The notes beneath the pieces are model-generated. The model made no database searches, was not told where the DNA came from, and saw nothing but the letters and a program-made list of their open reading frames with translations. Below are positions 1 through 43,602 of a stretch of 43,602 nt of DNA, piece by piece (positions within the stretch are counted from its first letter, which is position 1; each line of letters opens with the position of its first letter). The position numbers and the translations under genes are program-made. The DNA is taken from assembly GCA_947624665.1 (NCBI GenBank), contig CANQLK010000001.1, positions 1 through 43,602 of the forward strand, in the 5' to 3' direction. The DNA is from Candidatus Gastranaerophilales bacterium (GTDB lineage Bacteria > Cyanobacteriota > Vampirovibrionia > Gastranaerophilales > Gastranaerophilaceae).

Positions 1-1
1 A

Positions 2-343
2 ACAGGACTTGTTTATGTCGCACAAAAAGTTGCTAAAACGCACGGCGGAGTTAATCTTATTCCTCTTGCCGTTAACTACACATTCTTGCGTGAGGACAGA
101 CCCGAATGCCTTGCTCAAGTCGGTGAACCTATTGTTATTACTGCCGATAACTGTAATTTTGACAGGCATGAATTCACCTGCAAAATAGCTAAAGAATTTG
201 AAGAACTTTGTGACGAACAACTTAAATCTTTCTCGCATGGCGAAGTTACCGGTTATACCTACGTTTTCAGGCAGGATTTGCCTTGGAACAGAAAAATTGA
301 AAAAAAACTTAAAAACATCGGACTTGAAAATGTTAATCAATAA
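2..343 (+). CDS. 3' fragment of a PlsC-like lysophospholipid/glycerol-phosphate acyltransferase (5' end outside window)
   Basis: Frame 2 is open from base 2 (TGLVYVAQKVAKTHGGVNLIPLAVNYTFLREDRPE...GEPI...) to TAA at 341-343. The TTG start at 86 in the ORF track is a truncation artefact. The sequence pattern resembles the C-terminal part of acyltransferase-family proteins. Confidence 0.45.
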   Translation, partial: TGLVYVAQKVAKTHGGVNLIPLAVNYTFLREDRPECLAQVGEPIVITADNCNFDRHEFTCKIAKEFEELCDEQLKSFSHGEVTGYTYVFRQDLPWNRKIEKKLKNIGLENVNQ

Positions 344-668
344 ATGTTAAATTTGTAAATTTTTTCTGCTTTTTTGAAATTTATATTTTTTTTATTTTTT
401 ATTATTTATAGGAACTTTTTCGTTTTTACGGAAAAGTTTGTGTGAAGTAAAGAATATTAGTAATAGAGAAAAGTATATGAATATTTATTCCGATATAGAG
501 TTGGAAAAAGATATTAAAATATTGCAGTCTGTTTTTAATAAGTACGTGCAATTTTTCATTGCCTGTGACAATAAATTTACGGAAACTCATTGTAAATACA
601 AGCACAGACTTAAATTTATAAATAATCAATTCAATATTATATTTTTTTATAAGAATATTTTCTAACAG

Positions 669-1211
669 TTAAGCGGGGAAATAACCGATATAAGGTAAAT
701 TTCTGAAATAACCTTTATAATCAAGTCCATAACCTACAACAAATTTATCATCCACTTCAAAACCATAGAAATCAGGTTCTAAATCTATCTGCCTTGCACA
801 TTTTTTATTCAACAATGAGGCAAATACCAATTTTTTCGGCTGGTGTTCCATTTTGAATAAATCTATTAAAAATTTTGCCGTCATGCCTGCATCAATTATA
901 TCCTCTACTATCAGCACATTTTTATTATGCAGATTTGGAAGGGTTAAATCTATTGCGTGTACGTTGTTTGTTGATTTTGTTTCATTTCCGTATCTTGATA
1001 TTCTTATGAATTCCATTTGAACGGGATGTTTAAAGTGTTTTACCAAATCCGTACAAAACATTACGGAACCTTTTAATACACATATTACATATATATCTTC
1101 GTCTTTCGGGAATACTTTTTCTATATCTTCGGCAAGAGATATTAATTTATTTTTGAGTTCTTGTTCGCTTATTAAAACTTTTAAATCGTTAATATTTTTA
1201 TCGCATTCCAT
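669..1211 (-). CDS. hpt: hypoxanthine(-guanine) phosphoribosyltransferase
   Basis: 180 aa. PRPP-binding motif VLIVEDIIDAGMT and the C-terminal VGYGLDY signature. Sits immediately downstream of tilS, matching the conserved tilS-hpt pairing. Confidence 0.92.
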   Translation of the reverse strand: MECDKNINDLKVLISEQELKNKLISLAEDIEKVFPKDEDIYVICVLKGSVMFCTDLVKHFKHPVQMEFIRISRYGNETKSTNNVHAIDLTLPNLHNKNVLIVEDIIDAGMTAKFLIDLFKMEHQPKKLVFASLLNKKCARQIDLEPDFYGFEVDDKFVVGYGLDYKGYFRNLPYIGYFPA

Positions 1212-2563
1212 TATAATGCCTCCAATTTAAGCTTATATTCAGGGGTTGCTTCGGCTCTGAGTTTTTCACTCAAACCTACCCCTATTGCCCATAATACCTC
1301 ATTATCCTTACATAATAGTACTATTTTATCTCTGTCATGTTCGGGTATATTTTTATTTATGAAATATTTTTTTAATTTCATTTTCCCCTGCATTCCAAAC
1401 GGTTGAATTATATCTCCGTTTCTTCTTGTTCTTATTGTAAGATTAAATCCTGTTTTATCTAAACTGACATAAGCCGTATGCTCATGTGCTTTTGGATATT
1501 TCTCGGGCTTTTCGGTATTTTTTTCTATGGACAAATTATATAAATTTGCAAAATTATATGTCCCTATACAGCTGACTTTTACTTCATCTTCTATCTTTTT
1601 ATAATGCTCGCTATCTACAAAATATGTATATTTACTTGATACAAACAACCATTTATCATTTGTAAGTGATAGCGTTTTCCCTGTTTTTGAATTCTGATTT
1701 TCACTGATAAATGTTATTATTTCTTGTATTTTTCCAAAACTGGCTTCAAAATCATTTTTAATAAGCAGTTTGTATACAAAATGCTGCTTTATTGCCGAAT
1801 TCAATATTAAAAAATTCTGCGTAAGCCATTTATTCCCTACCGTTATTTGTTTCTCTATATTCTCCATCAGTTCGTTTATGACTTTGTTATTGCCTGCCGC
1901 TATATCAGCCAGCGTTATCAGCGAGTTCTCAATGTTGGGATTTATTAACTTTATTGCAGGCATGATGTTATGACGTATATTATTTCTTGCATATTTTGTA
2001 TTTGCATTGCTTGAATCATTATTAGGATACAGCTCATTTTTTATACAGTATTCTTCAATATCTTTTCTTGAAAAATTCAAAATCGGTCTTATTACTTTAA
2101 AACCCGATAAATCACGAAGCTCTTTTATACCTTCAAGTCCGTTTAATCCAGTACCTTTTATAATTCTGTACAAAATGGTTTCCGCATTATCGCTTTTTGT
2201 ATGTGCGGTTAAAATCGCATCCGCTTCAAATTCTTCTGCACAGCGTTTAAAAAAGTCATATCTCATTTCACGAGCCACAAGTTCGCTCGCTTTTGTACCT
2301 TCAGCTAAAGTGTCGGATATAAATGTAATATCATTATCCTCGCAAAATGCAAGACAGCGTTCTTTCTCGGCTTCCGATTCCTTCCCTCGCCAGTTATGGT
2401 TTAAATGTGCTGCTACCAGTAAAAATCCGTATTCCTTTGAAAGCTTGTTCATTATATCCAACAAACACATAGAATCCCAACCGCCTGAAAATCCAACTAT
2501 AAATGTTGTTTCGCAGGAGATATTTACATACTTCTTTATAATATTTCTTACTGTTTCTTTCAT
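1211..2563 (-). CDS. tilS: tRNA(Ile)-lysidine synthetase
   Basis: 450 aa. N-terminal PP-loop motif GFSGGWDSMCLL (SGGxDS). Length and the C-terminal substrate-binding region are typical. One-nt overlap with the hpt start. Confidence 0.9.
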   Translation of the reverse strand: MKETVRNIIKKYVNISCETTFIVGFSGGWDSMCLLDIMNKLSKEYGFLLVAAHLNHNWRGKESEAEKERCLAFCEDNDITFISDTLAEGTKASELVAREMRYDFFKRCAEEFEADAILTAHTKSDNAETILYRIIKGTGLNGLEGIKELRDLSGFKVIRPILNFSRKDIEEYCIKNELYPNNDSSNANTKYARNNIRHNIMPAIKLINPNIENSLITLADIAAGNNKVINELMENIEKQITVGNKWLTQNFLILNSAIKQHFVYKLLIKNDFEASFGKIQEIITFISENQNSKTGKTLSLTNDKWLFVSSKYTYFVDSEHYKKIEDEVKVSCIGTYNFANLYNLSIEKNTEKPEKYPKAHEHTAYVSLDKTGFNLTIRTRRNGDIIQPFGMQGKMKLKKYFINKNIPEHDRDKIVLLCKDNEVLWAIGVGLSEKLRAEATPEYKLKLEAL

Positions 2564-2593
2564 CTATTATATTATAGCAGATTACTCAATTTT

Positions 2594-4075
2594 TTACTCA
2601 TTCGTTTTTATATTGTTTTCTTTATTATATTTGTCTAACGCCTCTGCGCATTTTGTTACATCCCAAAATTCATTTTTTAAATCTAATTTTATTCCAAACG
2701 GTACTGACATTTTGTCTTGAGCAACATATAAAGTTTCTCTTTCATTTACATCACCAATATCACGTGATTCTTTATAACTTACCAACAGTGTCTTTAATTC
2801 ATACGTATCTGAAAAAATTATACTTGTTGCAGAATATACGCCATGCCAGATATATCTTCTTAACTGCGGATTAAAAAATGATGATATCTCCTCATGTTCT
2901 TCAGGAATATATAATTCTGAAGTTTCATTTGCCAGCTCTTTTTTCATATAACTTATATTTTCATTCCAGAAATAAGTATTAACCATTTGCCAGCACGTTT
3001 GAAATATACAGCAAATTAATGATATACATATAAAATTAGCTATTCTTATTTGATTTATAGGTTTATTTATTACGTCTTTGATAAACAAACCCATAAATAT
3101 AATTACTGAAACATAACAAACCATTGTTCTGCAATGTAATTCCCACATAGGTACTAACGATTCATCTAATGTATTTATTAAATATTCGAATACACCTATA
3201 TATACTAATCCGATAAATATTAAACTGATTATTCCTAAATACTTCTTTTTAAAAATAAATATTCCTAATATAACCAGTGTAATTATACTTATTAATATGT
3301 TCATATCATAAGCATAATAAAGAAAATCGTAAAATTCTTTAAAAAATCTTTTAATTTCTCCATCTTCACCGGGTACATTTATCATATATATTATGTCAAA
3401 TAAAGATACAATAAGGCTTCCGTACCCTATTATGCTTTTAATAACTTTGTTATAAAGCTTTTTTTCTCTTTTTACATATAAAAAATGAGCTATAAAGAAA
3501 AATAATCCGAGATAAGAAATATATTCATAAGTTCCCGCCATCATTATAAGAAGAAATATAATAAATAAAATATCCCGTTTTTTATAATCTATATCTGAAA
3601 CCAAATAATTCCATAATATAAAGTTAAATGTTAACCCTATAAGTGTTTCCACAACTGAAAAAATCATAAACAGACAAAGTATTGCACCATAAGAAAATAT
3701 ATTCCAACAAAGTATATCTGTTCTTTTTGTTCTTTTTGTCAGTTGATAGTTCCATAATAAGGCCAAAAAGGGGAAAGCGAACTGCCCAAAGGAATATGCT
3801 CCCATTAAAATAAACTTGCTTTTTATTCCGAGCATATATGCAAATAATATCGGAGATTGCATTAATGCCATAATACAAAATCTTACATGGCTTGGATCAA
3901 ATTCTACTTTATATATACCGTTAGTTAAATTTTGCAGATGACAAATCATAAAATATGCACCGTCACAGTACATTCCTCTATGACAAACTATCGCATATAC
4001 AATATGTATTATGGATACAATTATAAACGTTAAAAATAATAATTTAAAAGATTTTTGTTTACATAAATCTTCCAT
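2594..4075 (-). CDS. polytopic integral membrane protein, unknown function (more than 10 predicted TM segments plus a C-terminal soluble domain)
   Basis: Long ORF with many hydrophobic segments. I prefer the ATG at 4075 (MEDLCKQ...) because GGAGGG lies 4 nt upstream; the track start at 4120 has no RBS. No recognisable catalytic motif. Confidence 0.6.
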   Translation of the reverse strand: MEDLCKQKSFKLLFLTFIIVSIIHIVYAIVCHRGMYCDGAYFMICHLQNLTNGIYKVEFDPSHVRFCIMALMQSPILFAYMLGIKSKFILMGAYSFGQFAFPFLALLWNYQLTKRTKRTDILCWNIFSYGAILCLFMIFSVVETLIGLTFNFILWNYLVSDIDYKKRDILFIIFLLIMMAGTYEYISYLGLFFFIAHFLYVKREKKLYNKVIKSIIGYGSLIVSLFDIIYMINVPGEDGEIKRFFKEFYDFLYYAYDMNILISIITLVILGIFIFKKKYLGIISLIFIGLVYIGVFEYLINTLDESLVPMWELHCRTMVCYVSVIIFMGLFIKDVINKPINQIRIANFICISLICCIFQTCWQMVNTYFWNENISYMKKELANETSELYIPEEHEEISSFFNPQLRRYIWHGVYSATSIIFSDTYELKTLLVSYKESRDIGDVNERETLYVAQDKMSVPFGIKLDLKNEFWDVTKCAEALDKYNKENNIKTNE

Positions 4076-4196
4076 AATCCCTCCAATGAAATAATTATAA
4101 CATAATTTATAAATAATCATTTTTTATAGACATATTGGGAATATGGTTTTTATTTATTTAGTCTAATCTTTTATAAAACGGAAAGGAGATTAAATT

Positions 4197-4562
4197 ATGT
4201 TATATAGAGCAATAGAACCCGAAGAATTTTTTAATGAAAAAGATGCCGACCATGAAATTGTTGATATTCTTCAAAACAACGGGGCTCATTTAAAGTTGGT
4301 TTATCTTAAAAAAGAAAACAGCTTTGACTCTCACGTTTCAAATACAGACGTATGTATTTATCTTTTAAACGGCGAACTGGAAATCAGCTTTTCAAAAGAA
4401 AATAACTGCGGCTGCAGTATTTGCGGATGTGATGAAGCTGAAGAAGATGAAAATTACAGAAAATACAAAATTAAAAAAGGTCAGTTATTTTTGTTTGAAA
4501 AGGATGTTCTGCATTCCCTAACCGCATTAAAAGATTCTGCTTTTATGCTGATAAAAATTTAA
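4197..4562 (+). CDS. small cupin-like protein with a Cys-rich insert (CGCSICGC)
   Basis: 121 aa, with AAAGGAG RBS upstream. The beta-rich pattern (HLKLVYLKKENSFDSHVS...IYLLNGELEI...LFLFEKDVLHSL) is typical of single-domain cupins. Confidence 0.55.
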   Translation: MLYRAIEPEEFFNEKDADHEIVDILQNNGAHLKLVYLKKENSFDSHVSNTDVCIYLLNGELEISFSKENNCGCSICGCDEAEEDENYRKYKIKKGQLFLFEKDVLHSLTALKDSAFMLIKI

Positions 4563-4566
4563 TATA

Positions 4567-4757
4567 TTGTCCGAGTAAATTTTTACGATAAGCCAAGGAG
4601 CGACGAGACCGAGCGTAAAGCAATTTCAAGACAGCGAAATTGCGGACGGACGAAGTCCGGTAAGCGAGGTCGGAAGCGAGTACAAGGCGATAAGCCGAAG
4701 GAGCGACGAGACCGAGCGTAAAGCAATTTCAAGACAGCAAGCGTAATGTTGCGACAC
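4567..4757 (+). repeat. GC-rich intergenic repeat, family A copy 1 (about 1.9 units of a ~102-nt tandem module)
   Basis: 4609-4689 is identical to the reverse complement of 17544-17624 (81 nt). An internal direct repeat of ~50 nt occurs at 4586-4635 and 4688-4738. Local hairpins are GCAATTTC-N8-GAAATTGC and CGGAC-GAA-GTCCG. GC content is far above the flanks. Confidence 0.9.
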
Positions 4758-4792
4758 TGGATTATATTACCTTATTACTATACAACGTATTG

Positions 4793-4827
4793 CAGACAGG
4801 AAATTTTTATTTCTTGTCTGTTTTTTT
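4793..4827 (+). terminator. rho-independent terminator following repeat A1
   Basis: Stem CAGACAGGAAAT / ATTTCTTGTCTG with one mismatch, followed by TTTTTTT. Confidence 0.7.
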
Positions 4828-4839
4828 ACGTAACATTTC

Positions 4840-4869
4840 TTGTAAAAATCAAATTTAATCATATATAAT
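4840..4869 (+). promoter_or_regulatory. candidate sigma70-type promoter for the 4892 operon
   Basis: TTGTAA (4840-4845), 18-nt spacer, TATAAT (4864-4869). An AGGA RBS lies 7 nt before the ATG at 4892. AT-rich DNA makes false positives likely. Confidence 0.35.
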
Positions 4870-4891
4870 AAGATATGATAGGATAGTTTAT

Positions 4892-5599
4892 ATGAAAAAG
4901 ATTTTTGTATTTATAATTGCTTTTGCATTTATGCTTAGTTTTTCTTTGAATGGTCAAGCAGGTGCGGCTGAAATTCAAAAAGGCAAAATTATAGAAATTA
5001 TAAGCATTCAAAAACGGATTAACAATATAGGTCTTAAATTGCTTAATGCAAATAAAATTGATAAAAGAATGATTTTTGTTTATGACCCAAAAATAAAAAA
5101 AATAAATTTTGAACCCGGACTTAGAAAAAGACAGATAATTGTTTATAAAAACTATATACAATTTGCCGATAATGATGATGAAATAGCTGCATTTCTGGCA
5201 AGAGAAACAGTAAAAACTTATCATTCATATTTAGGAGGAAAAGGCTGGGTTTCTTCCGCGCAGGTAAAGCTTGCGCCTAAAAAATTTGAGATATATTTTG
5301 ATAAAAGAGCCGTTGATTTTATGGTTAATGCAGGGTTTAACCCTTTGGGTTTGATAACTTTTATTAATAAATCTTATCCTCAAAAACGCAGCGACAGATT
5401 TGGCAGAACCAATTTAACTTCCAAAAGACTTGCTAATATCTATGAATATATTTACACAAAATATCCTTATTTCCTTAAATATAATACATATTTAAACAAC
5501 GAGGCTTACCAAAATTTCCTTCTGACTTCGGAAAACAACAGAAAAAAACTCTATGAGAAAATAAAATCAAATTCCAAAAAGGCCGTTAAATATGAATAA
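4892..5599 (+). CDS. secreted M48-like (BepA/LoiP-type) protein with a degenerate active site
   Basis: Signal peptide MKKIFVFIIAFAFMLSFSLNGQAGA. The segment DDEIAAFLARETVKTYH aligns by eye to the M48 motif (D/E)LAAVLAHExxH with H->R and H->K. The downstream FDKRAVDFMVNAGFNPLGLITFINK resembles the ExxAD...AGYDP block. Confidence 0.55.
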   Translation: MKKIFVFIIAFAFMLSFSLNGQAGAAEIQKGKIIEIISIQKRINNIGLKLLNANKIDKRMIFVYDPKIKKINFEPGLRKRQIIVYKNYIQFADNDDEIAAFLARETVKTYHSYLGGKGWVSSAQVKLAPKKFEIYFDKRAVDFMVNAGFNPLGLITFINKSYPQKRSDRFGRTNLTSKRLANIYEYIYTKYPYFLKYNTYLNNEAYQNFLLTSENNRKKLYEKIKSNSKKAVKYE

Positions 5600-6179
5600 G
5601 ATATTTTTCAGCTTAATTTTTATACTCACCGCATTTTTTTCTGCTTCATACGCTAAAGAAAAAATTGATGACGAAATTATGAATGAACTTTTGAATAACG
5701 TTGATACCGTTATGCCCGAAATTAACAACCAATATGACTATCAGAGTTTTGAAAAAATACCGATTCAGCTTGTAATATCAAAAAAAATATCCACAAAAAA
5801 AGATAATGTCTATGATAATGAAGAATTAATTTTTTATGTAAAAAATCCCGTCAAATACAAAAATAAAATAATTATTGAAAAAGGCGAAGAAGTTAAAGCC
5901 AATGTAGCCTTATACACAACAAAAGGTATGAACGGAGTTCCCGCTTGTATTGTTGTGGAAAATTTCAAAATTGACGGAATTGATTCAAAAAAAATAAAAG
6001 GTTCATATATTAAAAGAGGATTGAATCTGACTCCGATGGTTATGCCGATAAAATGGTCACTGACCCCTATCCCGGGTGTCGGGTCTCTTACCAACTTTAT
6101 CTTAGGCGGGCATGCTACTATTGATAAATCTGATATCGTTACAATTTATTATTATCCGAATTGGAATTTATCTCTTTAA
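5592..6179 (+). CDS. secreted/periplasmic protein of unknown function
   Basis: 195 aa with N-terminal signal peptide MNKIFFSLIFILTAFFSASYA. 8-nt overlap (ATGAATAA) with the preceding gene suggests co-translation. Confidence 0.55.
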   Translation: MNKIFFSLIFILTAFFSASYAKEKIDDEIMNELLNNVDTVMPEINNQYDYQSFEKIPIQLVISKKISTKKDNVYDNEELIFYVKNPVKYKNKIIIEKGEEVKANVALYTTKGMNGVPACIVVENFKIDGIDSKKIKGSYIKRGLNLTPMVMPIKWSLTPIPGVGSLTNFILGGHATIDKSDIVTIYYYPNWNLSL

Positions 6180-6231
6180 TATTGACTTAAATTATTTGTT
6201 TGGTAAGTTAATTTATATAAAGGAGATATTT

Positions 6232-7086
6232 ATGGAACAGGTTTTACAGGAAATTTTGCTTAAACAGGCAGGAAAAATTGACTTTTTGCTTATAGCAAAA
6301 ACTATATTTGAAATCATAGTTTTTATATTTTTTATAAGGTTTGTAAATAAAGCATTTCACATATTTTTCGAGAAAATAATTGAGCGTTTAAATGATACTG
6401 AAACAAAAAAGCTTTATATGACACTGCGACAACTTGGTGTTTATATAATAGATGCAATAATAGTACTGTTTTTCACAACAAACATATTGGGAAATTTCGG
6501 TATTGATATGAAACCGATATTGGCAACGGCAGGTGTTTTAGGTGTTGCTGTCGGTTTTGGCGGTAAAAAATTTGTTGAGGACGTATTCACGGGACTCTCA
6601 ATTATTTTGACAGGTCAGCTTAGAGTAGGTGATTTTGTTACGGTTAATAATTCAACGGGTTATGTTGAAAAAGTTACGTTAACAATGGTTGTTATTAGAA
6701 CCTTTAACGGTGATGTTCACTACCTTAGAAACGGTCAGATTGATACGGTTATTAACCAGACAAAAAATTATTCGTTTCCTGTTTTTAATTTTTCCGTTGC
6801 ATATAAATCTGATATTGTTCACGTAATGAAAGTATTAAAAGAACTTGGACAAGAACTTAGAGAAGATAATGTATACTCAAAATTCGTATTATCCGATATA
6901 GAAGTACTGGGATTAAATGAATTTCAGGATTCGGCCGTTGTAATTCAGTGCAGAATTAAAACAACGCCTCAAGAACAATGGATGATTAAACGTAAATTTA
7001 ATCAAATGGTAAAAGAAAGATTTGAAAAAGAAGGAATTGAAATTCCGTTTCCTCAAATTGTTGTTAGTCAAAATAAAAACGATTAA
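6232..7086 (+). CDS. MscS-family small-conductance mechanosensitive channel
   Basis: ATG at 6232 is preceded by AAGGAG. TM segments are followed by the conserved MscS beta-domain pattern (GDFVTVNNSTGYVEKVTLTMVVIRTFNGDVHYLRNGQI). The track start at 6112 overlaps the upstream gene and lacks an RBS. Confidence 0.85.
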   Translation: MEQVLQEILLKQAGKIDFLLIAKTIFEIIVFIFFIRFVNKAFHIFFEKIIERLNDTETKKLYMTLRQLGVYIIDAIIVLFFTTNILGNFGIDMKPILATAGVLGVAVGFGGKKFVEDVFTGLSIILTGQLRVGDFVTVNNSTGYVEKVTLTMVVIRTFNGDVHYLRNGQIDTVINQTKNYSFPVFNFSVAYKSDIVHVMKVLKELGQELREDNVYSKFVLSDIEVLGLNEFQDSAVVIQCRIKTTPQEQWMIKRKFNQMVKERFEKEGIEIPFPQIVVSQNKND

Positions 7087-7865
7087 AAAATATTGGAAAA
7101 CGATAAAAAATAATCCGATATAACATCAAACAACTGCGGCATAACTATTATTAAAATAGCAGCACCCATGCAGGGTTTAAATAAAAAACTCATCTGAAAA
7201 ACATTAACCTGAGGCGCTGTTTTTGAAATAATACCAAGAATAATATCCTGACCTAAAGTTGCAATTAAAACGGGAGAACCGATTTGCAAGCCGACATATA
7301 AAACGTTTGATGTTATTTTTATCAAATACGGCATATTGACTATTTCATCAATCGGCACAAAAGAACCGTATATCGGAAATATTTCAAAACTTCTTATAAA
7401 AGCATTGAAAGTCCAGTATGCACCGCCTATTTCAAGGAATATAATTATACCAAGAATGCTGAACAATTTTCCCATAATGGAAAGCTGAGAAGAAGTAGAC
7501 GGATCCATAATTGTTGCAGATGATACACCTTGCTGCATATTAATAATATCACCACCGGCTTCTGCTGCCGATATTATACAATTTACTATAAATCCGATTA
7601 AAGCTCCGCATAAGAAATTTATTATTATTGTATAGACAATCGGAGTTGAGTTTTGAGATATTTCAGGTCTTAAAAACATTGTTAGCATTATCGAAAACAG
7701 AAGCGCAAAACCTACTTTTGCCAACATAGGAATTTCTGTTCTGTTTAGAAACGGTGTAGTTCTCATTAAACCGACAACCCTTGCAAATATAGGAATACCT
7801 GCCGCCAACATTTTGTTTACTTCGGGAAAATATTTAGGAAATTCATTTATAATAATATCTAACAT
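7083..7865 (-). CDS. fliR: flagellar export gate protein FliR
   Basis: 260 aa polytopic protein, last gene of the fliOPQR order. N-terminal motif RVVGLMRTTPFL is typical of FliR/T3SS SctT. Confidence 0.85.
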   Translation of the reverse strand: MLDIIINEFPKYFPEVNKMLAAGIPIFARVVGLMRTTPFLNRTEIPMLAKVGFALLFSIMLTMFLRPEISQNSTPIVYTIIINFLCGALIGFIVNCIISAAEAGGDIINMQQGVSSATIMDPSTSSQLSIMGKLFSILGIIIFLEIGGAYWTFNAFIRSFEIFPIYGSFVPIDEIVNMPYLIKITSNVLYVGLQIGSPVLIATLGQDIILGIISKTAPQVNVFQMSFLFKPCMGAAILIIVMPQLFDVISDYFLSFSNIF

Positions 7866-7871
7866 ATTTTA

Positions 7872-8372
7872 TTAATTTCTTCCGTTTTCAAAAATTTTCT
7901 TTTGTTCTGCCAAGTTAGGTGTCGGGACGTTTGTTGCCCCGTTTCTTAGGAAGTTAAAAGTTTCTTTTTTGTTATTTGTCATTGGTTTTGCGGCATTTTG
8001 CATTATTTGTGACATAGGTGTCATATCTTTTTTTACGTCTGTCTTCATTTCGTCTATAAACGGTTTTGTATAGTTATAATAATCGGCAGGCAGAACAAAT
8101 TCGTCATTTTTAGGAACGACCTGAAAAGCTATATTGCTGCCTTCCGTAAAAAGGTTCGTAAGAAGCTTTAAATATGAAGTACCGAGAATAATAATTACAA
8201 GAAATACTGCAAAAATTTTAGGTGCTGCAGCAATAGTCTGTTCCTGAACCTGAGTAACAGCCTGCAAAATACCCACAACCAAACCTATTGCGGCTGCCGT
8301 TAATACGCACGGCATTGCAATCATTAACATAGTGATTAAACCTTGTGCGAAAAATTCTATCAGTATTTCCAT
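7872..8372 (-). CDS. fliQ: flagellar export gate protein FliQ with an unusual ~80-aa hydrophilic C-terminal extension
   Basis: The first ~88 aa carry the FliQ two-TM hairpin with the AVTQVQEQT motif. The ORF continues uninterrupted to 166 aa. Confidence 0.85.
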   Translation of the reverse strand: MEILIEFFAQGLITMLMIAMPCVLTAAAIGLVVGILQAVTQVQEQTIAAAPKIFAVFLVIIILGTSYLKLLTNLFTEGSNIAFQVVPKNDEFVLPADYYNYTKPFIDEMKTDVKKDMTPMSQIMQNAAKPMTNNKKETFNFLRNGATNVPTPNLAEQKKIFENGRN

Positions 8373-8380
8373 TTTTACCT

Positions 8381-9022
8381 CTAATTAAAACTTCCGACCA
8401 AGCCGTTTACAATTAACCCCCAACCGTCAACAGCAATAAAGATAAGCAGTTTAAACGGAAGCGATATGATTGTAGGTGATAACATAAACATACCAAGAGC
8501 TAACAGTACGTTCGCCACTACCAAATCCAATACTATAAACGGAACAAAAATTATAAAGCTTATTTCAAATGAGGTTTTCAGTTCGCTCAATATATAAGCG
8601 GGGGCTACCTCCCATATAGTAAGGTCTTCTACCGAGGCAGGAATTTCTTTTCTGGACAATTGAACAAAGAATGCCAAATCGTTTTCTCTTGTTTGTTTCA
8701 GCATAAATTCTTTAAGCGGTTTCGAACCTTCCGATATTGCCATAACGATAGAACCGTTTTCCTGATAGGGTTTTGAGCCTACTTCATACATTTGTTGAAA
8801 AACGGGCCCCATAGTATAAAAGGTTAATATAATTGAAAGACCTACCAACACTATTGCAGGCGGTATCTGCTGCGCTCCGAGTGCCTGTTTTAAAAATCCG
8901 AATACTATTGCATATCTCAAAAAGCTTGTCATACAAACAAACATAAAAGGTAAAAACGAGAATATCGCCATTACCATCAATAATTGTAATACGGGATTTA
9001 AATTTTGAAGAACCGAATCCAT
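8381..9022 (-). CDS. fliP: flagellar export gate protein FliP
   Basis: 213 aa. Motifs MTSFLRYAIVFGFLKQALGAQQIPP and GLSIILTFYTMGPV match the FliP/SctR signature. Confidence 0.92.
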   Translation of the reverse strand: MDSVLQNLNPVLQLLMVMAIFSFLPFMFVCMTSFLRYAIVFGFLKQALGAQQIPPAIVLVGLSIILTFYTMGPVFQQMYEVGSKPYQENGSIVMAISEGSKPLKEFMLKQTRENDLAFFVQLSRKEIPASVEDLTIWEVAPAYILSELKTSFEISFIIFVPFIVLDLVVANVLLALGMFMLSPTIISLPFKLLIFIAVDGWGLIVNGLVGSFN

Positions 9023-9024
9023 TT

Positions 9025-9342
9025 TTACCTCTGTCTATTTTCCTTTTCCGAATTATTATTTACCATATCCGAAGCGATGTCTGCCGTTTCATAACCCTGT
9101 AACTTAGCAAGCATAGTAGTATTTGCGCTGTCACCTGCTATTAAAAATTTTTCATTTCCTGCCTTTATCACATAAATTGTTTTTGTTGCCGACAGTCTGA
9201 GAGCATTTTCTACGGATAACAGATTTTTGTTTCTTACAACGGACTGAGAATACATTGTTTTCTTATATATAAATACGACAACTACCAAAAAGCCAATCAT
9301 TGCAAAGGTATAAGCCGTAAAATGTATCAAATATCCGTTCAT
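9025..9342 (-). CDS. fliO: flagellar biosynthesis protein FliO
   Basis: 105 aa, single N-terminal TM. The segment TIYVIKAGNEKFLIAGDSANTTMLAKL resembles the FliO core. Position immediately upstream of fliP. Confidence 0.75.
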   Translation of the reverse strand: MNGYLIHFTAYTFAMIGFLVVVVFIYKKTMYSQSVVRNKNLLSVENALRLSATKTIYVIKAGNEKFLIAGDSANTTMLAKLQGYETADIASDMVNNNSEKENRQR

Positions 9343-9351
9343 AATCTAAAC

Positions 9352-10587
9352 CTATATACTTTCATCTTCTATTTCAAAATCGCTATAGTCAAAATTTTCA
9401 TCTTCTTCAGAATCATTCTCATTATTTGCAGACTTTACAGCAGATTTAACAGCAGATTTTTTAGCTGAAGGTTCCGCTTTTGTCTTTGCAGCCGCCTTTT
9501 TTTCCGCAGTATTTGAAGCAGGCTTTGAAGCAGGAGCAGATGTCTTAACTTCTTCTTTTGTCTTTTTTATACTGTCAATTCTAACACCGTATCTGTCATT
9601 TAAAATAACCAATTCTCCGATTGCGACAACCTGATTTTCTACTCTCAACTTGATTTTATTTTCATATACGGAACCGACATCAATAACAAGTCCTTCGGAT
9701 ATTTGTTTTAACTCTCCGAGTGTAAGCTTAACATTATCAAATTCCGCAACTACATCAACAAGAATAGAATCCCACATATTTTGGGGTTTTACGCTTGTTT
9801 CTTCTTCCATTTCATTGCCTCCGTTATTATCAATACTTATTATTAAAGAAGGATTAGGATTTATTTTGAATTTATATCTGTTTTCACCTAAAATAACAAA
9901 CATTTCATTGATATTACTTTCTTCCAATAATATAATATCGCCTTCTTCAATATTTTTTATATCATTTAAAGGAACCCTTGTAAGACCTGCGCCTATATTT
10001 ACAGTAACTTTTGTATCTTTAAAGTCCGCAATGCCAAATTTTTCAATGCATTCTTTATCTTTTATATTCTTAATTATATATTCCGGAACGGTTACAATTA
10101 TTTTTCCAGCATGTTCTTTGCCATACCTTGCATAAAATGTAAAATGATAATCTTTTGCGGATTTTATTACATTTTTATTTACTTCACTTTTATCAAAATA
10201 CTGCTCCAAATTTTGAAAAAGATATACTGTAAACGTTTTTAAAATTTCTGTTTCTATATGAGTAAGCTTTTTCAGAGAAAATTCTTCTTCTTTTGCGCCA
10301 AAAGTATTATCCAAAATTGAAGATACAAAGGTCGATGATATTCTTATTGTTAATGTGGAATATTTATTCACTACTATTTTATTTACAAAATATTCATCAC
10401 CGTAAAATAAAATATTGTCTTTATCTTTAAAAGTACCTAAAAATCTTAACCGAAAATCTTTTTTAAAAAAATTGTCCAATGCTTTTTGCGTACAATTGAA
10501 AATATTAGTATAGAACCAATCATAGTTCTTAAAAAGACTCTCTGTTATATTACTATTATCTTTTTCCGATTTTAAAACAGCCATCAC
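9352..10587 (-). CDS. fliN: flagellar C-ring switch protein: FliM-like region fused to a FliN (SpoA) domain, with a disordered AKP-rich/acidic tail
   Basis: 411 aa with two SpoA-like segments. The first is ...VTVNIGAGLTRVPLNDIKNIEEGDIILLEE (FliM C-terminus-like). The second is DVVAEFDNVKLTLGELKQISEGLVIDVG...VAIGELVILNDRYGVRIDSI (FliN-like). I saw no N-terminal LSQxEIDALL CheY-binding peptide. Confidence 0.75.
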   Translation of the reverse strand: MMAVLKSEKDNSNITESLFKNYDWFYTNIFNCTQKALDNFFKKDFRLRFLGTFKDKDNILFYGDEYFVNKIVVNKYSTLTIRISSTFVSSILDNTFGAKEEEFSLKKLTHIETEILKTFTVYLFQNLEQYFDKSEVNKNVIKSAKDYHFTFYARYGKEHAGKIIVTVPEYIIKNIKDKECIEKFGIADFKDTKVTVNIGAGLTRVPLNDIKNIEEGDIILLEESNINEMFVILGENRYKFKINPNPSLIISIDNNGGNEMEEETSVKPQNMWDSILVDVVAEFDNVKLTLGELKQISEGLVIDVGSVYENKIKLRVENQVVAIGELVILNDRYGVRIDSIKKTKEEVKTSAPASKPASNTAEKKAAAKTKAEPSAKKSAVKSAVKSANNENDSEEDENFDYSDFEIEDESI

Positions 10588-10695
10588 TTACCCTAATTTT
10601 ATAATAAAAGAATACAATATATTTTCTTATATGTACAGGCATTATTTATATATTATATATTTGTTAAAGATATTTTAATGATTTATTATAATTTT

Positions 10696-11682
10696 TCAAT
10701 TATTTTTCGCAAATCTATCAGCAGTAATTTTTGCCATTACATCAATAATATGTTCGTTAGCCCCCGAGTCCGCTTTTACATGGCAGTAGTCTACCCATAT
10801 ATCAGGACTAAAACCGTTAAATTCATCATGAATATCTACAATATAATTATAATTTTTTATTTCTTTCCGAACTTTATTGTTAACCGAACTAAAATCTAGA
10901 GTCAAAAAATTCATTTTATATGGCTGATAAAAAGCAATAAATTTTGTTTTACCGTATGCATTTGAATTTAAAGAAGAAGAAACTCTATTTGCAAGGTCTA
11001 AGGTTTCAAAATATTTATGAATTGTGTCATTCCACCATTCTTCAGAATTCGGACTATATTCTTTTTGTAACCTCAAAAGAGACGATATATTTCTTTTTTT
11101 ATATTCAAGTTCTGATACTATTGCTGAATTTTCAATTAAAAATTGTTTAAACGGAGAAGTTTCTGATTTATAATAATAATTGTATGGATATCCTGGTCTG
11201 GGGTCAGTTCCTAACGGTTGTGTCAACTCGTTTACTCCGCCGTAAAACACTATTATATCGGGATTATATTTAGGAAGTATTTCCAATATCATATGTAAAT
11301 GCTGACGATGATGACTGCTTGCACATGATAAATTTCTTAATTCAACATCTTGCTTAAAATATTCTTTAAACTTTTTATTCAGATATTCTTCATTTAAATG
11401 TTCACCTGTACTGCCGCCAAAAAATGCTATCTTTAATGTGTTTTCTCCGCTTTTAAAAAATTTTACTTTATCATAAGAACTTTGACCTTCCATTAATCTG
11501 TCTAGTACAAATCCTGTATATGCCGCAGGAATTCTGTATGATTTTGTCCCCAAACTATCTAAAACCGGTATTCCTATATTAAATACCATTCTTAATATTA
11601 CGAAATCTATAAAAATTAATGCAATTAAAGAATATATGATTACCGTCAACAATATAAAGGAAGTCTTTAAAAATTTTTTCAT
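10696..11682 (-). CDS. membrane-anchored SGNH/GDSL-like hydrolase or acyltransferase
   Basis: N-terminal TM. Candidate SGNH blocks are FFGGSTG (block I), FYGGVNE (block III) and DYCHV (DxxH, block V). Confidence 0.45.
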   Translation of the reverse strand: MKKFLKTSFILLTVIIYSLIALIFIDFVILRMVFNIGIPVLDSLGTKSYRIPAAYTGFVLDRLMEGQSSYDKVKFFKSGENTLKIAFFGGSTGEHLNEEYLNKKFKEYFKQDVELRNLSCASSHHRQHLHMILEILPKYNPDIIVFYGGVNELTQPLGTDPRPGYPYNYYYKSETSPFKQFLIENSAIVSELEYKKRNISSLLRLQKEYSPNSEEWWNDTIHKYFETLDLANRVSSSLNSNAYGKTKFIAFYQPYKMNFLTLDFSSVNNKVRKEIKNYNYIVDIHDEFNGFSPDIWVDYCHVKADSGANEHIIDVMAKITADRFAKNN

Positions 11683-11859
11683 ATAGTTTTTTACTCCAAT
11701 ATAAAAATTATATACAAAAAAATTAAAATTATTTTTTTATTTACAATTTAATTTCATCAACTTAAACTTCTGTTCTAAATCATATAAATTGATGATTTAT
11801 AAAATTAAAAAATTCCATATACTAAACAATTGTATATAGTATATATTTGGGGAATTGAT

Positions 11860-12732
11860 GTGAAAAAAGACAATACCAAAAGAATAAGTATTCAGGAACA
11901 GAAGCCTGATTTACGAGTTGTCAGAGAAATTAAAACAAAACCATACAGTGATATTGATTTAAATAATTGGAAAGAATATTCACATATAAAAACCGATACG
12001 TGGTGGGAATTTGCATCAAGAGATAATACTCACGGTCATTCAAATGAATATCACGGTAATTACATTCCTCAAATTGCACAACAATTGTACGAACGATTTA
12101 CAAAAAAAGGTGACGTTGTTCTTGATATGTTTTTAGGCTCTGGAACCAGTGCAATTGAAGCTGTAAATATGGACAGAAGATGTATCGGAGTTGAACTAAA
12201 ATCCGAACAAGTTGAAATTGTCAAAAATAAATTCTCTCCAAAAGAATTGGTTACGGATGTTAATATTATTTGTGATGACAGTGCCAATGAACGTGTAAAA
12301 GAAAAAATTCAGGCAAGACTGGATGTAATGAGGAGAGAAAAGGCACAATTCCTTATTCTTCATCCGCCTTATGATGATATTATTAAGTTTTCAGACAGAA
12401 AAGAGGATTTATCTAATTGTTCTTCCACCGAAGAATTTTATGAATTATTTAAAAAAGTTGCAAAAAACGGTTATGATTTGCTCGAAAAGGGCAGATTTGC
12501 AGCTTTAATAATAGGTGATAAATATTCTGAAGGAGAAATAGTACCTTTAAGTTCTGAGTGCGCTAATAAAATGCGTGAATTAGGGTTTAAAATGAAAGCC
12601 GTTATTGTTAAAAATATGGAAGGTAATGAACGAGCCAAAGGTAAAACTGCTAATCTTTGGAGATACCGAGCTTTAAACGGCGGTTTTTATATCTTTAAGC
12701 ATGAGTATATTTATGTCTTTCAAAAAGTTTAA
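11860..12732 (+). CDS. amino-type (N6-adenine/N4-cytosine) methyltransferase, motif order X-I-IV; solitary, with no adjacent endonuclease
   Basis: SAM-binding motif VVLDMFLGSGTSAIEA preceded by a TDTWWEF...HGNYIPQIAQQL block. Catalytic tetrapeptide HPPY (LILHPPYDD) lies ~78 aa downstream. A GTG at 11860 follows a GGGGA RBS; the alternative is TTG at 11830. Confidence 0.75.
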   Translation: MKKDNTKRISIQEQKPDLRVVREIKTKPYSDIDLNNWKEYSHIKTDTWWEFASRDNTHGHSNEYHGNYIPQIAQQLYERFTKKGDVVLDMFLGSGTSAIEAVNMDRRCIGVELKSEQVEIVKNKFSPKELVTDVNIICDDSANERVKEKIQARLDVMRREKAQFLILHPPYDDIIKFSDRKEDLSNCSSTEEFYELFKKVAKNGYDLLEKGRFAALIIGDKYSEGEIVPLSSECANKMRELGFKMKAVIVKNMEGNERAKGKTANLWRYRALNGGFYIFKHEYIYVFQKV

Positions 12733-12901
12733 AAATATTAAAAACGGTAATATTTATTACCTGTTAAGAGAGGATATAATAAACTGTACAAATGCCAATG
12801 ACAATCAAATTATGGTGCTTTATAAAAGTTTAGAACACCATGATATGCTTTTTGTCAGAGAAAAAGAAGAATTTTATAATAAATTTGTTGCCGTTGAGTA
12901 A
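12713..12901 (+). CDS. DUF1653-like small protein
   Basis: 62 aa. KNGNIYYLLREDIINCTNANDNQIMVLYKSLEHHDMLFVREKEEFYNKF recalls the DUF1653 pattern (YxHYKG..Y...........E.lVvYr.L.....lwvRP...F). The start overlaps the methyltransferase 3' end by 20 nt. Confidence 0.5.
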   Translation: MSFKKFKNIKNGNIYYLLREDIINCTNANDNQIMVLYKSLEHHDMLFVREKEEFYNKFVAVE

Positions 12902-12939
12902 CTTTTTTTTAATCTAGTGGCGCAAATCTTTATCAGAAA

Positions 12940-12968
12940 GAGAAACAGAGATGATAACTCTGTTTCTC
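12940..12968. terminator. bidirectional terminator-like hairpin between convergent genes
   Basis: Perfect 11-bp stem GAGAAACAGAG / CTCTGTTTCTC with a 7-nt loop. Lies between the DUF1653 stop (12901) and the stop of the minus-strand gene (12994). Confidence 0.6.
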
Positions 12969-12993
12969 AAACAAAATAAATGGAATAATTTTT

Positions 12994-13824
12994 TTATTCT
13001 TCATCCATAATATCGTCTTTTTTAACAAGAATAGTATCGCCGTTAACGAAATAATTACCCGTAAAATCGAAGTAACCTTTATCTTCGGGCAAATTAGTAT
13101 CTTTTTTCCAAACCGCATGTAAATCATTGTATTTTTTTATGGCTTCATCTTTAATATTGAAGAGGTCTTTAAAAGTTTCAACGTTAATTCTGGCATAGGG
13201 CTGATTTTCACCGTTTTCATCGGTGAAATCAAAAAGGAAATATACTTTATCGCCGTCTGTATATGTTTTTGCAACGTGTTGTTGAGCATCCTGTTTCTCT
13301 TGTAAATCTTTTACTTTTGATTCAATTTCATCTCTCTTTTTTGAAGACAGATGAGAATTATATAATTTGTCAACCAGTTTATCTATTTGAGGTTGAATAC
13401 AATCATATTCCGTAGGGATTTTCAATTCGCCGTTTTTGGTGAATTGCAATTTTCCGTCTTTTTCATTAAAATCTCTGATTATATCTTCATCGCAATCGTA
13501 TTGTTCTGCGAGTTCACTTAATGTTGTTTCAGCGGGACTGAATTTAACTTTAACAACGTCATTTTTTTTATCCAAAACGGACATTCCGCCGTTTATTGCC
13601 AATGCTGTAGCCAATCCTGCAATAAAGCCTTTTACGGTAGCACGTGATTTCTTATGATTATTTGTTCTACGTGGATTTCTGCTTGATTCTGACCTTCTGC
13701 TTACATATTCATCTCTTTGTGATGTTCTTTGATGAGTTTGCACACGATTTGAAGATGATGTTCTTCTGTTTGTATGTTTGTATTTATCATCTATACCCTT
13801 AAAGGTAATTGGTGTTATATTCAT
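12994..13824 (-). CDS. single-pass membrane protein: very basic Arg/Ser-rich N-terminus, possible LysM-like segment
   Basis: ATG at 13824 follows an AAGGAAGG RBS. One TM (GFIAGLATALAINGG). VVKVKFSPAETTLSELAEQYDCDEDIIRDFN is LysM-like. No family was recognised with certainty. Confidence 0.5.
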   Translation of the reverse strand: MNITPITFKGIDDKYKHTNRRTSSSNRVQTHQRTSQRDEYVSRRSESSRNPRRTNNHKKSRATVKGFIAGLATALAINGGMSVLDKKNDVVKVKFSPAETTLSELAEQYDCDEDIIRDFNEKDGKLQFTKNGELKIPTEYDCIQPQIDKLVDKLYNSHLSSKKRDEIESKVKDLQEKQDAQQHVAKTYTDGDKVYFLFDFTDENGENQPYARINVETFKDLFNIKDEAIKKYNDLHAVWKKDTNLPEDKGYFDFTGNYFVNGDTILVKKDDIMDEE

Positions 13825-13920
13825 ATTTAACCTTCCTTTTGTTTTTGTTAAAAACAATAAATATTTACAATTGATATTTAATAAATTAACATTTACATAA
13901 TGTAATATTTTTTAACAGAA

Positions 13921-14493
13921 TTACCATTTAAGTACAATTTCGGCAGGTGTGTAGTTATTAATATATTCAAATATTTCATCGACGGAATTTGCAATATAAT
14001 AAAGAGATTTCATTTCTTCTTTTGCGAACCTGTTTTTATAAACGACCTCAAACATTTTAAACATTTCAAAATAGTAGTTGTCGAAATTGAGGAAAATAAT
14101 CGGTTTATTGTGGTAATTTAATTGTTTGGCTACGATAATTTCAAAGATTTCTTCAAAAGTTCCAAATCCGCCCGGAGCTGCAACAAAAGCATCAGCGTAT
14201 TTTTCCATTGTTGCTTTTCTTTCTCGCATATCTTTTGTAACAATAACCTTTGCTAATTTAGGATGTTTCAATCCGAAAGATTCTATACGTTCGGGAATAA
14301 CGCCTATAACTTCCGAACCGTTTTGCAGGGCATTATTTGCAATTACGCCCATCATACCGACAACGGTTCCGCCGTATACCATATCATAATTATTTTTTGC
14401 AATCTTTTCTCCAAGCTCTTTTGACATTTTATAAAATTTTTCATCTAAATTATTACTTGAAGAACAATATACACATATCCTTTTCCTTGGCAT
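13921..14493 (-). CDS. LOG-family nucleotide 5'-monophosphate phosphoribohydrolase (TIGR00730 type)
   Basis: 190 aa. PGGFGTFEE motif plus an N-terminal Rossmann-like segment ICVYCSSS...YGGTVVGMMG. Confidence 0.88.
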   Translation of the reverse strand: MPRKRICVYCSSSNNLDEKFYKMSKELGEKIAKNNYDMVYGGTVVGMMGVIANNALQNGSEVIGVIPERIESFGLKHPKLAKVIVTKDMRERKATMEKYADAFVAAPGGFGTFEEIFEIIVAKQLNYHNKPIIFLNFDNYYFEMFKMFEVVYKNRFAKEEMKSLYYIANSVDEIFEYINNYTPAEIVLKW

Positions 14494-15038
14494 TACAATT
14501 CTCTATCTTTGTACCTGTCTTTTATAGCTTCGATTAATTTTTTAACATTATCAACCAGTTCTTCATAACTTCCGTTATTATAAATAGTATAATCCCAATC
14601 GGAAATATTATCCAGTGCGGTTTCGGTATTGTCATTTTTTGAAGTTAAAACACCTCTTTTTTGTCTGATTTCTTCATCCGCTTCAACTCTTACGGTAAAG
14701 GCTCCGAAAGATTTAAATAAATCAAGTTCATGTTTAACTCTTATATCAGTAACAATTGTGTTTCCTTCAAAAGCAATAATCGAATTAAGCCAATAATCAG
14801 GGTTTTGAGCTCTTCCCCAATCTCCGAGATTAATTAAATCCTGCCTGTATTTTGATTTGTTTTTTTCTATTTCATCAATACTAAGACCTGTCTGCTTTGA
14901 ATACAATAACTTTATCGCATCGGCTATTCCGATACGGGTAAATGTCTTAAATTTTTCCAACAATATCTTAGCAACAGTATCTTTCCCGGAAAATTGCTTT
15001 CCTGAAAAAACGATTATTATTTTTTTATTATTATTCAT
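14493..15038 (-). CDS. P-loop kinase resembling animal-type phosphomevalonate kinase (P-mevalo_kinase / NMP-kinase fold)
   Basis: 181 aa. P-loop VFSGKQFSGKDTV compares with the metazoan PMVK LFSGKRKSGKDFV as I recall it. Further collinear similarity occurs at YRQDLINLGDWGRAQNPDYW, VTDIRVKHELDLFKSFGA, RVEADEEIRQKRG and DNISDWDYTIYNNG. Overlaps the rpsA stop by 8 nt and the LOG start by 1 nt (TAATG). Confidence 0.6.
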   Translation of the reverse strand: MNNNKKIIIVFSGKQFSGKDTVAKILLEKFKTFTRIGIADAIKLLYSKQTGLSIDEIEKNKSKYRQDLINLGDWGRAQNPDYWLNSIIAFEGNTIVTDIRVKHELDLFKSFGAFTVRVEADEEIRQKRGVLTSKNDNTETALDNISDWDYTIYNNGSYEELVDNVKKLIEAIKDRYKDREL

Positions 15039-16089
15039 TTTTTATACTAAGGCTGATTCTTCTGTCATCCGGATTGAATTTTAGAATAGTTATATTAATT
15101 TTATCACCAACTTTTAAAATAGTATTTTTACTGTTTTGATATTCCGTTAATTCATTATTCGGGAGCAGTGCCTCAACACCCGGAAATACTTCTACAAAAG
15201 CACCGAAATGTTTAATTCTTGTAATACAGCCTTCCAGTTTATCACCGTCTTTAATTTTGTCTTTTGCTTCATTCCAAGGGTCTTTTTCTAAATTTTTCAA
15301 ACTTAAGCTTATTCTTTGTTTTTCATTGTCAATAACTATAACTTCTACATTAACAATATCTCCGACTTTTAAAATATCAGAAGGATGATCAACCCATCTC
15401 CAAGAAATTTGAGATAACGGTAATAACGCATCTACACCGCCAATATCCACGAAAGCTCCAAAATCAGTTATTCTTACGACTTCGCCTTTTACAACCTGTC
15501 CTACTTGTATTGAGTCAAATATATCTTTTCTATTTTCTTCTTTATCTTCAGAATATACTTTTCTGTTGGAAAGAATGAAGTTTCCTTGTTGAATATCCAT
15601 AGTAAGAATCTTCAATTCAAGCTTTTCGCCGATAATATTATTATCATTAGATTTAATTTTCAGCTGACTGGAAGGAACGAAACCTCTTACTCCTTTAACT
15701 TCAACTAAAACACCGCCTTTTACGGAAGATACCACGGTACCTTCAACAACAGCATCTTCTGCTTTTAATTGTTCGAGTTCTCGCCAGCTGTATGCCATTG
15801 CTACTTTTTTATATGACAGCATAAATCTTCCGTCTTCATCTTCTTCTTTTATAATTAAAAATTCATATTCCTGATTTTTCTTTAATGTATCTTCCAAAGA
15901 TACGGATTTATCCACAACAGCTTCTTTAAACGGGACATAAGCTGCGGTTTTTGCGCCTATATCGACTATTGCACCCGTAGAGTCATAAGAACAAACTATA
16001 CCTTTTACCAAATCACCTTTCTGAAAACTGTAATCATAATTACTTAATAGTGCCTCAAATTCAGAATCAGTATAATTTTTCTCCAACAT
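15031..16089 (-). CDS. rpsA: 30S ribosomal protein S1 (four S1 domains)
   Basis: 352 aa with four repeats of the S1 OB-fold pattern (G.iV.G.V......Ga.VdiG....gf.p.sq.s). Confidence 0.88.
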   Translation of the reverse strand: MLEKNYTDSEFEALLSNYDYSFQKGDLVKGIVCSYDSTGAIVDIGAKTAAYVPFKEAVVDKSVSLEDTLKKNQEYEFLIIKEEDEDGRFMLSYKKVAMAYSWRELEQLKAEDAVVEGTVVSSVKGGVLVEVKGVRGFVPSSQLKIKSNDNNIIGEKLELKILTMDIQQGNFILSNRKVYSEDKEENRKDIFDSIQVGQVVKGEVVRITDFGAFVDIGGVDALLPLSQISWRWVDHPSDILKVGDIVNVEVIVIDNEKQRISLSLKNLEKDPWNEAKDKIKDGDKLEGCITRIKHFGAFVEVFPGVEALLPNNELTEYQNSKNTILKVGDKINITILKFNPDDRRISLSIKNE

Positions 16090-16275
16090 CTCTTTACCTC
16101 TTTATTTTACAACCATAATACTTTAATACGATTATTGTACAGCGATGAATTAATTTTGTAAAGAAAAAAACTGTTTAATTCCTATAGTCCTTACATATCA
16201 TAGGCTTTAACATTATTTATTCATATAAATATCGCACAAACATTAGCATTTTGCCTGTTCAAACAGTAATTATAA

Positions 16276-17463
16276 TTAATTTTTAAAATTATATATCGGC
16301 TTAATTATCTCATTAACTTGTGCGGTATCAGATATATTTTCAATGATATCCTTAGGATCTTTATATGCACTTGGAGCTTCATCTAAAGTATTTTTATTTA
16401 CACAAGTGGTATATATTCCATGCATAGCCAAGATATAGTCGTTTAAAGAGAGTTGAGCATTTGCTTCGCCTCTTGACATTTTTCTGCCTGCACCGTGCGG
16501 AGCCGTATTGTTCCAATCCGCATTCCCTTTACCTGTCGCCAGTATTACACCATCTCTCATGTTTAAAGGGATTAAAATTTGTTTACCTTTATCGGCAGAT
16601 ATTGCACCTTTTCTTATAATTCCGTCTTTAGAAATATAATTATGAACGCTTTCAAAAGAACTTGCCTCTTTCCAACCCATCCTATACAATATCTCATCTG
16701 CTATCGCCCTGCGGTTTTGCTTTGCATATTCTTGTGTTATACGCATATCCTCAAGATATTTTTCCGCTTCATCGCTGCTTAGATATGACAATTTGGGTAT
16801 AAAATAATGATTTTGATGTCGTGCAACAAATTCGTGGTGTTGTGCTACTTGTTTTCCTAATCCTCTTGAACCCGTATGTATAACAAGATACTTGTTTCCT
16901 TTTTTATCCGTGTCTATTTCTATAAAATGATTTCCACTTCCTACCGTTCCTAAATTGGATAAATGATAATCTGAGTTGATATCGCCGATATCATTGCACA
17001 TTGTTTTCACATTCTTTGCAAGCGAAGCGGGTACTTTTTTTAATGATTGCGGGATTTTCTCTCTTTTAGTTGAAGAATATTTTCTGATTACATTATCTAA
17101 TTTTTTGAAATCAATTTTTTGCCCTTGAGTTTCAAATTTTACGCATAACATTCCGCAGCCGATATCACTGCCTATAAGACCGGGAACAATTTTATCCTGA
17201 TTTACAGGAGAACTGAAACCCACCAATGTACCCTTCCCCGGATGTACATCAGGCATTATTCTAATCGGTTCATCCTCAAATGCGGGATGATTACATAATA
17301 TTTTTATTTGATCGGCCGTTTTATAGTCAATATTTTGCGTATAGACTTTTGCACAGGTCGCACTTCCTTTTATTTCCAAATGAGCTGAATTATTTTGGTT
17401 TTTTCCTTTAAACCTCAACTCTTTATTTTCCGTTTTATATAGGGGGGAAAGAGAATTTATCAT
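16276..17463 (-). CDS. rtcB: RtcB-family RNA 3'-phosphate/5'-OH ligase
   Basis: 395 aa. Motifs MPDVHPGKG, SDIGCGM, GSGNHFIE, HTGSRGLG and PHGAGR. Confidence 0.92.
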   Translation of the reverse strand: MINSLSPLYKTENKELRFKGKNQNNSAHLEIKGSATCAKVYTQNIDYKTADQIKILCNHPAFEDEPIRIMPDVHPGKGTLVGFSSPVNQDKIVPGLIGSDIGCGMLCVKFETQGQKIDFKKLDNVIRKYSSTKREKIPQSLKKVPASLAKNVKTMCNDIGDINSDYHLSNLGTVGSGNHFIEIDTDKKGNKYLVIHTGSRGLGKQVAQHHEFVARHQNHYFIPKLSYLSSDEAEKYLEDMRITQEYAKQNRRAIADEILYRMGWKEASSFESVHNYISKDGIIRKGAISADKGKQILIPLNMRDGVILATGKGNADWNNTAPHGAGRKMSRGEANAQLSLNDYILAMHGIYTTCVNKNTLDEAPSAYKDPKDIIENISDTAQVNEIIKPIYNFKN

Positions 17464-17501
17464 AGTTTTACCTTGGGGGATTATATTTTTAAGTTAATCT
17501 G

Positions 17502-17628
17502 GTGTCGCAACATTACGCTCGGTCTAGTCGCTCCTTCGGCTGCCGCCTTGTACTCGCTTCCGACCTCGCTTACCGGACTTCGTCCGTCCGCAATTTCGCT
17601 GTCTTGAAATTGCTTTACGCTCGGACAA
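17502..17628 (-). repeat. GC-rich intergenic repeat, family A copy 2 (single unit), in the rtcB leader
   Basis: The reverse complement matches 4567-4757. The 81-nt core 17544-17624 is identical. Both ends are shared with copy 1 (TTGTCCGAG ... CGTAATGTTGCGACAC). Ends 38 nt upstream of the rtcB ATG, in the same orientation as rtcB. Confidence 0.9.
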
Positions 17629-17689
17629 GTTACGTGTATATAAATTACAAAAATAATATTTTTTGCTTAAATTATTAAATTTTTTAACA

Positions 17690-17722
17690 AAAAAGAGGTC
17701 AATTAATAATTGACCTCTTTTT
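17690..17722 (-). terminator. dnaK rho-independent terminator (palindromic, bidirectional)
   Basis: AAAAAGAGGTCAATT-AAT-AATTGACCTCTTTTT. Lies 15 nt downstream of the dnaK stop. Confidence 0.8.
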
Positions 17723-17736
17723 AACTTGATTATAAA

Positions 17737-19584
<1,848 letters not shown>

Positions 19585-19708
19585 CTATATCTCCGTTTCT
19601 TAATTCTATAATTTTAAAGCACACTTTTTTCTGCTTCATATTCTTTTTATATCACCATTTTTTATCATTCATTAAAAAATAAACAAAAAATTAATATTTT
19701 GAATTTGA

Positions 19709-21307
19709 TTAAATTTTTTTGTTGTTTATAAAATCTTCATCGTTCAGCTTGTTGAAATCAATATTATTTAATTCTTCTTCAGTAAATATTCCGCCATTCT
19801 TTTTGAATTCTTGTTCAGCTTCTTCTTCACTAGTAAATATATATTGTGTATTTATTTTTATATTTTTAGAAGTATTGTTTATAAAATCTATATATGGAGA
19901 TGTGGTATATAATATATTTTCTTTTCTTTCATTAACAGCTTCAAAAAATCCCCAGTTGTAGTTGTTTAAAAACAGTTCTCTGCTTAAATATGCAGGTCTT
20001 TTTCTCATACTCGCCAATTTTATTATTTTTTCCGCCTTGTATGTTTGAATTTTTTGCGGGATTACCAAATGTTTCAAATTATAATCGTAATAACCGAAAT
20101 TTCTTTTTATCAATACACAAGCAATTATGATTAATAAAATATTTATATGGATTTCTTTTACTGTTTTATTTCTAATCAACAGATTTAACAGTAAAAAATT
20201 AAAAGCCGATAACAATATATTAAACATAATGTGTAAATCAGGATGTGATATCCAGTATAAAGAAGGATTATAGTCATATTTTTCCAACCCGATAAGCGAT
20301 AAGAAAAATATACATATACCAAAAATAAAACAGAATATTATTTTTATTGTTTGTTTTTCCGCATAAGCTTCTTCTTTTTCTTTACGGCTCAAGTTTTTGA
20401 GTATGATTATACTTTGTATGATTATTAATCCAAGTCCGATAATATGTTTTAGAAAGACATATTTAATATAGTTTAAACCGAATACGGGAATAGATTTTAT
20501 TACGTTAATTATATATTGGGTATTAAAAAAATTATACTCGGAATGTCTTGTAAATGCGCCTTCTTTTAAAAGCAATATAAATCCGATAATCAGTAACAGT
20601 ATATATATCAGAATTTTTATTGCTTGTGATTTTTTTACAGTCTTTAAAGAATGGCTTATTTCATTATTTTCTTTTCGTTTCTCAATAAAAAATATAAAAG
20701 TATATAAAATAAATGCCGTTAAGATTGATATTAATATCATTTCGTTTGAAATACCGCATAGGAATACTAAAACAGCCGTAATAAAGAACGGGATTTTTTC
20801 GGATGAAAATATATCCTTATGCAAAAAATAGACCATGCCTGCCATAATAAAAGGCGGCAGAAGCATTCTAAACAATCCGTCGTAAGTATATAATAATAAA
20901 ATCGGTTGTTCTTGAATAAATGAAAATATTAAAGCAGTCGAAAAAACGTATATAAAAGGATAAAAGATATTTATTTTTCTGTTTAAATATAAAAAATTCG
21001 TCAAGATAACAGAAAAAGCAATAAAAAATCCTGCTTCTATATAGCAAAAATATTCTGATTTAAAGCTGCTCGGATGTATGCCTAAAGAAAAAGGAATTAG
21101 GGAAGTAAATAATTTCCCTAAAAATAGAGGTAAATAGATACTTCTTTGATATGGGAAAAAGAATAAATCTTTAATATTTTTGCATTGCAAAAATATGTCA
21201 TCCGCAAAAACAAAAGAATAACTGAATAAATATTTTAGAATAAAAAATTCCGACAAAATAAAAAATAATATACAAATAACAATTATAGCTTTATTCTTAA
21301 AAATCAT
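19709..21307 (-). CDS. large polytopic membrane protein with C-terminal soluble domain, unknown function
   Basis: 532 aa with more than 10 hydrophobic segments and very AT-rich codon usage. No motif recognised. Confidence 0.55.
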   Translation of the reverse strand: MIFKNKAIIVICILFFILSEFFILKYLFSYSFVFADDIFLQCKNIKDLFFFPYQRSIYLPLFLGKLFTSLIPFSLGIHPSSFKSEYFCYIEAGFFIAFSVILTNFLYLNRKINIFYPFIYVFSTALIFSFIQEQPILLLYTYDGLFRMLLPPFIMAGMVYFLHKDIFSSEKIPFFITAVLVFLCGISNEMILISILTAFILYTFIFFIEKRKENNEISHSLKTVKKSQAIKILIYILLLIIGFILLLKEGAFTRHSEYNFFNTQYIINVIKSIPVFGLNYIKYVFLKHIIGLGLIIIQSIIILKNLSRKEKEEAYAEKQTIKIIFCFIFGICIFFLSLIGLEKYDYNPSLYWISHPDLHIMFNILLSAFNFLLLNLLIRNKTVKEIHINILLIIIACVLIKRNFGYYDYNLKHLVIPQKIQTYKAEKIIKLASMRKRPAYLSRELFLNNYNWGFFEAVNERKENILYTTSPYIDFINNTSKNIKINTQYIFTSEEEAEQEFKKNGGIFTEEELNNIDFNKLNDEDFINNKKI

Positions 21308-21376
21308 GGTTTTTGTTTCTATAAAGACAGGCAGTAATTTTTATTATAGCATAAATTTTGCTGTATAATTAGAAGT

Positions 21377-22057
21377 ATGAAATTAATGGAAAAGTTAAAA
21401 AAAGAAGTAATAATATCTGTGCAGGCAATGCCTGACGAACCTTTATATGATGAAGTTGCATTAACTGCGATGATGAAATCGGTAATAAACGGAGGTGCAA
21501 AAGGTTTAAGGCTTGCAGGTGCAAGAGATGTAAGAAATGCTAAAAAACTCTTTGATGTACCCGTAATCGGGCTCACAAAACCTGATAAACTGCCTGATAA
21601 TTGGAAAGATATTGTCTATATAACTCCGACTCTCAAAGAGGTTAAGGAATTAATATCGGCAGGTGCGGATATTATAGCGACAGATGCAACACAACGCCCA
21701 AGACCAAAAGAAAGCTTAGCGGAAATTCTTAATTATATTAAATCGGCAGGAAAATTAGCCATGGCGGATATATCAACCTTTGAAGAAGGTATAAAAGCTC
21801 GTGAACTCGGTTTTGATATAATTTCCACAACTCTGTCGGGGTATACTCAATATTCCGTCTTAGAAGATGATAAACCTGATTTTAAGCTTCTTGAAAAGCT
21901 TACAACAAGACTCGACTGCCCCGTTATACTCGAAGGCAGAATTTGGTTTCCTGAAGAAGTAAATAGAGCATTTGATTTAGGAGCTTATTCCGTTGTAATA
22001 GGTTCTGCGGTTACAAGACCTCAATTAATAACAAAAAGATTTTGTATAAGGAATTAA
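21377..22057 (+). CDS. nanE: N-acetylmannosamine-6-phosphate 2-epimerase
   Basis: 226 aa, collinear with E. coli NanE as recalled (ISVQA.PD.PL, VPVIGL.K, AGADIIA.DAT.RPRP, LAMADIST.EEG, GFDIISTTLSGYT). Confidence 0.88.
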   Translation: MKLMEKLKKEVIISVQAMPDEPLYDEVALTAMMKSVINGGAKGLRLAGARDVRNAKKLFDVPVIGLTKPDKLPDNWKDIVYITPTLKEVKELISAGADIIATDATQRPRPKESLAEILNYIKSAGKLAMADISTFEEGIKARELGFDIISTTLSGYTQYSVLEDDKPDFKLLEKLTTRLDCPVILEGRIWFPEEVNRAFDLGAYSVVIGSAVTRPQLITKRFCIRN

Positions 22058-22059
22058 AA

Positions 22060-22974
22060 ATGAAAAAAGCACTTGCTATAGATGTAGGCGGTACTAAGCT
22101 TGTATATGCCGTTATAAATGAAAAAGGCGAATTTTTAAGTGAAGTTAAAAAAACTTTTACTCCCCAAAAAATTGATGAACTTGAAAAAGTATTTAAGCAA
22201 ATAATAAAAGAAAATGAAAACGAAGTTGATATAATAGCATTTGCAACGGCAGGCGCCATAAATCTAGAGAATACAAAAGTTGAATCTTCCACGCCTAACA
22301 TGCCCGATGGCTATAACAGTCTTGATTTTTCGAGGTTAAGCAAAAAACCCGTATATGTAGAAAACGATGCGAATGCGGCAGCCTGGGCGGAATATAAAAT
22401 CGGAGCCGCAGCAGGTTGTGAAAATAATATAACAATTACGCTTGGTACAGGAATAGGCGGCGGATTTATTGTTGAGGGCAGACTGCTTAGAGGAAAATCA
22501 GGCAGAGGCGGTGAAGTCGGCAGTATGAAAATAAACGGCAGAGACAGAATATGCACCTGTCATAGAAAAAACTGCTTTGAAAGCTATGCCTCAGGTGTCG
22601 GACTTAAAAAAACAGCGCAGGAACTTGCCGAAAATGATTTATCTTTTAAAAACAGCTTATTTTGTTCCAAATCGCCACAAGACGTAACCACTTACGACAT
22701 TATAAACGGATTAAAACAAAACGATGAATATTGCATTAAAGTTTTTAACATTTGGAAAAATGATTTAATTACGGGGTTAATAAATATTACAAATATCTTT
22801 GATACCGAAACGATTGTTATATCAGGCGGAATGGGTGAATTTATAAATACGGAAGAAATTCAAAATGCAGTAAATGCAGAAATTGTCGTATCTCCCGTTA
22901 AAATTAAGCAGGCAAAGGCAGGCAATTATTCGGGCATGATAGGAGCTGCGCTTTTAGCATGCACTAAATATTAA
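22060..22974 (+). CDS. ROK-family sugar kinase (likely N-acetylmannosamine/glucose kinase)
   Basis: ATG at 22060 follows an AAGGA RBS and lies 2 nt after the nanE stop. Motifs: AIDVGGTK ATP motif, ENDANAAA, GTGIGGG, and the Zn motif CTCHRKNCFESY. Confidence 0.85.
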   Translation: MKKALAIDVGGTKLVYAVINEKGEFLSEVKKTFTPQKIDELEKVFKQIIKENENEVDIIAFATAGAINLENTKVESSTPNMPDGYNSLDFSRLSKKPVYVENDANAAAWAEYKIGAAAGCENNITITLGTGIGGGFIVEGRLLRGKSGRGGEVGSMKINGRDRICTCHRKNCFESYASGVGLKKTAQELAENDLSFKNSLFCSKSPQDVTTYDIINGLKQNDEYCIKVFNIWKNDLITGLINITNIFDTETIVISGGMGEFINTEEIQNAVNAEIVVSPVKIKQAKAGNYSGMIGAALLACTKY

Positions 22975-23010
22975 TTTACGATATAATATTATTAAATAAT
23001 TGAGGTTATT

Positions 23011-23415
23011 ATGAAGATATTAGTAAGTATATTGTGTTGGTTGACGGGATTGTATTGTATATATTTCCCTTTGACATATTTCGGAAAAGATGCGGATAAA
23101 AAGACGGTAAAAATAAGTCATATTCTTGTTGCAGACAAGGAAGAATCACTGAAAATAAAAAAATCAATTGAAGAAGAAGGTAAATCATTTGAAAAAGCTG
23201 CACAAGAGAAGTCAATTTGGCCTTCTACCAAAAATAAAGGAAACATAGGATATTTTTCAAGAGAGGTTTTAAATGCAAATATTCCCGAAATAGTGGATTA
23301 TTCGTTCAAAGCTCCCAAATTTAAAATATCCGAACCGATTCATTCAGATTTAGGCTGGCACTTGGTTAAGATCTATGATATAAAATATTACTCCGATAAA
23401 GAAAATTTTAAGTAA
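23011..23415 (+). CDS. parvulin-type peptidyl-prolyl isomerase with N-terminal membrane anchor
   Basis: 134 aa. ISHILV ... GNIGYFSR ... LGWHLVKI matches the PpiC rotamase signature. Confidence 0.8.
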   Translation: MKILVSILCWLTGLYCIYFPLTYFGKDADKKTVKISHILVADKEESLKIKKSIEEEGKSFEKAAQEKSIWPSTKNKGNIGYFSREVLNANIPEIVDYSFKAPKFKISEPIHSDLGWHLVKIYDIKYYSDKENFK

Positions 23416-23481
23416 ACAATTATAATTGAATAATTTTTATGTTTTGTATATAATCCGACTGTTAAAGCAAAGAGGTGAAAT

Positions 23482-24180
23482 ATGACAAGAAATCAGCTCC
23501 CTGAGGGTGTAGGAAAAAAGATAGTTGAAGCATTAAAAAGACAAGCAGAAGCAGACATTACACCTGTTGATACTTCAGAAAATAAATTTGATACAAATAT
23601 TCCTTTAACCGATATAAAAGATTTACCTGAAATTAATACCGATAATGTTGAAGTAATTTCCGATACAAACGATAATATAATTATTGAAGAAGAATCTTCT
23701 AATATTGAATTAAACGAACAGGTACAAAATAAAGAACCCGTGATAGATAAGAAGGAACAATCGGTAATGGAAAATCCTGTATTTAATACTTTTACACAAC
23801 CTAAAACTTCATCGTATATAAATCAACCGATAAAGTCAAATGAAGAAACTTATACAAATGCACCGATAAGTATACCTGCAAATGTAGCAATTTTGAAAAA
23901 CCTGATATCATCTTTACCTGTCGGAGTTACAAAGCAAACAGGCGCCCAAATTATAAGACAAACATTAGAAGCTATGGGATTACCTATGAACAGCGTTTTA
24001 AAAGAAGCTCAAGATATTCAGGAACAATTAAACAGTTCTACAAGAGAGTGCATGCTCAAAATTCAAGAATATAAAACCAAAATTTTACAGCTTGAACAAT
24101 CCGTTCAGGAATATCAAAAGAATATTACTCAAATAAATGATTTAGTAAGCTTATTCTTGTTAACCGACAGAAAACAGTAA
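23482..24180 (+). CDS. hypothetical protein (acidic low-complexity N-half, C-terminal coiled coil)
   Basis: 232 aa ORF with an AGAGGTGA RBS, followed by a terminator. No family recognised. Confidence 0.5.
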   Translation: MTRNQLPEGVGKKIVEALKRQAEADITPVDTSENKFDTNIPLTDIKDLPEINTDNVEVISDTNDNIIIEEESSNIELNEQVQNKEPVIDKKEQSVMENPVFNTFTQPKTSSYINQPIKSNEETYTNAPISIPANVAILKNLISSLPVGVTKQTGAQIIRQTLEAMGLPMNSVLKEAQDIQEQLNSSTRECMLKIQEYKTKILQLEQSVQEYQKNITQINDLVSLFLLTDRKQ

Positions 24181-24218
24181 AACTACTGCTGATTGTTTGA
24201 GTATATACAGATTAGATT

Positions 24219-24253
24219 GAAATGCCGATTGTTCATATCGGCATTTCTTTTTC
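24219..24253. terminator. bidirectional terminator between the hypothetical gene and recF
   Basis: Perfect 11-bp stem GAAATGCCGAT / ATCGGCATTTC with a 7-nt loop, followed by TTTTTC. Confidence 0.75.
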
Positions 24254-24320
24254 TTTTATCCGTATCGGACAATGTACAATGTTGCAGATAAAAAATCTGA
24301 TATTAAAATCAATAATTAAT

Positions 24321-25454
24321 TTATTTCTTTGTAATTTTATTATCTTTAATTTCAAATATTTCAACGTTATTGAGGTATTCTTCTCTGAAATTAAGGGTAT
24401 CAACCGAGGTTATTATGGTCTGAGTATTATCATCAATAGCATTTAAGAGATAATTTTGCCTGTAATCATCCAATTCTGCCAAAACATCATCGAGCAAAAG
24501 CACGGCATTAACATTGATTTTTTCTTTTATTAAAGCTAATTCGGCAAGCTTTAGAGCCAATACAATGCTTCTTTGCTGACCTTGCGATGCATATTTTTTT
24601 GCTTCAAAATTATTAATTAAATATGATACATCATCCCTGTGAGGCCCTGTTATACTTTGACCTCTTATTATTTCTTCGGCTTTCTTTTCTTGAAGTTCTT
24701 TTGTGAAACAGCTTAAAATATAGTCATTATTGTGTTCAAACTTCTTTTCCGCTGATATATCGCCAATAATTGATGAATTATATATAATCTCTAAGTTTTC
24801 TGTATCGGAGATTTGTTTATGTTTGATTTTGGCTATTTTTTGCAATTCATAAAGAAAATTCAATCTTATAAAAATAATGTTGCTGCCCGTTATAGCCAGC
24901 TGTTCGTTCCAGATATCAAGCAGCGAGGTATCTGCATTAATATTTCCTTTTAAATTTTTAAGGTAATTATTTTTTTGAGTTTTTATTTTGTTATATTTCG
25001 CCAAACGTTCCAAGTAAGCAGGAAAAATCTGGCATATTGCTATATCAAGCCATTTACGTCTGTCGTCGGGGCTGCCTCTTAATAACAGTAAATCATTGGT
25101 CGTAAAACAAACCGTCGTTATATTGCTTATAAATTCCGATGATTTATTTTTATTAAGTCCGTTTACTTTTAGCTTCTTTCTGTTCGGCGGATTTATCGTA
25201 ACTTCTATATCCGTTTCTATATCGTATTTTTCCGTAACCGCTTTTATATTACATATTTGCTCATTCCATTTTATAAGTTCGTTATCATTTTTTGCTCTGA
25301 AAGAGTCTAACGAGGACAAATAGTAGATTGCTTCAAGCAAGTTTGTTTTTCCCTGCGCATTTTTTCCTATAAAAAGTATTTTCTGCGAATTAAAATCAAT
25401 TGATATATCCGCATAATTCCTGAAATTTTTTATCTCTAATCTTTTTATAAACAT
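24321..25454 (-). CDS. recF: DNA replication and repair protein RecF
   Basis: 377 aa. Walker A GKNAQGKTNLLEAI, signature SQGQQRS, Walker B LLLDDVLAELD. Confidence 0.92.
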   Translation of the reverse strand: MFIKRLEIKNFRNYADISIDFNSQKILFIGKNAQGKTNLLEAIYYLSSLDSFRAKNDNELIKWNEQICNIKAVTEKYDIETDIEVTINPPNRKKLKVNGLNKNKSSEFISNITTVCFTTNDLLLLRGSPDDRRKWLDIAICQIFPAYLERLAKYNKIKTQKNNYLKNLKGNINADTSLLDIWNEQLAITGSNIIFIRLNFLYELQKIAKIKHKQISDTENLEIIYNSSIIGDISAEKKFEHNNDYILSCFTKELQEKKAEEIIRGQSITGPHRDDVSYLINNFEAKKYASQGQQRSIVLALKLAELALIKEKINVNAVLLLDDVLAELDDYRQNYLLNAIDDNTQTIITSVDTLNFREEYLNNVEIFEIKDNKITKK

Positions 25455-25539
25455 AAACTTATTATATATGATTTAAAAATTAAATAAATAATAGACTTAG
25501 AATTAAAATCTGATAATATATTAATATAGAGAGTTGAAA

Positions 25540-26157
25540 ATGTATAAAGAAAAAATTATAGAAATAGGGAAAAGGTTATATTTAAAGAATTTAACGATTG
25601 GGACATCGGGAAATATCAGCATTCGAAGTGATGAAGGGATATTTATAACGGCTTCGGGTACGGCGCTTGGAAATTTAACACCAGATGGAATAGTTTTGAT
25701 AAATTATGAAGGTAAAGAAATAATAGGAGGTAAAGCCTCATCCGAAAAAATGCTCCACACGGAAATATACAAAAGAAGACCCGATATAAATGCCATAATT
25801 CATACGCATTCTGCTTATCTGACAACTTTTGCTTCGTGTCATAAAGCATTAAATGAACCTATAATGTCAGAAAATATATTATATTTTGAAGAAATCCCCG
25901 TTGCGCCTTATGCTATGCCCTCATCAGCAAAATTAGTTGAAAATACCGCAGAATTTATTGAAAATCATGATGTAGTTATGATGGCAAACCATGGTGCCGT
26001 TGCTTGTGCAGATAATATTGAAAATGCTTTCTTGAAAATGGAAACGGCTGAATATTATGCTCAAGTCACTCTTAATACAAAGATTTTAGGCGGAGCAAAA
26101 TTCCTTTCCGATAACGATATTAAAGATTTAATAAATTTAAAAAATAATATTCATTAA
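25540..26157 (+). CDS. class II aldolase/adducin-family protein (L-fuculose-phosphate aldolase-like)
   Basis: 205 aa. Motifs GTSGNISIR and IHTHS...ANHG. ATG at 25540; the track TTG at 25534 is less likely. Confidence 0.8.
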   Translation: MYKEKIIEIGKRLYLKNLTIGTSGNISIRSDEGIFITASGTALGNLTPDGIVLINYEGKEIIGGKASSEKMLHTEIYKRRPDINAIIHTHSAYLTTFASCHKALNEPIMSENILYFEEIPVAPYAMPSSAKLVENTAEFIENHDVVMMANHGAVACADNIENAFLKMETAEYYAQVTLNTKILGGAKFLSDNDIKDLINLKNNIH

Positions 26158-26180
26158 ATTAGAAAAATAAAAATACGGTT

Positions 26181-28505
26181 ATGAAAAATGTAATAGGATA
26201 TGTTCATACTCATTGGGATAGAGAGTGGTACAGGGAATTTGAAGAATTCCGCCTGAGGCTTATTGAGGTTTTTGATAATATTTTATTTATGCTTGAAAAA
26301 GGCGAACTGCCTTCGTTTTATTTTGACGGTCAGACCTGTGCTTTAGAGGATTATTTAGAGATATATCCGAATAAAAAAAATTCGGTTAAGAAGCTTGTAA
26401 AAGAAAAGAAGTTAAGAATAGGGCCTTTTTATTGTTCGGCTGACAGTTTGCTTGTTTCAGGCGAGTGTTTATGCAGAAATTTTGAGATGGGAATAAATAT
26501 AGCTAAAGAATTCGGGGAAACTGATTTTTTGGGATATTTGTCGGATACGTTCGGGCATAGCCGTTGTATGACTTATATATTTAAATATTTTAATATTGAT
26601 AAAGCTTGTGCATGGCGGGGATTAGGAAATTATAATGCTGATTTACTTTGGGACGGAATAAAACTGACTAATTTAATTCAAGGGTATTATCAGGATTTTC
26701 TTAATTCAAATCAGACTATTGAAAAAAAAGCCGAAAATTTAAAAAAATATCTTGATAAGATAGCCGCAAAAAGCTCTGATAACGTTCTTTTGCCTATTGG
26801 CGGCGACCATTTGGCAGCTGCTAATAATCTGAATGAACAAATTAATGAACTGAATAAAATTTATAAAGACTATAAAATAAAAATTTCTTCGCCGTTTGAG
26901 TATTTTGACAAAATTAAAACAAGAGAAAAAATTTCGGGTGAGTTTTTGGAAAACAGTTTGAACTTTATTTTACAGGGAGTATATTCGTCAAGAATATATG
27001 TAAAACAGGCAAATGCTAAATCTCAATGGCTTTTAAGCCGTATAGCAGAACCTTTGCAGGCTTTATCACATTTATATTACGATACTAAAAACCGCCAAAA
27101 CGAAATTGATTATGCTTATAAAACTTTAATTAAAAATCACGCTCACGATTCTATTTACGGGTGCAGTATTGATGAAGTTATGCAAGAGGTTATGAACAGA
27201 TATAATAAGTGTGATTGTGTATCTCAAGGTGTAATTAAAAGAACTTTAAGAGATTTATCCGATGAGGGTTCTTCTTTAAGTGTTATAAATCTTTCTAATT
27301 TTAAATACTTTGGCAGGATTGTTGTAGAAACCGAAAAAACTCTTCCAAAGTGGATGAGAGCTGTCAAGATTTCTTCAAAATCCGCTTTCACAGATAAGAA
27401 ACTTTATAATATTAATGATATTCCAATAACGGAAGATATTACAAAGATAAATACCTATTTAATTGATGTCAAAAATATTGATTCTTTTTCTTTGAAAAAA
27501 ATAGATAAAGATAATATTTGCAAAGAAAATTATTTAACGGCTTCAAATAATTTTATCGAGAATAAATATATAAAGCTTGAAATAAAAAACGGCAAAATTA
27601 TCGTAACCGATAAAAAGAAAAATGAGAAATATCATGATTTTATAAAAATATCAGATAGAGCAGATATCGGCGACAGCTATAACTTCGGGCCTTTGAAAAA
27701 TGATAAGGAATTAAATGCGGAAATAATTTCATTCAAACTGAAAGAAAAAAATCATCAAAGAGCAATATCAGAGATTAGATATGCTGTTTTAATTCCTTTA
27801 AATTCGGATAATAAAGGCAGAAATAAGACTTGTAATAAATGTATTATAACGGTTAATGCAATACTTTATAATCAGTCGGAAATGCTTGAATTTGAATTAA
27901 ACTGGATAAATAAAAGCAAAAATCACCTTTTAAGCATAGGGTTTAATTTAAAAGAAAAAATTAAAAGCACAATAAGCGAGGATTTATTCGGCACCGTAGA
28001 AAGGGAATTTAACGCTGATTTTGATATATATGAAAAAATTCCAGCACCGAAGGGAAAAGAATTAAAAACCAATACGGCGCCTATGCAAAGGTTTGTAAAT
28101 GCTCAAAATGTAACGATATTTACAAAGGGCAACAGTGAATATGAAGTCAAAAAGAATACGTTAAATATAACACTATTAAGGGCAACGGGAATCATATCCA
28201 ATCCGAAAAACCCGTCAAGAGGCACAAGTGCAGGCCCGCCTCTTAAAACTCCCGAGCTTCAATGCATAGGTAAAAATCATTCCGAATTGGCTATCGCTTT
28301 TGAAAATGAAACATATAATCTTTTCAGATTGGCTGAAGAATTTTATATGCCTTATTTGACTTTGTTTACTGATAAAGGAGATAAAAAATTCCTTGATATT
28401 AAAGAAAATCAGTTTGTTTATTCGGTTAAAATCGGACGGGATAAAAATATATCAGGACGAATATTTGATTTTAAATCAAAAGAAATTAAAAATATTACAT
28501 ATTAA
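26181..28505 (+). CDS. glycoside hydrolase family 38 alpha-mannosidase (mannosylglycerate-hydrolase-like)
   Basis: 774 aa. N-terminal HTHWDREWY motif. Further matches at GPFYCSADSLL, DTFGH and HDSIYGCS. Confidence 0.85.
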   Translation: MKNVIGYVHTHWDREWYREFEEFRLRLIEVFDNILFMLEKGELPSFYFDGQTCALEDYLEIYPNKKNSVKKLVKEKKLRIGPFYCSADSLLVSGECLCRNFEMGINIAKEFGETDFLGYLSDTFGHSRCMTYIFKYFNIDKACAWRGLGNYNADLLWDGIKLTNLIQGYYQDFLNSNQTIEKKAENLKKYLDKIAAKSSDNVLLPIGGDHLAAANNLNEQINELNKIYKDYKIKISSPFEYFDKIKTREKISGEFLENSLNFILQGVYSSRIYVKQANAKSQWLLSRIAEPLQALSHLYYDTKNRQNEIDYAYKTLIKNHAHDSIYGCSIDEVMQEVMNRYNKCDCVSQGVIKRTLRDLSDEGSSLSVINLSNFKYFGRIVVETEKTLPKWMRAVKISSKSAFTDKKLYNINDIPITEDITKINTYLIDVKNIDSFSLKKIDKDNICKENYLTASNNFIENKYIKLEIKNGKIIVTDKKKNEKYHDFIKISDRADIGDSYNFGPLKNDKELNAEIISFKLKEKNHQRAISEIRYAVLIPLNSDNKGRNKTCNKCIITVNAILYNQSEMLEFELNWINKSKNHLLSIGFNLKEKIKSTISEDLFGTVEREFNADFDIYEKIPAPKGKELKTNTAPMQRFVNAQNVTIFTKGNSEYEVKKNTLNITLLRATGIISNPKNPSRGTSAGPPLKTPELQCIGKNHSELAIAFENETYNLFRLAEEFYMPYLTLFTDKGDKKFLDIKENQFVYSVKIGRDKNISGRIFDFKSKEIKNITY

Positions 28506-28615
28506 TATTAAAAAATGTTGCTTTTAACCCATATTCGGGATAATATCAAGAGAAGAGTTACAGATTAGTTTGGAAATACAATAATAAAATTTTATTTCGG
28601 AGGAAATTATAAAAG

Positions 28616-29863
28616 ATGTCAAAAAGACGAGTAGCAGTTACTGGGATGGGTTGTGTAACACCATACGGAATAGGTGTTGACAGGCTTTGGAATAATTTAA
28701 AAAACGGAATAAGCGGAATAAAAGAACATAATTTGGACAAAAATAAACATCTTGTAAAAATAGCAGGACAAGTTCCTGCTGATATAGATATAGAAGCTTA
28801 TGTTGACTCAAAAGAAGCAAAAAGACTGGATAAAAGTATAATATATGCTTTAATAGCCTCCGAAGAAGCATATAAGGACTCTGGGTTAAACCTTGAAAAA
28901 GAAGATTTAACAAGAATAGGAACAATAGTATCCACGGCAGCAGGCGGACTTGTTGTAGTTACAACAGGATATAAGGATATGATGGCAAGAGGGTTTCACA
29001 AATGCTCGCCATTTACGGTTCCTATGATGATAGCAAATATGGCATCGGGTAAAGTATCAATAAAATATGGATTAAGAGGGCCGAGTAAAGCTGTATTATC
29101 AGCCTGTGCTACAGGTGCGCACTCCGTTGGTGATGCTTTCAGAACAATACAATACGGAGATGCAGACATAATGTTCGCAGGCGGAGCAGAATCTGCCGTT
29201 TGTGACTTCGGTATAGGTGCGTTTACAAGTGCAAGAACTCTTTCAAAAAGCAACAGACCGCCCGAAGAAGTTTCAAGACCTTATGACAAAGACCGTGACG
29301 GCTTTGTATTAAGTGAAGGCGGGGCGGTTATAATATTAGAAGAAATGGAACACGCTATAAAAAGAGGAGCTAAAATCTATGCCGAACTTACGGGCTACGG
29401 TCAAAGCTCTGATGCTTATGATATGGTTGCACCTGACCCCGAAGGCAGAGGTGTTGAGCTTGCCATTAGAAATTGTTTGAAAGAAGCAGGCAAAAAACCC
29501 GAAGAAGTTGACTATATAAATATGCACGGTACAAGCACTCATCTTGGTGATATAGCAGAATCCGTCACTGTTGCAAGAGTTTTCGGTGACAAAAAGCAAA
29601 ATCCCAATCTCTGCGTAAGTTCAACAAAATCTATGACCGGTCACATGCTTGGAGCAACAGGCTGCGCTGAAGCCATTGCTTCAATTAAAACCATTCAAGA
29701 AGGTATAATCCCCCCTACAATTAATATTGTTGAACTTGATCCTGAAGTCGCAGATTTGGATTATGTTCCTAATAAAGCTAAGAAAAAGAATGTAAATGTC
29801 GCTATATCCAATTCCTTCGGATTTGGCGGACATAACGCCGTTTTATTGTTTGAAAAGGTTTAA
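28616..29863 (+). CDS. fabF: 3-oxoacyl-ACP synthase II
   Basis: 415 aa. Active-site ACATG, HGTST and SFGFGGHN motifs. Confidence 0.95.
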   Translation: MSKRRVAVTGMGCVTPYGIGVDRLWNNLKNGISGIKEHNLDKNKHLVKIAGQVPADIDIEAYVDSKEAKRLDKSIIYALIASEEAYKDSGLNLEKEDLTRIGTIVSTAAGGLVVVTTGYKDMMARGFHKCSPFTVPMMIANMASGKVSIKYGLRGPSKAVLSACATGAHSVGDAFRTIQYGDADIMFAGGAESAVCDFGIGAFTSARTLSKSNRPPEEVSRPYDKDRDGFVLSEGGAVIILEEMEHAIKRGAKIYAELTGYGQSSDAYDMVAPDPEGRGVELAIRNCLKEAGKKPEEVDYINMHGTSTHLGDIAESVTVARVFGDKKQNPNLCVSSTKSMTGHMLGATGCAEAIASIKTIQEGIIPPTINIVELDPEVADLDYVPNKAKKKNVNVAISNSFGFGGHNAVLLFEKV

Positions 29864-29886
29864 TATATCATAAATATTATTTAAAT

Positions 29887-30345
29887 TTATTTCTTAGTAT
29901 AAAATTTTTCGGATAATTCTTGTCTGATATTATTAACATAAATATGTTCAATAGGAGAATTATCATCTTTTCTAAGGTAAACGTCTTTTATGCCTGCTTG
30001 AACAATAAATCTTTTGCAGAGTATACAAATAAAGTTATGGCCAAAAATATACATAGTAGCATCTTTGCAACGGTCTTGACCTGCCTGAATTATAGCATTT
30101 TGCTCTGCGTGAATGCTTCTGCAAGTTTCATATCTTGTACCTGATGGAATATTATTTTCCATTCTGAAACATTGCCCCAGTTCATAGCAAGAAACAACCT
30201 TAGACGGAGTCCCGTTATATCCCGTTGCTTTTATTTTTCTGTCTTCTCCTACAATCACCGCTCCAACTTGAGCTCTTAAACAATTCGACCTCGATGCACA
30301 CGTTTTTGCTATTTCAAGAAAATATTCATTCCATTCTTTTACCAT
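29887..30345 (-). CDS. dCMP deaminase (ComEB/Dcd-type cytidine/deoxycytidylate deaminase)
   Basis: HAEQNAI and a C..LC Zn motif. ATG at 30345 (MVKEWNEYFL...) follows an AGGGG RBS. The longer track ORF adds an implausible N-terminus. Confidence 0.88.
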   Translation of the reverse strand: MVKEWNEYFLEIAKTCASRSNCLRAQVGAVIVGEDRKIKATGYNGTPSKVVSCYELGQCFRMENNIPSGTRYETCRSIHAEQNAIIQAGQDRCKDATMYIFGHNFICILCKRFIVQAGIKDVYLRKDDNSPIEHIYVNNIRQELSEKFYTKK

Positions 30346-30419
30346 ATAAACCCCTATTCTTTTCTTATAATACATAATTTCATAATAAGTAACAATAATT
30401 GTAAAGTATTTAAACATAA

Positions 30420-31388
30420 ATGCTTTTTTTAAACTACAATAAAGATATGAATAGCAATTTTGATATAAAAGATGAAAAAGAAAAGACTTGGATAAGTATT
30501 ACAGGCTATAGAGCTCTTTTAATATTAAGAATACTTTTAAATGAAAGTTGCTCGTCTAAAGAACTGATTGAAAAATTAAGAAAAAATCCGATATTAGCAA
30601 AATCAACCTCTAAAGATACCATAATGACAAGCATAAATTCTTTAAAGGCAGCAGGATGTATTTTTACAAGACCGACAAAAGCAAATAATTATCAATATAA
30701 ACTTTTAAGTCATCCTTTTATTTTAAATTTAACTCCCGAAGAAATTGATAAACTTATTGTTATCAGAGAAAACATTGCTAAAGAACTCAACCTTAAAGAA
30801 ATTTTTGATATGAACGGTTTGTATGAAAAAATTTCAGATTTAACTTTTAATGATGAATATAAATCAAAAATCGAAAATTCAAAACCTTTAAAATTTATAA
30901 GTAATGAATTATTCTCAATAATTTCAAACCCTAACATAATTAATAAAAAACTTTTAATAACATATAATTCACCAAAGTTCGGACGAGAAGAATTTGAGAT
31001 TGTACCGCAAAAAATTATTTATGAAAATCAAAAAGCATATATATGGTGCTACAATTGCAAATACGAAAGTTTAGGATTAATTAATATTGAAAGAATATTT
31101 GAAATAAAAGAAATCAGCTCGAATGATAATTTTGAAGCGCCTAAAATATATGAAGTAATTTATGAAATATTTGGTGATTCAATTAATGATTTTGAACTTC
31201 AGGAATATGAAGAAATTATATCTGAAACAGAAGATAAAATAACCGTAAAAGCATTCGTAAATAATGAATTCCTTTTTATTCAAAGAATTTTGTTATTTGG
31301 AACTAGTTTTAAAATTATATCACCCGCATTCTTTAAAGAAGTGCTTATCAATAAAATCAAACTTATACAAAAAGGATATGAGCAATGA
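30420..31388 (+). CDS. HTH-WYL-WCX transcriptional regulator, paralog 1
   Basis: N-terminal winged HTH (RALLILRILLNESCSSKELIEKL...INSLKAAG). Central WYL-like barrel (LLITYNSPKFGREEFEIVPQKIIYENQKAYIWCY). C-terminal WCX-like block (FIQRILLFGTSFKIISPAFFKE). The start is ambiguous (30420 or 30447). Confidence 0.7.
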   Translation: MLFLNYNKDMNSNFDIKDEKEKTWISITGYRALLILRILLNESCSSKELIEKLRKNPILAKSTSKDTIMTSINSLKAAGCIFTRPTKANNYQYKLLSHPFILNLTPEEIDKLIVIRENIAKELNLKEIFDMNGLYEKISDLTFNDEYKSKIENSKPLKFISNELFSIISNPNIINKKLLITYNSPKFGREEFEIVPQKIIYENQKAYIWCYNCKYESLGLINIERIFEIKEISSNDNFEAPKIYEVIYEIFGDSINDFELQEYEEIISETEDKITVKAFVNNEFLFIQRILLFGTSFKIISPAFFKEVLINKIKLIQKGYEQ

Positions 31389-32299
31389 CAAATTTAGAAA
31401 AAAATCATGAAACGGCACTAAGAATTTTAGAAATTTTAAAAATACTTCTTGCCGATAATGCTTCAAAAGATGAAATTATTGATAAGCTAAAAATACACTC
31501 TGATATTGGAGATGTCGGTTCTTATGAAGCTTTTATAAAATATTTTAATACACTTAATTTATCAGGACTTACTATAGAAAGAAACAAAAAAAAATATTGT
31601 TTAAAAAACTCTGTTATTCAAGCTTCTTTATCCGAAAGAGAAAAAAATATAATTATTAAACTGACTGATTATATCGGAAAATTAGGCAATAAAACGGTTC
31701 GTGATATATCAAAACGTTTCTTTTTTAAATTAGATAAATTTATTGATATCGATTTAACGGAATTTACGGATAAAAACATTGAATTAAACGACAGAAATCT
31801 GACTTTAAATATAAAAAATAACAAGTTAATAACTTTAAAAAAAATGTTGGAAGAAGATTTTAAAGTATGTTTGACTTATAGAAAAAAGAACGGAGAAACC
31901 GAATCCGTTACTACGGAATTAAAAAAAATTACCGAAACAAAAAATAATGCATATATAGTTTGTTATGACAGTGTTTTAGGACGAAATCAAAAAATAAATG
32001 TTGATTCTATAATATCAATAAACCAAAATCCCCAAAAAAAGAGCGGAATGAATTATTTAAATTCGGTTATATTTGAACTCTACGGCAGATTGGCTTCTTC
32101 GTATAAATTAAAACCTTCGGAAAAAGCTTTAAAATTCGGACATAATTTTATTACGGTATCAAACAGTGAAGAAGATAAAGAGTCTTTACTGTTACGATTA
32201 TTAAAATACGGTGAAAATTGTAAAATTATCAGACCATCATATATTCAGGAAGAATTTTTGGATATGACAAATGTAATTCTAAAAAATTTGGAGTCATAA
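31385..32299 (+). CDS. HTH-WYL-WCX transcriptional regulator, paralog 2
   Basis: Same three-part layout: ALRILEILKILLADNASKDEII, then VCLTYRKKNGETESVTTELKKITETKNNAYIVCY, then LLLRLLKYGENCKIIRPSYIQEEF. ATGA start/stop overlap with paralog 1. Confidence 0.7.
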   Translation: MTNLEKNHETALRILEILKILLADNASKDEIIDKLKIHSDIGDVGSYEAFIKYFNTLNLSGLTIERNKKKYCLKNSVIQASLSEREKNIIIKLTDYIGKLGNKTVRDISKRFFFKLDKFIDIDLTEFTDKNIELNDRNLTLNIKNNKLITLKKMLEEDFKVCLTYRKKNGETESVTTELKKITETKNNAYIVCYDSVLGRNQKINVDSIISINQNPQKKSGMNYLNSVIFELYGRLASSYKLKPSEKALKFGHNFITVSNSEEDKESLLLRLLKYGENCKIIRPSYIQEEFLDMTNVILKNLES

Positions 32300-32300
32300 T

Positions 32301-33674
32301 ATGTCAAAAATTGTTTTTATTCCTATAGATAACAGACCTGTATGTTATGAGTTACCAAAATTAATTATTAATCAGGCAAAAGAACACGAGCTTTTTATGC
32401 CCGACAAAAAATTACTTGGTTCATTGATTAAAAATGCTGATATAAAAGGTATTTTAGATTGGCTATCTACACTTAATAATATGGATATAGCAATTATTTC
32501 GCTTGATACGATTGCTTATGGCGGACTAATTTCATCAAGAAGAACATCCGATTCATACAGTGTGATAAAAGAAAGAATTGATAAACTTATCGACATTTTA
32601 AATAGAAAAAGTATCAAAGTTTTTGCCTTCTCAAGTATTATGCGAATATCAAACAACAATATTAACGAGGAAGAAAAAGACTATTGGAGTTTATACGGCA
32701 AAAAAATATTTGAATACTCATATAACCTTGATAAAGAAGGATTTTCCGATACTTTAGGCATAAGTGATGATGTAATAAAAGATTATATTGAAACAAGAGA
32801 GCGGAATTTTGAAATAAATAAGTACTATATAGAACTAAAAAAGCAAAATATCTTTGATACATTGGTATTTTCAAAAGATGATTGTGCTAAATACGGGTTA
32901 AATGTAAAGGAAGCAAGAGAGTTAAAAATATTATCGGAAGGTATAGAAGGAATTTATGTAAAAACAGGAGCCGATGAAATCCCTCTTTCGCTTTTATCCC
33001 GTGCTGTGAACAGAAATAAGAAAATAAAAATAGCACCTGTATATACAAACCCGAATAGTATTGAAAAAATATCAAAGTATGAAGATATATCGGTAAAAGA
33101 GTCAGTTAAATCACAAATAGAGCTTACAGGCGGTATCGTATCAACGGAAAGTGACTGTGATTTAATTATGCTTGTTAATAATTTTAAAAATGAACAGGGT
33201 GAACTTGTCATGGGAGTTGAAGAACCTTTATATAAAGGGGATTTAAAACTTACCGATAAGCCTTTTTTTGCTGTTGACATTTTAAATGCAAACGGAGCGG
33301 ATAACAATTTTGCAAAAGCTGTTTTAAAACAGGATTTTAAGAGTTTTTACGGATACAGTGCTTGGAATACTACGGGAAATTCTTTAGGCGGAGGACTTAG
33401 TGCTGCTTTAACTTATTTTAAATCCGTAAAACCCGATAACTCGGCATTTAAAAAACTTCAAACCGTTCGTTTCCTTGATGATTGGGCATATCAGGCTAAT
33501 GTTCGCAGTTTAATCAGAAATGATTTTCAAAATCTGACAAATGGTAGAATTAATGAAGAAATGAGAAAGTTTGAGCAAATTATTTTTAATAAATTCGGAT
33601 TAAAAAATCCCAAAATAAAATATTTGTTTCCATGGAACAGATTTTTTGAGATTGATATAATATTATGTGAGTGA
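32301..33674 (+). CDS. DUF4127-like protein, function unknown
   Basis: 457 aa. N-terminal IPIDNRPVCY and later blocks LDTIAYGGLISSRR, GADEIPLSLLSRA, NANGADN, YSAWNTTGNSLG and FPWNRFFE match my recollection of the DUF4127 family. Starts 2 nt after the paralog 2 stop, behind a GGAG RBS. Confidence 0.55.
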   Translation: MSKIVFIPIDNRPVCYELPKLIINQAKEHELFMPDKKLLGSLIKNADIKGILDWLSTLNNMDIAIISLDTIAYGGLISSRRTSDSYSVIKERIDKLIDILNRKSIKVFAFSSIMRISNNNINEEEKDYWSLYGKKIFEYSYNLDKEGFSDTLGISDDVIKDYIETRERNFEINKYYIELKKQNIFDTLVFSKDDCAKYGLNVKEARELKILSEGIEGIYVKTGADEIPLSLLSRAVNRNKKIKIAPVYTNPNSIEKISKYEDISVKESVKSQIELTGGIVSTESDCDLIMLVNNFKNEQGELVMGVEEPLYKGDLKLTDKPFFAVDILNANGADNNFAKAVLKQDFKSFYGYSAWNTTGNSLGGGLSAALTYFKSVKPDNSAFKKLQTVRFLDDWAYQANVRSLIRNDFQNLTNGRINEEMRKFEQIIFNKFGLKNPKIKYLFPWNRFFEIDIILCE

Positions 33675-33711
33675 TATAAATTAAATAAACACTACAAGGG
33701 AGTTGTAAAAA

Positions 33712-35493
33712 ATGGAAAAGAATAACGAAACTTTGCATATATTAAGGCACTCGGCTTCTCATATAATGGCACAGGCTGTACAAAAATTGTTTCCGACGGC
33801 AAAGCTTGCCATAGGTCCTGCCATAGACAACGGATTTTATTATGATTTTGATTTGGAAGGACACTCCTTTACCGAAGAAGACTTGGCTAACATCGAAGCC
33901 GAGATGAAAAATATTCTTAAACATAATCTTACTTTTGAAAAATATCAAATTCCTGACGTACAAAAACAAATAGATGAATTTAAAGCTCAAGGTGAAATAT
34001 ATAAAGCGGAATTATTGGAAGAACATAGAAATGACAATCCTACTTTATATTTAACAAAAGATAAAGACGGAAATGTTTTATTTAATGACTTATGCTCAGG
34101 GCCTCACGTTCCAAACACCACATTTATTAAAGGTAATGCAATAAAATTACTGAAAGTTGCAGGTGCATACTGGAGAGGCAGTGAGAAAAACAAAATGCTT
34201 CAAAGAATATATGCAACGGCATTTTGGAATAAAGAAGATTTGGAAAAATATTTAAATTTTCTGGAAGAAGCACAAAAGCGTGACCATAGAAAACTGGGAA
34301 GTCAGCTTGATTTATTCAGTGTAAGAGAAGAAATCGGAGGCGGGCTTGTTCTTTGGCATCCGAATTTAGCCGTTGTCAGAGAAGAAATTGAAAATTACTG
34401 GAGATCGGAACATAGAAAAAGAGGTTATGTAATTGTACATTCTCCTCAAATCGCAAAATCAAAATTATGGGAATTATCGGGGCACATTGACCACTATAGA
34501 GAAAATATGTTCTTTATACAAAAAGACAGCGAAGAAGATGAACAATATATAGTTAAACCGATGAACTGTCCGTTCCATATAATGATATATCAGGCAAACA
34601 GACATTCATACCGCTCATTACCGTTAAGAATGGCAGAACTTGGAACCGTATACAGACGTGAAAAATCAGGTGCACTATCAGGTTTAACACGTGTACAAGG
34701 TTTTACTCAGGATGATGCGCATATTTTCTGCACACCGGAGCAACTTGTTGATGAAATTAACGCTATTATTGATTTTGTAGCGGATACAATGAAAATATTT
34801 AATATGAGTTTTGAAGTAGAACTTTCAACCCGCCCCGAAAGCTATGTCGGCGACCTTAAAAATTGGGAATTGGCAGAAGCAGGTTTAAAAGAAGCTATGG
34901 ACAAGCGTGGTATGCAATATGAAATAAATGAAGGCGACGGTGCATTCTACGGGCCTAAAATCGATTTTAAAGTAAAGGATGCAATAGGCAGAACTTGGCA
35001 GTGTGCTACTATCCAACTTGATTTTAACCTACCTGAAAGATTTGAAATAAAATATCAGGATAAAGACGGTCAAATGAAAACTCCTGTTATGCTTCATAGG
35101 GTTATTTTCGGTTCAATGGAAAGATTTCACGGCATTTTAATTGAACATTATGCGGGCGCTTTCCCAATATGGCTTGCTCCGACTCAGGTTTGTGTTGTTC
35201 CTATTTCGGAACGTCACAACGATTATGCTAAACAGGTTTATGATAAACTGTTTGCAGCAGGTATTAGGGTAAATCTTGACGACAGAAATGAAAGTATGAA
35301 TTATAAAATCCGTGAAGCTTTGCAGGATAAGAAAATTCCTTATGTACTTGTTATGGGAGATAAAGAAATAGAAAATAATCAAGTATCAGTAAGAATTAGA
35401 GGTATCGGCGAGGCAGGATGTACTTCACTTGATGATTTTATTCAAAAAGCTTTAACTAAAATCAGTTCTAAATCTGCGGATTTAAGTTTGTAA
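33712..35493 (+). CDS. thrS: threonine--tRNA ligase lacking the N-terminal TGS domain
   Basis: 593 aa. Starts at the editing-domain motif LRHSASHIMAQAV (equivalent to about residue 66 of E. coli ThrS). Class II motifs are present: PMNCPFH, RVQGFTQDDAHIF, GAFYGPKIDF and HRVIFGSMERF. Confidence 0.95.
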   Translation: MEKNNETLHILRHSASHIMAQAVQKLFPTAKLAIGPAIDNGFYYDFDLEGHSFTEEDLANIEAEMKNILKHNLTFEKYQIPDVQKQIDEFKAQGEIYKAELLEEHRNDNPTLYLTKDKDGNVLFNDLCSGPHVPNTTFIKGNAIKLLKVAGAYWRGSEKNKMLQRIYATAFWNKEDLEKYLNFLEEAQKRDHRKLGSQLDLFSVREEIGGGLVLWHPNLAVVREEIENYWRSEHRKRGYVIVHSPQIAKSKLWELSGHIDHYRENMFFIQKDSEEDEQYIVKPMNCPFHIMIYQANRHSYRSLPLRMAELGTVYRREKSGALSGLTRVQGFTQDDAHIFCTPEQLVDEINAIIDFVADTMKIFNMSFEVELSTRPESYVGDLKNWELAEAGLKEAMDKRGMQYEINEGDGAFYGPKIDFKVKDAIGRTWQCATIQLDFNLPERFEIKYQDKDGQMKTPVMLHRVIFGSMERFHGILIEHYAGAFPIWLAPTQVCVVPISERHNDYAKQVYDKLFAAGIRVNLDDRNESMNYKIREALQDKKIPYVLVMGDKEIENNQVSVRIRGIGEAGCTSLDDFIQKALTKISSKSADLSL

Positions 35494-35508
35494 TTATTTT
35501 GTTTAAAG

Positions 35509-35542
35509 AAGCAAGTGCCTTAAAATAAGGCACTTGCTTTTG
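35509..35542 (+). terminator. thrS rho-independent terminator
   Basis: 12-bp perfect stem GCAAGTGCCTTA / TAAGGCACTTGC followed by TTTTGC. Lies 16 nt after the thrS stop. Confidence 0.85.
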
Positions 35543-35579
35543 CTAAATATTCCTTTTTTTAAAATTAAAAATTATTAAA

Positions 35580-35815
35580 GAATAAAAAAATAATTTTAAT
35601 TTAAGTCAGCTCTAATGGAGAATAATAGAAAATCTTATTGAAGAAACAGCAAGACGAGCACTGTTTGAGCGGAGCAACGCAAAGCGAACCGCTGAGCCGA
35701 TGGCGAAGCGTGTGAGATTTTAAAAGAAGCAAAGCGAGTTTGCGAGTCTTTGCTGAAATTTAGATTTTCTTTATTCGCAATTCGAAGCTGACGTAATTAA
35801 ATTATTTTTTTAATA
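35580..35815. repeat. family B element: ~235-nt imperfect palindrome with GC-rich centre and AT-rich termini (MITE-like or structured RNA)
   Basis: The left arm (35580-35660) pairs imperfectly with the right arm (35733-35815). The right arm is an exact reverse-complement match to 43537-43602. The central ~70 nt is GC-rich (GAGCGGAGCAACGCAAAGCGAACCGCTGAGCCGATGGCGAAGCG). Confidence 0.85.
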
Positions 35816-35826
35816 TTAAATAAAAA

Positions 35827-35979
35827 AGAGAAATTGGATAACGGATACTACGCTTCTATTTTACTAAATTCAACCTAAGGCTTCGTAACTCCCGATTTCA
35901 TCGGTTCAAACAGACGAAGCCTTGACGTTGTTTCATTAAGTAAAATTACGAAGCTCCGTATATGTTCTCCAATTCCTCT
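35827..35979. repeat. hairpin C: ~150-nt long imperfect palindrome that also serves as a terminator-like structure for the GT2 gene
   Basis: Basal stem AGAGAAATTGGA / TCCAATTCCTCT. Perfect 10-bp inner stem AAGGCTTCGT (35877-35886) / ACGAAGCCTT (35914-35923). A/T runs flank both sides. The basal stem is homologous to the short pgk terminator stem at 43476-43511. Confidence 0.75.
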
Positions 35980-36035
35980 TTTTTTATTTTTTTTCTTTTC
36001 GAATAAAAAATAATTTAATTTATAACTATCCAACC

Positions 36036-37124
36036 CTATTTTGTTTTTTTATAATCATACCATTTTTCAAAGGTTGAAAAATATATTTTTGTATAATTTT
36101 TTACGCCTTTTTCAACTCTATAGATTTTATCGAAAAAGAAATTTATAGGATAATATCTTAAAAATGACATATTTGTAAATCTGTCAATAAGAAAAAGTGT
36201 TCTGTTTCTAACAAATTCTTTATCTTCCTCGCACATACCCAGATTTTTAAAATCATGTTTCATCATATTAAAAAATTTTCTTTTATACGGCAATCTGACT
36301 TTCATAAACCACCAGTATAAAGTTATTACTTTATAATCCCAATAAAAATATTTCATTTCGTCAAATAAATCAATTTTTTTAAGATTATCACCAATCAGAT
36401 TAAATATTTTAAAATAATCAAAGAAAAGATAATTTCTGGAATTGGTAACGGCATTTTTTCTGTTATATCTGTAATAAATTAAATCTTCTCTGAGAACGGA
36501 CATTTTTTCAGCCTTAAAAAGAGCATCATAAACAAAAACATTATCTTCAAAATAAATACCACCAGGGAATTTAACATTTTTGTTTATAAGAAAACTTCTT
36601 TTATACATTTTATCCCAAGGCACACTTGTCTGCCAAAATACACTATATTTAATATCTCTCCAACTGAATGTCTTATTATCAAATTCAACAGGAATTTGCT
36701 TTAATTTGGCATAAACATGTTTTTTGTCAATTTTTCCGGTTTTATCATCAAACTGATTCCAAGTACACAAGGTAATATCAGCACCTGTTTGAACTATTTT
36801 ATTATATAATTTTTCGACAGCATTAAGCTCCATATAATCATCGCCGTCTATAAAGAAAATATATTCTCCTCTTGCCATTTGAACGCCGAAATTTCTTGCA
36901 ATTCCTTGTTTTAGATTTGAAGAATTTTTGTATATTACAAACCTATCATCTTTATTTGCATATTCTTGAACTATTTCAAGAGTTCTATCCGTAGATTTAT
37001 TATCTACTACTATTATTTCTATATCCCTTAATGTTTGATTTACTACAGAATCTAATGTTTTTCTTATATATTTTTCAACATTATAAACAGCTAAAACAAC
37101 ACTAACTTTAATTGACATATTCAC
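36036..37124 (-). CDS. family 2 glycosyltransferase
   Basis: 362 aa. N-terminal GT-A signature VSVVLAVYNVEKYIRKTLDSVVNQTLRDIEIIVVDNKSTD and a DGDD motif. Confidence 0.85.
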   Translation of the reverse strand: MNMSIKVSVVLAVYNVEKYIRKTLDSVVNQTLRDIEIIVVDNKSTDRTLEIVQEYANKDDRFVIYKNSSNLKQGIARNFGVQMARGEYIFFIDGDDYMELNAVEKLYNKIVQTGADITLCTWNQFDDKTGKIDKKHVYAKLKQIPVEFDNKTFSWRDIKYSVFWQTSVPWDKMYKRSFLINKNVKFPGGIYFEDNVFVYDALFKAEKMSVLREDLIYYRYNRKNAVTNSRNYLFFDYFKIFNLIGDNLKKIDLFDEMKYFYWDYKVITLYWWFMKVRLPYKRKFFNMMKHDFKNLGMCEEDKEFVRNRTLFLIDRFTNMSFLRYYPINFFFDKIYRVEKGVKNYTKIYFSTFEKWYDYKKTK

Positions 37125-37199
37125 CTCGTTTTAATAATTATAAAACAATCCTTTTAATTATGCTAAAAGTAATCTGAAAAATTTTGATATAATTTATAT

Positions 37200-37496
37200 A
37201 TGATACTAAAAGAATTTTCAAAATATTTACGAGAGAATGAAGATAAAAGCTCGGTATTATTGTTAAATAAATGGATAATGGAGCGGTTGCAAAAGCCTTC
37301 ATTAAATAAAGTTGATATTATATTAAAGACAGAATTATATTTTCTAAAAAACAATAATAATAAAACTTTAATAATAGCAAAAAGCGAAACGGGCAGAATT
37401 TTATTGAATGCTTTATACAATTTTGCATTAAGTTTTGAGCAGTACAAGCTCGCAAAATTCTTGCATGATAAAAAGTCTAATGATTTTACAAACTAA
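37200..37496 (+). CDS. possible small hypothetical protein (98 aa) between the two GT2 genes, opposite strand
   Basis: The ORF has a balanced charged/helical composition. A competing 94-aa ORF lies on the minus strand (37163-37447). No RBS or homology was recognised. Confidence 0.25.
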   Translation: MILKEFSKYLRENEDKSSVLLLNKWIMERLQKPSLNKVDIILKTELYFLKNNNNKTLIIAKSETGRILLNALYNFALSFEQYKLAKFLHDKKSNDFTN

Positions 37497-37497
37497 T

Positions 37498-38538
37498 TTA
37501 ATAATGTTTATATAATTCTTCAGCTTTTTTAGACGGAAAATGAATTAAACCCAGAAAATAACTTATTGTATATACAAATGCAAATAATACAAAAGCTAAA
37601 TAAGTAAATAAAAATACTTTAAGTTTATTTGTTTTATATTTTTTTGTTTCAAAATTTTTAGTAATCAGAAAAGATTCATAAAAAATAATCAAAAATCCAA
37701 TTAATGGAAGTATAAAAGTAATATTTGGATTAACTCCTGTTTTATAAAATACAAAATATAAAGCTATTAAAGAAAAAATCAAAATAACAGGTATAACTTC
37801 AATTAATAAATGTATAAAATTTATATTTTTTATTTTGAATAAATTATATGAATAATAATATCCGATACTATAAATTTTCCTTAAATAAGGAAAAAGTTTA
37901 TTTTCACGGTGGAAAACTGAAAAAGCGGGAATAAATCTAATTTTACATCCGTTTTTTTTCATTCTGTAAGAAAATTCATTATCTTCAGCCAAATAAATAT
38001 TTTCATCCATACCACCTAAACTTTCATAGGTTTGCCTTTTTATAAACAGATTAGAAGTAATAAATTCATAACAATCTTGTTCTTTAGTTTTAATATCAAT
38101 AATTTTTATCCATTCTTTAAAAGCTAAAAATCTGTTAAATCTTAAAAGTCTTAAACATCTTTGTTTATAATCATCGCTTTGCCAATTAAATTGACAACCT
38201 GTAACAGCATCATAATCTTTATTATTTTCAAGAAAATTTATGGCAATCTCCATCCAATTTTCATTCGGATAAGAATCTGAATCTAAGAAGGCTATATATT
38301 TTGAATTAGAATTTTTTACACCTAAATTTCTTTTTGCAGACATATTTCTATTTACGGATTTTATAATTTTTATATTTTTATCATTTTTAAAATCCGGATA
38401 TTCATTAATTTCATCAAGAATTAATATTATTTCAACTATTTTATATAACTTCCTTATTTCATTAATAGTTTTACATAAAATAAAATCAATATTTCTTGAC
38501 GGAATAATTATAGAAACTAAATTTTCAAACAATTCCAT
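37498..38538 (-). CDS. family 2 glycosyltransferase with C-terminal TM segments
   Basis: 346 aa. VSIIIPSRN..., LDSDSYP (DxD-type) and a LAEDNEF motif, followed by 3-4 hydrophobic helices. Confidence 0.8.
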   Translation of the reverse strand: MELFENLVSIIIPSRNIDFILCKTINEIRKLYKIVEIILILDEINEYPDFKNDKNIKIIKSVNRNMSAKRNLGVKNSNSKYIAFLDSDSYPNENWMEIAINFLENNKDYDAVTGCQFNWQSDDYKQRCLRLLRFNRFLAFKEWIKIIDIKTKEQDCYEFITSNLFIKRQTYESLGGMDENIYLAEDNEFSYRMKKNGCKIRFIPAFSVFHRENKLFPYLRKIYSIGYYYSYNLFKIKNINFIHLLIEVIPVILIFSLIALYFVFYKTGVNPNITFILPLIGFLIIFYESFLITKNFETKKYKTNKLKVFLFTYLAFVLFAFVYTISYFLGLIHFPSKKAEELYKHY

Positions 38539-38543
38539 ATTTT

Positions 38544-39650
38544 TTACTTTTTAAATATATTTTTCATTATATAATAAAATATTTCAGGATAATATCTATA
38601 ATATGAAAAAATATTTAAAAACCAGCTGCATTCATAAGTACAAAAACATTTAGATTTTGATATATTTTTTTTAACATTTAAAGCGTTTAAAGATTTCCAT
38701 AGATTTAAAAAGTTAAAATCAAAATCACTTAAATTACCCATTTTTTGATTTAATAACTCGCAAGGAAAAACGTCACCGTTGCTATATATAATACCCGTTA
38801 AGCTTCCTGCCTTACAAGGTGAAATATATTTATTATTAGCAAAAGTTTCTAATACATATTTCCAAAGTATTTTATTTTTAACATTTAGAGCTATTTTTGT
38901 TAATGAATTATTTTTATATTCATTGAAAATTCCTTTATTATAGTCTAAATTTATTTGTTTTTGTATTTTTTCATAAGTTTTAATCAAATTATTTTTTAGA
39001 TTTTCATTTAAAAATTTGGCATTATCTCCTCTTATTAACGGGCAGTTAATATTTTTAACTTGCAAAATATCTCTTATATATTCGTAAGTTTCAAATGCGC
39101 TTTCATAATTGGAAGGACTTAACGTTATTTGAAAAGTTGCATTAAATTTATTTCCGTAGCTTTTCACAATTTTATATGATTCAAATACTTTATTGTGTAA
39201 GTCTTTAATACCTCTATAATCAGAATGTTTTTCACCTATAAAATCATAAGAAAAAAAGAAAAAAAGAGGTAAATTATATTTGGAAGCGGATTTTAAAAAA
39301 TTTTCTATTTTATCAGGCATACTTCCATTAGTTGGAATAACAATAGAATCAGTCGTAGAATTTTTATACCATATATAAGCTATTTCAAAAATATCATCTC
39401 TTAAGAAAGGTTCACCACCCGTTAAAGCAACATTTTTTAAACAATTTCCGGATGTTGATGCAATTTTTTCAATATTTTCCAATATAAGTTCGTCTTTTTT
39501 TGTTTTAAAATCAACGAAACAATGAGGACATCTTGCATTACATCTTTCTGTTATAAAATGAGTTAATGATATTGGATATCTGTTAGAAATAAATGCATTA
39601 TATAAAAAGTTTAGCTTATTTATTTTTTTATTTTTTAATTTCACGTGCAT
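38544..39650 (-). CDS. radical SAM enzyme with SPASM/twitch-like C-terminal Cys cluster
   Basis: CNARCPHC (CxxxCxxC) near the N-terminus and a GGEPFL SAM-binding block. C-terminal cysteines sit in CKAGSLTGIIYSNGDVFPC and CFCTYEC. ATG at 39650 is preferred over the TTG at 39662. Confidence 0.8.
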   Translation of the reverse strand: MHVKLKNKKINKLNFLYNAFISNRYPISLTHFITERCNARCPHCFVDFKTKKDELILENIEKIASTSGNCLKNVALTGGEPFLRDDIFEIAYIWYKNSTTDSIVIPTNGSMPDKIENFLKSASKYNLPLFFFFSYDFIGEKHSDYRGIKDLHNKVFESYKIVKSYGNKFNATFQITLSPSNYESAFETYEYIRDILQVKNINCPLIRGDNAKFLNENLKNNLIKTYEKIQKQINLDYNKGIFNEYKNNSLTKIALNVKNKILWKYVLETFANNKYISPCKAGSLTGIIYSNGDVFPCELLNQKMGNLSDFDFNFLNLWKSLNALNVKKNISKSKCFCTYECSWFLNIFSYYRYYPEIFYYIMKNIFKK

Positions 39651-39739
39651 ATTCCAAAACAATAATATTAAAATAAAAAACTATATAAAATTCAATATTT
39701 ATAAATTTATTAATTAAGTTTTGAACATATTTATTATTA

Positions 39740-40185
39740 AAAATTATTTTATACAAAGATGAAAAAAACGTAAAAAGCAAATAAAAAGGCATGGTTTCAT
39801 GCCTTTTTTGTATTAAAAATTTACAATTTATTTTTTTTAAACCTGTATAAAACTTGTAGAAAACTATTTCAAATCTTGTTTAAAATTTGAATTATTATAT
39901 CAATAACTTTTTCAATTTCTAAATACAAATTTCTTTTTAAACAAATTTATACATATTTTTATACAGTTTTATACAGGTTTTTAAACAGACTAAAAGTCTA
40001 ATGAATATAAGATAATCAGATAGTTTTCTACAATAAAAAAATTACTTATTACTACTATTAAAAATAAATTATTATATATAAATAATAAATAATAAAGAAA
40101 GAGAAAATCAATTAAATAAAATTTTTTAATCAAAATTTTATTTTTCTTATATAATAAAGGAGTGCACAAAAAATAGAGGATAAAT
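39740..40185. other. putative chromosomal replication origin (oriC) upstream of dnaN
   Basis: There are seven 9-mers of type TTTT(A/C)TACA. TTTTATACA occurs at 39747-39755, 39957-39965 and 39967-39975. Its complement TGTATAAAA occurs at 39844-39852. TTTTCTACA occurs at 40024-40032, and its complement TGTAGAAAA at 39855-39863. ATTTATACA occurs at 39945-39953. A nearly pure A/T tract at 40040-40140 abuts dnaN. Confidence 0.55.
39783..39809. terminator. orphan terminator-like hairpin inside the dnaN-upstream intergenic region
   Basis: AAAAAGGCATG-GTTT-CATGCCTTTTTT. No CDS ends next to it on either strand. Confidence 0.5.
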
Positions 40186-41301
40186 ATGCTTTTTACAATA
40201 GATAAAGATTCTTTATTAAATAAATTAAAAATAGTTGAAAAAGTAACAGCTCAAAGAGGAAATGTACAGCCTGTACTATCAAATGTATTATTTGAAGCAA
40301 AAGAAAATACTCTAAACTTAAGTGCAACGGATTTGGAAATATCCGTAAAAGCAAAAACAACGGTAGCAGTTAAAAAAGAAGGTGCAATAACACTTCCTGC
40401 AAAGAAACTTTTGGAAATAGCAGCAAAATTACCTGATAAACCCGTTGAATTTGCATTAAATGAAGATACAAATATTGTAAATATAGTATGCGGAAACTCT
40501 AAATTTGAACTGATAGGAATTTCTGCTCAGGAATTTCCGAAAAGCGATGATGAAATACAAGACGGAACCGAGATAGAAATTGAAACCGAACCTTTATTGA
40601 AATCAATAAAAAATACGGTTTATGCAGCTGCTAATTATGAAAACAGAAATGTTATTTCGGGTGTATTTTGTTTAATAAAAGATAATAAACTTGAAATGGC
40701 TGCAACCGACGGTAACAGGTTAACAAGAATTATTGAAGCTATTAAAAATAAAGATTCTAAAACCGCTAAAATTGTTATTCCTTCTAAAACTTTAAATGAA
40801 TTTGTGAGGATTTGTTCTTTTTCTTCTGAAGAAAAAGTTATTTTAATAGTAAGTAAGTCAAAGTTAACAATAAAAACCTTAGGATTTGCAATAAATTCAA
40901 GGTTAATAGAAGGTGAATATCCTCCGTATGAACAGTTGATACCAAAAACTACGGCAAATAATTCTACAATATCAAGAGATGATTTAATACTTGCACTAGA
41001 CAGAGTTTCAACAATGGTAAATGACAGAACGAGTATTGTAAAATTTCTGTTCAGTAATAATAAATTGGTATTAAAAGCAGAAACACCGAATTCGGGAACT
41101 TCTGAAGATGTTATTGATTGCAATTATGACGGAGATGACCTTGCTATAGCTTTTAATTATAAATATGTATTGGATTCCATAAGAACAATGGAAGCAAAAA
41201 ATGTAAAAATAGGATTAAACGGAAGTTTATCGGCAACATTATTTAAACCTGACAGTGAAGAAAATTATATATGTCTTATAATGCCGATACAGATAAGATA
41301 G
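40186..41301 (+). CDS. dnaN: DNA polymerase III beta sliding clamp
   Basis: 371 aa with the typical three-domain length. N-terminal F.I.k..L...L..V......r..iPiL.nvl pattern and C-terminal LIMPIQIR. Confidence 0.93.
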   Translation: MLFTIDKDSLLNKLKIVEKVTAQRGNVQPVLSNVLFEAKENTLNLSATDLEISVKAKTTVAVKKEGAITLPAKKLLEIAAKLPDKPVEFALNEDTNIVNIVCGNSKFELIGISAQEFPKSDDEIQDGTEIEIETEPLLKSIKNTVYAAANYENRNVISGVFCLIKDNKLEMAATDGNRLTRIIEAIKNKDSKTAKIVIPSKTLNEFVRICSFSSEEKVILIVSKSKLTIKTLGFAINSRLIEGEYPPYEQLIPKTTANNSTISRDDLILALDRVSTMVNDRTSIVKFLFSNNKLVLKAETPNSGTSEDVIDCNYDGDDLAIAFNYKYVLDSIRTMEAKNVKIGLNGSLSATLFKPDSEENYICLIMPIQIR

Positions 41302-41308
41302 GTCAATT

Positions 41309-42235
41309 ATGAAAGTAACGGTAAAAGTTCCTGCAACAACAGCTAATTTAGGCCCGGGATTTGATTGTTTAGGTTTGGCTCTTCCTGTTTATAATGAAAT
41401 TACGGTTGAAGAAACAGTTATGCCGGGAAGCGGTCTTGAAATTAATATTTTGGATGATTCAAATACTTATGATATTTTATCAATACCAAAAGATGAGAAT
41501 AATTTAGCATATAAAGCAATAGAACTTTTATACAGTTATATAGGTCAAAGTGTCAGTGATATAAAAATAACAATAAGAACAAACATACCCGTAACAAGGG
41601 GATTAGGAAGCAGTGCATCAGTAATAGTAGGAGGACTTGTAGCAGCAAACGAGTTGTTAGGTAGACCTGCCGATAATAATGTGTTGCTTTCAATAGCGTC
41701 CGAGGTTGAAGGTCATCCTGATAATGTCACTCCTGCTTTGTTTGGCGGGTTTTGTTTATCTTCTTTGGAAGATGACGGCAGTGTTGCTTTTTCAAAAATT
41801 GATTGGCCCGAAAATTGGAAATTAACTCTTATAATTCCTGATTATGAGCTTGATACTTTAATAGCACGTTCAGTATTACCTGAAAATATTAGTATTTCTG
41901 ATGCAGCTTTTAATATAAGAAAATGTGCCATGTTGATTGATGCCGTTTATAAAAAAGATTCTGAATTATTAAAAAAATCATTAAAAGATAAACTGCATCA
42001 GCCTTACAGAAGAAAATTAATAAACGGATTTAGTGAATTATCCGAGTTACTGGAAAATAAAGAAGGTATTTTAGGATGTGTTATTTCGGGTGCAGGTCCT
42101 TCTATTTTGGTTATTTCTGTGGATGATTCTTTTGAAAAAATCAAAAATGATGTAAAAGAGATTTTTAATGCATTGAATGTTGATTGTGATATCAGAACTT
42201 TTGAAATTGAAAATCAAGGTACGATAGTAATATAA
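41309..42235 (+). CDS. thrB: homoserine kinase
   Basis: 308 aa. GHMP kinase motif PVTRGLGSSASVIVGG and N-terminal VPATTANLGPGFD. Confidence 0.93.
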   Translation: MKVTVKVPATTANLGPGFDCLGLALPVYNEITVEETVMPGSGLEINILDDSNTYDILSIPKDENNLAYKAIELLYSYIGQSVSDIKITIRTNIPVTRGLGSSASVIVGGLVAANELLGRPADNNVLLSIASEVEGHPDNVTPALFGGFCLSSLEDDGSVAFSKIDWPENWKLTLIIPDYELDTLIARSVLPENISISDAAFNIRKCAMLIDAVYKKDSELLKKSLKDKLHQPYRRKLINGFSELSELLENKEGILGCVISGAGPSILVISVDDSFEKIKNDVKEIFNALNVDCDIRTFEIENQGTIVI

Positions 42236-42251
42236 AAAAGGAGAGATTAAG

Positions 42252-43448
42252 ATGAAAAAATCTGTTAAAGATTTACATGATATTAAAGGAAAAAGAGCTC
42301 TCGTAAGGGTAGATATTAATGTTCCTTTAGATGAAAATAAGAATGTATCTGATGATACGAGAATACAGGCAATAATGCCTACATTAAAACTTTTAAAAGA
42401 GAATGGTGCAAAAATAATATTAATGGCACATTTAGGCAGACCAAAAGGTGAAGTTAATCCTGAATTCAGCTTAGCACCAGTTGCAAAATATTTATCTAAA
42501 GTTTTAGGTGAAGAAGTAATGTTTATACCTGATGTAAAAAGTGCAAAATCAATGGTTGAACAATTAAAAGACGGACAAGTAGCATTACTTGAAAATATAA
42601 GATATTATAAAGCAGAAGAAGCAAAAGATGATGATATGACATTTGCGAATGAGCTTAAACAATTGGGCGATTTTTATGTAAATGATGCATTCGGAGCAGC
42701 ACATAGAAATCATACATCAACTGCAAAATTGGCAAAAGTATTAAAACCTGCGGTTTCGGGTTTATTAATGGAAAAAGAATTAAGATGTTTATCACAGGCA
42801 CTTGATAATCCGACTAGACCGTTTACGGCAGTAGTAGGCGGAGCAAAAGTTTCTTCAAAAATAGGAGTATTGGAAAACTTATTGGATAAAGTTGACAATA
42901 TGATAATCGGCGGCGGTATGGCTTATACGTTTGTAAAAGCTAACGGCGGTAAAATAGGAAGCTCTATTTGTGAAGATGATCAGTTGGAAGTTGCTAAGGC
43001 TATCGAAAAGAAAGCTAAAGAAAAAGGTGTTAAACTTGTAATGGCAACCGATGTTTTAGTTACAAATGATTTTTCAGGAAACGGTGAAAACAAATTTGTT
43101 AAAATCAATGAAATACCTGAAGGATTTGAAGGTGTAGATGCAGGTTTAGAATCAAGAAAAGCATTTGCGGAAGTTCTAAAATCAAGTAAAACAATATTGA
43201 TGAACGGGCCGGTTGGTGCATTTGAAAATCCGAAATTTGCTGAAGGCACAAAAGCAGTACTTCAAGCAATTGTAGAAGCAACAAAAAATGGTGCTGTTTC
43301 AGTTATCGGTGGTGGTGACAGCGTAAGTGCTGCTAAAAAATTCTTTAAGGCGGAAGATTTTACTCATGTATCAACAGGCGGAGGTGCTTCATTAGAATTT
43401 ATCGAAGGAAAAATTCTTCCCGGCGTTGCCGCATTAGATGATAAATAA
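42252..43448 (+). CDS. pgk: phosphoglycerate kinase
   Basis: 398 aa. Motifs RVDINVPL, NDAFGAAHR, GGAKVSSKI and STGGGASLEF. Confidence 0.97.
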   Translation: MKKSVKDLHDIKGKRALVRVDINVPLDENKNVSDDTRIQAIMPTLKLLKENGAKIILMAHLGRPKGEVNPEFSLAPVAKYLSKVLGEEVMFIPDVKSAKSMVEQLKDGQVALLENIRYYKAEEAKDDDMTFANELKQLGDFYVNDAFGAAHRNHTSTAKLAKVLKPAVSGLLMEKELRCLSQALDNPTRPFTAVVGGAKVSSKIGVLENLLDKVDNMIIGGGMAYTFVKANGGKIGSSICEDDQLEVAKAIEKKAKEKGVKLVMATDVLVTNDFSGNGENKFVKINEIPEGFEGVDAGLESRKAFAEVLKSSKTILMNGPVGAFENPKFAEGTKAVLQAIVEATKNGAVSVIGGGDSVSAAKKFFKAEDFTHVSTGGGASLEFIEGKILPGVAALDDK

Positions 43449-43475
43449 TTTTTTATAAATTTAATTGAATAAAAT

Positions 43476-43516
43476 AGAGGAATTGTGAAATATTTATTTT
43501 TTAATTCCTCTTTTTA
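43476..43516 (+). terminator. pgk rho-independent terminator
   Basis: Stem AGAGGAATT / AATTCCTCT with an AT-rich loop, followed by TTTTT. Confidence 0.75.
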
Positions 43517-43525
43517 TTTAATATT

Positions 43526-43602
43526 AAAAATAATTTAATTACGTCAGCTTCGAATTGCGAATAAAGAAAATCTAAATTTCAGCAAAGACTCGCAAACTCG
43601 CT
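43526..43602. repeat. family B element copy 2 (truncated by window end), inverted relative to copy 1
   Basis: 43537-43602 is the exact reverse complement of 35733-35798. Homology continues, with A/T-run indels, through the AT spacer into the terminator stem. Confidence 0.85.

What the first reader, a model, noticed from the sequence alone, without database searches (positions are those of the whole stretch)
4567..4757. GC-rich structured intergenic repeat family A: 81-nt identical core in two loci 13 kb apart
Seen in sequence: 4609-4689 is base-for-base identical to the reverse complement of 17544-17624. The two copies also share both termini (TTGTCCGAG ... CGTAATGTTGCGACAC). The element is roughly 55% GC in a genome of about 30% GC. 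It contains the hairpins GCAATTTC-N8-GAAATTGC and CGGAC-GAA-GTCCG. Copy 1 carries extra modules joined at recurring CCGAG|CGTAA junctions, giving about 1.9 units of a ~102-nt tandem repeat. Copy 1 is followed ~35 nt later by a strong rho-independent terminator (4793-4827), as expected for a discrete small-RNA unit or a structured 3' UTR. I found no convincing ORF, transposase, CRISPR-like periodicity or known ncRNA signature. Established knowledge: GC-rich long intergenic regions in AT-rich genomes are a classic indicator of structured ncRNAs, and perfect conservation of non-coding copies suggests recent mobility or strong constraint.
Basis: partly seen in the sequence, partly recalled or inferred. 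Interest (0 to 1): 0.65.

Follow-up and report, generated by a model that had tools for sequence, protein, structure and literature searches.

The report
Mobile structured repeat in gut Melainabacteria
The two GC-rich intergenic copies belong to a previously undescribed, repeated and apparently mobile DNA module of rabbit-gut Gastranaerophilales and their phages; its roughly 103-base unit folds into a conserved three-armed structure on one strand only, so it looks like a BOX/MITE-type repeat rather than a stand-alone small-RNA gene.

Summary
**Observation.** It is real. 4609-4689 equals the reverse complement of 17544-17624 (81 nt, 100%). The element is 53% GC in a 30.5% GC window, and both the hairpins and the downstream terminator are present.

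**What it is.** It matches no Rfam family. It is a modular repeat built from a 101-122 nt unit that folds, on the purine-rich strand only, as a three-way junction:
- P1 is GAAATTGC/GCAATTTC.
- P2 is a short hairpin.
- P3 has the base GCGAG…CGAGC, which carries an invariant tandem G·A.
- The junction bases are invariant, while the stems covary across rabbit-gut Gastranaerophilales MAGs, two metagenome contigs and two AT-rich phage contigs.

**Evidence for mobility.**
- Both window copies have the same ends (GTCCGAG…GACACNNGAT), and each is flanked by a perfect 6-bp direct repeat: TATATT for copy 1 and TAACTT for copy 2.
- In rabbit-gut metagenomes the core is about 100 times deeper than its flanks.
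- Copy 1 starts 7 nt after a stop codon and lies upstream of the terminator, so it is a 3' UTR passenger.
- Copy 2 lies between the dnaK terminator and rtcB.

**Reading.** The best fit is a new BOX/MITE-like structured interspersed repeat. How it moves and whether it acts as RNA are not shown. No transposase, no convincing terminal inverted repeats and no empty site were found, and the RNA-seq evidence is inconclusive.

The parts
4563..4568 (+). Left copy of the 6-bp flanking direct repeat TATATT, read as a target-site duplication of copy 1. It starts right after the TAA stop codon of the 121-aa ORF at 4560-4562.
   Evidence: The same 6-mer recurs at 4763-4768. The chance of a match at fixed boundaries is 8e-4 to 4e-3.
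4569..4762 (+). Copy 1 of the element, 194 nt, from GTCCGAG to GACACTGGAT. The purine-rich strand, which is the one that folds, is the + strand.
   Evidence: In metagenome contigs, similarity to other copies starts at 4562-4568 and stops at 4764 (loose ends).
4569..4594 (+). 5' end module GTCCGAGTAAATTTTTACGATAAGCC. It is also found in L001 and L003. Its copy number is low.
   Evidence: Depth is only 4-14 against 220-420 for the core.
4589..4635 (+). Partial unit made of the 3' half of P3, junction GTAAA, the P1 3' arm GCAATTTC and linker AAGACAGC.
   Evidence: Direct repeat D4, 4595-4635 = 4698-4738. Reading.
4636..4738 (+). One complete 103-nt unit. P1 5' arm 4636-4643; GGA 4644-4646; P2 hairpin 4647-4659; GTAA 4660-4663; P3 4664-4717, with tandem G·A at 4666-4667 and 4714-4715; GTAAA 4718-4722; P1 3' arm 4723-4730; linker 4731-4738.
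   Evidence: MFE fold of the unit. Covariance-model hit of 111.8 bits at 4634-4740. Pair counts.
4739..4762 (+). 3' tail AAGCGTAATGTTGCGACACTGGAT, read as a degenerate P1 3' arm plus linker. It is shared with copy 2, L001 and L003.
   Evidence: The covariance model aligns the tail of copy 2 as a weak P1 3' arm.
4763..4768 (+). Right copy of the 6-bp flanking direct repeat TATATT.
4792..4828 (+). Intrinsic terminator with a 13-pair stem and a T-run. It most likely belongs to the 121-aa ORF, whose 3' UTR carries copy 1, and is not part of the repeat.
17497..17626 (-). Copy 2 of the element, 130 nt, about 1.25 units. It lies between the dnaK terminator hairpin (about 17690-17720) and the rtcB-family gene (16276-17463), in the same orientation as both genes.
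   Evidence: (69.3 bits).
17627..17632 (-). Upstream copy, in the element's orientation, of the 6-bp flanking direct repeat TAACTT of copy 2.
17491..17496 (-). Downstream copy of the 6-bp flanking direct repeat TAACTT of copy 2.
17480..17508 (-). Promoter-like site. The -35-like hexamer GCACA-type GCGACA lies inside the element's 3' tail, and TATAAT follows 17 nt later in the flank, 17 nt before the rtcB start codon. It may be a hybrid promoter. It is a consensus match only.
   Evidence: 10 of 12 matches.

Best explanation
The two loci are recent insertions of a non-coding, non-autonomous interspersed repeat that is specific to a lineage of gut Gastranaerophilales (Melainabacteria) and their phages.

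**Building block.** The unit is 101-122 nt long. On its purine-rich strand it folds into a three-way junction:
- P1 is the closing stem GRAATTGC/GCAATTYC.
- The junction GGA follows.
- P2 is a short hairpin.
- The junction GTAA follows.
- P3 has the base 5'-GCGAG-N…N'-CGAGC-3', containing two sheared G·A pairs.
- The junction GYAAA and the linker AAGACAGC complete the unit.

**Shown.**
- Units occur singly or in short head-to-tail arrays.
- The window subfamily has fixed ends (GTCCGAG…GACACNNGAT).
- Both window copies are flanked by perfect 6-bp duplications of AT-rich sequence of the form TAnnTT.
- The element is many-fold over-represented in metagenomes.

**Inferred.**
- Units are gained and lost by recombination between the recurring GAGCGTAA and CCGAG motifs.
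- An enzyme supplied in trans makes staggered cuts and inserts the element into AT-rich intergenic DNA.
- The element survives best just after stop codons, where it is co-transcribed. There its stable G·A-rich fold would act as a passive 3' UTR structure (a block to exonucleases, or a processing site).
- Its outward-facing TTGCGACA end can occasionally supply a -35 box, as in front of rtcB.
- The conserved junction bases are what the mobilising or binding factor recognises.
For: **Same element at unrelated sites.**
- The sites are copies 1 and 2 in the window, three MAGs (L001-L004), two metagenome contigs (L005-L006) and two phage contigs (L015 and L019).
- Metagenome contigs add many further distinct flanks (loose ends).

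**Copy number.**
- Core depth is 220-577 against 2-8 for the flanks in four gut metagenomes.
- Contigs break at the element. L001 and L002 end in or near one, and the window itself ends inside a family B repeat.

**Insertion signature.**
- The fixed ends are shared by four copies in three genomes.
- The 6-bp flanking duplications are perfect in both young copies. The chance of a match at fixed boundaries is 8e-4 to 4e-3 per copy.

**Non-coding, low-cost positions.**
- There is no credible ORF in the element.
- All 11 loci are intergenic. Six of the eight that can be oriented run with the neighbouring genes.
- Copy 1 and the L015 array both lie between a stop codon and a terminator.

**Structure.**
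- Every unit variant folds on its own into the same three-way junction.
- 90-91% of cells are paired, against 47% or less when the partners are slid.
- The covariation score is 0.183 against 0.105 shuffled (2/500), and 0.232 against 0.119 (0/500).
- The P3 base uses at least five different complementary sequences.
- P1 changes from A-U through G·U to G-C.
- There are 10 G·U cells against 1 A·C cell, and the G·A/G·A columns are invariant in 12 of 12 units.
- AGCG occurs 3-14 times per locus on one strand and never on the other.

**Genomic setting.**
- The window carries two further high-copy structured repeat families, B and C, that nest and alternate. This is the pattern described for clustered BOX/RUP/SPRITE repeats (PMC3049150).
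Against: - **No mobilising enzyme.** No transposase, RAYT or reverse transcriptase is found in the window or in the fetched loci, and no IS with matching ends is seen.
- **Weak terminal inverted repeats.** About 7 of 8 positions match, with a gap, in copy 1, and about 7 of 15 in copy 2.
- **Duplications not universal.** The flanking duplication is absent or decayed in the two older copies, L001 and L003.
- **No empty site.** None was found for either copy in the metagenomes.
- **Depth is ambiguous.** The 5' end module is only about as deep as single-copy sequence. Much of the 100-fold depth may therefore come from tandem arrays or from other subfamilies rather than from dispersed copies of this exact element.
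- **Structure exceeds what a cut-and-paste MITE needs.** Invariant internal junction bases with covarying stems are more than such an element requires, and they point to selection on the folded strand itself.
- **No direct proof of transcription.** Element contigs occur in one RNA-seq run, but they could come from carried-over DNA.
Confidence: 0.55

Rival explanations
1. The unit is a functional structured RNA shared by host and phage, for example a protein-binding decoy or sponge, or a cis-acting stabiliser or antiterminator. On this reading the copies are paralogous functional sites, and mobility is secondary.
For: - The junction bases and the tandem G·A are invariant while the stems covary.
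- The fold is strand-specific and uses G·U pairs.
- Six of eight orientable copies run with transcription.
- The unit is kept in two phage contigs.
- Element contigs occur in an RNA-seq run.
Against: - No promoter or terminator belongs to the unit itself.
- The neighbouring genes are unrelated from locus to locus.
- Two copies are antisense to their neighbours.
- Units are truncated or permuted at many loci.
- About 90 kb from other Gastranaerophilales contains none.
- Flanking duplications indicate insertion.
- The RNA-seq signal is explained equally well by DNA at 100-fold copy excess.
Confidence: 0.22
2. It is a single-stranded-DNA element recognised as a folded hairpin or junction by an HUH/Y1 enzyme, as with REP/BIME elements and RAYT, or with IS200/IS605-derived palindrome-associated elements.
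For: - The structure is strand-specific, and G·A pairs also form in DNA.
- There are no terminal inverted repeats.
- The inverted repeat GAAATTGC/GCAATTTC is subterminal in the L005, L006 and L015 subfamily.
Against: - IS200/IS605 and REP elements do not make target duplications, whereas both young copies have 6-bp ones.
- There is no conserved 5' GTAG, and no conserved tetra- or pentanucleotide at the left flank.
- Copies 1 and 2 lie 13 kb apart in opposite orientation, each matching local transcription.
- No Y1/RAYT gene was seen.
- G·U cells outnumber A·C cells 10 to 1, which fits RNA better.
Confidence: 0.1
3. The unit is copied through a unit-length circular or concatemeric RNA or DNA intermediate. 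That would make it a retrozyme- or satellite-like element, possibly with self-cleavage at the AAGACAGC|G junction and ligation by RtcB.
For: - Arrays are head-to-tail.
- Some arrays start and end at different phases of the unit.
- P1 can either close one unit or bridge two units.
- Cyclic 132-nt assembly contigs (102 + 30 nt) occur in X7 and X13.
- Copy 2 lies next to rtcB.
Against: - Nothing matches any ribozyme family in Rfam, even at E = 10 or below.
- Cyclic contigs are what any tandem repeat is expected to produce.
- Four of eight arrays start at the same base, GCGAAATTGC.
- Eight rtcB neighbourhoods in relatives carry no unit.
- No reverse transcriptase was seen.
Confidence: 0.05
4. It is a decaying fragment of a gene or IS end, or an assembly artefact or contaminant.
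For: - Short ORFs of 43-49 aa overlap it on the minus strand.
- The repeats break assemblies, which can cause chimeric joins.
Against: - The ORFs are not conserved and lie on the strand that does not fold.
- Stems covary.
- The same unit is assembled independently in many samples and studies.
- Matching 6-bp duplications on both sides argue that the joins are correct.
- It matches nothing in phage GenBank records.
Confidence: 0.03

Closest known systems
BOX elements of Streptococcus pneumoniae and S. suis (boxA, a variable number of boxB, boxC)
   Same: - Both are small non-coding intergenic composite repeats.
- Both have end modules around a variable number of tandem internal modules.
- Both are predicted to fold strongly when transcribed and are often co-transcribed with neighbouring genes.
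- Both cluster and nest with other repeat families.
- In both, module number changes by local recombination (PMC3049150).
   Different: - No sequence relationship is evident.
- The repeated module here is about 103 nt, against about 45 nt for boxB (my recollection).
- The module is itself a three-way junction with invariant junction bases and tandem G·A pairs.
- The element is GC-rich in an AT-rich genome.
- Units also occur in phage contigs.
- The ends do not form a clear inverted repeat.
Bacterial MITEs (Correia/NEMIS, RUP, ERIC, the cyanobacterial Nezha)
   Same: - Both are short, non-coding and multi-copy.
- Both lie in AT-rich intergenic targets.
- Both show flanking target duplications, here in the two young copies.
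- Both can create promoters or RNA processing sites when inserted.
   Different: - MITEs are defined by terminal inverted repeats that match a parent IS. Here the inverted repeats are weak and no parent IS is known.
- MITEs are usually AT-rich whole-length hairpins, not strand-specific G·A-rich junctions arranged in tandem.
REP/BIME elements with RAYT transposases
   Same: - Both are GC-rich structured extragenic repeats.
- Both are commonly placed between a stop codon and a terminator.
- Both show mosaic arrangements and stabilise 3' UTRs (established knowledge).
   Different: - REPs are 20-40 nt simple palindromes with a 5' GTAG. They alternate in orientation within BIMEs and make no target duplication.
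- None of these features holds here.
Multi-copy structured RNA motifs catalogued in Rfam
   Same: - It is a GC-rich island in an AT-rich genome.
- It has a covarying multi-stem fold with conserved junction bases.
   Different: - It reaches no Rfam 15 family at the gathering score, and there is no meaningful hit at E = 10 or below.
- It has no constant gene association and no promoter or terminator of its own.

Membership tests
Any Rfam 15 family (including ribozymes, Y RNA/YrlA, T-box, 5S, SRP) | A covariance-model score at or above the family's gathering threshold | tested here: not met
   No hit in the whole window. Only noise at E = 10 or below across 4450-4900. Only tRNAs in L001-L006 at E = 1 or below.
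MITE | Short, non-coding, with no transposase of its own | tested here: met
   The copies are 130-194 nt. Only unconserved 43-49 aa ORFs lie on the non-folding strand. No transposase domain is found in any window ORF.
MITE | Multiple copies at unrelated sites | tested here: met
   At least 11 loci have different flanks. The core is about 100 times deeper than its flanks in four metagenomes.
MITE | Target-site duplication | tested here: met
   TATATT flanks copy 1 and TAACTT flanks copy 2, at the same element boundaries. The chance is 8e-4 to 4e-3 per copy. The duplication is not intact in the older copies L001 and L003.
MITE | Terminal inverted repeats | tested here: not met
   In copy 1, GTCCGAGT against the reverse complement ATCC-AGT matches about 7 of 8 positions with a gap. 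In copy 2 about 7 of 15 match (reading).
MITE | A parent IS with the same ends in the same genomes | not testable with these tools
   No IS with these ends occurs in the roughly 190 kb held.
BOX-type composite repeat | End modules enclosing a variable number of tandem internal modules | tested here: met
   Copy 1, copy 2, L001 and L003 share the same ends but differ in internal content. Tandem arrays of 2.1 units occur in L002, L004 and L015.
BOX-type composite repeat | Sequence homology to boxA, boxB or boxC | not tested
   No BOX models or sequences were available. The hosts are unrelated (Streptococcus against Melainabacteria), so homology is not expected.
REP/BIME | 20-40 nt imperfect palindromes with a conserved 5' GTAG, alternating orientation, and an associated RAYT gene | tested here: not met
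   The unit is a 101-122 nt three-way junction. Units are head-to-tail. No Y1 or RAYT domain is found in the window.
IS200/IS605-derived palindrome-associated element | No target duplication; insertion 3' of a fixed tetra- or pentanucleotide; orientation tied to the replication strand | tested here: not met
   6-bp duplications are present. The left flanks differ. Copies 1 and 2 lie in opposite orientation 13 kb apart.
Independent small-RNA gene | Its own promoter and its own terminator, giving a discrete transcript | tested here: not met
   Copy 1 starts 7 nt after a stop codon, with no promoter-like site upstream. Copy 2 has no terminator. Transcript ends could not be mapped, because the RNA runs are held only as contigs.
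Riboswitch or gene-specific cis-regulatory leader | A constant position upstream of one functional class of genes | tested here: not met
   The neighbours are a 121-aa ORF, dnaK/rtcB, asnS, tRNA-Pro, phage tail genes and others, and the element lies mostly 3' of genes. Eight rtcB loci in relatives lack it.
Integron attC site | R''/L''…L'/R' core sites (RYYYAAC…GTTRRRY) at the 3' ends of gene cassettes | tested here: not met
   The core motifs are absent at the ends (reading). The flanking genes are housekeeping genes, not cassettes.

The most novel reading that the evidence does not exclude
The 101-122 nt unit may be a new class of functional RNA: a G·A-rich three-way junction with invariant junction nucleotides. 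Both Gastranaerophilales and their phages would keep it because it does something as RNA, such as binding or titrating a protein, acting on RNA polymerase or a nuclease, or cutting itself. On this reading the head-to-tail, partly permuted arrays would reflect copying through unit-length intermediates rather than ordinary transposition.
Probability: 0.18. Interest if true: 0.75.

Novelty: new member of a known kind. Interest (0 to 1): 0.45.

Why it matters
- **First report for this group.** Nothing of this kind was found described for Melainabacteria. These repeats break MAG assemblies: the window and several contigs end inside them. They are therefore systematically under-represented, and knowing them helps assembly, binning and strain typing of Gastranaerophilales.
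- **A clean candidate motif.** The unit has covarying stems, invariant junction bases and a conserved tandem G·A. It is small enough to probe, crystallise or test for protein binding.
- **A host-phage link.** Its presence in AT-rich phage contigs ties those phages to a Gastranaerophilales-type host. It also raises the question of whether phages spread it or use it.
- **Ordinary interest otherwise.** If it is only a selfish repeat, its interest is that of BOX or Correia elements: 3' UTR structures and occasional promoter creation, here possibly in front of rtcB.

Tried and rejected
- **Known RNA families.** The Rfam gathering and E-value scans of the window and of six loci returned nothing. ARAGORN found no tRNA- or tmRNA-like gene in the elements.
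- **An RtcB or Y-RNA-type link for copy 2.** I fetched 8 neighbourhoods of rtcB homologues (60-72% identical) from other Gastranaerophilales. None carries a unit or any GC-rich AGCG island, and gene order is not conserved.
- **Thermodynamic stability as evidence.** Z-scores of -0.3 to -1.7 are not significant. The case for structure rests on comparison between copies.
- **Orthologous or empty sites.**
  - Exact-protein look-ups of three flanking proteins found no record.
  - Metagenome contigs showed no joint that skips either copy.
- **Transcription.**
  - One RNA-seq run holds element contigs at depth 5-8.
  - Near the element (14500-20500) that run otherwise shows only diverged (85-90% identical) dnaK-like contigs.
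  - With about 100-fold DNA copy excess, this does not prove RNA.
- **Annotated phages.** No blastn match was found for the element or for the L015 phage contig.
- **Extra viral scans.** One pattern had the wrong spacer length and found nothing. Two others returned mostly chance hits in coding regions (L016-L018 and L020-L023).
- **RNAalifold on the raw MAFFT alignment.** It recovered only the P3 base, because the variable arms were misaligned. I replaced it with a hand-specified structure and a covariance-model alignment.
- **A CRISPR array or integron attC site.** Both were rejected on reading the sequence, because the spacing and the core sites do not fit.
- **DnaA boxes near dnaN.** They are not enriched.
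Full report
**1. The observation**

Reading the two regions and the repeat scan confirm the finding.
- 4609-4689 is the exact reverse complement of 17544-17624 (81 nt, 100%).
- Further matches of 24-30 nt lie on both sides. Both copies share TTGTCCGAG at one end and CGTAATGTTGCGACAC at the other.
- Copy 1 contains an exact 41-nt direct repeat 103 nt apart (4595-4635 and 4698-4738). This is about 1.4-1.5 clean units rather than 1.9.
- The window is 30.5% GC, and the two loci are 53% GC.
- They are strongly strand-asymmetric. One strand is 65-67% purine. AGCG occurs 8 and 6 times on that strand and never on the other.
- The terminator after copy 1 is real: a 13-pair stem at 4792-4821 followed by a T-run.
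- Folding energy alone is unremarkable, with z-scores of -0.3 to -1.7.

**2. Source and relatives**

- *Organism.* Word matches place the window in rabbit-gut metagenomes. A scan of one genome per species with a 25-mer from the core found five matches in three MAGs. Two are named Candidatus Gastranaerophilales, from rabbit ('Lapin'). The third is labelled uncultured Muribaculaceae, but its two fetched stretches are 35% GC.
- *Further copies.* A metagenome scan added two contigs. Viral scans added two AT-rich contigs (31-33% GC) from one sample. One of these, L015, encodes a major head protein, a head-tail adaptor and tail proteins, so it is a phage.
- *Known families and literature.* No Rfam family matches the window or the related loci, even at permissive thresholds. 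No tRNA-like gene is called. Phage GenBank records hold nothing similar. Two literature searches on Melainabacteria and Gastranaerophilales repeats or non-coding RNAs found nothing relevant.

**3. Anatomy**

Comparing the loci shows that the finding is one arrangement of a modular family whose building block is a 101-122 nt unit. In order, the unit consists of:
- the P1 5' arm GRAATTGC;
- GGA;
- the P2 hairpin;
- G(G/T)TAA;
- the P3 5' strand GCGAG-N…;
- a variable interior;
- the P3 3' strand …N'-CGAGC;
- GYAAA;
- the P1 3' arm GCAATTYC;
- the linker AAGACAGC.

Each of ten unit variants, folded alone, gives the same three-way junction.

The stems change sequence but stay paired:
- P2 is CGGAC/GTCCG, CGAGT/ACTCG or CGGGT/ACCCG.
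- The P3 base continues as GTC/GAC, TGC/GCA, AACT/AGTT, TTTT/AAAA or AAAT/ATTT.
- One P1 pair runs from A-U (window) through G·U (L002, L004) to G-C (a second L002 copy).

The two G·A/A·G columns inside GCGAG/CGAGC are invariant in 12 of 12 units.

Pair counts support the fold:
- On a MAFFT alignment of eight units, 90.4% of cells are paired, against 47% or less when the partners are slid. The covariation score is 0.183 against 0.105 in shuffles (2 of 500 reach it).
- A covariance model searched over 188 kb found only these loci plus two diverged units. On its 13-row alignment, 91.5% of cells are paired and the score is 0.232 against 0.119 (0 of 500). That alignment is fitted to the structure, so it leans towards it.

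G·U cells outnumber A·C cells 10 to 1. Together with the tandem G·A pairs, this shows that the fold exists on the purine-rich strand only. That fits RNA, or less likely single-stranded DNA. It also explains both the purine richness and the one-strand AGCG signal.

**4. How units are arranged**

- *Arrays.* Units occur singly (L005, L006, L019) or as head-to-tail arrays of about 2.1 units (L002, L004, L015). L002 has a roughly 600-nt run of increasingly diverged units in front of tRNA-Pro.
- *Two ways of pairing.* Because the P1 arms lie at the two ends of a unit, they can close a single unit.
- *The window subfamily.* Copy 1, copy 2, L001 and L003 start at GTC(C/T)GAG, which is homologous to the P3 3' strand. 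They end in a tail, TGTTGCGACACNNGAT, that the model aligns as a degenerate P1 3' arm plus linker.
- *Copy 2 against copy 1.* They differ by two deletions, each bounded by short direct repeats (CCGAG…CCGAG and AGCGTAA…AGCGTAA).

**5. Evidence for insertion**

- *Flanking duplications.* With the boundaries set at GTCCGAG…GGAT/AGAT, copy 1 (4569-4762) is flanked by TATATT on both sides. Copy 2 (17626 down to 17497) is flanked by TAACTT on both sides. In this window a 6-mer match at fixed boundaries occurs at a rate of 8e-4, or 4e-3 for AT-rich flanks. The boundaries were chosen on copy 1, so copy 2 is an independent test.
- *Older copies.* L001 and L003 lack intact duplications.
- *Boundaries in metagenomes.* Similarity between copies in metagenome contigs starts at 4562-4568 and stops at 4764. 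This is close to the same boundaries but overlaps the start of each flanking 6-mer, which begins TA in several copies.
- *Depth.* The core reaches depth 220-577 where the flanks are 2-8, in four gut metagenomes. The contigs there are 40-130 nt fragments, as expected for a repeat that breaks assembly graphs.
- *Caveat on depth.* The 5' end module of copy 1 has only about the depth of single-copy sequence. Joints that go back 102 nt show tandem arrays elsewhere. Part of the excess therefore comes from arrays and other subfamilies.
- *What was not found.* No empty site was seen for either copy.

**6. Context**

- *Window genes.* The window is ordinary chromosome: hpt, tilS, an MscS-type channel, fliOPQR and fliN, a DNA methylase, the S1 protein, an rtcB-family gene, dnaK, recF, thrS, dnaN, pgk and others. 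No transposase, RAYT or reverse transcriptase is present.
- *Copy 1.* It starts 7 nt after the stop codon of a 121-aa ORF and lies upstream of the terminator, so it should be transcribed as that gene's 3' UTR.
- *The L015 phage array.* It lies similarly, between a stop codon and a large hairpin. The stop codon there is supplied by the element itself.
- *Copy 2.* It lies after the dnaK terminator hairpin and 34 nt before rtcB. Its tail provides GCGACA exactly 17 nt upstream of a TATAAT. This is a possible hybrid promoter, but only a consensus match.
- *Orientation.* Of eight loci that can be oriented, six run with the neighbouring genes and two against them. That is suggestive but not significant.
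- *The rtcB link.* It is not general. Eight rtcB neighbourhoods from related genomes carry no unit.

**7. Transcription**

One RNA-seq run holds element contigs at depth 5-8 and none of the immediate flanks. With a 100-fold DNA copy excess this does not exclude DNA carry-over. Apart from the element, the neighbouring 6 kb is covered in that run only by diverged (85-90% identical) dnaK-like contigs. The 132-nt cyclic contigs are what any tandem repeat produces.

**8. Interpretation**

The best-supported reading (about 0.55) is a new family of non-autonomous, modular, structured interspersed repeats. It is functionally closest to pneumococcal BOX elements, which have end modules, tandem internal modules, a strong predicted RNA fold, co-transcription and clustering with other repeats (PMC3049150). 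It is also close to MITEs. The two window copies are recent insertions.
- *Shown:* the repeat family, its defined ends, the flanking duplications, the strand-specific conserved fold, the high copy number and the presence in phage contigs.
- *Inferred:* the trans-acting enzyme, the recombination that changes unit number, and any effect on mRNA stability or promoter activity.
- *Main rival (about 0.22):* the unit is a functional RNA in its own right. Invariant junction bases with covarying stems are more than a cut-and-paste element needs.
- *Other rivals:* a single-stranded-DNA element moved by an HUH enzyme (about 0.1) is disfavoured by the duplications, the orientations and the G·U excess. 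A circular-intermediate or ribozyme model (about 0.05) has no positive evidence. Gene decay or artefact (about 0.03) is essentially excluded.

**9. Novelty and score**

The sequence family and its fold are not in Rfam, and I found them nowhere in the literature available to me. The kind of element is familiar. I rate it a new member of a known kind, with interest 0.45.

The interest lies in three things:
- the well-defined G·A-rich three-way junction;
- the copies in phage contigs;
- the practical effect on Gastranaerophilales assemblies.

Noticed in passing
window 35556-35809 and 43526-43602 (minus strand; runs off the window end): There is a second repeat family, 'B'. The two copies share 77 nt at 100% identity, and similarity continues into the flank. 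It is about 205 nt long, purine-rich and carries AAGCGA/GAGCG motifs. Nested inverted repeats close it (GTCAGCT…AGCTGAC and AGAAAATCT…AGATTTTCT). Its MFE is -59.5 kcal/mol with z = -3.3. It is 10-60 times deeper than its flanks in gut metagenomes. The window ends inside a copy, as expected if these repeats break assemblies.
   Followed up: partly
window 35810-35989: A third repeat, 'C', is a 176-nt near-perfect long hairpin followed by a T-run (MFE -56.1 kcal/mol, z = -8.9), and it too is high-depth. One metagenome contig joins 35809 directly to 35990, so C is absent there and may be an insertion polymorphism. Other contigs join 35989 back to 35556, so B and C alternate in arrays elsewhere.
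   Followed up: partly
window 17480-17508 (minus strand): The 3' tail of copy 2 supplies a -35-like GCGACA exactly 17 nt upstream of a TATAAT that lies 17 nt before the rtcB start codon. This may be a promoter created or altered by the insertion.
   Followed up: no
L015 586-795 (minus strand), IMG/VR contig 3300010163_003623; also L019 463-567: An AT-rich (33% GC) phage contig with head, head-tail adaptor and tail genes carries two identical tandem units (55% GC). They lie right after a 162-aa ORF whose last 7 codons and stop codon lie inside the element. A second viral contig from the same sample carries a diverged unit. This suggests that these are Gastranaerophilales phages.
   Followed up: partly
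L002 5985-6530, upstream of tRNA-Pro (6572-6647): A roughly 550-nt uninterrupted run of units and increasingly diverged unit-like modules, all in one orientation with 12 AGCG and no CGCT, sits directly in front of a tRNA gene. Another unit lies on the opposite strand at the contig end (7120-7231).
   Followed up: partly
L002 and L004 (contigs CAZBFV010000034.1 and CAZBFV010000001.1): The MAG carrying these loci is titled 'uncultured Muribaculaceae'. However, the two fetched stretches are 35% GC and share this Gastranaerophilales repeat family. An rtcB homologue is also labelled Muribaculaceae (P0067). The taxonomic label may be wrong.
   Followed up: no
window 39662-40186: A 520-nt AT-rich non-coding region lies upstream of dnaN. 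It carries four to five copies of TTTATACA(G)/TTTAAACAG and several tandem repeats. It may be a replication origin, although canonical DnaA boxes are not enriched.
   Followed up: partly
window 7083-10587: A flagellar export and switch gene cluster is present (fliR, fliQ, fliP, fliO and a fliN/fliM-like gene), so this Gastranaerophilales lineage is probably motile.
   Followed up: no
window 16276-17463: The RtcB-family ligase stands alone, with no rtcA or rsr nearby. It scores well below the NCBIfam equivalog cut-offs (145 against 407 bits). Its closest relatives are only 72% identical, and gene neighbourhoods differ between relatives.
   Followed up: partly

Follow-up and report, generated by a model that had tools for sequence, protein, structure and literature searches.

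A lineage-specific pair of WYL-type regulators and a DUF4127 gene in a chromosomal operon of a gut Gastranaerophilales bacterium

The window analyzed in this study, a stretch of 43,602 nucleotides from a Candidatus Gastranaerophilales bacterium, contains three open reading frames on the plus strand, at positions 30420/30447–31388, 31385–32299, and 32301–33674. The first two encode regulators, designated here as WYL-A (313 aa) and WYL-B (304 aa), and the third encodes a DUF4127 protein of 457 aa, which is predicted to be cytoplasmic and has no signal peptide. Alignment with orthologs indicated that the true start of the WYL-A gene is the ATG at 30447 and not that at 30420. The stop codon of WYL-A and the start codon of WYL-B share an ATGA at 31385–31388 (...GAGCAATGACA...), and a single nucleotide separates the WYL-B and DUF4127 genes (TCATAA T ATGTCA, 32299/32301). 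GGA/GGAG-type ribosome-binding sites are found 9–11 nt upstream of the starts of both of these genes. No intrinsic terminator was predicted on the plus strand from 30420 to the threonyl-tRNA synthetase gene thrS (33712–35493, plus strand), which follows the DUF4127 gene after a 37-nt spacer carrying an AAGGGAG ribosome-binding site. The overlapping or 1-nt junctions, together with the absence of a predicted terminator, led us to conclude that the WYL-A, WYL-B, and DUF4127 genes form an operon, and thrS is probably a co-transcribed downstream gene. A gene for a ComEB-type dCMP deaminase (29887–30345, minus strand; 152 aa from MVKEW...; Pfam dCMP_cyt_deam_1, E = 1.5e-20) diverges from the operon. 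With its start at 30345 and that of WYL-A at 30447, the intergenic control region read directly from the sequence is 101 nt long (30346–30446), and the dCMP deaminase gene may share it with the WYL operon. The packing of the three genes and the divergent control region had been described in an earlier reading of the sequence alone (the sequence-only reading), and both descriptions were borne out at the same positions.

The control region displayed a mean column identity of 79% across four orthologous loci. Within it, a 27-nt block (TTCATAATAAGTAACAATAATTGTAAA; 30379–30405) is identical at 25 of 27 positions in the window and the loci L001, L004, and L005, and its core is the near-palindrome ACAAT-N-ATTGT. 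The block is unique within the window, with no matches in 100 shuffles. In the clade of the window, six loci have it 53–59 nt ahead of the ATG of WYL-A; it was not recognizable in the more distant WYL-linked clades. Of 42 exact matches in public metagenomes, four were WYL loci, and the others appear to be chance occurrences. Across the window, the ortholog loci, and the metagenome matches, the block was found as a conserved motif only upstream of WYL-A orthologs. A consensus promoter scan placed a minus-strand −35 element (TTGTTA) inside the block; in this AT-rich DNA, the generic scan performed no better than chance (27 sites against 24.4 expected). Judging from the locus alignment, we regard the block as a candidate operator and/or as candidate back-to-back −35 boxes of the divergent promoters, and it may consist of promoter elements only.

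WYL-A and WYL-B share 25% identity over their full length (BLASTP, E = 4e-13), and profile–profile comparison with hhalign aligned them over 293 columns with 99.8% probability (E = 2.6e-30), so that the sequence-only reading was right to call them paralogs. The motifs AYIWCY and AYIVCY that it had pointed out are present in the two translations. Its proposed profile searches gave a mixed outcome for the regulators. The CRISPR-associated WYL profiles of PADLOC matched both WYL-A (2e-8) and WYL-B (1e-6), and the DUF4127 profile matched the third protein, as described below. However, Pfam WYL (PF13280) scored 15.8 bits with WYL-A, below the cut-off of 21.8, and did not match WYL-B, and no Pfam WCX match was found for either protein of the window. 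Some orthologs carry precomputed PF13280 or PF25583 (WCX) annotations, and NCBI calls several of them "WYL domain-containing protein"; PF25583 was weak or precomputed in P0450, P0461, P0468, and L005, and reached 4.5e-4 for WYL-A of L136.

As this sequence support is weak for the proteins of the window, the WYL/WCX assignment was settled by the structure model. The AlphaFold2 model of WYL-A (pLDDT 86.8) was compared with the PDB using Foldseek, and each of the top 32 matches, with E-values between 2.5e-10 and 4.4e-5, was to DriD, PafBC, CapW, BrxR, or a Cas-related WYL protein; 27 of the alignments were roughly full length. In the model, residues 18–88 fold into three helices followed by a beta element, as in a winged helix-turn-helix (wHTH), and the alignments to DriD, PafBC, and BrxR, which span about 290–338 columns, include this N-terminus. 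A helical linker follows. A five-strand barrel at residues 169–223 corresponds to the WYL domain, and the C-domain of DriD (7tzv) was matched with an E-value of 8.2e-8. The C-terminal WCX domain is indicated by the ortholog PF25583 annotations and the full-length structural alignments. WYL-B aligns to WYL-A from residue 8 onward in hhalign, which takes in the wHTH region, and the recognition-helix region is conserved separately within each paralog. Both regulators are wHTH–WYL–WCX transcription factors with the PafBC-like "class A" architecture; the sequence-only reading had proposed these three domains for both. The WYL-A family is small (78 homologs), and all of the named members are from Gastranaerophilales or an unclassified "bacterium".

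The best matches of WYL-A were structures of DriD (8tpk, 8tp8, and 9pfq; E = 2.5e-10, approximately 335 columns), the ssDNA-activated WYL activator of Caulobacter crescentus, which has the same three-domain layout and size. DriD is, however, encoded by a single gene and acts as a homodimer, whereas the two paralogs described here always occur together. In this respect the locus resembles PafBC, the heterodimeric DNA-damage activator of Mycobacterium and Arthrobacter (9fnd and 6sj9; E = 1.8e-9 to 3.4e-7), which also consists of two adjacent, overlapping, and diverged wHTH–WYL–WCX paralogs, and the analogy drawn to it previously was reasonable. The two systems differ in that PafBC is actinobacterial, no pafA/Pup-proteasome locus lies near the melainabacterial pair (its neighbors are dCMP deaminase, DUF4127, and thrS), and sequence searches with WYL-A and WYL-B matched nothing in the PDB, the similarity being too low. 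PafBC is a heterodimer with an ssDNA ligand and a sigma-adaptation mechanism, whereas the present locus is known from its genes and a predicted fold. In PafBC, R211/R214 of PafB and R201/R204 of PafC form the conserved WYL arginine pair needed for ssDNA binding, of which only the PafB arginines are essential (PMC11804915). HMM alignment to BrxR and column counts showed that WYL-A carries E/K-x-N-S at these positions, so that the canonical pair appears not to be conserved there, and that WYL-B carries R/Q200 and an invariant K203 where canonical WYL domains have RxxR. The WYL domains of the two paralogs thus appear from these alignments to be unequal, as in PafB and PafC, with a basic pair kept in one paralog only.

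The third protein is a full-length member of the DUF4127 family, as previously recognized: residues 4–453 matched positions 1–488 of the 489 in PF13552 (E = 4e-107; score 359 bits, gathering cut-off 27), and it has all 24 of the positions that do not vary among 30 diverse members. Across 127 DUF4127 sequences, 41 positions are invariant, many of them charged or polar. The family is large (1674 clusters at 50% identity), and signal peptides occur in many members. The AlphaFold2 model was confident (pLDDT 93.4, pTM 0.92). The fold search against the PDB, which had been suggested as a way to find a catalytic fold, returned no convincing match (best TM 0.25), and no PDB sequence match was found.

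In Firmicutes and Deinococcus, the DUF4127 genes belong to operons for amino-sugar catabolism, where they are accompanied by nanE, Cof-type phosphatase, ROK kinase, RpiR/MurR, PTS or ABC transporter, GH38, GH20, and nagZ genes. The orders are nanE–HAD–DUF4127–PTS–RpiR in Carnobacterium and Listeria, ROK–esterase–DUF4127–ROK–manA–PTS–nanE–RpiR in Priestia, FAD oxidoreductase–GH38–nanE–DUF4127–ROK–RpiR in Clostridium tertium (similar in Peribacillus), and nagZ–ABC–GH20–FAD oxidoreductase–DUF4127 in Deinococcus. Fusions occur as well: one protein joins DUF4127 to a ROK sugar kinase, and in the Bacillus phages PBC6/BC01 it is joined to an SLH cell-wall-binding domain. The ligand of SLH domains is pyruvylated beta-ManNAc in secondary cell wall polymers (PMC6030368, PMC6081394). 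The DUF4127 proteins of the Firmicutes nan-like operons (nanE, ROK/NanK-type kinase, RpiR/NanR, and transporter) are 25–30% identical to that of the window over the full length, and the window likewise encodes nanE, a ROK kinase, and GH38 within 12 kb. The difference is that DUF4127 is co-operonic with sugar genes and an RpiR regulator in Firmicutes, whereas in the window it lies behind the WYL pair, with the sugar genes 4–10 kb away in other transcription units. Given the amino-sugar operons, the ROK and SLH fusions, the signal peptides, and the nearby nanE, ROK, and GH38 genes, we read DUF4127 as metabolic. We take it for a conserved enzyme-like alpha/beta protein of carbohydrate/cell-envelope metabolism, most likely tied to N-acetylmannosamine-containing glycans, and not for a defense effector; judging from these contexts, it probably acts on ManNAc-containing sugars.

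The sequence-only reading had instead proposed that the WYL pair probably senses a nucleic-acid or nucleotide ligand and controls DUF4127 as its cargo, an undescribed pairing that could be stress- or phage-responsive. Taken as a dedicated sensor/effector module, the pair would sense phage- or stress-derived nucleic acid and turn on DUF4127 as a defense or stress effector. BrxR and CapW, WYL repressors encoded directly upstream of BREX and CBASS, share the architecture of WYL-A and are among its structural matches (7qfz, 9c5g, 7tb5, and 7t8k; E = 2.4e-7 to 4.4e-5). Like them, the WYL pair stands at the head of an operon beside a divergent promoter, both regulators match CRISPR-associated profiles, and the three genes stay together in divergent Gastranaerophilales. 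BrxR and CapW are, however, encoded by one gene each, and here two paralogs lie in a housekeeping neighborhood, upstream of a gene that was not a defense gene in the PADLOC search or the neighborhood comparisons. PADLOC found no match to DUF4127 and no recognized anti-phage system adjoining the pair. Its only matches elsewhere in the window were a Type II methyltransferase 18 kb away and a RecF-like ATPase, besides a weak RT_UG21 match (1.5e-4) on the ORF at 23482–24180; on the dCMP deaminase, its match to a 630-position dCTP-deaminase model was confined to the deaminase part. The genes on either side of the locus are fabF, dCMP deaminase, and thrS, with no defense island, and its base composition is unremarkable. 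In a collection of species genomes, DUF4127 was found in at least 588 matched stretches, mostly without WYL genes, and the neighborhoods compared were sugar operons or housekeeping contexts. Since in these comparisons DUF4127 homologs outside one Gastranaerophilales lineage show no WYL linkage and lie largely in such contexts, the proposal is unsupported, and we consider a new defense or stress effector highly improbable.

The linkage itself is narrow. In a genome scan, the WYL pair was present in four of 80 related melainabacterial DUF4127 loci. Each type of DUF4127 neighborhood maps to one clade, and the WYL-linked loci form one grade. A single Gastranaerophilales lineage has the pair ahead of DUF4127, apparently from one origin: it would have been inserted there once and then inherited vertically, without repeated acquisition, a pattern that speaks against a defense or stress module. 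WYL-A precedes WYL-B in every complete locus examined; the two genes overlap in six loci (ATGA or longer) and are separated by 59 nt in L034. The dCMP deaminase gene adjoins the pair in L001–L005, L114, and L130 and lies two genes away in L034, L044, L072, L090, and L092. The downstream thrS is found in the same order in L001, L004, L005, and L130 but not in the other WYL-linked clades. A WYL-B::DUF4127 fusion on one MAG contig (P0121/L136) is a single A in a homopolymer run away from the normal ATGA overlap and may be an assembly error.

The tight packing of DUF4127 with the pair is uninformative, because DUF4127 is equally tight behind unrelated genes in sister clades. Melainabacterial DUF4127 is a conserved gene packed behind various housekeeping genes such as ilvBN: the gap to ilvN was 0–6 nt in 18 of 24 loci, the overlaps with mntP were −4 to −59 nt in 18 of 20, and a −4 overlap with an M20 peptidase gene was found in all seven. 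Co-transcription of DUF4127 with the WYL pair may thus be without functional meaning. What remains in favor of a local link is that the A–B–DUF4127 trio stays intact in loci whose neighbors on both sides differ, even where WYL-A identity is as low as 33%.

The pair could instead be the melainabacterial counterpart of PafBC or DriD, an ssDNA-activated activator of a dispersed DNA-repair regulon, with DUF4127 and thrS as passengers, as pafA is a downstream passenger of pafBC. DriD and PafBC are the best structural matches, tight junctions seem to be without functional meaning in these genomes, and DNA-metabolism genes recur beside the pair: the divergent dCMP deaminase, mutS2, whose stop codon overlaps the WYL-A start in L079 and L136, and recA in L091, the most distant pair, which forms an A–B–manC–recA operon without DUF4127. 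No regulon was found, however: the window has the exact block at no site other than that ahead of WYL-A, and only four of its 42 metagenome matches were WYL loci. Moreover, the trio is kept as the DNA-metabolism neighbors change, and the canonical ssDNA-binding arginine pair appears to be missing in WYL-A and only partly kept in WYL-B. We consider this explanation rather unlikely.

A local regulator that senses a sugar-derived or nucleotide-sugar ligand (a UDP-/GDP-sugar or cell-wall fragment) and tunes DUF4127, in a role like that of RpiR/MurR, is an unlikely explanation. The pair holds the adjacent-regulator place that RpiR occupies in six Firmicutes operons, and mannose and nucleotide-sugar genes recur in the vicinity: L090 and L091 have manC, L090 also has GH130 and a pyruvyl transferase, L005 has PMI and an NTP-transferase, and the window has GH38. 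To our knowledge, however, no WYL domain is known to have a sugar or nucleotide sugar as its ligand; furthermore, the L091 pair exists without DUF4127, and sister-clade DUF4127 genes have no adjacent regulator at all. WYL ligands are not limited to ssDNA, a c-di-GMP-sensing WYL regulator having been reported (PMC11880434), and WYL-A appears to lack the canonical ssDNA-binding arginines.

The three genes belong to an ordinary operon on the chromosome of a gut bacterium of the Gastranaerophilales (Melainabacteria/Vampirovibrionia), and we favor, at somewhat better than even chances, a lineage-specific WYL pair that autoregulates this operon, in which DUF4127, a probable enzyme of ManNAc-linked glycans, happens to be included. 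WYL-A and WYL-B would most likely assemble as a PafB/PafC-like heterodimer; two separate homodimers are a possible alternative. The heterodimer would bind the conserved 27-nt block in the divergent promoter region and control its own operon, with DUF4127 and probably thrS regulated through read-through, and it may also control the dCMP deaminase gene. By analogy with DriD, PafBC, and CapW, the ligand would most likely be a single-stranded nucleic acid or a nucleotide-like molecule. A bolder variant is that the trio is a functional unit, in which a PafBC-like heterodimer senses a nucleotide-sugar or cell-wall ligand and not ssDNA, and controls DUF4127 as an enzyme of ManNAc wall polymers with a previously unseen fold. 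We regard this variant as distinctly improbable; if it is true, cell-envelope sugar metabolism would have its first WYL regulator and DUF4127 its first assigned function.

The three tightly packed plus-strand genes described in the sequence-only reading were all present as open reading frames: WYL-A (30447..31388, 313 aa), WYL-B (31385..32299, 304 aa), and a DUF4127 gene (PF13552; 32301..33674, 457 aa). As had been described, the stop codon of WYL-A and the start codon of WYL-B share the ATGA at 31385–31388, and a single base separates WYL-B from DUF4127. Ribosome-binding sites were found ahead of the starts of WYL-B and DUF4127. Alignment with four orthologs showed that translation of WYL-A starts from the ATG at 30447 instead of the first in-frame one at 30420, and the dCMP deaminase gene on the opposite strand (29887..30345) starts at 30345 (the protein begins MVKEW...). 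The divergent control region is therefore 30346–30446 (101 nt), in agreement with the earlier proposal. No intrinsic terminator was predicted on the plus strand within the operon or ahead of thrS (33712..35493), which begins 37 nt past DUF4127; the spacer carries the ribosome-binding site of thrS itself.

The paralogy of the two WYL proteins extends over their full length (BLASTP, 25% identity, E = 4e-13; profile–profile comparison, 99.8% probability, E = 2.6e-30). The sequence-level support for WYL and WCX domains in these two proteins is thin. The Pfam WYL profile scored 15.8 bits on WYL-A, under the cut-off of 21.8, and did not match WYL-B; the WYL profiles of PADLOC, a set of defence-system profiles, matched both. 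Sequence and profile searches of the PDB were negative or marginal, the sole match being BrxR (E = 0.22). Some orthologs have Pfam WYL or WCX, and several are named 'WYL domain-containing protein' by NCBI. The predicted structure was decisive. The first 32 PDB matches of the AlphaFold2 model of WYL-A (pLDDT 86.8) comprised only the WYL regulators DriD, PafBC, CapW, and BrxR and a Cas-related WYL protein, with E-values of 2.5e-10 to 4.4e-5, and 27 of them were aligned across approximately the whole length. The global TM scores were low (~0.25), which we attribute to differences of the domain orientations in a three-domain protein; the fold assignment relies on how exclusive the match list is and how much of the protein it covers, not on TM. 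DUF4127 gave a full-length PF13552 match (E = 4e-107). Profile searches and the structure model thus show that the HTH-WYL-WCX and DUF4127 domains had been assigned correctly, and the locus belongs among the known HTH-WYL-WCX regulators.

The WYL-A family is small: a word-indexed search found 78 homologs, and all the named ones are from Gastranaerophilales or an unclassified 'bacterium'. WYL-B directly follows WYL-A in every complete locus examined, and the conserved recognition-helix region is distinct to each paralog. Canonical WYL domains possess an RxxR pair, which in PafBC is required for ssDNA binding (PMC11804915). According to an indirect alignment, the corresponding position is R/Q200 and the invariant K203 in WYL-B and E/K-x-N-S in WYL-A. 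If this indirect alignment holds, the asymmetry would resemble that of PafB and PafC, which play unequal roles. The analogy with PafB/PafC drawn in the sequence-only reading is the best available; to our knowledge, actinobacterial PafBC is the only known paralog pair of the WYL family.

The control region contains a 27-nt block at 30379–30405, TTCATAATAAGTAACAATAATTGTAAA, which is identical at 25 of 27 positions among the window and three related loci (L001, L004, and L005). The block occurs once in the window, and in six loci of the window's clade it lies 53–59 nt upstream of the WYL-A ATG; its core is the near-palindrome ACAAT-N(1-2)-ATTGT. In the more distant WYL-linked clades, the block was not found. 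It could be an operator. Alternatively, it could be two back-to-back −35 boxes, since a promoter scan places a minus-strand TTGTTA −35 within the block. By analogy with PafBC, a WYL activator site overlapping the −35 would make the block both operator and −35.

The same block bears on a different explanation, in which the pair is a PafBC-like global DNA-damage regulator and the adjoining genes are passengers. A search of metagenomes for a regulon using the exact block pattern yielded 42 matches, of which just four were WYL loci, with no sign of a regulon; the other matches were of mixed GC and origin and were taken as chance. A relaxed 17-nt core (AGTAACAATANTTGTAA, ≤3 mismatches) gave 11 sites in the window versus 2.6 expected, most of them intragenic, and this excess may be a composition effect. 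One of the relaxed-core sites, 4829–4845, sits in an intergenic gap. Every locus of the window's clade lacks recA, and hence there was no recA promoter to compare. The most distant WYL pair (L091:5058-9440; 32% identity to WYL-A) heads a manC-recA operon without DUF4127; hipA and a Mu-transposase fragment are located upstream of that pair. We regard a global DNA-damage role with passenger genes as possible and, on balance, unlikely.

The extent of the WYL–DUF4127 linkage was examined by a scan of a genome collection, which found at least 588 DUF4127 relatives. The best 80 were all from Melainabacteria, and the upstream genes were counted in these 80, among which the window's clade is under-sampled because the ranking used a different query. 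The genes upstream of DUF4127 were ilvN in ~24 loci (metK-ilvB-ilvN-DUF4127), a gene for a secreted 232-aa protein in 12, ubiE/2-hydroxyacid dehydrogenase in ~11 (with mntP downstream), and a divergent murD-mraY-murF cluster in five; the WYL pair was upstream in only four of the best 80 (L034, L044, L072, and L079). Within the window's clade (DUF4127 identity of 58–100%), the order is constant, with dCMP deaminase divergent from WYL-A, WYL-B, DUF4127, and thrS. Indirect matching assigned a DUF4127 homolog of apparently the same source to 22 WYL-A homologs. In a neighbor-joining tree of DUF4127, each context type forms one clade, and the WYL-linked loci form a grade beside the ilvN clade. This topology, as a result of sequence comparison, indicates that the linkage had one origin and descended vertically with at least one loss (L019). 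Horizontal transfer was rejected as a specific explanation, because the GC of the WYL genes (24–29%) is inside the range of the adjacent genes and the linkage tracks the DUF4127 tree.

The trio of WYL-A, WYL-B, and DUF4127 persists down to 33% WYL-A identity. The main argument that selection keeps it together is its survival of changes on both flanks. In L090 and L092, the trio has ACT-DUF711-dCMP deaminase upstream and GDPD downstream, the ACT-domain and DUF711 genes lying between dCMP deaminase and the WYL pair (L090:2770-6862 and L092:2743-6865). In L136, mutS2 is upstream and a large serine recombinase gene is downstream of WYL-A and a WYL-B::DUF4127 fusion. Counter-evidence comes from the fact that DUF4127 abuts whatever gene precedes or follows it: the ilvN-DUF4127 gap is 0–6 nt in 18 of 24 loci, the DUF4127/M20 peptidase overlap is −4 in all seven, and the DUF4127/mntP overlap is −4 to −59 nt in 18 of 20. 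A further point against the trio as a selected unit is the L091 pair, which exists without DUF4127. We give little credence to the explanation that the pair is a metabolite-sensing regulator acting locally on DUF4127. The stop codon of mutS2 (MutS_V and Smr domains) overlaps the start of WYL-A at L079 ~6146-6151 and at L136:1562, giving a mutS2-A-B-DUF4127 string in two lineages. The 769-aa fusion (P0121; L136:2496-4805) was found on one MAG contig and was downgraded as Rosetta-stone evidence. It may be an assembly error, because one extra A in a homopolymer run of A restores the usual ATGA overlap, as found in L079.

The DUF4127 family comprises 1674 clusters at 50% identity (E ≤ 1e-3), has members in Listeria, Enterococcus, Clostridium, and Bacillus, and is common across the sampled gut Melainabacteria. 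A comparison of 30 diverse members showed approximately 24 invariant positions, including D10, R12, G74, G75, R80, R115, D194, D225, E226, D326, N331, N356, T357, N360, D394, R402, R447, and E450; many are charged or polar, which points to an enzyme. The fold search that had been proposed to reveal a catalytic fold started from a confident AlphaFold2 model (pLDDT 93.4, pTM 0.92), which shows alternating beta-alpha units with most of the conserved motifs at, or right after, the predicted strand ends, and it found no convincing match among solved structures. The top matches (E ~1e-3) were TIM-barrel sugar isomerases and glycosidases; with TM of 0.2–0.25 and rmsd of 15–19 Å, this fold was not accepted, and the matches count as a hint at most. 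PDB sequence and profile searches found no relative, and no second Pfam family recurred in the 30 diverse members (E ≤ 1). In the literature searched, nothing relevant was found on DUF4127, PF13552, or WYL in Gastranaerophilales, and for GH38/nanE/ROK/RpiR operons there were only papers on the sialic-acid regulator NanR. By eye, many members (P0160, P0165, P0194, P0201, P0202, P0211, P0212, P0214, P0220, P0226, P0238, P0243, P0247, and P0250) have hydrophobic N-terminal extensions resembling signal or lipoprotein peptides. These extensions mean that some DUF4127 proteins, though not the one in the window, are probably exported.

Beyond Melainabacteria, to which all of the best 80 in the scan belonged, the contexts were taken from plasmid records and contig look-ups, and they are consistent and metabolic. 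The gene orders are nanE - Cof-type phosphatase - DUF4127 - lac/cel-type PTS - RpiR in Carnobacterium pCAR50 and Listeria monocytogenes; ROK - esterase - DUF4127 - ROK - manA - PTS - nanE - RpiR in Priestia megaterium; FAD oxidoreductase - GH38 - nanE - DUF4127 - ROK - RpiR in Clostridium tertium; ABC permeases - FAD oxidoreductase - GH38 - ROK/RpiR - AXE1 esterase - DUF4127 - nanE in Peribacillus; and nagZ - ABC transporter - GH20 - FAD oxidoreductase - DUF4127 in Deinococcus. All five Firmicutes operons contain nanE, and in one protein DUF4127 is fused to a ROK sugar kinase. In the Bacillus cereus phages PBC6 and BC01, one gene codes for a full-length DUF4127 domain (26% identity with the window protein, E = 3e-35) and, after it, a C-terminal SLH domain, which matches the SLH of B. 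anthracis Sap at 1e-17. This phage gene (L139:4992-7073 in PBC6; the same in BC01) is annotated merely as 'S-layer domain-containing protein'. In PBC6, the DUF4127 N-terminal motif IPLDNRP is encoded ahead of the annotated start at 5067, so the reading frame there probably begins 75 nt earlier, at 4992. SLH domains bind pyruvylated beta-ManNAc in secondary cell wall polymers (PMC6030368, PMC6081394). The presence of nanE in all five Firmicutes operons, together with the ROK and SLH fusions, suggests that DUF4127 may act as an enzyme on sugars containing N-acetylmannosamine, either releasing or transforming them. Just past the stretches noted in L090 and L092 lie genes for a polysaccharide pyruvyl transferase (PS_pyruv_trans, CsaB-like) and a PfkB kinase; the former is of interest because of the lead from SLH and pyruvylated ManNAc.

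The window itself has nanE (21377-22057), an overlapping ROK sugar kinase gene (22042-22974), and a class II aldolase gene followed by a GH38 glycosidase gene (25534-28505). The nanE, ROK, and GH38 genes, the operon partners of DUF4127 in Firmicutes, are located 4–10 kb upstream as separate units. None of the first 85 loci fetched (L001-L085) had nanE or GH38 within ±8 kb of DUF4127, and only three had a ROK gene in that range. Such clustering was thus rejected as a feature of Melainabacteria, and its absence from these loci, apart from the three ROK cases, means that their closeness to DUF4127 here may be due to chance.

There was no sign of a defence island around the locus, and the genes throughout the window are housekeeping genes. 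Upstream are genes for an hpt-like PRTase, tilS, flagellar export, rpsA, rtcB, dnaK, nanE, the ROK kinase, a PPIase, a recF-like ATPase, the class II aldolase, GH38, and fabF; downstream are thrS, GT2 glycosyltransferases, a radical SAM gene, dnaN, a GHMP kinase, and pgk. Across the window, PADLOC profiles matched only a Type II methyltransferase 18 kb off, the recF-like ATPase, the deaminase domain of dCMP deaminase, and, weakly, the ORF at 23482-24180 (RT_UG21, 1.5e-4). The RecF/SMC-type ATPase (24321-25454, minus strand, 377 aa) matched MADS mad3 over nearly its full length (6e-27) and AriA, PtuA, and GajA more weakly. It is probably just recF; the gene is not adjacent to dnaN (40186-41301). 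The methyltransferase (11830-12732; MTase_II, 9e-86) is convergent with a 287-aa ORF without a family match (12994-13857), and the two (11830-13857) may be a restriction-modification pair. The flagellar export/switch cluster at 7083-10587 (minus strand; fliR, fliQ, fliP, fliO, and a FliN-domain protein) is consistent with the genome of a motile member of Gastranaerophilales.

The proposal of a previously undescribed sensor/effector or phage-responsive system was not supported. DUF4127 lies in sugar operons in Firmicutes and Deinococcus and behind variable upstream genes in Melainabacteria, the WYL pair was upstream in only four of the best 80 loci, and the window gave no sign of a defence island. 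We consider a defence module highly improbable. The explanation that we favor, by a modest degree of confidence, is that of a WYL transcription factor, specific to the lineage and probably heterodimeric, which would autoregulate an operon that also carries a conserved ManNAc-linked sugar enzyme. If this is true, a false lead is removed, in that DUF4127 would not be a defence effector, and the family of PafBC would gain a divergent WYL pair, probably a heterodimer, from non-photosynthetic relatives of Cyanobacteria. The uncharacterized DUF4127 family is the more useful by-product and a more interesting loose end than the WYL locus: its contexts and fusions (nanE, ROK kinase, RpiR, GH38, and the phage SLH) converge on N-acetylmannosamine metabolism, which offers a testable hypothesis.
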